37,420 bases of DNA from NCBI GenBank assembly GCA_964587725.1, contig CAZPLO010000013.1, positions 1 to 37,420 on the forward strand, written 5' to 3'. Origin of the DNA: an uncultured archaeon. GTDB taxonomy: Archaea > Altiarchaeota > Altiarchaeia > IMC4 > SCGC-AAA252-I15. The notes under the pieces are model-generated. The model made no database searches and was not told where the DNA came from. It worked only from the letters and a program-made list of their open reading frames with translations. Both the position numbers and the translations under genes were made by a program. Numbering within the stretch: position 1 is the first letter of the stretch; every line of letters begins with the position of its first letter. Below, piece after piece: positions 1 to 37,420 of this stretch.

Positions 1-14
1 CAAGGAGGAATAAG

Positions 15-533
15 ATGAAAGTGGACAAGAACATGATGGTGCCGTTGGCGGTTCTGGTCATTGGGGCCGCAGCGATACTGTTGACGAACGGCAGTGGAGA
101 ACGAGAGGGACAGCAGGCGGCAGTGCAAGGGGATGTCGTATCCGACGCAGACGAACAGAACACCGTATCCGACCCGGGAACCATGGCGGAAGACGGAGTC
201 GTCAGGATACCGCTCTCCACAGTGTCCGAAGAAATGAAAGTCCACTCATACGACGCCGGCGGCACAGAGGTAAGGTACCTGGTTGTTTTGGGCGGCGACG
301 GCAGAGTCAGGACGGCCTTCGACGCCTGCGAGGTCTGCGGCGGAGCCAAGGGGTACGCGCAGTCCGGCGGCGACGTAGTATGCAGGAACTGCGGGAGACA
401 CTTCCTCATAGACGACCTCGGCACCGAAAACAGGGGCGGAGGCTGCTGGCCCGCCTACCTGCCGCACACCATAGAAGACGGCTACATAGTGGTCAGGGAA
501 TCGGGTTTGGAGTCTGGGAGACGGTTTTTTTAA
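15..533 (+). CDS. DUF2318 family membrane-anchored Fe-S/metal-binding protein
   Basis: N-terminal TM helix; AFDACEVC...GY...VVCRNCG...GGCWP motif set; SD GGAGG upstream. Confidence 0.8.
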
Positions 534-564
534 CTTAAATAGTCTTGTTCAAACGCTCTATACG

Positions 565-3000
565 ATGAGGAAAAGCTATAGAATCAGGGGTATGCACTGC
601 GCCAGCTGCGCCAAACTGATAGAGAAGGCTGTGAAGAAACTGGACGGCGTCGACGACGCCACGGTGAACTTCGCCGCGGAGAAGGCGTACGTGGACTACA
701 ACCCTGACGAAGTGGGGGAAGAGGATATTGTGGGTGAGATACGGGAGGCAGGCTATGACATAGAATCGGGCGGCAGGAAAACCGCCGTCAAGGTTTCCGG
801 CATGCACTGCGCCAGCTGCGCGAAGGTGGTGGAGAAGGCATTGGAGAAGACGGAAGGCGTCAGCGAAGCCAACGTCAACTTCGCCTCCGAAAAAGCCTCC
901 ATAACCTACGACCCCGACACGGTGGACTTCATCAGCCTCCGGGGGATAGTTGAGGGTGTCGGCTACGGACTGGAGGATGAGGAGTCGTCGGCTGAACTTG
1001 ATGAGGACAGCGACCTTCGGAGGCTGGAGGAGGCGAAGAAGATGGCGTATCTGGCGTGGGCGTTCACCATACCCATCATGGTGTGGATGATTCCGGAGAT
1101 GTTCTTCGGCGTCGCCTGGCCCAGCATGACCGTGTTCAACCTCGGCATGGTGGTGTTGGCGACGCCGGTGCTGTTCTACGTGGGCAAGACGACATACAAG
1201 TCCGCGTTGAGTTCGCTGAAGGCGGGGAGCGGGAACATGGACGTGTTGATAGCCATGGGCACGCTGTCCTCGTATGCGACGGGCGTAGCCACATTCTTCA
1301 CGCCCATACTCAACTACGCGGGCGTGTCGGCGATGATAATGAGCTTCCATTTGACCGGCAGGTACATCGAAGCCAGAGCCAAAGGCCGGGCTTCGGAGGC
1401 GATTAAGAAGCTGCTGCAGATGGAGGCCAAGACAGCCCGCATACTACGCGACGGAGAGGAAGTCGAAGTACATTTATCGGAGGTCAATGTGGGGGACGTC
1501 ATGGTCGTGCGGCCCGGCGAAAAGATACCCACCGACGGAACAGTCGTGGAGGGTGAGTCCTCCGTGGATGAGAGCATGGCCACCGGCGAATCGCTGCCTG
1601 TGACGAAGAAGAAGGGTGACGAGGTGATAGGCGCAACCGTCAACCAAAACGGCCTGCTGAAGGTGGAGGCGACTAAGGTGGGGAAGGACACGTTCCTGTC
1701 TCAGGTTATACGGATGGTGGAGGAGGCGCAGGGCACGAAGGTGCCGATACAGGAGTTCGCCGACAAGGTAACGGGCGTGTTCGTGCCCACAGTTGTCGCG
1801 ATAGCGGCGCTCACCTTCCTGCTGTGGATTATCGCACCGGACACGATGTCTGTGGTCGCAGGGTATGCGCAGCCGATTCTGCCGTGGGTGAACCTGAGCC
1901 ATGGGAGACTAACGCTGGCGGTGTTCGCGACGGTTGCGGTGTTCGTGATAGCGTGCCCGTGCGCCTTGGGCCTCGCAACCCCCACCGCGTTGATGGTGGG
2001 CACGGGCATGGGCGCGGAAAACGGAGTCCTCATACGACAGGGAAGCGCCATACAGGTTCTGAAGGATGTTAAAACAATAGTGTTCGACAAGACGGGAACC
2101 ATAACCAAGGGGAAGCCGGAGGTGACCGACGTCGTCGCAGCCGAAGGCTCCAATGAAGAGGACGTGCTGTCTCTCGCAGCCTCGGTGGAATCAGGCTCCG
2201 AACACCCCCTGGGGCAGGCGGTGGTGAACGCCGCCAAAGAACGGGACGTTGATGTTAAGGAAGCGTCCGATTTCAAGGCCGTCACCGGCCAGGGCGTGAC
2301 GGCCTCTGTCGACGGCGAAACAGCCTACGTGGGCAGCCGCAGGCTCATGGAGGAGGCAGGAGTGGAATTGACGTTGGAGGAGCGGCTCCGCGGACTCGAG
2401 TATGAGGCTAAGACCGCCGTGTTAGTTGCCCACGCAGGCACAGTGGTGGGCGTGATAGGCATAGCCGACACCCTCAAGGAAGACTCCATGGAGGCATTGA
2501 AGAGGCTGAGGGATATGGGGCTGGAAACAGCGATGATAACTGGCGACAACCAGAGGACTGCGGAAGCCATCGCCGAGAAAGTCGGCATAACGAGGGTGCT
2601 GGCGGAGGTGATGCCGGACGGTAAAGTGGACGAGATAAAACGCCTCCAGCAGGAGGGTTCGGTGGCTATGGTGGGGGACGGCATAAACGACGCCCCCGCA
2701 TTGACGCAGGCGGACGTAGGAATAGCCATCGGGACGGGAACGGACATAGCAATCGAGGCCGCGGACGTGACATTGGTGAGGGGGGACCTGGGTTCTGTTG
2801 TTACGGCGGTGAAACTCTCCAGGGCCACCTTCAACAAGATAAGGCAGAATTTGTTCTGGGCGTTCTTCTACAACGTCGTGGCTTTGCCTGCGGCGATACT
2901 GGGTCTGGCCCACCCCGTTATTGCGGAGATAGCGATGGCAACATCGTCCATCACGGTGGTGTCGAACGCGAACCTGCTGAAGAGGTCCAGGATACGGTAG
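565..3000 (+). CDS. copA: Cu(I)-translocating P1B-type ATPase
   Basis: Two GMHCASC HMA domains, [30 protein letters not shown] in TM7. Confidence 0.96.
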
Positions 3001-3297
3001 TCAGCTTTCTTTTTCCGCCTGTTCCTGGCCTGTTCCGCGGGTGCAGTAGTACTCCCACCGCAGCGACAGTTTCTCGGTTATGGGGCAGCCGGCGCACATG
3101 CAGCCCTTCTCCTTTTTAATGATGTCGCTTTTGCCGGTGGCGCAGAACCCCAGCTCGGTCTCCCCTGTTCCCATGTAGGTGGGGCATTCGCCGCAGTAGT
3201 CTTTGCAGACCTTCTTGATCTCATCTATCTGCTTCTTCATCTCCTCGTCTGAGAGATCACTCATCTCCTTCATTTTTTCCTCGAATGCCCCGGCCAT
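3001..3297 (-). CDS. DUF2769 family Cys-rich protein
   Basis: CGECPTY, FCATGKS, CMCAGCP, YYCTRG; ATG overlaps the ferredoxin stop (TGATG). Confidence 0.75.
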   Translation of the reverse strand: MAGAFEEKMKEMSDLSDEEMKKQIDEIKKVCKDYCGECPTYMGTGETELGFCATGKSDIIKKEKGCMCAGCPITEKLSLRWEYYCTRGTGQEQAEKES

Positions 3298-3533
3298 CAC
3301 TCTTCACCTTCTTTGACGATGTGTATCACGTTCACCGGGCACGCCCCCATAGCGTCGGGGTTGCATCCCAGGCCGTCGTCCTTCAACTCTATCTCGTAGA
3401 GTCCGTCTTCCGCTTTTTTCGAGTTTTTCAGCGTCGTCTTGCCGTCGTCCGCCATCTGCCAGTACTCGGGGCATAGGCTCGCGCACGCACCGCATCCGAT
3501 GCATCCTTCCCTGTTCAAACGTACCTTAGCCAT
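3297..3533 (-). CDS. Single-cluster ferredoxin
   Basis: CIGCGACASLCP ... GACPVNVI. Confidence 0.9.
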   Translation of the reverse strand: MAKVRLNREGCIGCGACASLCPEYWQMADDGKTTLKNSKKAEDGLYEIELKDDGLGCNPDAMGACPVNVIHIVKEGEE

Positions 3534-3544
3534 GCTTTCACCGC

Positions 3545-3877
3545 CTATGCATTTTCTACATCATACCCGGCCTCCTGCCAGGCCTTCATGCCGCCTTCGA
3601 AGTCTACCACGTTGGTATACCCCATACCCCCCAGTTTCTTGGCGGCCGTGGGGGACGCCTGACAGTGGAAGCTAGCGCAATACACTACTACCTCCTGGCC
3701 CTTGTCCGGCAGCTGCTCCCTGGCGCGTTCCTCGAAGCCTTCTCCGCCGGGCACGCTTATGGAGCCGGGGATGTGGACCTGCCGGAACTGCTCCTCACTT
3801 AAAACGTTCACGACCTTGAAGCCGTCCCCTTCATCCATCTTCTTCTTCAGCTCTTCCGCCGTAATCGTCTCCGCCAT
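3545..3877 (-). CDS. Rhodanese-like domain protein
   Basis: HIPGS, VVVYCASFHC, FEGGMKAW; ATG at 3877 follows an AGGTGA SD. Confidence 0.9.
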   Translation of the reverse strand: MAETITAEELKKKMDEGDGFKVVNVLSEEQFRQVHIPGSISVPGGEGFEERAREQLPDKGQEVVVYCASFHCQASPTAAKKLGGMGYTNVVDFEGGMKAWQEAGYDVENA

Positions 3878-3878
3878 C

Positions 3879-4253
3879 TCACTCACCTATTTCTTTCACC
3901 GCCTCCCATGTGCCGTGCATGTTGCAGTGTTCAACAGCCCGCAGCGGGTGCAGATGGTCGAGCGTCACACGAAAAACCGCCTTCGGCGCCGTCCTAACCG
4001 ACGCGAAATCCACGCGGCCGAGGAAGGTGTGTCCGCTGTAGAGTTCTATGAACTGTATGAAGTGGTTGTGGTCGTTGGGGTGTTCCATGTACTCCCCCAC
4101 CTTCACCGTCACCTCGAATTCTTCGCCCGCCTCCGGCGTCCCGGACACCCCTATCACGGGAGTGTGCTTCTTCTCCAAGTCGTCCATGTCATCCGGTTTC
4201 TTGTCGCCTGCGGAGTTGACTCCGCAGAACAAATCCTCATCGCATTTCGTCAT
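3879..4253 (-). CDS. sor: Superoxide reductase (1Fe, neelaredoxin-type)
   Basis: EKKHTP, HPNDHNHFIQFIEL, HCNMHGTW. Confidence 0.92.
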   Translation of the reverse strand: MTKCDEDLFCGVNSAGDKKPDDMDDLEKKHTPVIGVSGTPEAGEEFEVTVKVGEYMEHPNDHNHFIQFIELYSGHTFLGRVDFASVRTAPKAVFRVTLDHLHPLRAVEHCNMHGTWEAVKEIGE

Positions 4254-4265
4254 CTCACTCACCCC

Positions 4266-4709
4266 TTACTTGCCCAATAACTGGCTCAGCTCCGAAACGT
4301 GCTCCTGCTCGTCTATGATGATGTGCCGTAGCATATGCTCCAGGGATTCGAACTCGTACTGGAGTTTGTCCTTGTTGTCCGCCGCCTTCTTGTAGATTTG
4401 CTTGTAGAAGTCGATGGCGTCCTTCTCGTCCTTCAGGTTAAGGTTGAGTATTCCTTCCACGCCGTCGGCGTCGTGAGCCTCCTTCATCGTCATCACCGGC
4501 ACCCCACCCAGGTACGCCCCGATCATCTCTCGGAACATGTCCTCGTGCTCTTTCTCGTCCCCGGCTATCTCCTTGATTCGGGCTATGACGGGTTCGGACT
4601 TCAAGCCCGCAATCTTCTCCGCGTGGGCGAGGTACTGTATCCGCGCCCTGTGCTCCAGCTCCAATGCAGTGTTCATCACCTCCACAAGCTCCTGTTTCAC
4701 GTCATCCAT
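4266..4709 (-). CDS. Ferritin-like diiron protein (bacterioferritin/rubrerythrin-like)
   Basis: E...Y, EKEH, EKDAIDFY, EQEH four-helix ligand pattern. Confidence 0.85.
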   Translation of the reverse strand: MDDVKQELVEVMNTALELEHRARIQYLAHAEKIAGLKSEPVIARIKEIAGDEKEHEDMFREMIGAYLGGVPVMTMKEAHDADGVEGILNLNLKDEKDAIDFYKQIYKKAADNKDKLQYEFESLEHMLRHIIIDEQEHVSELSQLLGK

Positions 4710-4711
4710 GT

Positions 4712-5221
4712 TCACTTCACCTTCTTTATCTTTTTAATCAATTCCCTGTTGAATGCGGGGAGGTCGCTGGGCTGCCTGGACGATAACCAGTTGCCGTCCA
4801 CCACGACCTCCTCGTCTAATACCTTGGCGCCGGCTGCGCGCAAATCATCCTGTATGCCGCGCCACGCCGTGCCCTTCCTGCCTTCCACGACGCCCGCTGA
4901 AATCATGGTTTGGACGCCGTGGCAGATGCTCGCCACCGGCTTGTCGTTTTCCATGAAATACTTCACCGTCTTGACTGCCGCCTGGTTCTGCCTTACGGTC
5001 TCCGGGCCTTTGCCGCCCGGCAGCACCAGCACATCGTATTTCTCCGGCTTCACGTCCTCGAACGCGAGATGCACTTCAGTCGAGTACCCGTGCTTCCCGG
5101 TTATGGTGCCTTTCTCTGTTGAGGCGACATCCACTTCCACGCCTTCCTCGAGCAGACGGTACAGTGGACACAGCAGTTCCGTGTCCTCGAACTGGTCCGC
5201 ACTCAACATCAACGCATTCAC
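4712..5221 (-). CDS. pfpI: PfpI/DJ-1 family protease/deglycase
   Basis: ADQFEDTE, LVLPGG, ICHG, SSRQPSDLPAF; GTG start overlaps the upstream stop (GTGA). Confidence 0.92.
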   Translation of the reverse strand: MNALMLSADQFEDTELLCPLYRLLEEGVEVDVASTEKGTITGKHGYSTEVHLAFEDVKPEKYDVLVLPGGKGPETVRQNQAAVKTVKYFMENDKPVASICHGVQTMISAGVVEGRKGTAWRGIQDDLRAAGAKVLDEEVVVDGNWLSSRQPSDLPAFNRELIKKIKKVK

Positions 5222-5493
5222 TGCTTGTACCTCTGGTCGAACCGCGTCCACGCCGAAGACGCCTTCGAACCCGCTTCGTCGAGGGCGGACAGCACCTTCT
5301 CCTTAATCTCCTTCGTGGTCACTTCGCCCGTCTTCTTCGCGGACTCGGTGACGTCCTTGACGGTCTTCTCAATCAGCTCCTTCTTCTCCTCAACGGACTC
5401 TCCGGCGTCGACCAACGCCTTCTTGATGGAATTCCTGATCTTATCTTCGCTGTATTCCTCCTGTTCCCCGCTTTCCTTCTTTACATTAAACAT
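5218..5493 (-). CDS. Stand-alone ATP-cone domain protein
   Basis: VKKESGEQEEYSEDKIRNSIKKA matches the ATP-cone N-terminus; VTTKEIKEKVL; SD GAGGTGA. Confidence 0.75.
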   Translation of the reverse strand: MFNVKKESGEQEEYSEDKIRNSIKKALVDAGESVEEKKELIEKTVKDVTESAKKTGEVTTKEIKEKVLSALDEAGSKASSAWTRFDQRYKQ

Positions 5494-5504
5494 TTTTCAT
5501 CACC

Positions 5505-6302
5505 TCATAGTTCCGTGTCGTTAACCAGTGTCGATCCTCCGCTGGAGCCCGCCAACTCCAACACCCTCTCCAGCGACACGACCTCTGGGTCGTATATGAC
5601 CCAGTGGGTGTCCTGCGACAGGCTGAAGCTCTTGGTAATTATTCCGGGCTCGTTACTCAGCAGCTGCCCGACATTGTTTGCGCAGCTCCTGCCGAAAAAG
5701 CTTATGTTGATGTAGGCCAGGTGATATCCTTCGTCGGCGTACCGGTCGAAGTAGCCGGTCACACGCAGCGTCGTGGTGGTGGGCAGCCGCAACGTGGTCG
5801 TGTTGCTCACCGTGTCGCCTATGGGCTCCAGTACGCAGGTGTTGTCCCTGCACACCGCCCTGGAGAAACATGATATGTGGTTGGATGTCGCCGGCATGCA
5901 CACTACGCCCCTGCACTCCTCCTCCAGCCGTCTCTTATACTCGTCCAAGTATTCCCTCGCTATTGCGGTGTTGGTGCCGCCGGCGGTGCAGCCGTTGCAG
6001 TCGCCCTTCGCCAGAACACAGTCGGAATCCAGTTCACAGTACTTCATCGGATCGAAGCCGAAGAACGTCGTGGTCGTCGCCTCCATCATCCCATACGTAG
6101 TGGAAGTAGGCTCCACACGAGGCTCAGATGCAGTCGTGGTGGTCTCCAATGGCGTTTCAGACGCTGGCATAGCCCATATAAGGTAGATTACAGCCAACCC
6201 AATCAGGAATACGGCAATATGCCAGGGTTTAACGCCCGTGGAGACAGAATCCTGTTTTCCAGTGTTTTCAGAGCCCTCAGATGGTGTTTCGTCCTGCGCC
6301 AA
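5505..6302 (-). CDS. Membrane-anchored Cys-rich protein with Thr-rich linkers and a degenerate C-terminal HMA-like domain
   Basis: TM PWHIAVFLIGLAVIYLIW, TTTT linkers, 9-Cys domain, GRSCANNV...VIYDPEVVSLERV; TTG start after GGAGG. Confidence 0.7.
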   Translation of the reverse strand: MAQDETPSEGSENTGKQDSVSTGVKPWHIAVFLIGLAVIYLIWAMPASETPLETTTTASEPRVEPTSTTYGMMEATTTTFFGFDPMKYCELDSDCVLAKGDCNGCTAGGTNTAIAREYLDEYKRRLEEECRGVVCMPATSNHISCFSRAVCRDNTCVLEPIGDTVSNTTTLRLPTTTTLRVTGYFDRYADEGYHLAYINISFFGRSCANNVGQLLSNEPGIITKSFSLSQDTHWVIYDPEVVSLERVLELAGSSGGSTLVNDTEL

Positions 6303-6344
6303 ATGTCCTCCACTAATGTGTTATACATGAGGGTTTAAAAGCTT

Positions 6345-6425
6345 TCAGTACACCATCCTGTAGAGCAGTATAATGGCTATTAAGGCAGCCAGAAGCAGTA
6401 TCCAGACCGCCACAGCCCTCCACAC
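6345..6425 (-). CDS. Putative 26-aa single-TM microprotein
   Basis: GTG start; VWRAVAVWILLLAALIAIILLYRMVY fills the gap after the LigD-PE gene; weak RBS. Confidence 0.35.
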   Translation of the reverse strand: MWRAVAVWILLLAALIAIILLYRMVY

Positions 6426-6441
6426 CGCCTTTCAACCGCAT

Positions 6442-7002
6442 TCAACCCTCCTGTTCCCGTATCTCATCCAACGACCTGCCCGTCAGCGCCGAATCCGGTT
6501 CCGTGCTCACCGGATTCCTCCTCGCGTCGGCTTCATCGTCTTTCGTCTTCACCATAATCCAGTGCCGCTGTTTGGGCCGGGTGAGGGTCAACGCGTACCC
6601 TCCCTTCAGTTTCCTCCCGTCCAGCCACACCTTGATGTGGCCGTTCTCCAAACCTTTCGAAACGCTCTCTTCGTTGAGGTTTTTATATTCGCCGGTGTCC
6701 CACACCATCACCGTCCCCGCGCCGTACTCGCCCTCAGGGATAGTGCCCTCGAATCCGGCGTAGTCGAGGGGGTGGTCTTCCGTCATTATCGCAAGTCTTT
6801 TCACGCCGGGGTCGGTGGACGGACCCTTAGGAATCGCCCACGACTTCAGCACGCCGTCCACCGCCAACCGGAAGTCATAATGCAGGTGGCTGGCGTCGTG
6901 CTTCTGAATCACAAAAACGCCCCCCTTGTCTGTTCCGCCGGACGGCTCCGGCGTCTTCCGGAAATCCCGTTTCTCCTCGTAGTCTTTGAGTTTGTCGCTC
7001 AC
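6442..7002 (-). CDS. Stand-alone LigD 3'-phosphoesterase (PE) domain protein
   Basis: KRDFRKTPEP, FVIQKHDASHLHYDFRL, SWAIPKG, EDHPLDY, FEGTIPEGEYGAG; GTGA overlap with the DUF72 stop. Confidence 0.92.
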   Translation of the reverse strand: MSDKLKDYEEKRDFRKTPEPSGGTDKGGVFVIQKHDASHLHYDFRLAVDGVLKSWAIPKGPSTDPGVKRLAIMTEDHPLDYAGFEGTIPEGEYGAGTVMVWDTGEYKNLNEESVSKGLENGHIKVWLDGRKLKGGYALTLTRPKQRHWIMVKTKDDEADARRNPVSTEPDSALTGRSLDEIREQEG

Positions 7003-7718
7003 TCTAGCATCCCCTCCAATGTTCTCGCGTTCTCCACCGCGTAGGCGTTGGCGTCGTTGTTGAAGTACGCGTACACGCGGTCGCATCCCGCATCCCTTAT
7101 TTTCTTGCCGTACTGTTTGAGTTCCTTATCGGAGTAGCTTTTATTATAGCTTCCGCCGTGGAACCGGAAGTACCCCACCCGGTGTGTGACTACGGTTTCC
7201 TCGGGCATGCCGAGACCGGACACGGTCACGAAAGCGGTTTTATGGTCCTCCAGCAGCCGGTATACTTCGTCATCCCACCAGCTGTGGTGTCGGAATTCGA
7301 CCGCGTTGTCTCGGCGGCCGTCCAAAGAATGCAGAAAGTCTTTAAGCCGGCTCATGTTCTCTTCAGTTCTTTTGAAAGACGGCGGCAGCTGGAACAAATG
7401 ACAGCCCTTTTTCCTGCCGAGCAGGCTGGTGAGTTCGTACAGGCCCTTCACCTTCACGCCGACGTCGTGCAATTTCTTCACGTGGGTTATGGTCCGCGGC
7501 GCCTTTATCGTGTACTTGAAGCCCTTGGGCGCCACCCACTCCCAGTTGCGGAGGGTCTTCTCCCTGGGCCAGTGGTAGAAGCTGTAGTTCACCTCCACGG
7601 TGTCGAACCGTTCGCTGTAGTATCCGAACCAGTGCTTCCTAGGCAGCCCCTCCGGGTAGAACCGCTTCATCCAGTGGCGGTAATTCCAGCCGGAAGCCCC
7701 CACCAGATACTCAACCAT
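6999..7718 (-). CDS. DUF72 (YecE) family protein
   Basis: GASGWNY, TVEVNYSFY, KAPRTITH, FQLPPSF, EFRHHSW, RFHG, YFNND. Confidence 0.93.
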   Translation of the reverse strand: MVEYLVGASGWNYRHWMKRFYPEGLPRKHWFGYYSERFDTVEVNYSFYHWPREKTLRNWEWVAPKGFKYTIKAPRTITHVKKLHDVGVKVKGLYELTSLLGRKKGCHLFQLPPSFKRTEENMSRLKDFLHSLDGRRDNAVEFRHHSWWDDEVYRLLEDHKTAFVTVSGLGMPEETVVTHRVGYFRFHGGSYNKSYSDKELKQYGKKIRDAGCDRVYAYFNNDANAYAVENARTLEGMLE

Positions 7719-8214
7719 GGTATGCCTCCGCAAACTCTTTCACGTCCTTTTTGAACCGTTCCTCCATCTCAGGAAACCTCATAGCAGCAGCCGGGTGATA
7801 GGTTTCAACATACCGTATGCCGTCTAGTCGCGAGGTCTCCCACGCCACCCTACCCATCAACAGCACATGCTTCGGCGTTATCTCCTCAAGCTGCCTCCGT
7901 AGAAAAGGCATGCACGCTTTTATCTCGTCCTTCCTCTGCTTCCTATTATTCGGCGTCTTGTGCTTCACCACCGACGTGATGTAAAGTTCGCCCCGGTCCA
8001 TGCCGTATTCCTCCAACACGGAGTCCAGGTACTCACCCGCCCTACCGACGAACGGCCGGCCCGTCTCATCCTCCTTCGAACAGGGGTTCTGCCCCACCAA
8101 CATTGCGTCCGCGTCCACGGGACCCTCTCCCGGCACCGCCTCATGGGCTGTCTTCCACAATCTGCAGCGCCTGCACGCCCTTATTTCACGGTACAGTTCA
8201 TCCATTCCTCCCAT
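7711..8214 (-). CDS. udg: Uracil-DNA glycosylase family 4
   Basis: CRRC, VPGEG, GQNP, GRPFVGRAG, YHPAA; start may be 8205. Confidence 0.88.
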   Translation of the reverse strand: MGGMDELYREIRACRRCRLWKTAHEAVPGEGPVDADAMLVGQNPCSKEDETGRPFVGRAGEYLDSVLEEYGMDRGELYITSVVKHKTPNNRKQRKDEIKACMPFLRRQLEEITPKHVLLMGRVAWETSRLDGIRYVETYHPAAAMRFPEMEERFKKDVKEFAEAYHG

Positions 8215-8449
8215 ATGTGCAGGTCAGCTCCGCCGCGTCCACGAGGGTGTCGTGGAGGGGGATGTTCCACGCCAGCCAGTGAGTCCACGTGCCCTTCCTG
8301 GAGTCCACGTCCTCCATGTGGAGGGCGAGGGAGACGGCGCCGTCGGGTATGTCTTCTATGGTCAGCGACGGGTTCACGTCTTCTCCGTCGCACGTGTATC
8401 TCTCGGGTATCCTGCCTCCGCTGGGGAAGGCGCAGCTTATCAGTTTCAT
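8198..8449 (-). pseudogene. YbhB/YbcL (PEBP) family gene with a large in-frame internal deletion
   Basis: IPERYTCDGEDVNP, EDVDS, WTHWLAWNIP, then directly the C-terminal AELTCTYGR; GY.GP.PP and HRY motifs absent; only 83 aa. Confidence 0.65.
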
Positions 8450-9273
8450 CGTTCGAACTCCGCGAACGGCGGAACAATGATTCGGCCGCCGTCGCCTATC
8501 GAGTCTATCCTCTCCATTTCATCCTCCGACAGTTCGAAGTCGAACACTTTCATGTCCTCCGACGCGTGCTCCACCGAACTGGACTTGGGGATTACCACAG
8601 TGTCCTTCTGCAGCAGCCACCGCAGTGAAACCTGCGCGGGGGATTTGCCGTGTTTCTCACCTATCTCCTTTAATGTGGGGTTGTCCATCACATCCCCCCT
8701 CGCCAGGGGACTGTATGATTCGACAACGACGTCTTTACCCACACAGTATTCGAGCAGCCTCCGCTGGTAGAGGCCGGGGTGGAACTCCACCTGATTCAAT
8801 GTGACGTCGAGGCCCAGTTCCTCGCATGCAGGCAGATTCTGTTCCAGGTGCTTCACTGTGAAGTTGCTGACCCCCGCATACCGTATTCTGCCGCCGTCGA
8901 CGAGCTCCTTGAATGCCTTGAAGGTGCCTTTCATGTCCATGGTGCTGTCCGGCCAGTGTATCATGTATAGGTCGAGGTAGTCGGTGCCCAGCCGCCTCAG
9001 GCTGCCTTCGCACGCCCTCAACGTTTTGTCGTAGCCGAGGTTGCTCTGCCACACCTTAGAGGCTATGAACAGTTCCCCCCGGTCGAAGCCTTCTATGCCG
9101 TCGCGTATCTCCTCCTCGTTCCCGTACATTTCCGCAGTGTCAAAATGGCGGTACCCCATCTCCAAAGCCTTCGAAACCATTTTGACGCACGCGTCGCCTG
9201 TCAACTGCCAAGTACCCAAGCCCAAGACGGGGATTTCAACCCCGTTGCTCAACTTCTTGCCGGGTATGTCCAT
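8446..9273 (-). CDS. Aldo/keto reductase (2,5-DKG reductase-like)
   Basis: LGLGTW, DTAEMY, DLYMIHWP, GVSNF, NQVEFHP, IPKS. Confidence 0.95.
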   Translation of the reverse strand: MDIPGKKLSNGVEIPVLGLGTWQLTGDACVKMVSKALEMGYRHFDTAEMYGNEEEIRDGIEGFDRGELFIASKVWQSNLGYDKTLRACEGSLRRLGTDYLDLYMIHWPDSTMDMKGTFKAFKELVDGGRIRYAGVSNFTVKHLEQNLPACEELGLDVTLNQVEFHPGLYQRRLLEYCVGKDVVVESYSPLARGDVMDNPTLKEIGEKHGKSPAQVSLRWLLQKDTVVIPKSSSVEHASEDMKVFDFELSEDEMERIDSIGDGGRIIVPPFAEFER

Positions 9274-9274
9274 T

Positions 9275-10384
9275 TCATTTCAGCCTCGCCTGCTTCTTCA
9301 ACGCAGATATTATGTCGTCGAATACTTCGATGGGGTCCCATCCACTTTTGGCGGCGTGGAAGTTCCGGAGGTCGGTTATCATGTTCGCCTTCATCTCGTA
9401 CAGGGTTTTCCTGCCTTCGTCGTTGGTGGATTTCACGGTCACCTTCAATTCCTTCAGCGTATCCAGCCCTATTCTCTTGTCGTAGAAGTCTGTGAATGAC
9501 TTGAGGCTTTTCTCCATCTGCTTCCACGTGAACGGGTCGAACTCGTGCTTGGAGATGATGGCTATCTTCTGCTTGCTCAAGTCGGCGGCGGGCCGGAAGC
9601 CCTCGAGGAACCGGAGGACGTCCCTGAATGTGACTAGGGTGCCGTCGACTCCCGCGTACACTGTGTTGTAGTATCGCATGTCGTTCAGTATCTTGTGGAG
9701 GCTGTCGTCCCTGCTTCCGCGGACCACCAGGAGCTCTGTCGCGTTTTGGGCGTCGACGCCGAGGCGCTTGGTTTTTTCGCCGGAGCGCTCCCCCACCGTC
9801 GTGGTCTTCCGGGGGAGCCGGGATATTTTCTCGGCGTAGTCTTTCTCGCCTATGAGGCGGTTGGCTTCCGCCTCCCCCACCAGCATCTTGGTGAGCTCCT
9901 TGTCCCTCAAAGCCACTCTCGCCTTGTCGACTTCCTCGTGGACGCCTATTGTCGGATAGTCCATGGGGTCTATGTCGCCTGCCTTCATGTTCTTGAACTC
10001 GTCCTGTTGGATGCACCAGTCCAGTATCCTCTGGAGTGTGAGGAGGCGTGCGGGGTTGTCTTTCTCGCCCACGGGTATTGCGCGGAAGCTGTTGCTCCAC
10101 ATGTCGTGGAGTGCGTCGAATACGCTGGTGTCTTCCGGCAGCACCGGCGTGCGGGTGAGAGCCGACTTCACCTTGGCCTTGTCCGGCTGGTTTTTGGATG
10201 AGACTATGTCCCTCGCGGACAGCATGCCCTCGTATTTTTTGCCGTCGAACACTGGCAGCGCCTGCGTCCGGTGTTTTATCATCTTCCCTATGGCCGAACC
10301 CAATGTCTCGGACGGGGCCAGCCGCGCCTTCGGTTCCTCGCACAATTCCGTCAACGTTGTAGTGCCTAACTTTTCGTCTAACAT
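9275..10384 (-). CDS. CBS-domain protein with a C-terminal HPF/RaiA-like domain (HibA-like archaeal ribosome hibernation factor candidate)
   Basis: Two CBS pairs, then a ~95-aa beta-alpha-beta-beta-beta-alpha pattern (LKVTVK...YEMKANM...AAKSGWDPIEVFDDIISALKKQ). Confidence 0.72.
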   Translation of the reverse strand: MLDEKLGTTTLTELCEEPKARLAPSETLGSAIGKMIKHRTQALPVFDGKKYEGMLSARDIVSSKNQPDKAKVKSALTRTPVLPEDTSVFDALHDMWSNSFRAIPVGEKDNPARLLTLQRILDWCIQQDEFKNMKAGDIDPMDYPTIGVHEEVDKARVALRDKELTKMLVGEAEANRLIGEKDYAEKISRLPRKTTTVGERSGEKTKRLGVDAQNATELLVVRGSRDDSLHKILNDMRYYNTVYAGVDGTLVTFRDVLRFLEGFRPAADLSKQKIAIISKHEFDPFTWKQMEKSLKSFTDFYDKRIGLDTLKELKVTVKSTNDEGRKTLYEMKANMITDLRNFHAAKSGWDPIEVFDDIISALKKQARLK

Positions 10385-10578
10385 CCTGATACCTCACACA
10401 CGCAGAGTCCGTGCTGTTTGAGTAGAAAACAAAATCGCGTTTCTCCAGCCTGCTTTTTCCTCACGTGTTCCTCCGCAGACGAGAATGTGAACCACAGTTT
10501 ATAAATCATACGGCCTGAAAACGAAATTCTCATAAATTAATGATTTTTCCTTGTAAATTCATGATTTTTCATTAATAT

Positions 10579-11262
10579 TTAAGAATCCGTTACCACCACG
10601 CAGTCGCCGTCCTGGCAGTAGGTTGCTCCGCCCCTGCACGCGTCCACGGGGCTTAGACTGAGGCTGGAGTCCTCCACACAGTATGAGTCCGGCGTGGTGG
10701 GGTTCCTGCACACGGGAGTCACCGTCTTCAAGTACACGTCGCCGAGGTGGCAGACCCTCTCCCTGCTGGGCAGTCCGCAGTCCGTGTTCCTGCTGCACCG
10801 GATTTCCGGGGTGGTTGTTGTCGTCGACGTGGATGTGGTGGTCGGCACCAGAATGCATTCTCCGCCGACGCACGCGGGCCGCATGAAGCATGACGGGTGG
10901 TTGGACATCACCGCAGGGCACATGATGGCAGCACATTCCGGGGCTAGCATGTTCAGCCACTCCTCACGGTACGCCCGCGCCACCGCCGTCGCCTCACCGC
11001 CGGATGTGCAGCCGCAGCATCCCGCGTCGGCCGAAACGCAGTCGAAGTCGGAGTCGCAGATCATGAGGTAGGATAAGTCGGCGACGGTCGTGGAGGTGGA
11101 CTCCGGGGTTTTGTAGGCTGTTGAAGTAGTGGTTGAAACTACGATTGACGCCCCAGTTACCGGGTGGTTGTCGTATCCGTCCCACGCGATCCACACAACA
11201 ACCGCCACCAATACCGCGACCGCAGCCAGCAGAGGATATCTGGAGCCGTTATTCAACACCAC
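10579..11262 (-). CDS. Membrane-anchored Cys-rich surface protein (two disulfide-rich domains, Thr linkers)
   Basis: N-terminal TM; 10-Cys domain paralogous to 5505-6302; second C...TDC domain. Confidence 0.75.
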   Translation of the reverse strand: MVLNNGSRYPLLAAVAVLVAVVVWIAWDGYDNHPVTGASIVVSTTTSTAYKTPESTSTTVADLSYLMICDSDFDCVSADAGCCGCTSGGEATAVARAYREEWLNMLAPECAAIMCPAVMSNHPSCFMRPACVGGECILVPTTTSTSTTTTTPEIRCSRNTDCGLPSRERVCHLGDVYLKTVTPVCRNPTTPDSYCVEDSSLSLSPVDACRGGATYCQDGDCVVVTDS

Positions 11263-11393
11263 ACCACCCCCACGGGGTCGGCGATTACCGCGTAAGCGCC
11301 GGCCTTGGATGTGTCGCAGAAGCTGCCGTGTCCGTGTTCGAGGGGTGTGCCGCAGACGAGGCAGACGTCGTGTTTAACGTGCGATTCTTCCAT
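11253..11393 (-). CDS. Putative 46-aa Cys/His-rich microprotein
   Basis: MEESHVKHDVCLVCGTPLEHGHGSFCDTSKAGAYAVIADPVGVVWC; overlaps neighbours on both sides. Confidence 0.4.
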   Translation of the reverse strand: MEESHVKHDVCLVCGTPLEHGHGSFCDTSKAGAYAVIADPVGVVWC

Positions 11394-11496
11394 CCGCACC
11401 AGCCTCTTCACCCAGTACGAAGACGTTGACCACCTGGAGGTCGCGGTCTTCTCCCACAGACATTGTGGTGTGATCCTGAATTACCAGCTTCTTCAT
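11374..11496 (-). CDS. Putative 40-aa microprotein
   Basis: SD GAGGTGA, then MKKLVIQDHTTMSVGEDRDLQVVNVFVLGEEAGADGRIAR. Confidence 0.45.
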   Translation of the reverse strand: MKKLVIQDHTTMSVGEDRDLQVVNVFVLGEEAGADGRIAR

Positions 11497-11502
11497 CCCC
11501 GT

Positions 11503-11613
11503 TCACCTCAGATACCATTCAATGGTCTGCGCCTTCACCTGCGTCCAGTTCACCTGCTTGGTCAGGGGGAAGTGTACGTTACCCCCCCTCTCAACCGTAT
11601 GTTCTTCTTCCAT
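11503..11613 (-). CDS. Putative 36-aa microprotein
   Basis: SD GGAGGT, then MEEEHTVERGGNVHFPLTKQVNWTQVKAQTIEWYLR. Confidence 0.45.
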   Translation of the reverse strand: MEEEHTVERGGNVHFPLTKQVNWTQVKAQTIEWYLR

Positions 11614-11806
11614 CTAAACCTCCATAAACTGTTTTCTTAAGGCCGCCCATCCTCTTGTCGCGGAGGTATCTTTCAACCTCCGAGCTGATGAACGACTTAA
11701 GCCTGGCTCTGCCGCGGCTCCTCTGCTCCGCGGACAGTGCAGCCCACCTGCCCACGTCCGCCGCATACGACGGCGGCATGGGCTCGCTCGCGTAGCTTAT
11801 GTTCAC
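11591..11806 (-). CDS. Hypothetical 71-aa basic protein
   Basis: GGAGG SD before GTG, directly after the stop of the 564-aa gene. Confidence 0.5.
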   Translation of the reverse strand: MNISYASEPMPPSYAADVGRWAALSAEQRSRGRARLKSFISSEVERYLRDKRMGGLKKTVYGGLDGRRTYG

Positions 11807-11818
11807 CCGTTCCTCCGT

Positions 11819-13513
11819 TTAAAACCTCGTCCTCGGCACCCCGGTGGGGTTGCTCTCCCACTCCCGGCCGCCCCTGTTCTTCAACGCGAAGTACAGGAGC
11901 ACCGCCAGCGGCAGGTATATGCCCGACCCGCCGGATGGTATGTGGACTAATGCGTTCCCCAGCACCGTGGTTATGGTGGACGACACGGTTATCTCGTGCT
12001 CGACTTCGTCTACGTCATCCAACTCCACCGTGAGGACATAGTCTCCCGTGTCCTCCACAGGGAACGTGAACCCCAGGGACTCCGTCTCGTCCGCGTCCAC
12101 GTATACGTCCTGGGCCTGCGTCTCGAACCCCGACTCGCCCGTCAGCGTCGCGGATACGGGGTAGCTCATCCCTTTGGTGCCCGTATTCCGCACCTTCACG
12201 GCGACGTTCAAATCCTCTCCCTCCTCGGGTTCAGCGTATGCGACGTCGACTATGACGCCCTGCCGGTCGAACACACCCTCTGGATAGATTGTGACCTCGA
12301 CTTCGTCGTAGACTTCCTTCCCCGCTGATTCCACAGTCACCTTGCCGGCGTATGTGCCGGGGGTTATGCCCTCGTTGTCGCATTCCACCGTGAACGTCGA
12401 AACCGTATTGGGCGCTGCGTCGCCGAGCCTCAAGTCGCATGTGCCCTGCACTTCATCGTCTTCGTCCACCACCTTCATGTGGAGCCACGGCTGCCGTTCC
12501 TTGTCGGCTGGGTTGTCGAATTTCACCGTAACGGGTATGAACCCTTCTTCCTCGCTCTCCCCTACGGACACGTCAAGGACGTGTCCGCAGTCGCCGTCGG
12601 CGTAGCAGCCTACGGGCCGGTTGGCCTCGTCCACTTTCACGCAGTAGTCGCGGCCGCCTTCGAACGGGAACCGGTCTCCGTTGTAGCACATCCGCGAGTT
12701 CAAGTCGCATTTCACCCGGTCTATGCCGTGCTCGTTCATCACGTTCCTGAGGTTCTCGCAGTACAGGTCCTTGTCCATCATCTTCAACGTCATGTCAATG
12801 GCTTCCACGGCGTAGTTGGTCCTCTCCAGCGACTCCTGGGTGCCGACTATTGCTTCGCTGTTGCCCCCTATTCTGCCGCTGTTGGAGTTGATTGCCTTGC
12901 GGTTGACGTTGACTTCGTCGCGGGTGTCCCCTATGATGCCGTAGACTTTAGTGAATTCAGGCCCTGTTATGTCTCTTACTTCGGCGCCGGTGAACGCCGC
13001 AAGCGACTCCAGTATCGAGTATTCCACGTACCCTATGCTCTTGGATTTCCCAGTCCTGTAGTCCGCCACCTCCTTGAGGGCGCGGTCCATCGCCCCGGTC
13101 GCCGACTGCTGGTCGGGCTCCAGTTTGTAGAGTTCCTCGTGGGTGTGCGTCGTAATCAGCGTGTTGTTAGGGAGGTCTTCCCAGTTGACGTCGTTGAAGT
13201 AGACTTCCACGCCTCCGTTGCTGCCGAAGTAGTTGTTAGCCACAATCTTCGAGCCTGACCCGGCTGACGCTATTCCCGCTCCTTCTCCGCTGGCGGACAC
13301 CTGGTCGCTGGTGAGGTAGTAGTTGTTGGCTGTTATGCTGCCGCCGGCCACAACCTCGCTGTTGCTGTTCACGTTTCCGTCGGCGTTCGTCTCCACGTTC
13401 GTGTTCGCGTCCTGGTCCGTCTCCACCTTTATGTCGACGGTTACTTCAGCGGCCGCCGCGCCGCAGAGCACCGTCAACACCATCAAGACCGTCAGGTAAG
13501 CTGCTGCTTTCAT
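11819..13513 (-). CDS. Secreted, C-terminally anchored surface protein (coiled-coil stalk, Cys cluster, Ig/CARDB-like domains)
   Basis: Signal peptide ending AAAA-E; N@d heptads; VKVRNTG-type Ig strands; C-terminal TM plus KNRGGR; SD GAGGTGA. Confidence 0.8.
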   Translation of the reverse strand: MKAAAYLTVLMVLTVLCGAAAAEVTVDIKVETDQDANTNVETNADGNVNSNSEVVAGGSITANNYYLTSDQVSASGEGAGIASAGSGSKIVANNYFGSNGGVEVYFNDVNWEDLPNNTLITTHTHEELYKLEPDQQSATGAMDRALKEVADYRTGKSKSIGYVEYSILESLAAFTGAEVRDITGPEFTKVYGIIGDTRDEVNVNRKAINSNSGRIGGNSEAIVGTQESLERTNYAVEAIDMTLKMMDKDLYCENLRNVMNEHGIDRVKCDLNSRMCYNGDRFPFEGGRDYCVKVDEANRPVGCYADGDCGHVLDVSVGESEEEGFIPVTVKFDNPADKERQPWLHMKVVDEDDEVQGTCDLRLGDAAPNTVSTFTVECDNEGITPGTYAGKVTVESAGKEVYDEVEVTIYPEGVFDRQGVIVDVAYAEPEEGEDLNVAVKVRNTGTKGMSYPVSATLTGESGFETQAQDVYVDADETESLGFTFPVEDTGDYVLTVELDDVDEVEHEITVSSTITTVLGNALVHIPSGGSGIYLPLAVLLYFALKNRGGREWESNPTGVPRTRF

Positions 13514-13567
13514 TTTATCGTTTTCACCTCTTTTTCCTCTACCTTCATTTTTCGCCTTAAACTTGAT

Positions 13568-13605
13568 TTGAGCCTGCCGCGGGACTCGAACCCGCCGGGG
13601 CAGAC
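13568..13605 (-). ncRNA. tRNA-minihelix-like element (acceptor stem plus T-arm)
   Basis: Minus strand GUCUGCC-CCG-GCGGG-UUCGAGU-CCCGC-GGCAGGC-UCAA: 7-bp stem (one G-U), 5-bp stem, canonical 7-nt T-loop. Confidence 0.55.
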
Positions 13606-13630
13606 AAAAAAATGTGGGGGTGAGACCCCC
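13606..13630 (-). terminator. Hairpin plus U7 terminator-like element
   Basis: GGGGGU-CUC-ACCCCC then ACA-UUUUUUU, about 10 nt after the stop of the 224-aa gene. Confidence 0.65.
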
Positions 13631-13639
13631 GTGTTGTGT

Positions 13640-14314
13640 TTACTGCGTGCACTCGCCGTTCGGGCACTCGCAGAAGGGGCCTTCACACCCTGGCACTTCC
13701 GGTATCGGGCAGTCGTTGCAGATGCCGATGCCGACCAACTCCTCGTATATGAAGGGGTCGTCGGTCAAGATGCCCTTCTGGAACACACCAATGTTCGGGT
13801 TGTTGGAGCCTATCAGGCCAGGCCCATGCGCCGCGTCAGGGGTGTCCATCAGGAAGTACACGCTCTCCACGTCGTGCAAGGCTGCGGTGTTGAACATGGT
13901 GTCAATCCACGCCTCCGTTGGGTAAGCCAGTTCTCCGGGGGCACCGTTGGGGTTCCTCCACGGGTCCTGGGCGTTCTCCCAGAGTGTCGTGTCTTCCGTC
14001 CACACAGCCACTTCCTTCTCTATCAGGGTGTCGCCTGAGCCAGTTACATACTTGGCTTCCTGCATTACCCACGGAGCTGGGTTGTAGACCTGAGCCCCTA
14101 TCAGTATGCTACCGTCGTTGTCGATGCACTCATCGATGTAGCCGGTAACCTGCCAGGTCTGCCCTTCGCTCCAGTCCATACCCCGGACCATTGAGGTCTG
14201 GGAGTACTTCGTCTTTCCTCCTGTGTTCTGGACCATAGCCTCTATGTTGCTCATCGCGGAAGCTGCTCCCGCAAGGAACACCAAGGCCATAACTCCAGCC
14301 AACAGTTTTTTCAT
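13640..14314 (-). CDS. Secreted beta-rich hypothetical protein with a Cys/Pro-rich tail
   Basis: Signal peptide MKKLLAGVMALVFLAGAASA; SD GAGGTGA; tail CNDCPIPEVPGCEGPFCECPNGECTQ; alternative in-frame ATG at 14374. Confidence 0.8.
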   Translation of the reverse strand: MKKLLAGVMALVFLAGAASAMSNIEAMVQNTGGKTKYSQTSMVRGMDWSEGQTWQVTGYIDECIDNDGSILIGAQVYNPAPWVMQEAKYVTGSGDTLIEKEVAVWTEDTTLWENAQDPWRNPNGAPGELAYPTEAWIDTMFNTAALHDVESVYFLMDTPDAAHGPGLIGSNNPNIGVFQKGILTDDPFIYEELVGIGICNDCPIPEVPGCEGPFCECPNGECTQ

Positions 14315-14475
14315 TTTTTCTTCTTCACCTCTTGTTTTTTTAGTGTTGTCTATTTGATGTATAGACCGTGACATGATTCAGTACCTCCAGTCGACGTTGT
14401 ACGCCGACTCGGCGATTACGTGATGAACTCTCTTCGGTTTTTTGTTTATGTAGAAATACTTTTTGACTTGGATTT

Positions 14476-14582
14476 GGGGTTCGGTGCAGGCCAGTGCAAA
14501 AGCAGTCTTGGCGTCAGAACAGTATGCTTCAGTCCCCGGCGTATCTCCAACGGTGGTTGGCTTGCAGCCTGCACCGGACCCC
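14476..14582. ncRNA. Structured intergenic RNA candidate / long inverted repeat
   Basis: GGGGTTCGGTGCAGGC pairs with GCCTGCACCGGACCCC (16 bp, one G-U on + strand); inner TGCAA/TTGCA, AAGCA/TGCTT, CCAAC/GTTGG. Confidence 0.45.
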
Positions 14583-14860
14583 GTCCCACCCACCAGTCCA
14601 TATGTGAGCTTACTCAACAAAACCTCCAGCAGATGTTGATGTTGAACCGGTTATTGAGAACAGATTACATAGGAAGTAGTGAGCGGATTTTGGGTGAGAA
14701 AAACTATGCTGCCACCCGCCCACGTGTTCGGATTTTTTTTGCTTAAGTTCTGCCAACAAATCCTCCGTTGTGGTATGTGAGTCCCTGTATAAAAACACAC
14801 CGGTTTCAAATGTGAAGTAAGTATTCAATTTTTATTCGCATCCGCACAAACAGTTTCACC

Positions 14861-17818
14861 GTGGAATCCGAAACAGAAGACGGTGGCTACCGGCCCCTCC
14901 GCGACAAAGACCTGACGGTTTTGCTGGCGATGATGGTGTTTCTGGGACTGTACGCCGCCAGTTTAAGGAATTTCCTGTTCTTCCACGTGACCGCCGAGTT
15001 GTTCAGCATCGTCATAGCCGCGGGGGCGTTCATGTTCGTGTGGAACAGCCGCCGCTTCCTCGACAACAACTACCTCCTCCTGGTGGGCGTCGGCTTCCTG
15101 TTCATCGCAGGCATAGACTTGATACACACCCTCGCATACAGGGGAATGGATATTATCGGAGAAGGCAGCAACACGGCAACACAGCTGTGGCTTGCCGCAA
15201 GATACATGCAGGCGCTGACGTTTTTGGCCGCGCCGCTGCTGCTCAGCCGGAAACTCAACCCCTACCACATCGCCGCAGGCTACGCATTGGCGACCGCGTT
15301 CCTCCTCGCCTCCATCATGGTGTGGGACGTGTTCCCCACAGCCTACGTCGAGGGTGTGGGGTTGACCGCGTTCAAGGTGTACAGCGAATACTTTATAATA
15401 GTATTACTGGGTGCGGCGGCGTACCTCCTGCACAGAAGACGGAACCGTTTCAACCCCGGCGTACACCACCCCCTACTCTACAGCATCTATGCAACCATGC
15501 TGTCGGAGCTGGCGTTCACCTTCTACGTGGACGTGTACGGGTTCAGCAACTTCATAGGCCACGTGCTGAAGATAATAGCGTTCTACCTCGTCTACACAGC
15601 CGTTATCGAAACCGGATTGCTGAAGCCGTACAGCATACTCTTCAGAGAAATCAAGAACAGGGAGGAGGAGCTGGAGCGTAGCGAGGAACGATACCGGAGC
15701 GTGGTGCAGACGCAGACGGAGCTTATCGCTAGGGAGAAACCCGACGGCACCATAGTCTACGCGAACCCCGCATACTGCAGGTTCTTCGGTAAGTCTTTGG
15801 ATAAGTTAGAGGGGACGAGCACCTACGACCACATCCCCGAGAAGGACTGGGAGATTGTGAAGAACACATACGAGTCGCTTAAACGCGGGGAGGAGGTTGT
15901 TGTTGAGAACCGGGACGTCCGCGCCGACGGGGAAGTGCGGTGGCTGCAGTGGAAGGACGCCGGCGTATTCAACGAACAGGGGGAGCTTATTGAGGTGCAG
16001 GCTGTGGGGCGGGACATAACCGACCGCAGACGGGCGGAGGAAGCGGTTCAGAGGGAGCGCGACAAGCTGTTGAACTTCCTGGAGTCCATGGAGGACGGAG
16101 TCTACATAGTCGGCGCAGACCATCAGGTGGAGTACGTGAACCCCGTGATAAAGGAGGAGTTCGGCGTCGTGGAGGGGAGGAATTGTTTCGAATACTTCAG
16201 CGGCCTGGACGAGCCGTGTCCGTGGTGCAGCCTCGGCAGGGTGTTGAAGGGGGAGACGTGCAGGACCGTGTGGACGTCGCCGAGGAATGCGAGAACATAC
16301 GACATCATCGACACCCCCGTACACAACCCCGACGGCAGCGTCTCGAAGCTGAAGATTATGCGGGACATCACCGAACAGAGCATAATACAGGAGGAGCTCC
16401 GGAAGTCCGAGCAGAGATACAGGTTCCTCTACAACGAAAGCCCGTCCCTCAACGTGGTGTTGGACACCGACGGCGTCATAAGGAACGTGAACCAGACCGT
16501 GTTGGCGGAACTCGGATACGGACGCGGTGAAGTGGCGGGGAAGCACATGAGGGATTTCATCGCTGAAGAACAGCAGAAGGACGTGGACGCCGCAATCAGA
16601 AAACTCGTTTCAGGCGAATCCACCGGCGACATGGAGGTGGCCGTGAGGGCCAAAGACGGCGGCGAACACATCATACTGTTCTCTCCCGGAAAGGCCGGGG
16701 CATACGAGCACGGCAACTTCTCAGGCATACTGTTGACTGGCGTAGACATCACCGAGCAGAAAAGGGTGGAGGACGCCCTGCGGCAGTCCGAAGGCATGTA
16801 CCGGTCGCTCGTCGACGCCTCCCCCGACGCCGTATTGCTGGGAGACATCGACGGCAACCTGACCTATGCGTCGCCGAGGGCTCTGAAGATGTTCGGGTAC
16901 GGGGAGCTGGCAGGCAAAAACATATCCGAGCTGGTCGCCAAAGGAGGCAGAAACAGGATAAAGTCGGACATGGAGCGGATGAAGGCATCCCACGTGCTCC
17001 GCCGCATAGAATACACGATGGTGCGCGGAGACGACACCACCTTCGTCGGCGAACTCAGCTCCGCCGTGATAAAGGACGCGAACCGTCAGCCGAAATGGTT
17101 CATCACCATCGTCCGGGACGTGACCGAACGCCGCGAGCTGGAGGACCTGCGGAGCAGATTGCTGCGTGACTTAGCCCACCAGCTGAAGACGCCGTTGAGC
17201 GTGATAGAGATGGCCTCCGACGTGTTGAAAAAAGACATGGAGGACTACGACGAAGCCGAAACGGAGAGCCTGGACATGATATCGCGGAACACCGTGGAGA
17301 TGCGTGACCTGGTGTCGAAGATACTGAAGCTCAGCTCCCTGGAAAGCGGCAGGATAAAGGTGAACAGGGAGAAGTTCGATTTGGTGGAGGCCGTGAAAGA
17401 GGTGACGGTGGATATGAGGCTGCTGGCGGACGAGAAGAAACTCAAACTGAAGGTGAAGACGCCAACGCACTTGACCGCATACTCCGACCCCAAGAAGATA
17501 GAGGACGCCGTCGGGAACCTGGTGGAGAACGCGATAAAATACACGGACAACGGCACGGTCACGGTGACCGTTGAAAAAGACAACGGAGACGCCGTGGTCA
17601 CGGTTAAAGACACGGGCATCGGACTCACCAGACAGGATTTGAAGCAGGTGTTCACCCGCTTCTACAAGGCCGACGCCAGCGTACCCGGCACCGGCCTGGG
17701 GCTGAATATTGTGGCAGAGGACATGCGGCTGCTCGGCGGCTCGGTGGAGGCGGAATCCAGGGGCCCCGGAGAAGGAAGCGTTTTTAAGATAAGGTTCCCA
17801 ATAGCGAAGGCGAAATGA
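14861..17818 (+). CDS. MASE3 membrane sensor, four PAS domains, histidine kinase
   Basis: FFHVTAELFSIVIA MASE3-type TM region; four PAS/PAC (RDIT/RDVT ends); AHQLKTPL, NLVENAIKYT, DTGIG, GTGLGL. Confidence 0.92.
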   Translation: MESETEDGGYRPLRDKDLTVLLAMMVFLGLYAASLRNFLFFHVTAELFSIVIAAGAFMFVWNSRRFLDNNYLLLVGVGFLFIAGIDLIHTLAYRGMDIIGEGSNTATQLWLAARYMQALTFLAAPLLLSRKLNPYHIAAGYALATAFLLASIMVWDVFPTAYVEGVGLTAFKVYSEYFIIVLLGAAAYLLHRRRNRFNPGVHHPLLYSIYATMLSELAFTFYVDVYGFSNFIGHVLKIIAFYLVYTAVIETGLLKPYSILFREIKNREEELERSEERYRSVVQTQTELIAREKPDGTIVYANPAYCRFFGKSLDKLEGTSTYDHIPEKDWEIVKNTYESLKRGEEVVVENRDVRADGEVRWLQWKDAGVFNEQGELIEVQAVGRDITDRRRAEEAVQRERDKLLNFLESMEDGVYIVGADHQVEYVNPVIKEEFGVVEGRNCFEYFSGLDEPCPWCSLGRVLKGETCRTVWTSPRNARTYDIIDTPVHNPDGSVSKLKIMRDITEQSIIQEELRKSEQRYRFLYNESPSLNVVLDTDGVIRNVNQTVLAELGYGRGEVAGKHMRDFIAEEQQKDVDAAIRKLVSGESTGDMEVAVRAKDGGEHIILFSPGKAGAYEHGNFSGILLTGVDITEQKRVEDALRQSEGMYRSLVDASPDAVLLGDIDGNLTYASPRALKMFGYGELAGKNISELVAKGGRNRIKSDMERMKASHVLRRIEYTMVRGDDTTFVGELSSAVIKDANRQPKWFITIVRDVTERRELEDLRSRLLRDLAHQLKTPLSVIEMASDVLKKDMEDYDEAETESLDMISRNTVEMRDLVSKILKLSSLESGRIKVNREKFDLVEAVKEVTVDMRLLADEKKLKLKVKTPTHLTAYSDPKKIEDAVGNLVENAIKYTDNGTVTVTVEKDNGDAVVTVKDTGIGLTRQDLKQVFTRFYKADASVPGTGLGLNIVAEDMRLLGGSVEAESRGPGEGSVFKIRFPIAKAK

Positions 17819-18186
17819 AGAAGAACATACTTGTGGTGGAGGACAACAAAGACCTTCAGAGGCTGTATCACAGGATGCTGTCCGACAGATACAACCTCTA
17901 CCAGGTCAGGGACACCAAGGAGGCGTGGAGGATAATCAGCCAGAAACCCGTGGACCTGGCCATACTCGACATCATACTGCCGAAAGGCAACACCGGCGAC
18001 CAGTTCTACATGCAGCTGACCCAGGACCCCGAATACCAGCACATCCCCGTCATATTCGTGTCAGTCATAGACGACGTAGAGGAGGCGCGGGCGCTGGAGA
18101 ACGTCAACCACGCAGCATACATAACCAAGCCGTTCAAGGAGGAGCAGCTGCTCGATAAAATAGAGGAGATGCTCGGAGATGGTTGA
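17815..18186 (+). CDS. Single-domain response regulator (receiver)
   Basis: ILVVED, LAILDIILP, YITKPF; ATGA overlap with the kinase. Confidence 0.92.
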   Translation: MKKNILVVEDNKDLQRLYHRMLSDRYNLYQVRDTKEAWRIISQKPVDLAILDIILPKGNTGDQFYMQLTQDPEYQHIPVIFVSVIDDVEEARALENVNHAAYITKPFKEEQLLDKIEEMLGDG

Positions 18187-19444
18187 AGCGAACTGGGCGG
18201 TGGACTACACCGCACTCTACGGCTTCCTCATATCCTTGGGCGTGGGGGCGCTGGTGGGGATAGAGAGGGAACGCCGCCTGCAGAGGAAGGACGAGCGCCA
18301 GGTGGCGGGTGTTCGGACGTTCATATTGATTGCGTTATTGGGAACCACCGCAGCTTTAGTGGCTGAAGACAACCCGTACTTCTCCGCAGTGATTGTGGCA
18401 GGCGGAATACTGTTGATCGGCGCAGGATACTATCTGTCCAGCACCAGAACAAATGATATCGGGTTAACTACGGAGGTGGCTCAGCTGCTGGTTTTCGCCT
18501 TCGGATACCTCGCATACGATGAGGGCACCCGGAACGTGAGCGTGATGCTGGGCATAATAACCGCCGTACTGCTGGCCCTGAAGGAGCACCTGCACGAGTT
18601 CGCGAAAGACATACAGAAGTACGAGTTCATAGACACCTTGAAGTTCGCGGTCATCGCCTTCATCATACTGCCGCTGCTGCCGGACAGGACCATAGACCCG
18701 TGGGGCGTCGTCAACCCCCACCAGCTGTGGCTGCTGGTGGTGTTGATTTCAGGCATCAGCTACGTAGGATACATACTGGTTAAGGTGCTGGGCGTTGAAC
18801 GCGGACTCGGCCTCACCGGCTTCCTCGGAGGCCTCAGCTCCTCCACCGCCGTGACCACCGCCATGGCGTCCAAAACAAGCAGGAACTCTTCGGTGGTTAA
18901 GCCGGCCGCGTTCGCGGCCGTGATAGCTTCGACGGTAATGTTCCCGCGCATCGTGTTCGAGGTCGCGGTGGTCGACCGCGGACTGCTCGCGGAGGTGGCG
19001 GTTCCGGTGGCGGTGATGTTCCTCGCCGGACTCGCGGCCGCACTGCTCCTGTGGAGGAGCAAGAAAGACATCAAGGCCGACCTGGATTTGAAGACCCCGT
19101 TCGCGCTGAAGCCTGCGCTCAAGTTCGGGGCGTTCTTCCTGATAGTCCTGCTGCTGCAGCACTTCGGAAAAACATACTTCGGCAGCGGCGGACTCTACGC
19201 GGTCAGCCTGGTGTCTGGGCTGGCGGACGTCGACGCCATAACACTGTCCACGGCGAGGATGGCTTCCACCGGCGACATAAACTCGCAGACGGCGGTGAAC
19301 GCGATAGTGTTGGCTGCCATGGCCAACACGGTTATGAAGGCGGTGTACGCTTACGTGATCGGGAACCGGGGCTTCGGAAACCTCGTGGCAGCCGCTTCAG
19401 CGGCCATGATAGTGGCGGGCGCCGCCACCATACTCCTTCTATGA
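18179..19444 (+). CDS. MgtC/SapB family membrane protein with DUF4010
   Basis: LVGIERE, AGVRTF, GLTTE, GGLSSSTAVT, GLADVDAI. Confidence 0.88.
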   Translation: MVEANWAVDYTALYGFLISLGVGALVGIERERRLQRKDERQVAGVRTFILIALLGTTAALVAEDNPYFSAVIVAGGILLIGAGYYLSSTRTNDIGLTTEVAQLLVFAFGYLAYDEGTRNVSVMLGIITAVLLALKEHLHEFAKDIQKYEFIDTLKFAVIAFIILPLLPDRTIDPWGVVNPHQLWLLVVLISGISYVGYILVKVLGVERGLGLTGFLGGLSSSTAVTTAMASKTSRNSSVVKPAAFAAVIASTVMFPRIVFEVAVVDRGLLAEVAVPVAVMFLAGLAAALLLWRSKKDIKADLDLKTPFALKPALKFGAFFLIVLLLQHFGKTYFGSGGLYAVSLVSGLADVDAITLSTARMASTGDINSQTAVNAIVLAAMANTVMKAVYAYVIGNRGFGNLVAAASAAMIVAGAATILLL

Positions 19445-19446
19445 GA

Positions 19447-20058
19447 CTACTTCAGTATCTTCCCCGTCTCCAGATACCACAGGTACAGATCCAGTTCCGC
19501 TAATGTTATGCCGAGTTCCCCAGCCATCTCCCTTAACTTCTCCTCAATCATCAGATACTTCTTCCTCGTCAGCGTCTTCGGCTTAGCTATGATTTTATGC
19601 TCCACCAGTGCGTCTATGATGTGGAAGTCGATTATTGCGACGTCCTTGAAACCTATGTTCCTCAAAAAGTGGCTGGCCTCCTTCAATCCCAGACCCTTCA
19701 CGTTCTCCACCAGCCAGTCACGCAGCTCCCGTTCGTCATTGAACTTCAGCTTCTCCAGCGGATGCTCCCGCGCACACACGATGTATTTGGCGCGGACGTT
19801 CGGAAACCGGTACCCGAGCTCCTTCAGCCTGGAGGCGAGCTCCGGTTCGGACAGTTCCGCGAACCCGTCGCCGACCTCGTTCTGGATGGCTATTGCGCGT
19901 TCCGCGTTATAGTTCGCCGTAAGTATGCAGAAGCAGAGTTCATTGAACAGCGAGCACCGGGGCCGGCCCATCATCCCCCCGAACTCCCGTATCCTCGCCC
20001 TCACCCGTCCGCCGACCTCCCCACCCATAAGGGCGCGGACTCTATCCTGCAGGTTCAT
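19447..20058 (-). CDS. ogg: 8-oxoguanine DNA glycosylase/AP lyase (Ogg2)
   Basis: ELCFCILTAN, GYRFPNVRA, KGLGLKEASHFLRN, IIDFH, C-terminal GKILK. Confidence 0.93.
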   Translation of the reverse strand: MNLQDRVRALMGGEVGGRVRARIREFGGMMGRPRCSLFNELCFCILTANYNAERAIAIQNEVGDGFAELSEPELASRLKELGYRFPNVRAKYIVCAREHPLEKLKFNDERELRDWLVENVKGLGLKEASHFLRNIGFKDVAIIDFHIIDALVEHKIIAKPKTLTRKKYLMIEEKLREMAGELGITLAELDLYLWYLETGKILK

Positions 20059-20065
20059 GACAGAT

Positions 20066-20884
20066 TCAGCTGCTTCTCTCGCGGGGGTATCCTGCCCTGC
20101 GCCATGCCACGTACCCGTCGACCAGACGGTAGACGCTTTCGAAGTCGTTTTCGCTCATGAAGTCGCCTGCCATGATGCTTTCGCTGTTGCCGCCGCAGTA
20201 GAGGAGGTAGGTTCTGTCGCGCGGAAGCTCCAGGTATTCGTTGGTGTCCCTCGACGGGATGTTCACGGCGCCGGGTATGTGGCCCGCATCATAATAGGGG
20301 CTGGCCCGCACATCAACCACCATGACATCATCGATCCCGTTGATTATGGCGTTGGCTTCGTCGGCGTTCACTTCAGTGTACGGCTGCGAAGGCTGCAGTG
20401 GCGGGACCTCAGCCCGCACGTGCTCCAGAGTGTATTCGTCCAGCGCCCCGGAGTCGTTGAACATCATACCTCTGATGAGGTCTCCGACGCTCTGACGGAA
20501 CATCAGGTGCGTCTGCTCCTTGCTGTATCCTGCGAGGACGATGACCTTCTGACCTTCAGCCCATTGGTCAGGCACTACGGCAATCAGCTTCGAATCCGGC
20601 TCGGACAGCAGATGCCGTTTCTCGCCGTCATTCAATATTCCGTCCACCACCTCGCCGGTGTAGGGGGCGCGGTGGCCGCCCAAGATGATAATCACGGAAT
20701 CATTCCAGCGGTCCCGGAAGTCTTCGGGCGCAACAACCTCCACGTCCGCGCCCGCAGCCTCCAACACGTCAATGTTGCCCCGGTTCAAACCCAGGTCTAC
20801 GGAGTTCGCAAACAACGTCACCTGCTGCGCCCCAACAGTGTGGGACAGCAGCAGAACCGTTAAAACAACCCACAGCTTCCTCAT
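20066..20884 (-). CDS. Secreted protein: S-layer-like N-terminal domain plus rhodanese domain
   Basis: Signal peptide; IIILGG...VIVLAG..EQT; VDVRA...GHIPGA...LYCGG...DGYVAW. Confidence 0.75.
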   Translation of the reverse strand: MRKLWVVLTVLLLSHTVGAQQVTLFANSVDLGLNRGNIDVLEAAGADVEVVAPEDFRDRWNDSVIIILGGHRAPYTGEVVDGILNDGEKRHLLSEPDSKLIAVVPDQWAEGQKVIVLAGYSKEQTHLMFRQSVGDLIRGMMFNDSGALDEYTLEHVRAEVPPLQPSQPYTEVNADEANAIINGIDDVMVVDVRASPYYDAGHIPGAVNIPSRDTNEYLELPRDRTYLLYCGGNSESIMAGDFMSENDFESVYRLVDGYVAWRRAGYPRERSS

Positions 20885-20994
20885 GGTTGATATGTGGTAA
20901 TGGAGTTATTTAAGAACCAGCTATACACAAGGAAACCATGCAGCCGCCGCGCCAACGACCTTATTAACCTGGGATACGGTGTCTTAAACAGGAT

Positions 20995-22455
20995 ATGGCG
21001 AGGAAGATTGTCGCAGACCCCCGGCGGCTCAGGGACAGGATGCTGGAGCCGGAGAAACTGCGGCTGGGGGACGACTTCCAGCTGCTGGAGGAACGCGGTC
21101 AAGCCCCCCTGAAACGGGGCGCGGACCTGGAGATAGTCGATTTACGAGTCAGCTCAGACGAGCTGGAGAAGGCGGCTGAGACGCCGCCCGAGGAGGCTGT
21201 GAAAATCGGGAAGGCCCTCATATCCGACGGGGAGAGAAACGACGTCGCCCTTGTTTACACTGCACGCATCAAAGGCCGCGACGAAATACTCCGGGAAGTA
21301 CACGACTCCATGGACAGAATGCACCACAGCCCCGACATCGTGGGCATGGTGTCCGCCGGCACAGACGCACTTAAGACGCTGGGCTTCAGCAACCCGAGAA
21401 TATACCTGCCCAACGAAGACGGAGAAATAACGAGGGTGGGCGTATCCGGGGAAGCTGGCAGAAGAACATTGGTGTGGGGGGACATGAGCAAGCAGGAGGT
21501 TGCGCTGACTCTGGCCACCACGAAACAGGAGCTGGGAACAACAGTCTTCAACAACAGGGGGGAGGACCTGAGCAGACAGTTCATAACTGAAGGGGATATT
21601 TCGTCCCTGTTCGGGGAGGTGAAGCCGTTCGCCATAGTGCCGGTGAAATCCGACTCCAAGACGGAGGGACTCATAATCGTGGACTCCCGCGACGAGATAA
21701 CCGGGTGGCAGACGGAACGCCTAAACGAGGTCGCGAAAGACCTGGCGTTCAACCGCAACCGCGTCATGCTATCCACAGCCAGCAACATCAAAGGCCTGGA
21801 ACGGAAGGAGCAGTTCGCCGAATACGGTATAGAACTAGCCAGAAACGCGGTGGAAAAAAGTCTCCCGTTGTCCATGGCGTGGGCGGACGTCGACGGACTC
21901 CACGACCTCAACGAAACATTCGAAAGCAACGACGTCGGCAGCGCGTTCATGGACGCGGTCGGAACCCTGGTGAGGAGGACGCTGCGGCAGCTGAAAACCG
22001 GCGGCAGGATACGTGCGTTCAGCTGGAGCGGCACCGACGAAATACCCGTGATAGCCAACCTAGGCAAGGAGGAGATGGTCGAAGCCATGCGGGAGCTTAG
22101 GAAGACGGTGGCGGGGAAGAGGGAGACGGGCCCGCAGACGCGGGAGGAAAAGGAGCTCAACGACCTTCTCGCCCAGAGGATAAATGACCTGAACCTCGAG
22201 TTGAATCCTGAGGACGCGTTCAAGCAGTGGTGGAGGACCGTCACCATAGGCGTCGCATCGTACCCGGACGACACACCCCTGATGAAGGGGCTGGTGGAGG
22301 AGAAAGGCGCTGAAAACGTGACCCGGGACGACTTGATAGGCCTCCGGTCCAAGGTGCGGGAGAGGGCGAACGAAACATGCTTCGAAATGAAGAAATCAGG
22401 CGCCAGAAACACTGTGGGGGCGTTCGGCGAAGTAAGGATACAGAACAGCAAATAA
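20995..22455 (+). CDS. GAF-like plus divergent GGDEF-like domain protein
   Basis: FAIVPV...GLIIVD (GAF); PLSMAWADVDGLHDLNETF, SGTDEI, TVTIGVASYP (GGDEF fold). Confidence 0.7.
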   Translation: MARKIVADPRRLRDRMLEPEKLRLGDDFQLLEERGQAPLKRGADLEIVDLRVSSDELEKAAETPPEEAVKIGKALISDGERNDVALVYTARIKGRDEILREVHDSMDRMHHSPDIVGMVSAGTDALKTLGFSNPRIYLPNEDGEITRVGVSGEAGRRTLVWGDMSKQEVALTLATTKQELGTTVFNNRGEDLSRQFITEGDISSLFGEVKPFAIVPVKSDSKTEGLIIVDSRDEITGWQTERLNEVAKDLAFNRNRVMLSTASNIKGLERKEQFAEYGIELARNAVEKSLPLSMAWADVDGLHDLNETFESNDVGSAFMDAVGTLVRRTLRQLKTGGRIRAFSWSGTDEIPVIANLGKEEMVEAMRELRKTVAGKRETGPQTREEKELNDLLAQRINDLNLELNPEDAFKQWWRTVTIGVASYPDDTPLMKGLVEEKGAENVTRDDLIGLRSKVRERANETCFEMKKSGARNTVGAFGEVRIQNSK

Positions 22456-22502
22456 CGGGGAAACGCCGTAAGTTAATAAGTTCTCCTTCGAATAACCCAC
22501 AT

Positions 22503-23570
22503 ATGGAAGGGGTTGGCTCCAGCACGGTCAGACAGCACGTCAAACAGCTCCGGCCCAGCGCATACCGCTCCTTCGTGCTGGGGGCGGACGTCGGAGGCAC
22601 AAACACCAACATCGGCGTGTCCGGCGTCACCAAGAAAGGCCCCCGCCTCCTGCTTTCACTGCACTTCCAGAGCGGGAAACTGCGTTCCCTCGCGCCCGCG
22701 ATACGTGAGACACTCGAATACTCCAATGAGGAACACTGCATCAAAGTCAAGAAAGCCTGCATCGCGGCAGCCGGCCCCGTCGACGCGGAACGGAACAGGG
22801 TCAGCCTCACCAACGTGAAATGGAACGTGGAGGCGGCCGAGATAAAGGAGAAGACGGGCCTGAAGTCGGTGAAGCTGATAAACGACTTCGAAGCCATCGG
22901 ATACGGAATCAACTTCCTCGAATCAGAAGACGTTGCCGCTGTCAAATCGGGGACGCCGCAGGAGAAGGCGGCCAAGGCGGTGGTAGGCGCGGGCACGGGG
23001 CTGGGGAAGACCGCTCTCACATACGATGAACCGCTGAAGGCCTACGTTCCCGCCGCCAGCGAAGGCGGCCACTCCGACTTCCCTGTGCAGGACGACTTCG
23101 AGCTGGCGCTCGCAGACCACATCAGAAAGAGGAAAAAAATAAAGAGGGTAACCTACGAGGAGGTGGTCGGTGCACGGGGCATAGAATCCATCTACCTCTA
23201 CCTTCGGAGCCTGGATAGACGGAGGGAGACGGGGTACACGAAACTCGTCGACGCGTCCGCGGACCGGGTGCCGCTGATATCACGCTACAGGACCAGGGAC
23301 GAGACCTGCGGGGAGGCGTTCCGCCTGTACGGAAGATACTACGGGCGCTGTGCGAAAAACTACGTATTGGAGACTCTCGCCACCGGCGGCTTATACATAG
23401 CAGGCGGCGTCGCCCCCAAAAACAAGGGCATATTCCGTTCGAAGGAGTTCCTGGAGGAGTTCACCGCCTCCGACACCAGGGCTAAGTTATTAAGGAAAAT
23501 TCCCATCTACGTTGTAACAAACTACGACGTCAGCCTCCGAGGGGCAGGCTACGCCGCAGCGTTAGATTAG
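22503..23570 (+). CDS. glk: ATP-dependent glucokinase (bacterial Glk type)
   Basis: ADVGGTN, AAAGPV, INDFEA, GAGTGLG, SEGGH, GGLYIAGG. Confidence 0.9.
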   Translation: MEGVGSSTVRQHVKQLRPSAYRSFVLGADVGGTNTNIGVSGVTKKGPRLLLSLHFQSGKLRSLAPAIRETLEYSNEEHCIKVKKACIAAAGPVDAERNRVSLTNVKWNVEAAEIKEKTGLKSVKLINDFEAIGYGINFLESEDVAAVKSGTPQEKAAKAVVGAGTGLGKTALTYDEPLKAYVPAASEGGHSDFPVQDDFELALADHIRKRKKIKRVTYEEVVGARGIESIYLYLRSLDRRRETGYTKLVDASADRVPLISRYRTRDETCGEAFRLYGRYYGRCAKNYVLETLATGGLYIAGGVAPKNKGIFRSKEFLEEFTASDTRAKLLRKIPIYVVTNYDVSLRGAGYAAALD

Positions 23571-23579
23571 GGGTAGACG

Positions 23580-24398
23580 ATGAAGATTTTCATAGACAGC
23601 GCGGACCTGGAGGAGATACGGCACGCGTACGGGTGGGGCGTCGCAGACGGCGTCACCACCAACCCGTCGCTGCTAAAAAAAGCGGTGGAGAAACGCGTTA
23701 AGGCCGGGGAGAAACTGGATTTGAAGACGTACATAACCGAGATACTCGAGGTTGCTGGGGGGACGCCCGTCAGCCTCGAAGTCACGGAGACAGCAGCCGA
23801 CGGGATGATAAAACAGGGGAAGCGCCTGCACAAAATGTTCAACCCCGTCGCCGACAACGTATACATCAAAATACCTGTGAACCCCGCATTCAAGGAAGAG
23901 GATGAAACGCACTTCGACGGGCTGAAAGCCATCCGCGAACTCTCATCCAGCGGGATACCAGTGAACTGCACCCTAGTCTTCACGCCAGAGCAGGCATTGC
24001 TTGCCGCAAAAGCGGGGGCGGCGTTCGTCAGCCCGTTCGCAGGCCGCATAGACGACTTCATCCGGAAAAACAACGGCGTCACCTTCGACAAAACAGACTA
24101 CTATCAGGCCTTCGGCATGGAAAAAGACGGCGAACTCCTGGAGGACAACGGCGTAGTCTCAGGCATAGACCTGGTGGAACAGTGCGTGATAATACTGAAA
24201 CAGTACGGCATGGAGACTGAAGTATTGGCTGCTTCATTGAGAAACACCCGGCAGGTCCGCGAGGCCGCCCTGGTGGGGGCGGACATAGCCACCATACCGT
24301 ACTCTGTAATCAGGGACATGCTGAAACATTATAAAACCTACGAGGGCATGGAGAAGTTCACCGCCGACATAGTCCCAGAGTACGCGGAGCTGAAATGA
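23580..24398 (+). CDS. tal: Transaldolase (TalC/FSA family)
   Basis: IFIDSA, GVTTNPSL, IKIP, NCTLVF, SPFAGR, AASLR. Confidence 0.9.
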   Translation: MKIFIDSADLEEIRHAYGWGVADGVTTNPSLLKKAVEKRVKAGEKLDLKTYITEILEVAGGTPVSLEVTETAADGMIKQGKRLHKMFNPVADNVYIKIPVNPAFKEEDETHFDGLKAIRELSSSGIPVNCTLVFTPEQALLAAKAGAAFVSPFAGRIDDFIRKNNGVTFDKTDYYQAFGMEKDGELLEDNGVVSGIDLVEQCVIILKQYGMETEVLAASLRNTRQVREAALVGADIATIPYSVIRDMLKHYKTYEGMEKFTADIVPEYAELK

Positions 24399-25027
24399 GG
24401 GAGCCCACCGTAATACCAGCGATAATAGCGTCCACGCAGCAGGAGTTCAGCGAACGCGTCAACAAGGTGGCGGAGCACGCGGACATACTGCAGCTGGATT
24501 TCATGGACGGCGTGTTCGTCGACAACAGAAGCCTCGACTTCGACTTCAAAACCCCGGACGTCGACTGCAGCCTGGAAGCCCATCTGATGGTCGACGACCC
24601 CCTCGAATGGGTTAGCGAATACGCGGACCGAGTGGACCTCGTGCTAGCGCCCATAGAAACCACGGACGACCCCGTGGAGCTGATGGACGCGGTGAGGGAC
24701 TCAGGAGCACTCGCAGGGTTCGTGCTGAACCCCAGCACCGGACTGGACACGGTGTCCGACTTCCTCGGCGACGTAGACCAGATACTGCTGATGACCGTCC
24801 ACCCCGGCGCATACGGCGCGAAGTTCCTGCCGGAGGTGCTGCCGAAAATCACGGAGTTGCGGGAGATGATGTCCGACCTCGACGTCGAAGTCGACGGCGG
24901 CATAAAGCCGGACACCATACGGCAGACATATGATGCTGGCGCGAACATGTTCGTGTCCGGCAGCTACATCGTGAAGTCGGAGGACCCGGCAGAAGCAATC
25001 CGGCAGCTTCATTCAAATCTGGAGTAA
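24395..25027 (+). CDS. rpe: Ribulose-phosphate 3-epimerase
   Basis: DFMDGVFV, AHLMV, MTVHPG, VDGGI, FVSGS. Confidence 0.9.
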   Translation: MREPTVIPAIIASTQQEFSERVNKVAEHADILQLDFMDGVFVDNRSLDFDFKTPDVDCSLEAHLMVDDPLEWVSEYADRVDLVLAPIETTDDPVELMDAVRDSGALAGFVLNPSTGLDTVSDFLGDVDQILLMTVHPGAYGAKFLPEVLPKITELREMMSDLDVEVDGGIKPDTIRQTYDAGANMFVSGSYIVKSEDPAEAIRQLHSNLE

Positions 25028-25777
25028 ATGCTTCAGGAAGGCGATGAAGTCATACACGGACGGGAGAGCATAGTATTGGTTGCCCCATCCAAGCGACGGC
25101 CCCAGCGACCACAGCACATAGAACAGTCCGAACACAATCAACGCAAACCCGCTGAACACCTCCAGTTTCCTCTTCACCACCTCAAACCGTTCGCTTATGT
25201 TCTCGACGCCAAACGCGGCCGCCACACCCAACAGGATGAAGACGACGTTCGCACCCAACCCGAAGAACACCGTTATCACCGCGGTCTCCAATACTTTCCC
25301 CATGGCGAACGGCAGCAGCAGGAACGTGAACACCGGCACACACGGAGTAATCGTTGAAACGAAGCCGAGGAGGCCGGCGCCCAGCAGGGGGCTGCCGTAG
25401 CCTCCAACCCGGTCAACATACATCTTGCACCTGCCGCGGCCGAGGAAGGTGAACCCAGACTTAGACAGCATCAGCACGCCGTACAGTACAGTCAGCAACC
25501 CGAACGCCAGCAACACAGTGGCCGAGATGCCGGGGAACGTGTATTGGAAGAAGTCTATGAACGCGGCACCCATCAACGCAGCCGCTACCCCTAGTATGAA
25601 GTAGCCGATGAACCTGCCGACTGCGAAACCCAGGGACAGCCGGAATCCTTTGCGGACGCTGTCCCCGTATCCGACGAGTATGGGCAGGTACACGGGCAGG
25701 CACGACGCGAAACACAGTGTCGTCGACGTGCTCAGGCCGTACGTGAACGCCCCCAACGCAGCGACCAGTGAAACCAT
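25013..25777 (-). CDS. CcdA/DsbD_2-like transmembrane thiol-redox protein
   Basis: About 6-7 TM helices; CFASCLP and TPCVP. Confidence 0.75.
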   Translation of the reverse strand: MVSLVAALGAFTYGLSTSTTLCFASCLPVYLPILVGYGDSVRKGFRLSLGFAVGRFIGYFILGVAAALMGAAFIDFFQYTFPGISATVLLAFGLLTVLYGVLMLSKSGFTFLGRGRCKMYVDRVGGYGSPLLGAGLLGFVSTITPCVPVFTFLLLPFAMGKVLETAVITVFFGLGANVVFILLGVAAAFGVENISERFEVVKRKLEVFSGFALIVFGLFYVLWSLGPSLGWGNQYYALPSVYDFIAFLKHLLQI

Positions 25778-25779
25778 GT

Positions 25780-26280
25780 TCAGAGGGCGTATACTCCGCC
25801 GCCGGCCACGTTCAACTCTATCACGGTCAACGGGGCGTTGGCCGGCCCCTTGGTGGCTTCGCCGGTCAGCGGGTCGAATGCGCTGCCGTGGCACGGGCAC
25901 TCGAGAACGCCGCCGGCGAAACTGTTTTCGCACTGCCGGTGCGTGCACAAGTTGACGTATGCCTTGTAGGTTCCGCCTATGTTCACCAGTATCGCCGGCT
26001 CCCCGCCGTATGTGAAGTCGACGCTCGAACCCGGCGGAACATCAGCTGTATTAGCTATGAAGGTGCCTGACGGCAGGGTGGTTACAGTCTCCTGCACGGT
26101 ATCCAAGGTCACGGGGTCCCGGGAGGTTGTGGCGGTAGCCTGTCCCGGAGAAACCGACGTGGTGGTTGTCTCCGTCATCGGAGGTTGAGCCCGCAGAGTC
26201 GTTGAAGTCGTCGTTCCGCCGCCGAGGCAGCCTGAGAACAGCACAAACACCGTGAAAAACGTCAGAGTCGAGTACTCCAT
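25780..26280 (-). CDS. Lipoprotein with Thr-rich linker and Rieske [2Fe-2S] domain
   Basis: FSGCLGG lipobox; CTHRQC and CPCHGS. Confidence 0.9.
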   Translation of the reverse strand: MEYSTLTFFTVFVLFSGCLGGGTTTSTTLRAQPPMTETTTTSVSPGQATATTSRDPVTLDTVQETVTTLPSGTFIANTADVPPGSSVDFTYGGEPAILVNIGGTYKAYVNLCTHRQCENSFAGGVLECPCHGSAFDPLTGEATKGPANAPLTVIELNVAGGGVYAL

Positions 26281-26304
26281 CTTATCACAGAATATTATCC
26301 GTAA

Positions 26305-26349
26305 CTTAAATAAGGCAGGGGTTACCTTCAGGGTAGCTGGTGTTTTTAA
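26305..26349. promoter_or_regulatory. Divergent TATA promoters flanking an imperfect palindrome
   Basis: CTTATTTAAG (-) about 25 nt before the Rieske ATG; TTTTTAA (+); GTTACC-N5-GGTAGC between them. Confidence 0.5.
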
Positions 26350-26384
26350 CCTACACCTCATATGTTTGGTGTGAGGCGATTTTT

Positions 26385-26504
26385 ATGCTGACGAAGAAGT
26401 GGACGTGCAGCCGCTGCGGGAAACCCACCGACAGCCCCCACAAAGTATGCGTGGTGTGCCGGAAAGGGCAGACCGCGGTGAAGAAGCACGTCGACAAAAA
26501 ATAG
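26385..26504 (+). CDS. 39-aa CxxC-x10-CxxC zinc-ribbon/rubredoxin-like microprotein
   Basis: MLTKKWTCSRCGKPTDSPHKVCVVCRKGQTAVKKHVDKK; SD GAGGCGA; below the ORF-track cutoff. Confidence 0.65.
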   Translation: MLTKKWTCSRCGKPTDSPHKVCVVCRKGQTAVKKHVDKK

Positions 26505-26513
26505 GTGAAATAT

Positions 26514-27008
26514 ATGGAAGCAGACGGCATGTGCGACGCATTCAACAAGGCACTGGATTTGGAGATAGAAGGCTACTGGTTTTACATCGGCTGCTCACAG
26601 CACACCGACAACGAGGCCGGGCAGAAGCTGTTCAAACACCTCGCCGACGAGGAGAAAGTCCACTACGACAAAGTTGCGGAAATATACGGTGAAAACTTCG
26701 AAACCGAGTTCTGCGAATACGAGAAAAAGAAGAAGGAGCCCTCCGGAATTTTCGAGGAGAAGGTGCCGGGCGGCAGCATCAACGAGAAATCCGACGCCCT
26801 GGACGCGTTGAACATCGCCGTCCGCGCCGAAGAAAACAGCATCGACCTGTACAAGAAGATGAGCGGGATGGCCGACGACCACGGAGTGAAGGTGTTCTTC
26901 GAGAAGCTGGTGAAAGAGGAGGAAAAACACAGGAGCATACTGGAGGCGGAGCAGGAGTTCATCACCGAGACGGGGGAGTTCCGGGACTTCAGGACCGTCA
27001 CCATGTGA
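26514..27008 (+). CDS. Rubrerythrin-like ferritin-family diiron protein
   Basis: EIEGYWFY, EEKVH, EENSIDLY, EEEKH; SD AGGTGA. Confidence 0.88.
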   Translation: MEADGMCDAFNKALDLEIEGYWFYIGCSQHTDNEAGQKLFKHLADEEKVHYDKVAEIYGENFETEFCEYEKKKKEPSGIFEEKVPGGSINEKSDALDALNIAVRAEENSIDLYKKMSGMADDHGVKVFFEKLVKEEEKHRSILEAEQEFITETGEFRDFRTVTM

Positions 27009-27013
27009 AATAC

Positions 27014-27652
27014 ATGAAGAAACTGATACTGCTGGCGGCACTGCTGCTGGCGGGGTGCGTCCAACGGGACGTGGTCGAACTGGACGGCGTGGAAGTACGC
27101 GAATACCGCGGGGAACGCCTTTCGTCTGTGAACGACTTCCGCGAGAACAGCATCAGCGGACCACAGTACGTCACCGCAAGCCAGTACACACTCACCGTGG
27201 ACGGGCTGGTGGACAGGACCCTCACCCTCACATACGATGAAGTGTTGGACCGGCAGCGGTACAGCAAGGTGGTGACGCTGTACTGCGTGGAGGGGTGGGA
27301 TGTGACGGTACTGTGGGAGGGCGTGCTGGTTGAGGACCTCATAGACCAGGCGGGGGTGCAGGCGGAAGCGAACACCATAATATTCCACGCCTACGACGGA
27401 TACACCACCTCCCTCCCCCTTGACTACGTGCTGGACAACGACCTGCTGCTGGCGTACGGCATGAACAACGTGACGCTGCCGCCGGAACGCGGCTTCCCCT
27501 TCCAGCTGGTGGCCGAAGACAAGTGGGGGTACAAGTGGATTAAATGGGTGACGCGCATCCAGCTGTCGGACGACCCGTCTTTCAGGGGGTTCTGGGAGAC
27601 GCGCGGCTACAGCCAGAACGGGTCGGTGGAGGAACCCATATTCGAGAGATGA
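27014..27652 (+). CDS. Molybdopterin-dependent oxidoreductase lipoprotein (sulfite oxidase/MsrP-like)
   Basis: LAGC lipobox; YCVEGW, GYTTSLPL, GFPFQLV, GYKWIKW, GFWETRGY. Confidence 0.9.
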   Translation: MKKLILLAALLLAGCVQRDVVELDGVEVREYRGERLSSVNDFRENSISGPQYVTASQYTLTVDGLVDRTLTLTYDEVLDRQRYSKVVTLYCVEGWDVTVLWEGVLVEDLIDQAGVQAEANTIIFHAYDGYTTSLPLDYVLDNDLLLAYGMNNVTLPPERGFPFQLVAEDKWGYKWIKWVTRIQLSDDPSFRGFWETRGYSQNGSVEEPIFER

Positions 27653-28113
27653 TCGCCAGGAAGGAGGGGGTGTCTAAGGCCCTGGAGGACGCGATGAAAC
27701 TGGAGGTGGAAGGATACGACCTCTACAATAAACTGGCTGAGGAAGCCGTGACGGAAGACGGCTCCCACATATTCAAGTACTTGTCGAACGAGGAGGCCCG
27801 CCACTACAGGACCATCGAACAACTGTACGAACAGGAGCTGTTCGAGGAGTACACGGAGTTCATCAGCAGGTACAAGGGCGACTACATGGAGAGCGGCGTG
27901 TTCACTGAGTTCAGGTTCAAGGAGATAAAAGAGGGCGAGGCTGAGGCCGCCCTCGACTACGCCATCGGCGTGGAGGAAAAATCCATCGGCCTGTACGAGT
28001 CCCTGGCGGAGCAGGAGTTCTACCCGGACGTAGCCTCCGTATTCAACATACTCGCGGACGAGGAGCGCAGCCACTACGACCTCCTCACCAAGAAAAAAGA
28101 CGACCTGTTTTAA
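27649..28113 (+). CDS. Rubrerythrin-like ferritin-family protein
   Basis: EVEGYDLY, EEARH, EEKSIGLY, EERSH; ATGA overlap. Confidence 0.85.
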   Translation: MIARKEGVSKALEDAMKLEVEGYDLYNKLAEEAVTEDGSHIFKYLSNEEARHYRTIEQLYEQELFEEYTEFISRYKGDYMESGVFTEFRFKEIKEGEAEAALDYAIGVEEKSIGLYESLAEQEFYPDVASVFNILADEERSHYDLLTKKKDDLF

Positions 28114-28213
28114 CGCACTTATAAAGGGTGGCAACGATAAGGTACCCACTGTCATTAAGTAACCACGTGTTATTTAATAGGCGGGAGTTGTAAGACAGAA
28201 CAGGTGAAAAATC

Positions 28214-28447
28214 ATGGCCGACATTAAAGTGTACACCACGCCGACGTGCCCGTGGTGCAGGAAGACGAAGGAGTTTCTGAAGGAAAAAGGCGTAGAATAC
28301 GACGAAATAGACGTTTCCAGCGACCGCGGCGCCGCGAAGGAGATGATTGAGCGGAGCGGCCAGATGGGCGTCCCCCAGATTGTGGTGGGCGAAAAAGTCA
28401 TCGTGGGGTTCGACCCCGATGAGATAGAGTCCGCTGTATCCAGCTGA
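28214..28447 (+). CDS. Glutaredoxin-like protein (YruB/NrdH type)
   Basis: YTTPTCPWC, GQMGVP, VGFD. Confidence 0.93.
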   Translation: MADIKVYTTPTCPWCRKTKEFLKEKGVEYDEIDVSSDRGAAKEMIERSGQMGVPQIVVGEKVIVGFDPDEIESAVSS

Positions 28448-28448
28448 G

Positions 28449-29363
28449 ATGCCTGAAATCCACGACACCGTCATAATAGGGGCGGGGATGGCCGGGCTGA
28501 CGGCGGCCATATACGCGTCCCGGAAGCGGATGGACTACGTCATCGTAGCATCCGACTTCGGGGGTCAGTTCAGCGTGAGCGGCGAGATACTGAACTACCC
28601 GGGCGTGGTGGAAACCACAGGCGTCGACTTTCAGGACATGATGCAGGAGCAGATGGAGTTCAACGACGTCGAAGTCATGGAGGAAACCGTCGAAGGCGTC
28701 GAACATGAGGACGGGGTCTTCACGGTGAAAACCGACAAAAACAGTTACAGGACGCGCACATTAATCATAGCCACCGGCTCCCACCCGCGGAAACTCAAGG
28801 TCCCCGGGGAGGAGGAGTTCATGAACAAGGGCGTGACGTACTGCAGCATCTGCGACGGGCCGTTGTTCGCGGACAAGAAGGTTGCGATAATAGGGGGCGG
28901 GGACGCGGCGTTAGAGGCCGTGGACTTCATGAAAGACATCGCCTCCGAAATACACGTGTTCACCAACGAAAAACAGTTCAGGGCGCATGAGTACCTGCAG
29001 GAGAGGGTGGATGAGAACCCGAAAGTCACACCCCACTTCAACGTCGAAGTGGAGGAGATTGTGGGCGACGACTTCGTATCCGGAATCAGATTCAATGAGG
29101 ACGGGGAAGAGAAGACACTGAAGGTTGAGGGCGTCATCATAGAAATCGGGCGGGTTCCGAACACGGAGCCGTTCAAGGATTTGGTTGAATTGGATGATGA
29201 AGGCCACATCAAGGTGGACTGCCGCGCCAACACCAGCGTCGACGGCGTGTTCGCTGCCGGGGACTGCACCGACGTGCACGAGTACCAGTACGTCATCGCC
29301 GGAGGCCAGGGCTGCATCGCGTTAATCAAGGCCGCCAGATATTTGAGCAAACATAGGATGTGA
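28449..29363 (+). CDS. trxB: Thioredoxin reductase
   Basis: GAGMAG, ATG, GVTYCSICDG, GGGDAA, FAAGD. Confidence 0.92.
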   Translation: MPEIHDTVIIGAGMAGLTAAIYASRKRMDYVIVASDFGGQFSVSGEILNYPGVVETTGVDFQDMMQEQMEFNDVEVMEETVEGVEHEDGVFTVKTDKNSYRTRTLIIATGSHPRKLKVPGEEEFMNKGVTYCSICDGPLFADKKVAIIGGGDAALEAVDFMKDIASEIHVFTNEKQFRAHEYLQERVDENPKVTPHFNVEVEEIVGDDFVSGIRFNEDGEEKTLKVEGVIIEIGRVPNTEPFKDLVELDDEGHIKVDCRANTSVDGVFAAGDCTDVHEYQYVIAGGQGCIALIKAARYLSKHRM

Positions 29364-29364
29364 C

Positions 29365-29754
29365 ATGAGATACGTCGTACTGCTTCTATTGGCTTCCGAC
29401 GCCGCAGGGCAGACTCCACAGTACGTGAAACAATACAACCTCCTGCCGATTTCAGCCGTGCTGCTGATACTTTATACGGCATCCTTCCTCCTGAGCAGGC
29501 GTAAAGTCATCGCCGTGGCCACCCACCGCATGATATGGAATCTGATGCTGACGGTGACGTTCCTGGCTGCCGCGGCAACGGGTGTGCTGCTGATACTGCG
29601 CATCAACTACGGATTCTACCTGCCGTTCCCTGACCTCCTGCACTGGCACGTGGAAGCGGGCATAGCCATGGCCGTAATCAGCGTATTCCACATAGTCTGG
29701 CACTGGCCCTACTACAAGTGCATAATCACCCGGTCAGCGAAGAAGTGCGACTAA
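29365..29754 (+). CDS. His-rich membrane protein (DUF4405 / cytochrome b-like)
   Basis: Three to four TM helices; HRMIWN, HWHVEAG, HIVWHW. Confidence 0.65.
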   Translation: MRYVVLLLLASDAAGQTPQYVKQYNLLPISAVLLILYTASFLLSRRKVIAVATHRMIWNLMLTVTFLAAAATGVLLILRINYGFYLPFPDLLHWHVEAGIAMAVISVFHIVWHWPYYKCIITRSAKKCD

Positions 29755-30131
29755 CCCAGGTATTTCACGTCCTTTTTGCCTTTAAAGTGTTTGTCGCCGG
29801 TGACCAGAAAGGCTTTGTGTTGTCTTGCGGCGGCAAGTATTATGGCGTCCGCCATCCCTAACCCTTCTTCAATGCTGGTGTCGGCGGCGTCCATGGCGAG
29901 TCTCTCATCAAATGGAACAACAGTGGTGTAGTGGGTTATGTAGGCGTGCGCCTCCACTGCCTTGTCCTTGCCGGCGGTTGACTTGATTTTCTTGTAGACT
30001 TCGTAGAGGATTATGGAGGGTGTGTAGTACTCTTTCCTGTTGGCCTTCTCTATGTAGACCGCGTACTCTTTCGCGCGACTACCACCGGAATAGTATTCTA
30101 TCCAGCCGTAGCTGTCAACTAAAACGTTCAC
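29751..30131 (-). CDS. vapC: PIN-domain toxin
   Basis: VDSYGWIE, LYEVY, MADAII, VTGDKHF. Confidence 0.9.
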   Translation of the reverse strand: MNVLVDSYGWIEYYSGGSRAKEYAVYIEKANRKEYYTPSIILYEVYKKIKSTAGKDKAVEAHAYITHYTTVVPFDERLAMDAADTSIEEGLGMADAIILAAARQHKAFLVTGDKHFKGKKDVKYLG

Positions 30132-30327
30132 CTTCTTCCCTCAGGTCTTCGGTGGCAGTCTCCTTCAGGAATCCTTTCATGGACTTTACATCTCTAATCG
30201 GGACCAAATGTATAATCCCGTCTCTCTCAACGACAGAAAGCTTTTCTCCTGGCTTGATGTTCATGTGCTCACGCACTTCCTTTGGTATAACCATCTGGTA
30301 TTTCGGCGACACCGTTACATACGTCAT
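30115..30327 (-). CDS. vapB: AbrB/MazE-fold antitoxin
   Basis: VSPKYQMVIPKEVRE..NIKPGE; overlaps vapC. Confidence 0.87.
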   Translation of the reverse strand: MTYVTVSPKYQMVIPKEVREHMNIKPGEKLSVVERDGIIHLVPIRDVKSMKGFLKETATEDLREEGERFS

Positions 30328-30371
30328 CTACACCACCGTAAAACGTATTAGGTATCGATAGTATAAATACT

Positions 30372-30704
30372 TTACGCTAGTAGTTTGTCTATTTTCGCCG
30401 CCATTATGAAGTCGTTCTCGAACAGTCCGTCTATGGCGTGCGTGTACAGCACCAGCTCCGCTTTGTTGTAGTATACGTGTATGTTGGGGTGGTGGCCTTC
30501 ATCCCCCGCCAAATCCGCGACTTTGTTGATGAACACCATCGCCTCCTTGAAGTCCTTGAACTTGAACTCACGGCGTAACTTGTGCACTCCCTCCCGGTCC
30601 AGACTCCAGTCGGGCACCTCCCTGATGTACTCGTCTTCCTCATCGTCGGTCATCGGCGGTATCCCGCCCTCACAGGGCCTGCATTTTTTGTCGGTCAACT
30701 CCAT
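30372..30704 (-). CDS. phhB: Pterin-4a-carbinolamine dehydratase
   Basis: CRPCEGG, FKDF, EGHHP, THAIDGLFENDFIMAAKID. Confidence 0.93.
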   Translation of the reverse strand: MELTDKKCRPCEGGIPPMTDDEEDEYIREVPDWSLDREGVHKLRREFKFKDFKEAMVFINKVADLAGDEGHHPNIHVYYNKAELVLYTHAIDGLFENDFIMAAKIDKLLA

Positions 30705-30722
30705 TTTACAAACAATTTGAAG

Positions 30723-30756
30723 TTTTCTTTAAACTATTTAAACTTTTCTTTAAACT
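30723..30756. repeat. 13-bp direct repeat with 21-bp period flanking a TATA-like box
   Basis: TTTTCTTTAAACT at 30723 and 30744. Confidence 0.6.
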
Positions 30757-30759
30757 GTT

Positions 30760-31599
30760 TCAATTCCTCTTCGACTCCGCCAGCTTCTTCAGCTTTTTCC
30801 CGTCGACTTCACGCCGGTACAGGGGGCCGGATTCCACGCCCTCCTCGAACGTCTTACGGTCGCTTTTGTAGAATACGCCGAGCGGCAGCTTCTCCGTCTC
30901 CAGCGCCTTCTCCAACGCCGCCATCCGGTCCGACGGGTCGTGGTCTTCCAGGTAGTAGGTGTGTTCCCTGAACCATTCGAAGGTGTTGAGTCTGTTGAAT
31001 GTGACGCACGGCTGGAACATGTCCACCAGCGAAAACCCCTTATGCCCTATCGCCTCCTCCAGTATGCCCTTCGCCTCCTCCACGTCCGCGCAGTATGCGC
31101 GGGCCACGAACGACGCGTCCAACGCAATCGCGACCGCCAGCGGGTTGAACGGCTCCTCGAAGACGCCGTCCACCTGCACCGGCGTCTTAAAGCCTTCGCG
31201 GCTGGTGGGAGACGCCTGGCCTTTGGTGAGTCCGTAGACCATGTTGTCGTGCACCACCGCCGTAATGTCGGGGTTCCTGCGTATGGCGTGTATGAAGTGG
31301 TTGCCGCCTTCCCCGTACATGTCCCCGTCGCCGCTCGTTACGATGACGGTGAGCTCGGGGTTGGCCGCCTTTATCGCCGTCGCCGGCGGCAGCGCCCGCC
31401 CGTGCAGGCCGTTGAACACGTTGCACCGCAAATAATGCGGGAGCTTCGCGGCCTGCCCTATCCCCGACACCAAAACGGTGTCCCTGGGCTTCAAGCCCAT
31501 GTCGGCGAGCGCGGCCTTTACTATGTTGAGTATGCCGTAGTTTCCGCAGCCCGGGCACCAGGCGACGTCCGCCCCCAGGTTGTAGTCTTCCGGTTTCAT
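30760..31599 (-). CDS. korB: 2-oxoacid:ferredoxin oxidoreductase beta subunit
   Basis: [37 protein letters not shown]. Confidence 0.92.
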
Positions 31600-32120
31600 G
31601 ACATCCGCTCCACCACCCACCCGTATTTGTCGTGTATCATCTCCCGGTCGAATTCTGCCATCTCATCCAGCATCGCGTCCTGTTCTTGGCGGCTGAAGTA
31701 TTCCATCGCCGGCAGGAAGAAGCGGTTGTCTTCCTTGTCTATGTGTTTCGGGTAGAATTCCGTGAGCTTGCCCATCAGTTCGACGATTTCATCCAGCGAG
31801 TCCCCGCCCTCATGGTATCTTCTCTTGGCCTCATCAAGTTTTCCGACGGTCTCCCGCCCCCACACGTGCTCCCGTATGAGCTCGTTCATAACCCGCTCAT
31901 GCTCTTCAGTTATGTCCTTCATCTTCAGCTCGCGGAACAGTATGTCCTCTTCCTTGCCGTGGTGGCAGCGGTCGGCGTAGATGCGGATGAAGTCTATCGC
32001 CGTTTCGATGAAGTTCACGTCCGCCTTCCGGCCCGACTCAATCCGCCGTATCTCGTTGTCCATCAACGCAATCATCCTCTCTATCAGCCGGTGCTCCTTC
32101 ATCAGCGGTCCCGCGGGCAT
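31596..32120 (-). CDS. Hemerythrin-like (HHE) domain protein
   Basis: EHRLI, HHGKEE, EHVWGR, HIDKED. Confidence 0.88.
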
Positions 32121-33799
32121 CACTGCGCCGTCACCTCACGTATTTTTTCCACGACTTCTTCCACGCTGAATGGGAGGCCGTCGTATTTCAGTATCGTGTA
32201 CACCACCTCATAGCCTGTCTGCATCTTCAGCTGTTTCGCGAACTGTGCTGTGGCGTTGTTCTCCAGGGAAACGACCTCCTCCGCCCGGTCCAGGTACTCG
32301 GTTGCGGCGTCGTGTACGGGGTGGACCTGCGTGAAATGCAGTGCGGATACGTCGTCGAATTCCTTCAACGCCTCTTCGACGACGTTGCGGGTGGTGCCCC
32401 AGCACACCACCAACGTTTTGTAGTCTTTCTGACCTATCAGCTCCGGCTTCAACACGTCCTCCATTATCCCGTTCAATTTCTTCAGCCTCTTGTCCACCAT
32501 CTCCACCCGCAGACTAAGGTCTTCGGTTATGTGGCCGTTCATGTCGTGTTCGTCGCTGTCCACGCAAACAAGGCCTTCCCCGTAGCCGGGTATGCCGCGG
32601 GGGGAAACACCCGACGACGCGAGGTCGTATCGCCTGTAGCCTTCGCTGGTCTCCACAATATGCCGTTCCACCATCGGCTTCGCATCCAATGCGGGAATGT
32701 TGTAGTATGAGTCCATGTAGTATTGGTCCGTGAGCAGGAACACCGGCACCTGATGCTTGTCCGCCAGGTTGAAGGCCTTCCGCGCCAGCTTGAACCCCTG
32801 CTCCAGCGTCCCAGGCGCGAGTATTATGCGCGGGAACTCTCCGTGGCCGCTGTACAATACGAGTTCCAAATCCTCCTGCGCGGTCCTCGTCGGCAGCCCC
32901 GTCGCGGGCCCCGGCCGCTGCGCGACGTGTATCACGGCAGGCGACTCCAGCATGCCTGCGAGGCTTACTCCCTCCTCCATCAGCGCGAACCCTCCGCCGG
33001 AGGTGTTGGCCATCGCACGGGCGCCCGCATACCATGCGCCCACTACCATATTAATCGCGGCTATTTCATCCTCCGCCTGCTCCACCACTATTCCGAAGTC
33101 GTGCTGGTGCGCTGCCATGAAATTCAATACGGCCGTGGAAGGCGACATGGGGTACGCGGCTATGAAGTTGCATCCGCCTGCTACGGCGCCCAACGCCACC
33201 GCCTCAGATCCCTTGAGTAGCATGTCCTTAGCGGCCTTCGCCCTCTTCACACCGACTTTCACTTCACCCTCCTTCAGGAGTTTTTCGGCTATGTCGCAGC
33301 CTCTGTTAACCGCCTTCTTGTTTCCTTCCGCTATCTCATCTGATTTTGCCCGGAACCGTTCCTCTATCATTTCTTCCAGCAGCCTACGGTCCACCTGGAA
33401 CAGGCCGGCGAGGACTCCTACGGCGACCATGTTGGTGTAGATTTCGTCGCCGACTTCACCTGCTATTTCACTGAACGGCACGTCCAGCACATCCTCCCCC
33501 AGTGATTCTTTGTCGCCTAGCATTACGGTGTCGTCTGTGAAACGGTGCTTCTGCCGGGGTATCACCTTCGGGTCCAACGGCACGAACAGGTCTATCCGGT
33601 CGACGTGGCAGTTCACCGGCCTGGATGAAACCCGTATTTCGGTGGTGTTGGCTCCGCCGCGGACCCGGCTCATGTACTCTTTCGTCGAGAAAACGTGGTA
33701 GCCTGAAAGCTTAAGCGCCTTTGTCAGAAACTGTTCGACGGTCTGTATGCCCTGCCCGGCTTCGCCGCCCAACACGATTGAATAATCAGCCTCCCCCAT
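32120..33799 (-). CDS. korA: 2-oxoacid:ferredoxin oxidoreductase alpha subunit (gamma-alpha fusion)
   Basis: GGEAGQG, SRVRGG, YPMSPST, EDEIAA, TSGGG, QRPGPATGLPT. Confidence 0.92.
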   Translation of the reverse strand: MGEADYSIVLGGEAGQGIQTVEQFLTKALKLSGYHVFSTKEYMSRVRGGANTTEIRVSSRPVNCHVDRIDLFVPLDPKVIPRQKHRFTDDTVMLGDKESLGEDVLDVPFSEIAGEVGDEIYTNMVAVGVLAGLFQVDRRLLEEMIEERFRAKSDEIAEGNKKAVNRGCDIAEKLLKEGEVKVGVKRAKAAKDMLLKGSEAVALGAVAGGCNFIAAYPMSPSTAVLNFMAAHQHDFGIVVEQAEDEIAAINMVVGAWYAGARAMANTSGGGFALMEEGVSLAGMLESPAVIHVAQRPGPATGLPTRTAQEDLELVLYSGHGEFPRIILAPGTLEQGFKLARKAFNLADKHQVPVFLLTDQYYMDSYYNIPALDAKPMVERHIVETSEGYRRYDLASSGVSPRGIPGYGEGLVCVDSDEHDMNGHITEDLSLRVEMVDKRLKKLNGIMEDVLKPELIGQKDYKTLVVCWGTTRNVVEEALKEFDDVSALHFTQVHPVHDAATEYLDRAEEVVSLENNATAQFAKQLKMQTGYEVVYTILKYDGLPFSVEEVVEKIREVTAQ

Positions 33800-34985
33800 G
33801 CGTCCTCCGTATGAGGGTATTGTCCTGATGCTTTAAAAGTATGGCGTCGGCGAGGGCGTCCACTTCCTTGAGGTCTTGTTCATGGGGGAGGCCCTTCACC
33901 AATACCGGCTCCAGTATTTCGGCGTCCAACGCCTTCAGCTGCTCCTTCAGCACGTCCACTGTGCGGCCACCCCACCCGTAGGACCCCATAACCCCTATGT
34001 ACTTGGTTTTGGGGCGGAGGGCGTTCACCAGGTAGGCTGCGTAGACGGCGCTGGGGTGCGGGCCCACCAGGAATGTGGGGCACGCTATGACCACTGTGGC
34101 TGCGTCAACCAACGCCATCGCCAGCTCCCCTACGTCGGCTGTGGTGAGGTTGAACACCTTCACCCCCACGCCCTTCCTCATCAGCTGCTCTATGAACCGG
34201 TCCGCCATCACCCGGGTGCTGCCGTGCATCGACACGTAGGCGAGGACTACTTCGTCTTCGCTTTCGTCGTCCACCCATTCTTTGTATGCGTCCACTATCA
34301 CCTCGGGTTTGTCGTATACGGGTCCGTGGCTGGGGGCGATAATGTTCACGTCGTATTTCTCCAGCTTCAGGAGGTGGTTTTTGATGTTGTTGCGGAAGGG
34401 CATCATGATTTCCGCGTAGTATCGTTTCGCGGACTCCAGGACCCTGCACTCGTCCCGCGCATACAGTTCGCTTTGCGCTAGGTGCGAGCCGAAGAGGTCG
34501 CAGGTGAACAGTATCCTGTCCTCTCGGAGGTATGTTAGGATGGTTTCGGGCCAGTGCACCCACGCGGCGTATATGAACTCCAGTGTGCGGTCGCCGAGTG
34601 AGAGGGTGTCGCCGTCTTCTATGACATTGAATCGTTCATCCGGTATGTGCAGGAGGTCGACGAGGAAGTCCTTGCATTTCTGGTTGGTGACCACCTTCGC
34701 CTGCGGATACATTTCGAGCACGGCGGGTATTCCGCCGCTGTGGTCCTGTTCCGCGTGGTTCGCCACCACATAGTCTATTTTCACGCCGAGCTCCCGCAGG
34801 TTCTTCAGGAGTTCGTCTTCTTTCACGGGGTCGACGGCGTCTATCAACGCCGTCTTTTCGCTGCCTTTCACGACGTAGCTGTTGTATGTGGTGCCGTCGG
34901 GGAGGGGTATGATTTCGTCGAATAATTGGCGGCTCCAGTGTCTGGCGCCGACGTCATACACACCCTTCAGTAGTTCGCGGTTCAT
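33786..34985 (-). CDS. fprA: Flavodiiron protein (FprA)
   Basis: GTTYNSY, HAEQDHSG, HWPE, PSHG, SMHGST, GSYGW. Confidence 0.94.
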   Translation of the reverse strand: MNRELLKGVYDVGARHWSRQLFDEIIPLPDGTTYNSYVVKGSEKTALIDAVDPVKEDELLKNLRELGVKIDYVVANHAEQDHSGGIPAVLEMYPQAKVVTNQKCKDFLVDLLHIPDERFNVIEDGDTLSLGDRTLEFIYAAWVHWPETILTYLREDRILFTCDLFGSHLAQSELYARDECRVLESAKRYYAEIMMPFRNNIKNHLLKLEKYDVNIIAPSHGPVYDKPEVIVDAYKEWVDDESEDEVVLAYVSMHGSTRVMADRFIEQLMRKGVGVKVFNLTTADVGELAMALVDAATVVIACPTFLVGPHPSAVYAAYLVNALRPKTKYIGVMGSYGWGGRTVDVLKEQLKALDAEILEPVLVKGLPHEQDLKEVDALADAILLKHQDNTLIRRTHGGG

Positions 34986-35545
34986 ATCTTCCCCACCATG
35001 TCCGTGCTTTCCTCGATAACGTCTTCTCCGGGCTGCCAGCTGGCTGGACATACTTTCCCCTTGTGTTCGCGGACGAATTTGGCGGCCTGCAGACGCCTGA
35101 TTATTTCTTTGATGCTGCGGCCGATGCTGTTGTCGTGCATGTCCACGCTCTTGACTACTCCGTCGGGGTCTATTATGTATGTCGCCCGGAGGCTGTGTCC
35201 CTCGTCTTCCGCGTATGTTCCGAATGTTCTGCAGAGTTTTCCGCCTGGGTCCGCCAGCATCGGATACTTTATTTTTTTGATGGCTTCTGAGTTGTCGTGC
35301 CAGGCTTTGTGGACGAATGCGGTGTCCGTGGACACGCTCAGTATTTCGGCGCCGAGTTTCCGTATTTCACTGTGGTGTTCGGCGGCCTCCTCGAGTTCGG
35401 TGGGGCATACGAAGGTGAAGTCGGCGGGGTAGAAGAGCATGATAAGCCATTTCCCCCGGTAGTCTGCGAGCTTCATGGTTTTGATGTCGTCGTCTGCGTA
35501 CGCGTTCACTTCCGCCGCCGGTATTTCACCGCCCACCATAATCAT
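34982..35545 (-). CDS. ahpC: 2-Cys peroxiredoxin
   Basis: FYPADFTFVCPTE, HKAW, VCPASW. Confidence 0.94.
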   Translation of the reverse strand: MIMVGGEIPAAEVNAYADDDIKTMKLADYRGKWLIMLFYPADFTFVCPTELEEAAEHHSEIRKLGAEILSVSTDTAFVHKAWHDNSEAIKKIKYPMLADPGGKLCRTFGTYAEDEGHSLRATYIIDPDGVVKSVDMHDNSIGRSIKEIIRRLQAAKFVREHKGKVCPASWQPGEDVIEESTDMVGKI

Positions 35546-35547
35546 TT

Positions 35548-35715
35548 TTATTCCACCTTCTTGAACTGGTCTTTGCCTACGCCGCAGACGGGGCACTTCC
35601 AGTCATCCGGTATTTTCTCGAACGGCGTTCCCGGCTCTACGCCGTGCTGTGGGTCGCCTTTCCCGGGGTCGTATACGTATCCGCACACCTTGCACTCGTA
35701 TTTTGGTTCTGCCAT
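35548..35715 (-). CDS. rub: Rubredoxin (55 aa, absent from the ORF track)
   Basis: [12 protein letters not shown]...[23 protein letters not shown]. Confidence 0.95.
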
Positions 35716-35739
35716 GGTGGCATAGAATACGTACGATAC

Positions 35740-35770
35740 CTTAAAAACAGTTGCTATCCGGTTGGGAACC
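35740..35770 (-). promoter_or_regulatory. TATA box plus upstream palindrome-like site of the rubredoxin operon
   Basis: TTTTTAAG about 25 nt before the ATG (leaderless spacing); 22/30 identical to 26320-26349. Confidence 0.5.
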
Positions 35771-36004
35771 TTAGCAGCAGCATGACCCGAGCCACACGTT
35801 CATGGGGTCGACGTGGAGTGCGTTGCGGCTGTGGTCGACTACGCGCACCCACTGCCCCTTCTTCACGTGGCTGTCGGCAGTGGCGGGGAAGTCACTCCCC
35901 CAGATACGGACTTTCCCGGCATTCTTCTTCTTGATGGGTTTGGTGACGCAGCATATCTCCCCCACCAGCTGCGGCAAAATCTTATAGAGGTTGCTCTTCG
36001 CCAT
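35771..36004 (-). CDS. NfeD-like OB-fold protein without TM segment, ending in CCC
   Basis: [12 protein letters not shown]...[12 protein letters not shown]...KGQWVRVV...LHV; SD GGAGGTG/GGAG. Confidence 0.65.
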
Positions 36005-36346
36005 ACTCCAACACCTCCTGCACCATAAAATCCTCCATTGAAAGCGACGTCGTATCCCGGCCCAAAATCCACATGAACACCAGGAAATCAGTGAAGATAA
36101 CACACCCCGCCAACACCGTCCAAAACATCCTTCCAACACCCCAAAACTTGACAAAATGATAATTTTAATTTATTTTTTTGACTTCTTGTTTATGTATAAG
36201 TTAATAGAGTTGACTAATATATAAATCTATCGATTTTTTTAAAAATTAGAAAAAAAATTAAAAAAATTACAATTTTTTTAAGAAAAAAATTTTAATTAAA
36301 AGAAATTTTTGTTATTTTTATAGATTAAGATAGATTATCAACCAGG

Positions 36347-37030
36347 ATGAGGGGGGTGCAATTAGACACAACACAGGAGATAAGAGACTTCTGGAACAAT
36401 AGATATCAGAATGAAGGATACCTCTGGGGGAAAGAACCTAGCGCTTTCCTCGGAGAAACCATAAGATTCCTTAAAACAAGGAAACACAAAAGTGTTTTAG
36501 ACCTCGGATGTGGCTATGGCAGGGACGCAATACACCTCGCAAAGAAAGGTTTTAAAGCCACTGGAAGTGATATCGCAGAACTAGGGCTCGAACTAGGTAA
36601 AAAGTGGGCGGAGGAGGACGGAGTGGATGTAACTTTTCGCTACATGGATGCCATGGGGCTGAATTTCCCAAATGAGAGTTTCGACGCAGTAATCTCAAAC
36701 CGTTTCCTACACCTACTTCTTCATTCTGGAGAACGTGAAAAAGTAGTCGAAGAGATACATAGGGTATTAAAAAAGGGGGGAGTTCTTAGCATAGCTATGC
36801 GGGGCTATAATGACCCCTGTAGGATGGACTCATCAAAAGACGAAAAGGACATTTGCGAACTTAATTTTAGGCCAGGACATAAAATCAAATTTCTCACACC
36901 GGAAGAATTGTATAGACTATTCGAAAATAAGTTCAAGATATATCACATAAATGAGATAATTGAAAAAGAATCTGCAGACCGTGACGGAAATACCATGCTG
37001 CTGCACCTTATCGCTGAAAAAATTTCCTGA
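36347..37030 (+). CDS. Class I SAM-dependent methyltransferase
   Basis: FWNNRY, VLDLGCGYGRD, ESFDAVIS, RVLKKGG. Confidence 0.9.
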   Translation: MRGVQLDTTQEIRDFWNNRYQNEGYLWGKEPSAFLGETIRFLKTRKHKSVLDLGCGYGRDAIHLAKKGFKATGSDIAELGLELGKKWAEEDGVDVTFRYMDAMGLNFPNESFDAVISNRFLHLLLHSGEREKVVEEIHRVLKKGGVLSIAMRGYNDPCRMDSSKDEKDICELNFRPGHKIKFLTPEELYRLFENKFKIYHINEIIEKESADRDGNTMLLHLIAEKIS

Positions 37031-37043
37031 ACCATAATTCAAA

Positions 37044-37420
37044 ATGACAAACGATATATTTACAGAAACTCTGGGAAAAGCATCTCGAGCGCGTGAATTT
37101 CTAGGAAAAGTCATCGAGGAGTATGGAGTAGAGAACGTTATAGTTGCGAACAGTTTTGGTAAAGACAGTATGGTTACTTATCACTTGGCAAGAAACGTTA
37201 ATCCGAACATATCCTGTTTTTCTGTTATGACTAAATACAAACCTGCAGAAACATTTGAACTCATAGACAGGGTTATAAGAGAATGGAATTTATATAAGGT
37301 TCCTAAAGACAGAACCTTTCCAAAGGATATGATGGGAAAGAAACCTATGATTAAGATATTCAAGTATAGGGGCAGCATTCCTGAAAAGGAATACGCACAA
37401 GACCCTAAACGCTGCTGCAA
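37044..37420 (+). CDS. PAPS/APS reductase family protein (partial, runs off the window)
   Basis: Open frame from ATG 37044: VANSFGKDSMV PP-loop, KPAETFE, DPKRCC. Confidence 0.85.
   Translation, partial: MTNDIFTETLGKASRAREFLGKVIEEYGVENVIVANSFGKDSMVTYHLARNVNPNISCFSVMTKYKPAETFELIDRVIREWNLYKVPKDRTFPKDMMGKKPMIKIFKYRGSIPEKEYAQDPKRCC

Follow-up and report, generated by a model that had tools for sequence, protein, structure and literature searches.

Composition of the locus

The locus lies on the minus strand of a 37,420-nt stretch of DNA (hereafter the window) from an uncultured archaeon that is probably a member of the Altiarchaeota, and comprises, in the order in which it would be read, a long-range inverted repeat, a gene for a secreted protein (gene 1), a terminator joined to a tRNA-like minihelix, a gene for an anchored protein (gene 2), four micro-ORFs (A–D) and a gene for a Cys-rich membrane protein (gene 3). 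A first-pass annotation had listed these elements, and each was found at or near its reported position on that strand. All genes run in the same direction. The gaps are short, apart from ~125 nt that separate gene 1 from gene 2, and the small ORFs overlap. The annotation had also recognised no family among the products, and genes 1–3 indeed fell below the Pfam and NCBIfam cut-offs, save for a borderline CARDB match in gene 2 (23.0 bits compared with a cut-off of 22.7). A divergent MASE3-PAS kinase and a receiver are present beside the locus as described. The control of the locus by this two-component system that had been proposed was not borne out: the receiver has no output domain, and in the five closest genomes searched the matches to the kinase covered its PAS and kinase parts only, with no full-length counterpart and no conserved neighbourhood linking the kinase to the locus.

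The inverted repeat (14476–14582, minus strand) lies upstream of gene 1 and consists of two 16-nt arms (14476–14491 and 14567–14582), 75 nt apart and 94% complementary. It is the structured leader-region element of the first-pass annotation, and may lie either within the transcript or upstream of the promoter. Its folding energy was marginal, with a z-score of −1.94 over 306 nt (four of 100 shuffles were as good) and +0.86 over the 141 nt around the repeat. A search against Rfam returned nothing at the gathering score and only chance-level rows at E≤10, and a known riboswitch or RNA family was rejected on that ground. SD-like motifs precede five of the seven genes of the locus, compared with 79 of 655 long ORFs genome-wide. 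The translation-initiation regions of genes 1 and 2 are alike over 28 nt, with 86% identity.

The micro-ORFs together span positions 11253–11806 on the minus strand. Micro-ORF A (11591–11806) encodes 71 residues from a GTG start and is basic (pI 10.3); micro-ORF B (11503–11613; 36 residues) overlaps its end, and micro-ORF C (11374–11496; 40 residues) follows. An SD-like 5-mer lies upstream of these three of the four. Micro-ORF D (11253–11411; 52 residues) overlaps the start of gene 3 and has four cysteine residues in zinc-ribbon-like spacing, with matches below cut-off to DZR_2 (E 0.025) and DUF2116 (E 0.033). In each of the four the annotated frame was the best by codon usage, and their scores beat ~98% of 5783 chance open frames (0.7–1.8% of which reach them). 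Micro-ORFs A and D had no match among 60 relatives. None of the four has a hydrophobic segment or export signal, which argues against the earlier suggestion that they are exported minor components of an appendage. Gene 3 (10579–11262, minus strand) encodes 227 residues with 18 cysteine residues, an N-terminal membrane segment (residues 7–30) and two Cys-rich modules linked by Thr/Ser-rich stretches. It had likewise been taken for a part of the appendage, but its family is multi-copy and lineage-wide, with members found in 32 of 61 phylum genomes, where their contexts are unrelated, and gene 3 is probably not specific to the locus. The small ORFs, presumably cytoplasmic, and gene 3 would then be co-transcribed passengers or regulators rather than structural parts.

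Membership of gene 3 in a generic multi-copy family also suits a different explanation of the whole run, namely that genes 1–3 are unrelated neighbours in a variable region, each encoding an independent secreted or anchored accessory protein (an adhesin or a binding protein), with gene 1 forming at most a small oligomer and the three products sharing no structure. The co-oriented run with its short gaps and overlapping small ORFs, and the near-identical initiation regions of genes 1 and 2, speak against independence. We regard this explanation as rather unlikely, though a serious competitor, and return to it where gene 1, gene 2 and their junction bear on it.

Gene 1 and its predicted self-association

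Gene 1 (13640–14314, minus strand) encodes a Sec-type secreted β-sandwich protein of 224 residues with a Cys-rich C-terminal tail, and is our candidate for a polymer subunit. The start codon giving 224 residues appears correct because all 27 aligned family members, which are ~200 residues long and share motifs as well as the start, begin there. The family is rare and unnamed: a search of 1.84 billion cluster representatives yielded 42 at E≤0.001, all of them from metagenomes, and none of the 27 aligned members matched a named Pfam family. The domain was not found inside longer proteins, which is weak evidence, and the ESM Atlas gave no usable match for gene 1 or gene 2. The only hydrophobic segment is N-terminal (residues 1–22). 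The monomer was modelled as a confident β-sandwich (pLDDT 86.7, pTM 0.80) in which β structure begins at residue 22, and after cleavage the exported product would be ~200 residues long. A type IV pilin or archaellin, which would have a class III signal peptide and retain a long hydrophobic N-terminal helix after processing, was rejected since the hydrophobic segment covers residues 1–22 only and β structure starts at residue 22. Four DNA runs from one microbial-mat study contain the stretch, and three of them may be its source, whilst no RNA run was among those listed; the only variation listed over 7 kb in these runs was a minor allele in the body of gene 1, seen in one run (depth 11.6 compared with 65). 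Such allelic variation would fit an exposed surface protein.

Prediction of gene 1 in three copies gave complex scores of 0.80, 0.79 and 0.62 (median 0.79), compared with 0.00 for the best of three controls; contact agreement between runs was at least 86% and partner pLDDT at least 79. In calibration, the mark for this score was reached by 20 of 30 solved homomers and one of 23 solved single chains, figures that apply only roughly to gene 1 because a custom alignment and three copies were used. In the predicted trimer, copy 1 uses surface A only (residues 22–45, 74–84 and 207–214), copy 2 uses essentially surface B only (63–65, 97–99, 141–160 and 174–188, plus 36–38), and copy 3 uses both, giving an open chain in the order 1>3>2. 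The residue pairs with the lowest predicted error were antiparallel, residues 34–44 with 145–155 and 22–30 with 175–184. The prediction thus shows what is expected of a strand-exchange polymer, a heterologous head-to-tail contact with N-terminal strands on the sheet of the neighbour; it does not tell a strand swap from edge pairing. Gene 1 is therefore predicted to self-associate head to tail in an open-ended, strand-pairing manner that fits a polymerising subunit, the confidence in the interface being the model's own score rather than a measurement. By its geometry, a heterologous interface like the predicted one leads to a polymer or a ring and not to a dimer, which counts against unrelated neighbours; a ring closed by four or more subunits would agree with the predicted contacts as well as an open chain does. 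Residues of the predicted interface showed no significant excess of conservation over the other positions (one-sided p 0.06–0.14), a point in favour of unrelated neighbours. If the prediction holds, the protein would polymerise extracellularly, the two N-terminal strands (residues 22–45) of one subunit pairing antiparallel with residues 143–158 and 174–184 of the next, and the resulting open chain could be a fibre, a sheath or the rows of a lattice.

Of the structural checks suggested with the first-pass annotation, the homomer prediction was positive and the fold search yielded no clear solved relative: the best Foldseek match to gene 1 had E 3.2e-3, and the best VIA match a Z-score of 5.7, under the usual noise level of that tool. 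Neither the solved thread subunit nor any other known archaeal strand-exchange subunit was among the Foldseek and VIA matches listed, an absence that excludes nothing. Archaeal threads have Sec/SPI-processed subunits joined by donor-strand complementation, and their transcription unit includes a second gene that is expressed less (PMC9715654). The threads of Sulfolobus acidocaldarius (Saci_0406 and Saci_0405) resemble gene 1 in being built of a small, β-rich subunit with a Sec/signal-peptidase-I signal that is not a type IV pilin, in having no known dedicated assembly machine and in joining subunits by an N-terminal strand inserted in the neighbour, the last likeness being model-predicted here. 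Their lower-expressed second gene recalls the position of gene 2, for which a lower expression would be expected by analogy. Gene 1 differs from the threads in that it has no detectable sequence or fold similarity to them, its predicted contact uses two N-terminal strands, and it comes from another phylum; furthermore, gene 2 encodes a large anchored coiled-coil protein, whereas the second thread gene encodes a subunit-like cap. Assessed against arCOG10215 (Saci_0406-like) features, gene 1 has a Sec-like signal and lacks the Asp at the mature start and the YYY motif typical of that family (PMC9715654).

AbpA of Pyrobaculum, the Tat-dependent bundling pili and tafi of haloarchaea, TasA/TapA of Bacillus and the cannulae (CanA) are also chaperone-free β-sandwich polymers formed by strand donation, and many of them have a gene for a nucleator or an anchor next to that of the subunit. 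Gene 1 differs from TasA-like fibres and cannulae in its Sec rather than Tat signal and in a Cys-rich C-terminal tail peculiar to its family. No member among the 27 matched the TasA/camelysin-like Peptidase_M73 family at E≤0.1, and the gene 1 profile matched none of these proteins, TasA and AbpA included, among the PDB sequences at E≤10. Fibres of this machine-free, strand-pairing type (threads, bundling pili, cannulae and tafi) have been recognised in archaea only recently, and a fold-distinct gene 1 family would widen the class and offer structural biologists a small protein that is easy to express. We consider the locus a candidate variant of the strand-pairing surface polymers of archaea, and the earlier interpretation partly supported.

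Gene 2 and the distribution of the two families

Gene 2 (11819–13513, minus strand) encodes 564 residues, the first of which resemble a signal peptide. After these come a head of Asn/Tyr-rich repeats, a long helix, a conserved knot of eight cysteine residues (252–378), two Ig-like or CARDB-like sandwiches (~311–511) and, at the C-terminus, a hydrophobic membrane helix (530–544). The long helix includes seven regular heptads (residues 200–248) with Ile, Val or Leu at position a in all four aligned homologues and, in the protein of the window, Asn or Thr at position d in the first five heptads. The stalks of trimeric autotransporters are enriched in polar residues at position d, some with long runs of Asn at d (PMC13580157). 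YadA, SadA and UspA1 stalks share with gene 2 the head–stalk–anchor order and heptads with aliphatic a and Asn d (PMC13580157), and gene 2 (residues 200–248, four homologues) shows such Asn-at-d stalk heptads, a resemblance of mechanism only. Unlike those proteins, it is archaeal, is anchored by a single C-terminal helix rather than a 12-stranded β-barrel, has a short coiled coil of ~7 heptads, and has its stalk set off from the membrane by a Cys knot and two Ig-like domains. Neither gene 2 nor its three aligned homologues contained a YadA-type Pfam domain (YadA_anchor, head or stalk). Trimeric coiled coils, among them fragments of the SadA stalk (E 0.0076 and 0.087), gave weak profile matches; the SadA constructs carry GCN4 adaptors, so the matches may reflect a generic trimeric coiled coil. 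The tandem C-terminal sandwiches matched the tandem barrels of transglutaminases and of the biofilm scaffold RbmA, and the model was poor outside residues 310–511 (mean pLDDT 51). Gene 2 would thus be a separate stalk or spike, probably trimeric, and the best candidate for the base or anchor of the polymer through a putative contact with gene 1, or else an independent adhesin. The same genome encodes other anchored tandem Ig-like proteins, so that the base of gene 2 is of a common type, a point in favour of independent neighbours.

A membrane-anchored coiled-coil stalk with sandwich domains is also what a two-part envelope lattice would call for, in which gene 1 forms a two-dimensional canopy or sheath held on the membrane by trimeric gene 2 stalks. 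The SlaA/SlaB layer of Sulfolobales and stalked S-layers such as tetrabrachion would be its analogues. The predicted self-association of gene 1 agrees with such a lattice, as do the abundance expected of an outer subunit and its polymorphism, seen in the gene 1 allele. Even so, we hold a lattice to be improbable: the one type of interface predicted so far accounts for rows but not for a sheet, gene 2 and SlaB differ in domain order, and a main envelope layer should be conserved, whereas neither family was found in the 60 other genomes of the phylum searched, the same genus included.

The rarity of both families extends further. For gene 2, relatives were limited to three database proteins and one metagenome locus; its query and alignment found a single 1982-bp metagenome contig and no relative in genome or viral contigs. 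Homologues of gene 1 lie on contigs of up to 25.8 kb. Neither the 185,579 species genomes nor the viral contigs yielded a match in a pattern search with a sub-alignment of its family, and the family profile found nothing in five genomes of other phyla or in 329 genomes of another archaeal phylum. In the sole other context found (L015), the gene upstream of the gene 2 homologue was unlike gene 1 (BLASTP E 1.9; hhalign probability 0.1%). The two families were thus found together here only, and synteny, which had itself been named as the observation that could overturn the first-pass interpretation, leans against it and towards unrelated neighbours. Also against a conserved pair, the gene 1 family is ~10 times larger than that of gene 2, so that most gene 1 relatives cannot have a detectable gene 2 partner.

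Altiarchaeota abound in anoxic mats and in the subsurface. The hamus is the only appendage to have been characterised in them and is confined to one clade; the hamus protein of Candidatus Altiarchaeum hamiconexum has 1808 residues with S_Layer_N, NosD and FKBP_C domains (PMC4975002). Hami and the candidate locus would both be surface appendages of this phylum, the latter known from genes and models; none of the three domains was found in genes 1–3. A second, unrelated surface polymer, if real, would show how the other clade attaches or builds mats.

The gene 1–gene 2 junction and interpretation of the locus

The terminator of gene 1 (13606–13630, minus strand) begins 10 nt past the stop codon and consists of a G+C-rich hairpin (13630–13616; six pairs, five of them G–C), three bases and seven T (13612–13606). 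The T run abuts the 5′ end of a 34-nt tRNA-like minihelix (13572–13605, minus strand), in which a linker of 3 nt joins an acceptor-like stem of 7 bp to a T-arm, itself a 5-bp stem capped by the 7-nt loop TTCGAGT. It is the sole such element in the 1.56-Mb genome, and a single one turned up among 20 shuffled genomes (mean 0.05). No tRNA was detected in the window by ARAGORN, and the minihelix has no D or anticodon arm and hence no cloverleaf. Its best Rfam row, below threshold, was mascRNA (RF01684; E 6.3, 15.7 bits compared with a gathering score of 42.5), whose alignment pairs the minihelix identically, as acceptor plus T-arm. A terminator of its own after gene 1, together with an SD motif and a TATA-like stretch before gene 2 (a promoter read by eye), would suit unrelated neighbours, whereas a unique minihelix placed exactly between the two genes would not.

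We propose that the minihelix is a processing site for RNase P and tRNase Z, from which RNA-level control of the locus may be inferred. Termination after gene 1 would allow gene 1 to be made in excess, and read-through RNA would carry the minihelix exactly at the position of the terminator. The two enzymes would probably cut it there and uncouple the gene 1 message from that of the downstream genes. Both halves of this proposal have precedents: tRNA-like elements of Haloferax are cleaved by RNase P and tRNase Z (PMC4946936), and archaeal operons have internal terminators through which their genes are expressed unequally (PMC10450193). The Haloferax t-elements mimic an acceptor plus T-arm within a longer transcript (PMC4946936), and mascRNA lies at the 3′ end of MALAT1. 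Unlike either, the element here is a 34-nt minihelix alone, without D and anticodon arms, fused to a T-run terminator and single-copy in the genome, and its cleavage is putative. As a form of transcript punctuation in archaea, such a fusion of terminator and minihelix would be compact and open to direct testing.

The first-pass annotation had read the locus as an operon for a major subunit, an anchor and minor components. Its core survives in part, since gene 1 behaves in silico like a polymerising subunit and has its own terminator, and gene 2 is fibre-like, C-terminally anchored and has a conserved heptad stretch with Asn at d; the micro-ORFs and gene 3 as appendage components, and conserved co-location, do not. 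The explanation that we tentatively place first, at somewhat less than an even chance of being right, is that of an accessory cell-surface locus in which gene 1 would form an extracellular polymer, gene 2 would be a separate stalk, the terminator and minihelix would punctuate the transcript, and the rest would be non-structural. This rare pair of surface genes may encode a surface fibre of a kind new in archaea, the joint working of its parts being putative. A bolder version would make the gene 1 family an undescribed class of fibre subunits with a fold of their own, exported by Sec and pairing strands without a chaperone. A Cys-rich tail reaching the next subunit would lock the fibre, which would grow from a trimeric Asn-at-d stalk, an archaeal counterpart of the bacterial trimeric adhesins, with the ratio of subunit to base set by an undescribed composite signal of T-run terminator and minihelix. 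The RNase P cut in read-through RNA would then recreate the 3′ end left by termination. Tail residues 207–214 and a subclade-specific patch at Cys63 both lie in the predicted interface. We would not expect the bolder version to hold in full, and give it a small chance.

The tRNA-like piece also raises the question of a mobile-element or virus remnant, in which the head, helical stalk, Cys loop and membrane anchor of gene 2 would make up the spike of a virus or vesicle, and the micro-ORFs would be typical small viral genes and the minihelix a tRNA-derived integration scar. The patchy, strain-specific spread of genes 1 and 2 and of micro-ORFs A and D is in keeping with such an origin, as are the overlaps among the small ORFs, one of them zinc-ribbon-like. 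We nevertheless consider a remnant very improbable. The 37-kb window contains no integrase, replication, capsid or packaging gene, none of the seven products matched PHROGs, and no relative was found in viral contigs, with low TM-scores against BFVD (best row E 2.9e-4, TMq 0.23). The attachment-site scar was rejected since the assembly held no second copy of the minihelix and no matching tRNA 3′ half (the longest other match was 13 nt, part of the T-arm), a weak check given that just 14 tRNA genes were detected; such a scar, we reason, would also not carry the complementary 5′ acceptor strand. Finally, the codon usage of gene 2 (0.67) equals that of the housekeeping genes of the host (0.66–0.69).

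Gene 1 as a candidate polymer-forming subunit

When the sequence was read, the gene run that the first-pass annotation had described for 10579–14600 was found exactly so on the minus strand. Gene 1 (13640–14314, minus strand) encodes a secreted protein of 224 aa with a single N-terminal hydrophobic segment (residues 1–22) and seven cysteine residues, six of them within the last 26 residues. No family in Pfam, NCBIfam or PHROGs matched it. When 1.84 billion cluster representatives were searched exhaustively with HMMER, a family of 42 proteins emerged at E≤0.001 (27 at ≤1e-10), nearly all approximately 200 aa long and aligned from residue one, with motifs conserved throughout the entire sandwich and a Cys-rich tail. 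The named sources of this family were metagenome collections, and no member turned up among the 60 further genomes of the phylum that were searched, among 329 from a different archaeal phylum, by pattern search of the species-genome collection or in viral contigs.

An AlphaFold2 model built from a 27-row alignment was all-beta and confident (pLDDT 86.7, pTM 0.80). Foldseek found nothing in the PDB at E≤0.001, the top score of an exhaustive VIA-align comparison (Z 5.7) was below the level that the tool deems common for unrelated folds, and the TM-scores of the BFVD rows were low. For three copies of the mature protein, mutual binding was predicted with scores of 0.80, 0.79 and 0.62, compared with 0.00 for the best of three controls; the calibration behind these scores (binding called for 20 of 30 solved homomers and 1 of 23 single chains) holds only roughly for gene 1. 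Contacts agreed between the trimer runs by at least 86%, with a partner pLDDT of at least 79. The predicted interface is heterologous, with surface A (residues 22–45, 74–84 and 207–214) set against surface B of the next copy (63–65, 97–99, 141–160 and 174–188), so that in the three-copy model one copy used A only, one essentially B only and the middle copy both. The lowest-error pairs were antiparallel (34–44 with 145–155, and 22–30 with 175–184), as in a strand swap or an edge-to-edge pairing. From such a heterologous interface only two kinds of assembly could arise, an open polymer and a ring of more than three copies. Conservation at the interface positions was not significantly above that at other positions.

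Known beta-sandwich subunits that are exported by Sec or Tat and polymerize by strand donation without a dedicated machine include threads (PMC9715654), bundling pili, tafi and cannulae. The features tested for membership of the threads and of the TasA-like proteins were not found in gene 1 and no fold match was listed; it would thus represent a new family within the strand-donation class. The locus is unrelated to hami. Our search found no paper joining Altiarchaeota with donor strand, which is the sole basis for calling the locus unpublished. The best-supported part of the interpretation is that gene 1 is a predicted polymer-forming surface subunit. By prediction, the locus offers a readily studied candidate for a fibre family new to archaea, and an unusual RNA punctuation mark.

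Four DNA runs, all from a single microbial-mat study, contained the stretch, and some of them may be the source of the window. In one of the four (X2) the assembly split within gene 1 (13708–14162) into a major contig of depth 65, identical to the window, and a minor contig of depth 11.6, which had both flanks in common with the major one and was 54 nt shorter; two of its segments were replaced and it carried 30 substitutions. Across 9000–16000, no further difference was listed for the four runs. We read the minor contig as a second allele that differs in the exposed body of the gene-1 protein.

A putative stalked, anchored product of gene 2

Gene 2 (11819–13513, minus strand) encodes a protein of 564 aa whose N-terminus resembles a signal peptide and whose C-terminal part contains a hydrophobic segment (530–544). 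Only three relatives were present in an index of 5.8 billion proteins (42, 39 and 35% identity), and one more was encoded on a metagenome contig. The signal peptide was kept throughout the alignment, followed by an Asn/Tyr-rich repeat head (shorter in the homologue P0004), a helical middle, eight invariant cysteine residues within 252–378 and a C-terminal membrane segment. The AlphaFold2 model was poor overall (pLDDT 51) and confident for two beta-sandwiches at approximately 311–511, which resembled the biofilm scaffold RbmA and the barrels that stand in tandem at the C-terminus of transglutaminases; one of the two sandwiches was a borderline CARDB match.

Residues 200–248 form seven regular heptads. 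Position a is occupied by isoleucine, valine or leucine in each of the four homologues aligned, and position d by asparagine or threonine in the first five heptads of the window protein. The stalks of trimeric autotransporter adhesins are marked by polar d residues, some with long runs of asparagine at d (PMC13580157). Among PDB sequences, the gene-2 profile also matched trimeric coiled coils weakly, with SadA stalk constructs among them (E 0.0076 and 0.087). From these sequence features we infer that gene 2 may form a trimeric stalk that is carried by Ig-like domains and anchored through a single helix. The stalk would work like that of the trimeric adhesins, although gene 2 is not a member of their family. 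A stalked, anchored surface protein is the best-supported description of gene 2.

Proteins with Ig-like domains and an anchor also occur elsewhere in the genome; gene 2 is set apart from them only by its head, stalk and knot. Two tandem genes on another contig of the same assembly (C5, 79436–82957) encode proteins of 414 and 444 aa with a signal peptide, several Ig-like domains, a C-terminal membrane helix and a basic tail; both are distantly paralogous to the half of gene 2 that lies next to the membrane.

A minihelix fused to the terminator between genes 1 and 2

The signal for archaeal termination is an oligo-T run. Ten bases past the stop codon of gene 1 begins a terminator hairpin (13630–13616, minus strand) of six pairs, five of them G-C, followed by three bases and seven T. 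At the base right after this T run starts a 34 nt minihelix (13605–13572, minus strand), consisting of a 7-bp stem, three bases and a 5-bp stem closed by a 7-nt loop of T-loop sequence, that is, a tRNA acceptor stem plus T-arm without the D and anticodon arms. This geometry occurred once in the genome, and twenty shuffled genomes yielded one instance in total. ARAGORN detected no tRNA in the window, and the best Rfam row, far below threshold, was the tRNA-like mascRNA with the pairs aligned identically. The new feature is the fusion of the minihelix to the T run.

Alternatively, the minihelix could be a scar of integration derived from a tRNA. A complementary 5′ strand is not expected in such a scar, yet the minihelix has one, and no second copy was found in the assembly, where only 14 tRNA genes were detected. 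Domain annotation of the window revealed no integrase or other mobile-element gene in the flanks.

Internal terminators are reported to give unequal expression in 38% of operons in Methanococcus maripaludis (PMC10450193), and in Haloferax RNase P and tRNase Z cut tRNA-like elements within transcripts (PMC4946936). If the minihelix is processed as in Haloferax, RNase P cleavage of read-through RNA would fall between 13606 and 13605 and give a gene-1 mRNA that ends in hairpin-U7 as the terminated RNA does, and a tRNase Z cut would free the gene-2 message with a leader of approximately 57 nt. Upstream of gene 1, the putative leader region contains a 16 nt inverted repeat (14476–14491 with 14567–14582, minus strand; 94%), and its folding energy was not clearly under that of shuffled sequences.

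Coherence of the locus and its genome setting

Several observations argue that the genes belong together: they are co-oriented and closely spaced, the small ORFs overlap, and the unique minihelix lies exactly between genes 1 and 2. SD-like 5-mers, which also count in favour, precede five of the seven locus genes (genes 1 and 2 and ORFs A, B and C), compared with 79 of 655 long ORFs genome-wide, where starts were crudely assigned. The translation-initiation regions of gene 2 (13508–13535) and gene 1 (14309–14336) moreover have in common a 28-nt near-repeat of 86% identity, within which lie the SD-like motif, a spacer rich in A and codons one and two. Against a partnership of genes 1 and 2, neither family was found in any other phylum genome searched, their sizes differ approximately tenfold, and in L015, the single other genomic context found for a gene-2 homologue, the directly preceding gene has no similarity to gene 1. 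The expectation that homologues would be co-located is thus half refuted, though provisionally, on thin data from one context.

Codon usage indicated that 11253–11806 (minus strand) is filled by ORFs A–D, four small ORFs of 71, 36, 40 and 52 aa between gene 2 and the Cys-rich membrane protein gene (gene 3). Each scored best in its own frame, and among 5783 open frames arising by chance only 0.7–1.8% did as well in codon score. ORF A encodes a basic protein (pI 10.3); the cysteines of ORF D are spaced as in a zinc ribbon, and its Pfam matches stayed below threshold. Neither of these two had a match among 60 relatives. None of the four has a hydrophobic segment; they are therefore read as cytoplasmic small proteins, and their proposed role as minor fibre components was not borne out. 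The earlier operon interpretation is partly supported, for a predicted polymer-forming gene 1 and a putative stalked, anchored gene 2, and not for these ORFs; any partnership of the two large proteins, a role of the minihelix and control by the neighbouring kinase are putative.

Gene 3 (10579–11262, minus strand) has an N-terminal membrane segment and 18 cysteine residues. Its two Cys-rich modules recur at seven places in the genome, one of them at 5790–6197 of the window, and in 32 of the 61 genomes that make up the phylum in the genome collection, often in several copies and in frames of approximately 100 to 1450 aa. Paralogues of the module were located at 5505–6302 in the window and on contigs C16, C23, C2, C10 and C25 of the assembly. 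The module is an uncharacterized, generic extracellular Cys-rich domain of the whole lineage.

The assembly (G000) has a completeness of 92% and consists of 48 contigs that sum to 1.56 Mb. For a housekeeping protein, the closest relative with a name was a Candidatus Altiarchaeota MAG (58% identity), and Altiarchaeota is likewise the label of the homologue closest to gene 2. Many of the tRNA genes other than the 14 that ARAGORN detected in G000 are presumably unassembled or non-canonical in structure. The flanks of the locus (1–9300 and 19400–35600) are unusually rich in oxidative-stress and DNA-repair genes, encoding desulfoferrodoxin, ferritin and rubrerythrin paralogues, DJ-1/PfpI, peroxiredoxin, thioredoxin-reductase-like and flavodiiron-like proteins, hemerythrin, UDG, Ogg and a LigD phosphoesterase domain. 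On the plus strand, 14861–19444 encodes a histidine kinase with MASE3 and four PAS domains, then a stand-alone receiver and an MgtC/DUF4010 membrane protein; the MASE3 part had no counterpart in the five closest genomes searched. An 83-aa ORF at 8198–8449, which overlaps the next gene and matches the PEBP profile at positions 1–60 of 135 only, may be a truncated or frameshifted PEBP gene. Finally, two adjacent 20-nt direct repeats (10533–10573; 90% identical, 21 nt from start to start) sit in the A+T-rich gap between gene 3 and a CBS-domain gene, where they could serve to bind a regulator or as an element of the CBS gene promoter.

Follow-up and report, generated by a model that had tools for sequence, protein, structure and literature searches.

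Why does a look-alike of the upper half of a tRNA stand between two genes whose products carry signal-peptide-like stretches, and does it do anything there? In the window, by which we mean the whole 37,420-nucleotide stretch of DNA analysed (contig C13 of the host genome G000), positions 13605-13572 of the minus strand read as a 34-base hairpin that resembles the upper half of a tRNA, followed by a U at 13571. A reading made from the letters alone, called the sequence-only reading below, had proposed that this element is a mascRNA-like processing signal at which read-through mRNA is cut; below, it is treated under this proposal as a working t-element. We regard that proposal as possible but doubtful. 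The most likely reading, which we hold tentatively, is that the element is a tRNA-derived relic without a designed role, and a relic or a chance shape is more likely than a processed hairpin.

The host is an uncultured archaeon, identified as archaeal by its intron-bearing tRNA genes, its CCA-adding enzyme of archaeal type and a likewise archaeal-type RNase P RNA candidate. Its genome comprises 1.56 Mb in 48 contigs, with a GC content of 0.565 and an estimated completeness of 92%. Its phylum and its class contain the same 61 species genomes, all marked incomplete, so that 60 relatives besides the host were available for comparison.

Structure of the element

Every structural detail claimed in the sequence-only reading (the hairpin, the U7, the 7-bp acceptor stem, the 3-nt linker, the 5-bp T-stem and the UUCGA T-loop) is borne out by the sequence and by RNAfold, and the 224-aa gene that it placed upstream is indeed found, as a 244-aa open reading frame read from the internal Met21, a 224-aa form that is also on record from a gene caller (Table 1). 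Six Watson-Crick pairs and one U-G pair make up the acceptor-like stem of 7 bp, which is followed by a T-stem of 5 bp. The features of tRNA type comprise a TTCRANY loop, the pairs G53-C61 and G1-C72, and a T-stem that abuts the 3' acceptor strand without an intervening base. When an 86-nt stretch was folded with RNAfold, the stacked 7-bp and 5-bp helix with its 3-nt bulge was both the minimum free energy structure and the centroid, at -31.9 kcal/mol and a z-score of -3.54, and none of 200 shuffles folded as well. The minihelix is also retained when folded in a 231-nt context. A T at the discriminator position is likewise present in 3 of the 20 listed host tRNA genes.

Table 1. Features at and around the minihelix-like element, from the upstream to the downstream gene (window positions)
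Feature	Positions	Strand	Remarks
Upstream gene (ORF of 244 aa, probably read from Met21 as 224 aa)	13640..14374	-	Stop codon TAA at 13642-13640
GC hairpin GGGGGU-CUC-ACCCCC	13616..13630	-	Starts 9 nt past the stop codon
T7 tract, likely archaeal oligo-T terminator of the upstream gene	13606..13612	-	ACA between GC hairpin and T7
5' acceptor-like strand GUCUGCC	13599..13605	-	Immediately 3' of T7
3-nt linker CCG	13596..13598	-	Stands where the D and anticodon arms would be
T-arm look-alike GCGGG-UUCGAGU-CCCGC	13579..13595	-	GCGGG 13595-13591, UUCGAGU 13590-13584, CCCGC 13583-13579
3' acceptor-like strand GGCAGGC	13572..13578	-	
U at discriminator position	13571	-	No encoded CCA behind it
Putative TATA box GTTTAAGG of the downstream gene	13555..13562	-	10 nt past the element
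Shine-Dalgarno-like GAGGUGA	13524..13530	-	10 nt ahead of the ATG at 13513
Downstream gene, 564 aa	11819..13513	-	ATG at 13513

Contigs from three of four microbial-mat DNA runs (X1, X2 and X4), which stem from one study and, as possible sources of the assembly, are not independent of it, cover the entire element with zero differences; the element is therefore not an assembly artefact. In the remaining run, X3, two overlapping contigs end within it.

The element is not a tRNA gene. ARAGORN reported no tRNA gene in the window, nor any on contig C13 when introns were allowed, and the tRNA model RF00005 gave no match there, either in a local Rfam scan of 13400-13800 (E ≤ 10) or in a scan of the whole genome (E ≤ 1). 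No tRNA, tmRNA or other Rfam family reaches its gathering threshold at the element, and no other tRNA-like sequence was found across the whole window at E ≤ 5. The mascRNA-menRNA model RF01684 does align to the acceptor stem and T-arm, but the element does not belong to that family, since its score of 15.7 bits (E 1.7 in 401 bases) falls well short of the 42.5 required. In mascRNA and MEN-beta, RNase P and tRNase Z detach a tRNA-like 3' end from a longer RNA, and CCA is added to it; mascRNA occurs in the mammalian nucleus and its cloverleaf covers 56 model positions, in both respects unlike the element.

Searches for copies and homologues

The element is present in a single copy. For its 39 nt, the best other match in the host genome is 13 nt long, and the 13-nt matches on contigs C35 and C2 lie inside long open frames and look like chance. 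The 24-nt sequence formed by T-arm and 3' strand is absent from all 60 relatives, which are all the other genomes of the class, at up to three mismatches, and its exact form is absent from 185,579 species genomes and from viral contigs. A structure model built from the element and run over the 61 genomes scored the element itself at 63.5 bits, whereas the next best match, the T-arm of a real tRNA, reached 24.4 bits; the matches inspected are T-arms of ordinary tRNA genes, except for one in a coding-looking stretch of the host's own genome. The model thus retrieved no second minihelix in the 61 genomes.

Looser searches retrieved more distant likenesses. The 22-mer has a single match in metagenome contigs (locus L023), which lies antisense in a TgpA/transglutaminase-like gene of a GC-rich bacterium and which we judge to be chance. 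A complementary 5' strand is present there too, yet the sequence has a z-score of -0.92 and 36 of 200 shuffles fold as well. At the same locus, ARAGORN reports a 102-nt "tRNA-Ser" (1455-1556, minus strand), antisense to the TgpA/transglutaminase gene, a call that is most probably spurious. With a degenerate pattern, 58 bacterial matches were obtained, nine of which are real tRNA genes (Leu, Tyr, Thr), none of them close, as well as four viral matches, two of which are phage tRNA-Thr genes that have the 3' strand and U73 of the element with other T-stems. The combination of GGCAGGC as 3' strand with U73 accordingly occurs in tRNA-Thr and tRNA-Leu genes of certain bacteria and phages, none of which resembles the element closely overall.

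The orthologous locus could not be located in relatives either: a 601-nt DNA query against 40 of them matched in one, over a 28-nt A/G-rich stretch outside the element. The sequence-only reading had called for copies with compensatory changes in the genome and its relatives, and this expectation failed, with zero copies and no homologue bearing compensatory base changes found in the host genome, the 60 relatives and public collections. Since no homologue was found, and since the flanking genes are near-orphans within a strain-specific stretch, covariation could not be counted.

Flanking genes and the strain-specific stretch

The upstream protein has a signal-peptide-like stretch from Met21 and a Cys-rich C-terminus and belongs to no Pfam family. 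Only two homologues were found among 5.8 billion proteins, both distant (40-41% identity); in the 60 relatives a threshold of E ≤ 0.001 retrieves none, and relaxing it to E ≤ 0.01 adds a single match over 50 residues, in G012 (E 0.002). The downstream protein has a signal-peptide-like N-terminus, a CARDB domain and a C-terminal membrane anchor with a basic tail, and its matches among the relatives are weak and partial (3 of 60), with no orthologue. A viral origin of this cassette was considered and set aside, as neither flanking protein has relatives in viral contigs.

In the same-genus genome G001, the counterparts of window positions 271-2993 (a P-type ATPase) and 19449-19956 (an Ogg glycosylase) lie only about 0.9 kb apart, so that some 16 kb of the window (about 3000-19450) is strain-specific. 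The element is situated in the middle of this stretch and not at its border, and G001 has a 289-aa open reading frame, and no tRNA gene, at the corresponding place. The GC content is flat (0.50-0.60), which reveals no compositional island, and a Pfam scan of 24 window ORFs retrieved neither an integrase nor any other family of mobile elements.

Strain variation is visible within the upstream gene. In run X2, a contig of lower depth swaps the segments 13741-13844 and 13918-14058 for other sequence of similar length, which points to strain-level variable regions in the secreted protein. This second form has a depth of 11.6 and the main form one of 65.4, which together approximately equal the 76.8 of the shared contig bearing the element, so both strain forms seem to share an identical element and flank, an observation that is uninformative on selection.

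Putative transcription signals around the element

The T7 tract immediately ahead of the element is, we presume, an archaeal oligo-T terminator of the established kind. In this genome, T7 runs occur within 80 nt past 25 of 1212 long ORFs, compared with 13 for A7. On the other side of the element, the hexamer TTTAAG starts 48 nt ahead of the ATG, in the bin (-50 to -41) that is modal for TATA-like hexamers in this genome: before starts preceded by a Shine-Dalgarno sequence, 38 such hexamers fall in that bin, against 17-29 in the bins further upstream. No promoter-like box was found about 25 nt ahead of 13605.

Because the T7 tract precedes the element and a TATA-like box follows it, the two genes look like separate transcription units. 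Placed between a T7 terminator and a likely promoter, the element may be transcribed only rarely, and only read-through RNA would contain it. This context speaks mildly against the idea that subunit stoichiometry is set by processing of read-through RNA.

A possible tRNA-derived relic

What is observed comprises the sequence and its fold, the lack of further copies, a context peculiar to the strain and the tRNA-maturation enzymes encoded by the host; the tRNA origin, the terminator and promoter roles of the flanking signals and the lack of function are inferred. The relic would have arisen either as an internally deleted tRNA gene or as a tRNA-end fragment that came in with the strain-specific surface-protein cassette. 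Most polymerases would stop at the T7 tract, short of the element, and the next gene would start from its own TATA box just past it. The minority of RNAs that read through would contain the folded hairpin, which could incidentally be cut by RNase P and tRNase Z and tagged by the CCA-adding enzyme.

Several observations argue for such an origin. The 17-nt T-arm is identical to the T-arms of real tRNA genes in the family relatives G007 and G011, and the element carries tRNA-specific features beyond those of a plain hairpin, yet is not a tRNA gene. It is also single-copy, without a second minihelix in the 61 genomes, and is enclosed between a T7 tract directly upstream and a TATA-like box, a Shine-Dalgarno-like sequence and an ATG directly downstream. 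As the 16-kb stretch is missing in G001 and the neighbouring genes are near-orphans, a recent relic under no selection is plausible.

Against it stands the lack of a parent, since no tRNA from which the element could derive was found in the host, the 60 relatives, the species genomes or the viral contigs. Even the nearest of the 27 tRNA 3' ends of G001 differs at 7 of 25 positions, and the UUCGAGU loop is absent from every other T-arm-like match in the host genome. The parent could nevertheless be hidden by introns or unassembled, as the assembly is 92% complete and 20-28 host tRNA genes were detected. An origin by deletion would, in addition, have to remove exactly the D and anticodon arms and to place the junction exactly at position 1, which amounts to two very precise events. 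The structure shows no decay, something that a working element would explain equally well, and there is no integrase, repeat partner or other mobile-element gene nearby.

A more specific version of this origin, an att-site fragment, is not supported. The cited part of a study of archaeal integrases describes their preference for the 3' ends of tRNA genes and for tRNA dyad symmetries (PMC8371274), and att fragments consist of a T-arm and 3' acceptor strand alone in a variable region, where the element, too, is found. Unlike such fragments, the element has a complementary 5' strand and lacks a matching host tRNA, a second repeat and an integrase. The sequence-only reading had argued that a plain att remnant would not be expected to keep a complementary 5' strand, and the argument is sound: by our arithmetic from the GC content of 0.565, a fragment of the att type would have such a complement by chance in about 0.5% of cases over linkers of 0-10 nt. 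That reading had also named an exact match to a host tRNA 3' end at the border of an integrated element as the finding that would overturn it; no host tRNA agrees with the element at its 3' end, and the element does not coincide with an island border, a result to be read with the caveat that the host tRNA genes assembled or detected number only 20-28. Nor is there a second bounding repeat, as the 127-nt spacer has no repeat partner in the host genome (best other match, 15 nt), or an integrase, and the element lies mid-island. 

Possible processing by tRNA-maturation enzymes

If the element were a working t-element, RNA reading through the terminator would fold into the minihelix. RNase P would then cut between 13606 and 13605, leaving the upstream mRNA with a hairpin-U7 end like that of a terminated one (a fail-safe 3' end); tRNase Z would cut past U13571, giving the downstream mRNA a defined 5' end; and the freed minihelix of 34-35 nt might receive CCA. 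An acceptor-like stem stacked on a T-arm with the T-loop consensus is what a t-element calls for, and the complementary 5' strand, unexpected in an att fragment, is expected here.

The host carries intron-bearing tRNA genes, an archaeal CCA-adding enzyme (417.5 bits) and a tRNase Z (355.7 bits), both enzymes above cut-off, together with an archaeal-type RNase P RNA candidate. The latter scores 48.7 bits, below the Rfam gathering cut-off of 84, and no other candidate was found, so that of the enzymes needed for a t-element RNase P is represented, as to its RNA, by a below-cut-off candidate. This candidate is located at G000:C1:97691-97888 on the minus strand (locus L134, 392-589), spans 198 nt and might represent an RNase P RNA that has diverged or been reduced.

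In the cited portions of the literature, t-elements upstream of the 5S rRNA of Haloferax volcanii are cut by RNase P and tRNase Z, which sets RNA ends (PMC4326828, PMC4946936), t-elements of plant mitochondria mark mRNA ends, with leader RNAs that carry added C and A (PMC1920247), and recognition by RNase P, the CCA-adding enzyme and many synthetases is directed at the tRNA top half (PMC4033280). Given the encoded enzymes and candidate and these precedents, the proposed mechanism is chemically plausible.

The comparison also brings out what sets the element apart. It is like the t-elements of those accounts in having a tRNA-like fold with acceptor stem and T-arm beside other genes. For those t-elements, as the quoted sections have it, transcription and cleavage are demonstrated, and they form fuller, non-canonical cloverleaves (the plant cox1 example has 74 nt), whereas the present element is a 34-nt top half only, without the other two arms, and is situated behind a terminator. 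Synthetic acceptor/T-arm minihelices match it in having a 12-bp stacked helix and a T-loop; they are laboratory constructs without a bulge, in contrast to a genome-encoded element with a 3-nt bulge on its 5' strand.

Three further points tell against a working signal: neither conservation nor a second copy appeared in any collection searched, the mascRNA model scores far below its cut-off, as given above, and little substrate RNA is to be expected from an element placed behind a T7 terminator and ahead of what is probably a separate promoter. The specific proposal that a natural, genome-encoded minihelix, a bare top half after an oligo-T terminator, acts as a fail-safe that gives a clean downstream 5' end, with release of a CCA-tailed product possible, seems to us unlikely. 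If true, it would describe the smallest natural t-element, a living counterpart of the laboratory minihelix. Processing of the element would mean that archaea punctuate protein-coding transcripts by means of tRNA-maturation enzymes, with an element far smaller than any described t-element, and it would present a natural acceptor/T-arm minihelix, hitherto a laboratory substrate and a model in theories of the origin of tRNA. A functional element would still be a very small addition to a known kind, that of t-elements and mascRNA, and not a new kind.

Chance expectation and other readings

The frequency of the shape was estimated from 1500 random genome-equivalents with the base composition of the genome. 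The strict shape requires a TTCRANY loop on a T-stem made up of Watson-Crick pairs, with G53-C61, and, stacked directly on it behind a linker of 0-10 nt, a stem of 7 bp in which no more than one pair is G-U. It was found in 3 of the 1500, or about 0.002 per genome, and in none when G1-C72 was added. Without the G-U limit the number rose to 15 of 1500 (0.01 per genome); a still looser definition gave 0.13 per genome-equivalent and, in the reversed genome, 0. The real genome has exactly one strict case, which is this element. Hairpins of that geometry, whatever their loop, number only 12 in the real genome, and the estimate is therefore not inflated by a richness of real sequence in hairpins. 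At the level of the genome, the shape exceeds chance significantly (about 0.002).

The scan from which the element emerged was much larger than one genome. The element might thus be a GC-rich intergenic palindrome with a T-loop-like loop, noticed only because so much sequence was scanned; we think this unlikely, though far from negligible. At 0.002 (strict) or 0.01 (looser) per genome, about 250,000 windows of 37 kb would by our arithmetic yield roughly ten chance cases, a handful, and large scans do yield a few such shapes by chance. The match at L023, with its 5' complement that folds no better than shuffles, and the unique, unconserved nature of the element fit this explanation. It sits less well with the G1-C72 pair, whose addition left no case in the 1500 random genome-equivalents while the real genome has only 12 hairpins of this geometry, or with a T-arm that agrees letter for letter with a real tRNA T-arm of relatives. 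Should the element be a relic or a product of chance, the lesson would be that one perfect tRNA top half, without copies, conservation or RNA data, is no evidence of function.

A role at the level of DNA, either as the binding site of a dimeric regulator or as a pseudo-attB for an integrase that recognises tRNA dyad symmetry, appears improbable. The 34-bp imperfect palindrome does end 10 bp ahead of the TATA-like box that precedes the 564-aa gene. By our count it covers about -38 to -72 relative to the inferred transcription start, and tRNA dyad symmetries and 3' ends are among the targets of archaeal integrases in the portion of the study cited above (PMC8371274). No operator motif recurs, however, as only three loose matches to the half-site pair exist in the genome and the other two are unrelated in spacing and sequence; neither a regulator gene nor an integrase is adjacent; and the likeness to a T-loop would be left unexplained.

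That the element belongs to a tRNA gene disrupted by splitting or by several introns is hardly credible, even in a lineage whose tRNA genes are often interrupted, with only 20 (G000) and 27 (G001) passing the Rfam model and several spanning 100-194 nt, because the 3 nt between 5' strand and T-stem leave no room for an exon or a bulge-helix-bulge motif, and the assembly holds no partner with a matching 5' strand and D-arm, no 5' strand behind the element's 3' end as in a permuted gene, and, in the intron-tolerant ARAGORN search, no tRNA gene on C13.

tRNA genes of the lineage and further observations

In the host, 20 tRNA genes score above the Rfam cut-off and 28 are detected by ARAGORN when introns are allowed; none of the host tRNA genes encodes CCA. 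The same-genus genome G001 (10 contigs, 90% complete) has 27 tRNA genes, and several tRNA genes of the two genomes span 100-194 nt. It seems either that tRNA introns in this lineage are often long or multiple, or that some of its tRNA genes escape assembly. In the relative G007, a tRNA-Gly(UCC)-like gene (locus L083, G007:C16:4330-4364, minus strand) has a 17-nt T-arm equal to that of the element, U73 and an encoded CCA, and another tRNA-like gene lies directly behind it.

Beyond the downstream gene, an ORF of 227 aa (window 10579-11262, minus strand) encodes Thr/Ser-rich linkers and two Cys-rich modules and has no Pfam assignment; its product may be secreted, as the third such protein that the cassette encodes. 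Elsewhere in the host genome, contig C2 has two identical copies of one GC-rich hairpin, loop TTTTTCA, at 6118 and 6342, a distance of 224 nt. Near the end of the window, at about 36256-36297 on the plus strand, there is an imperfect palindrome that consists almost purely of A and T.
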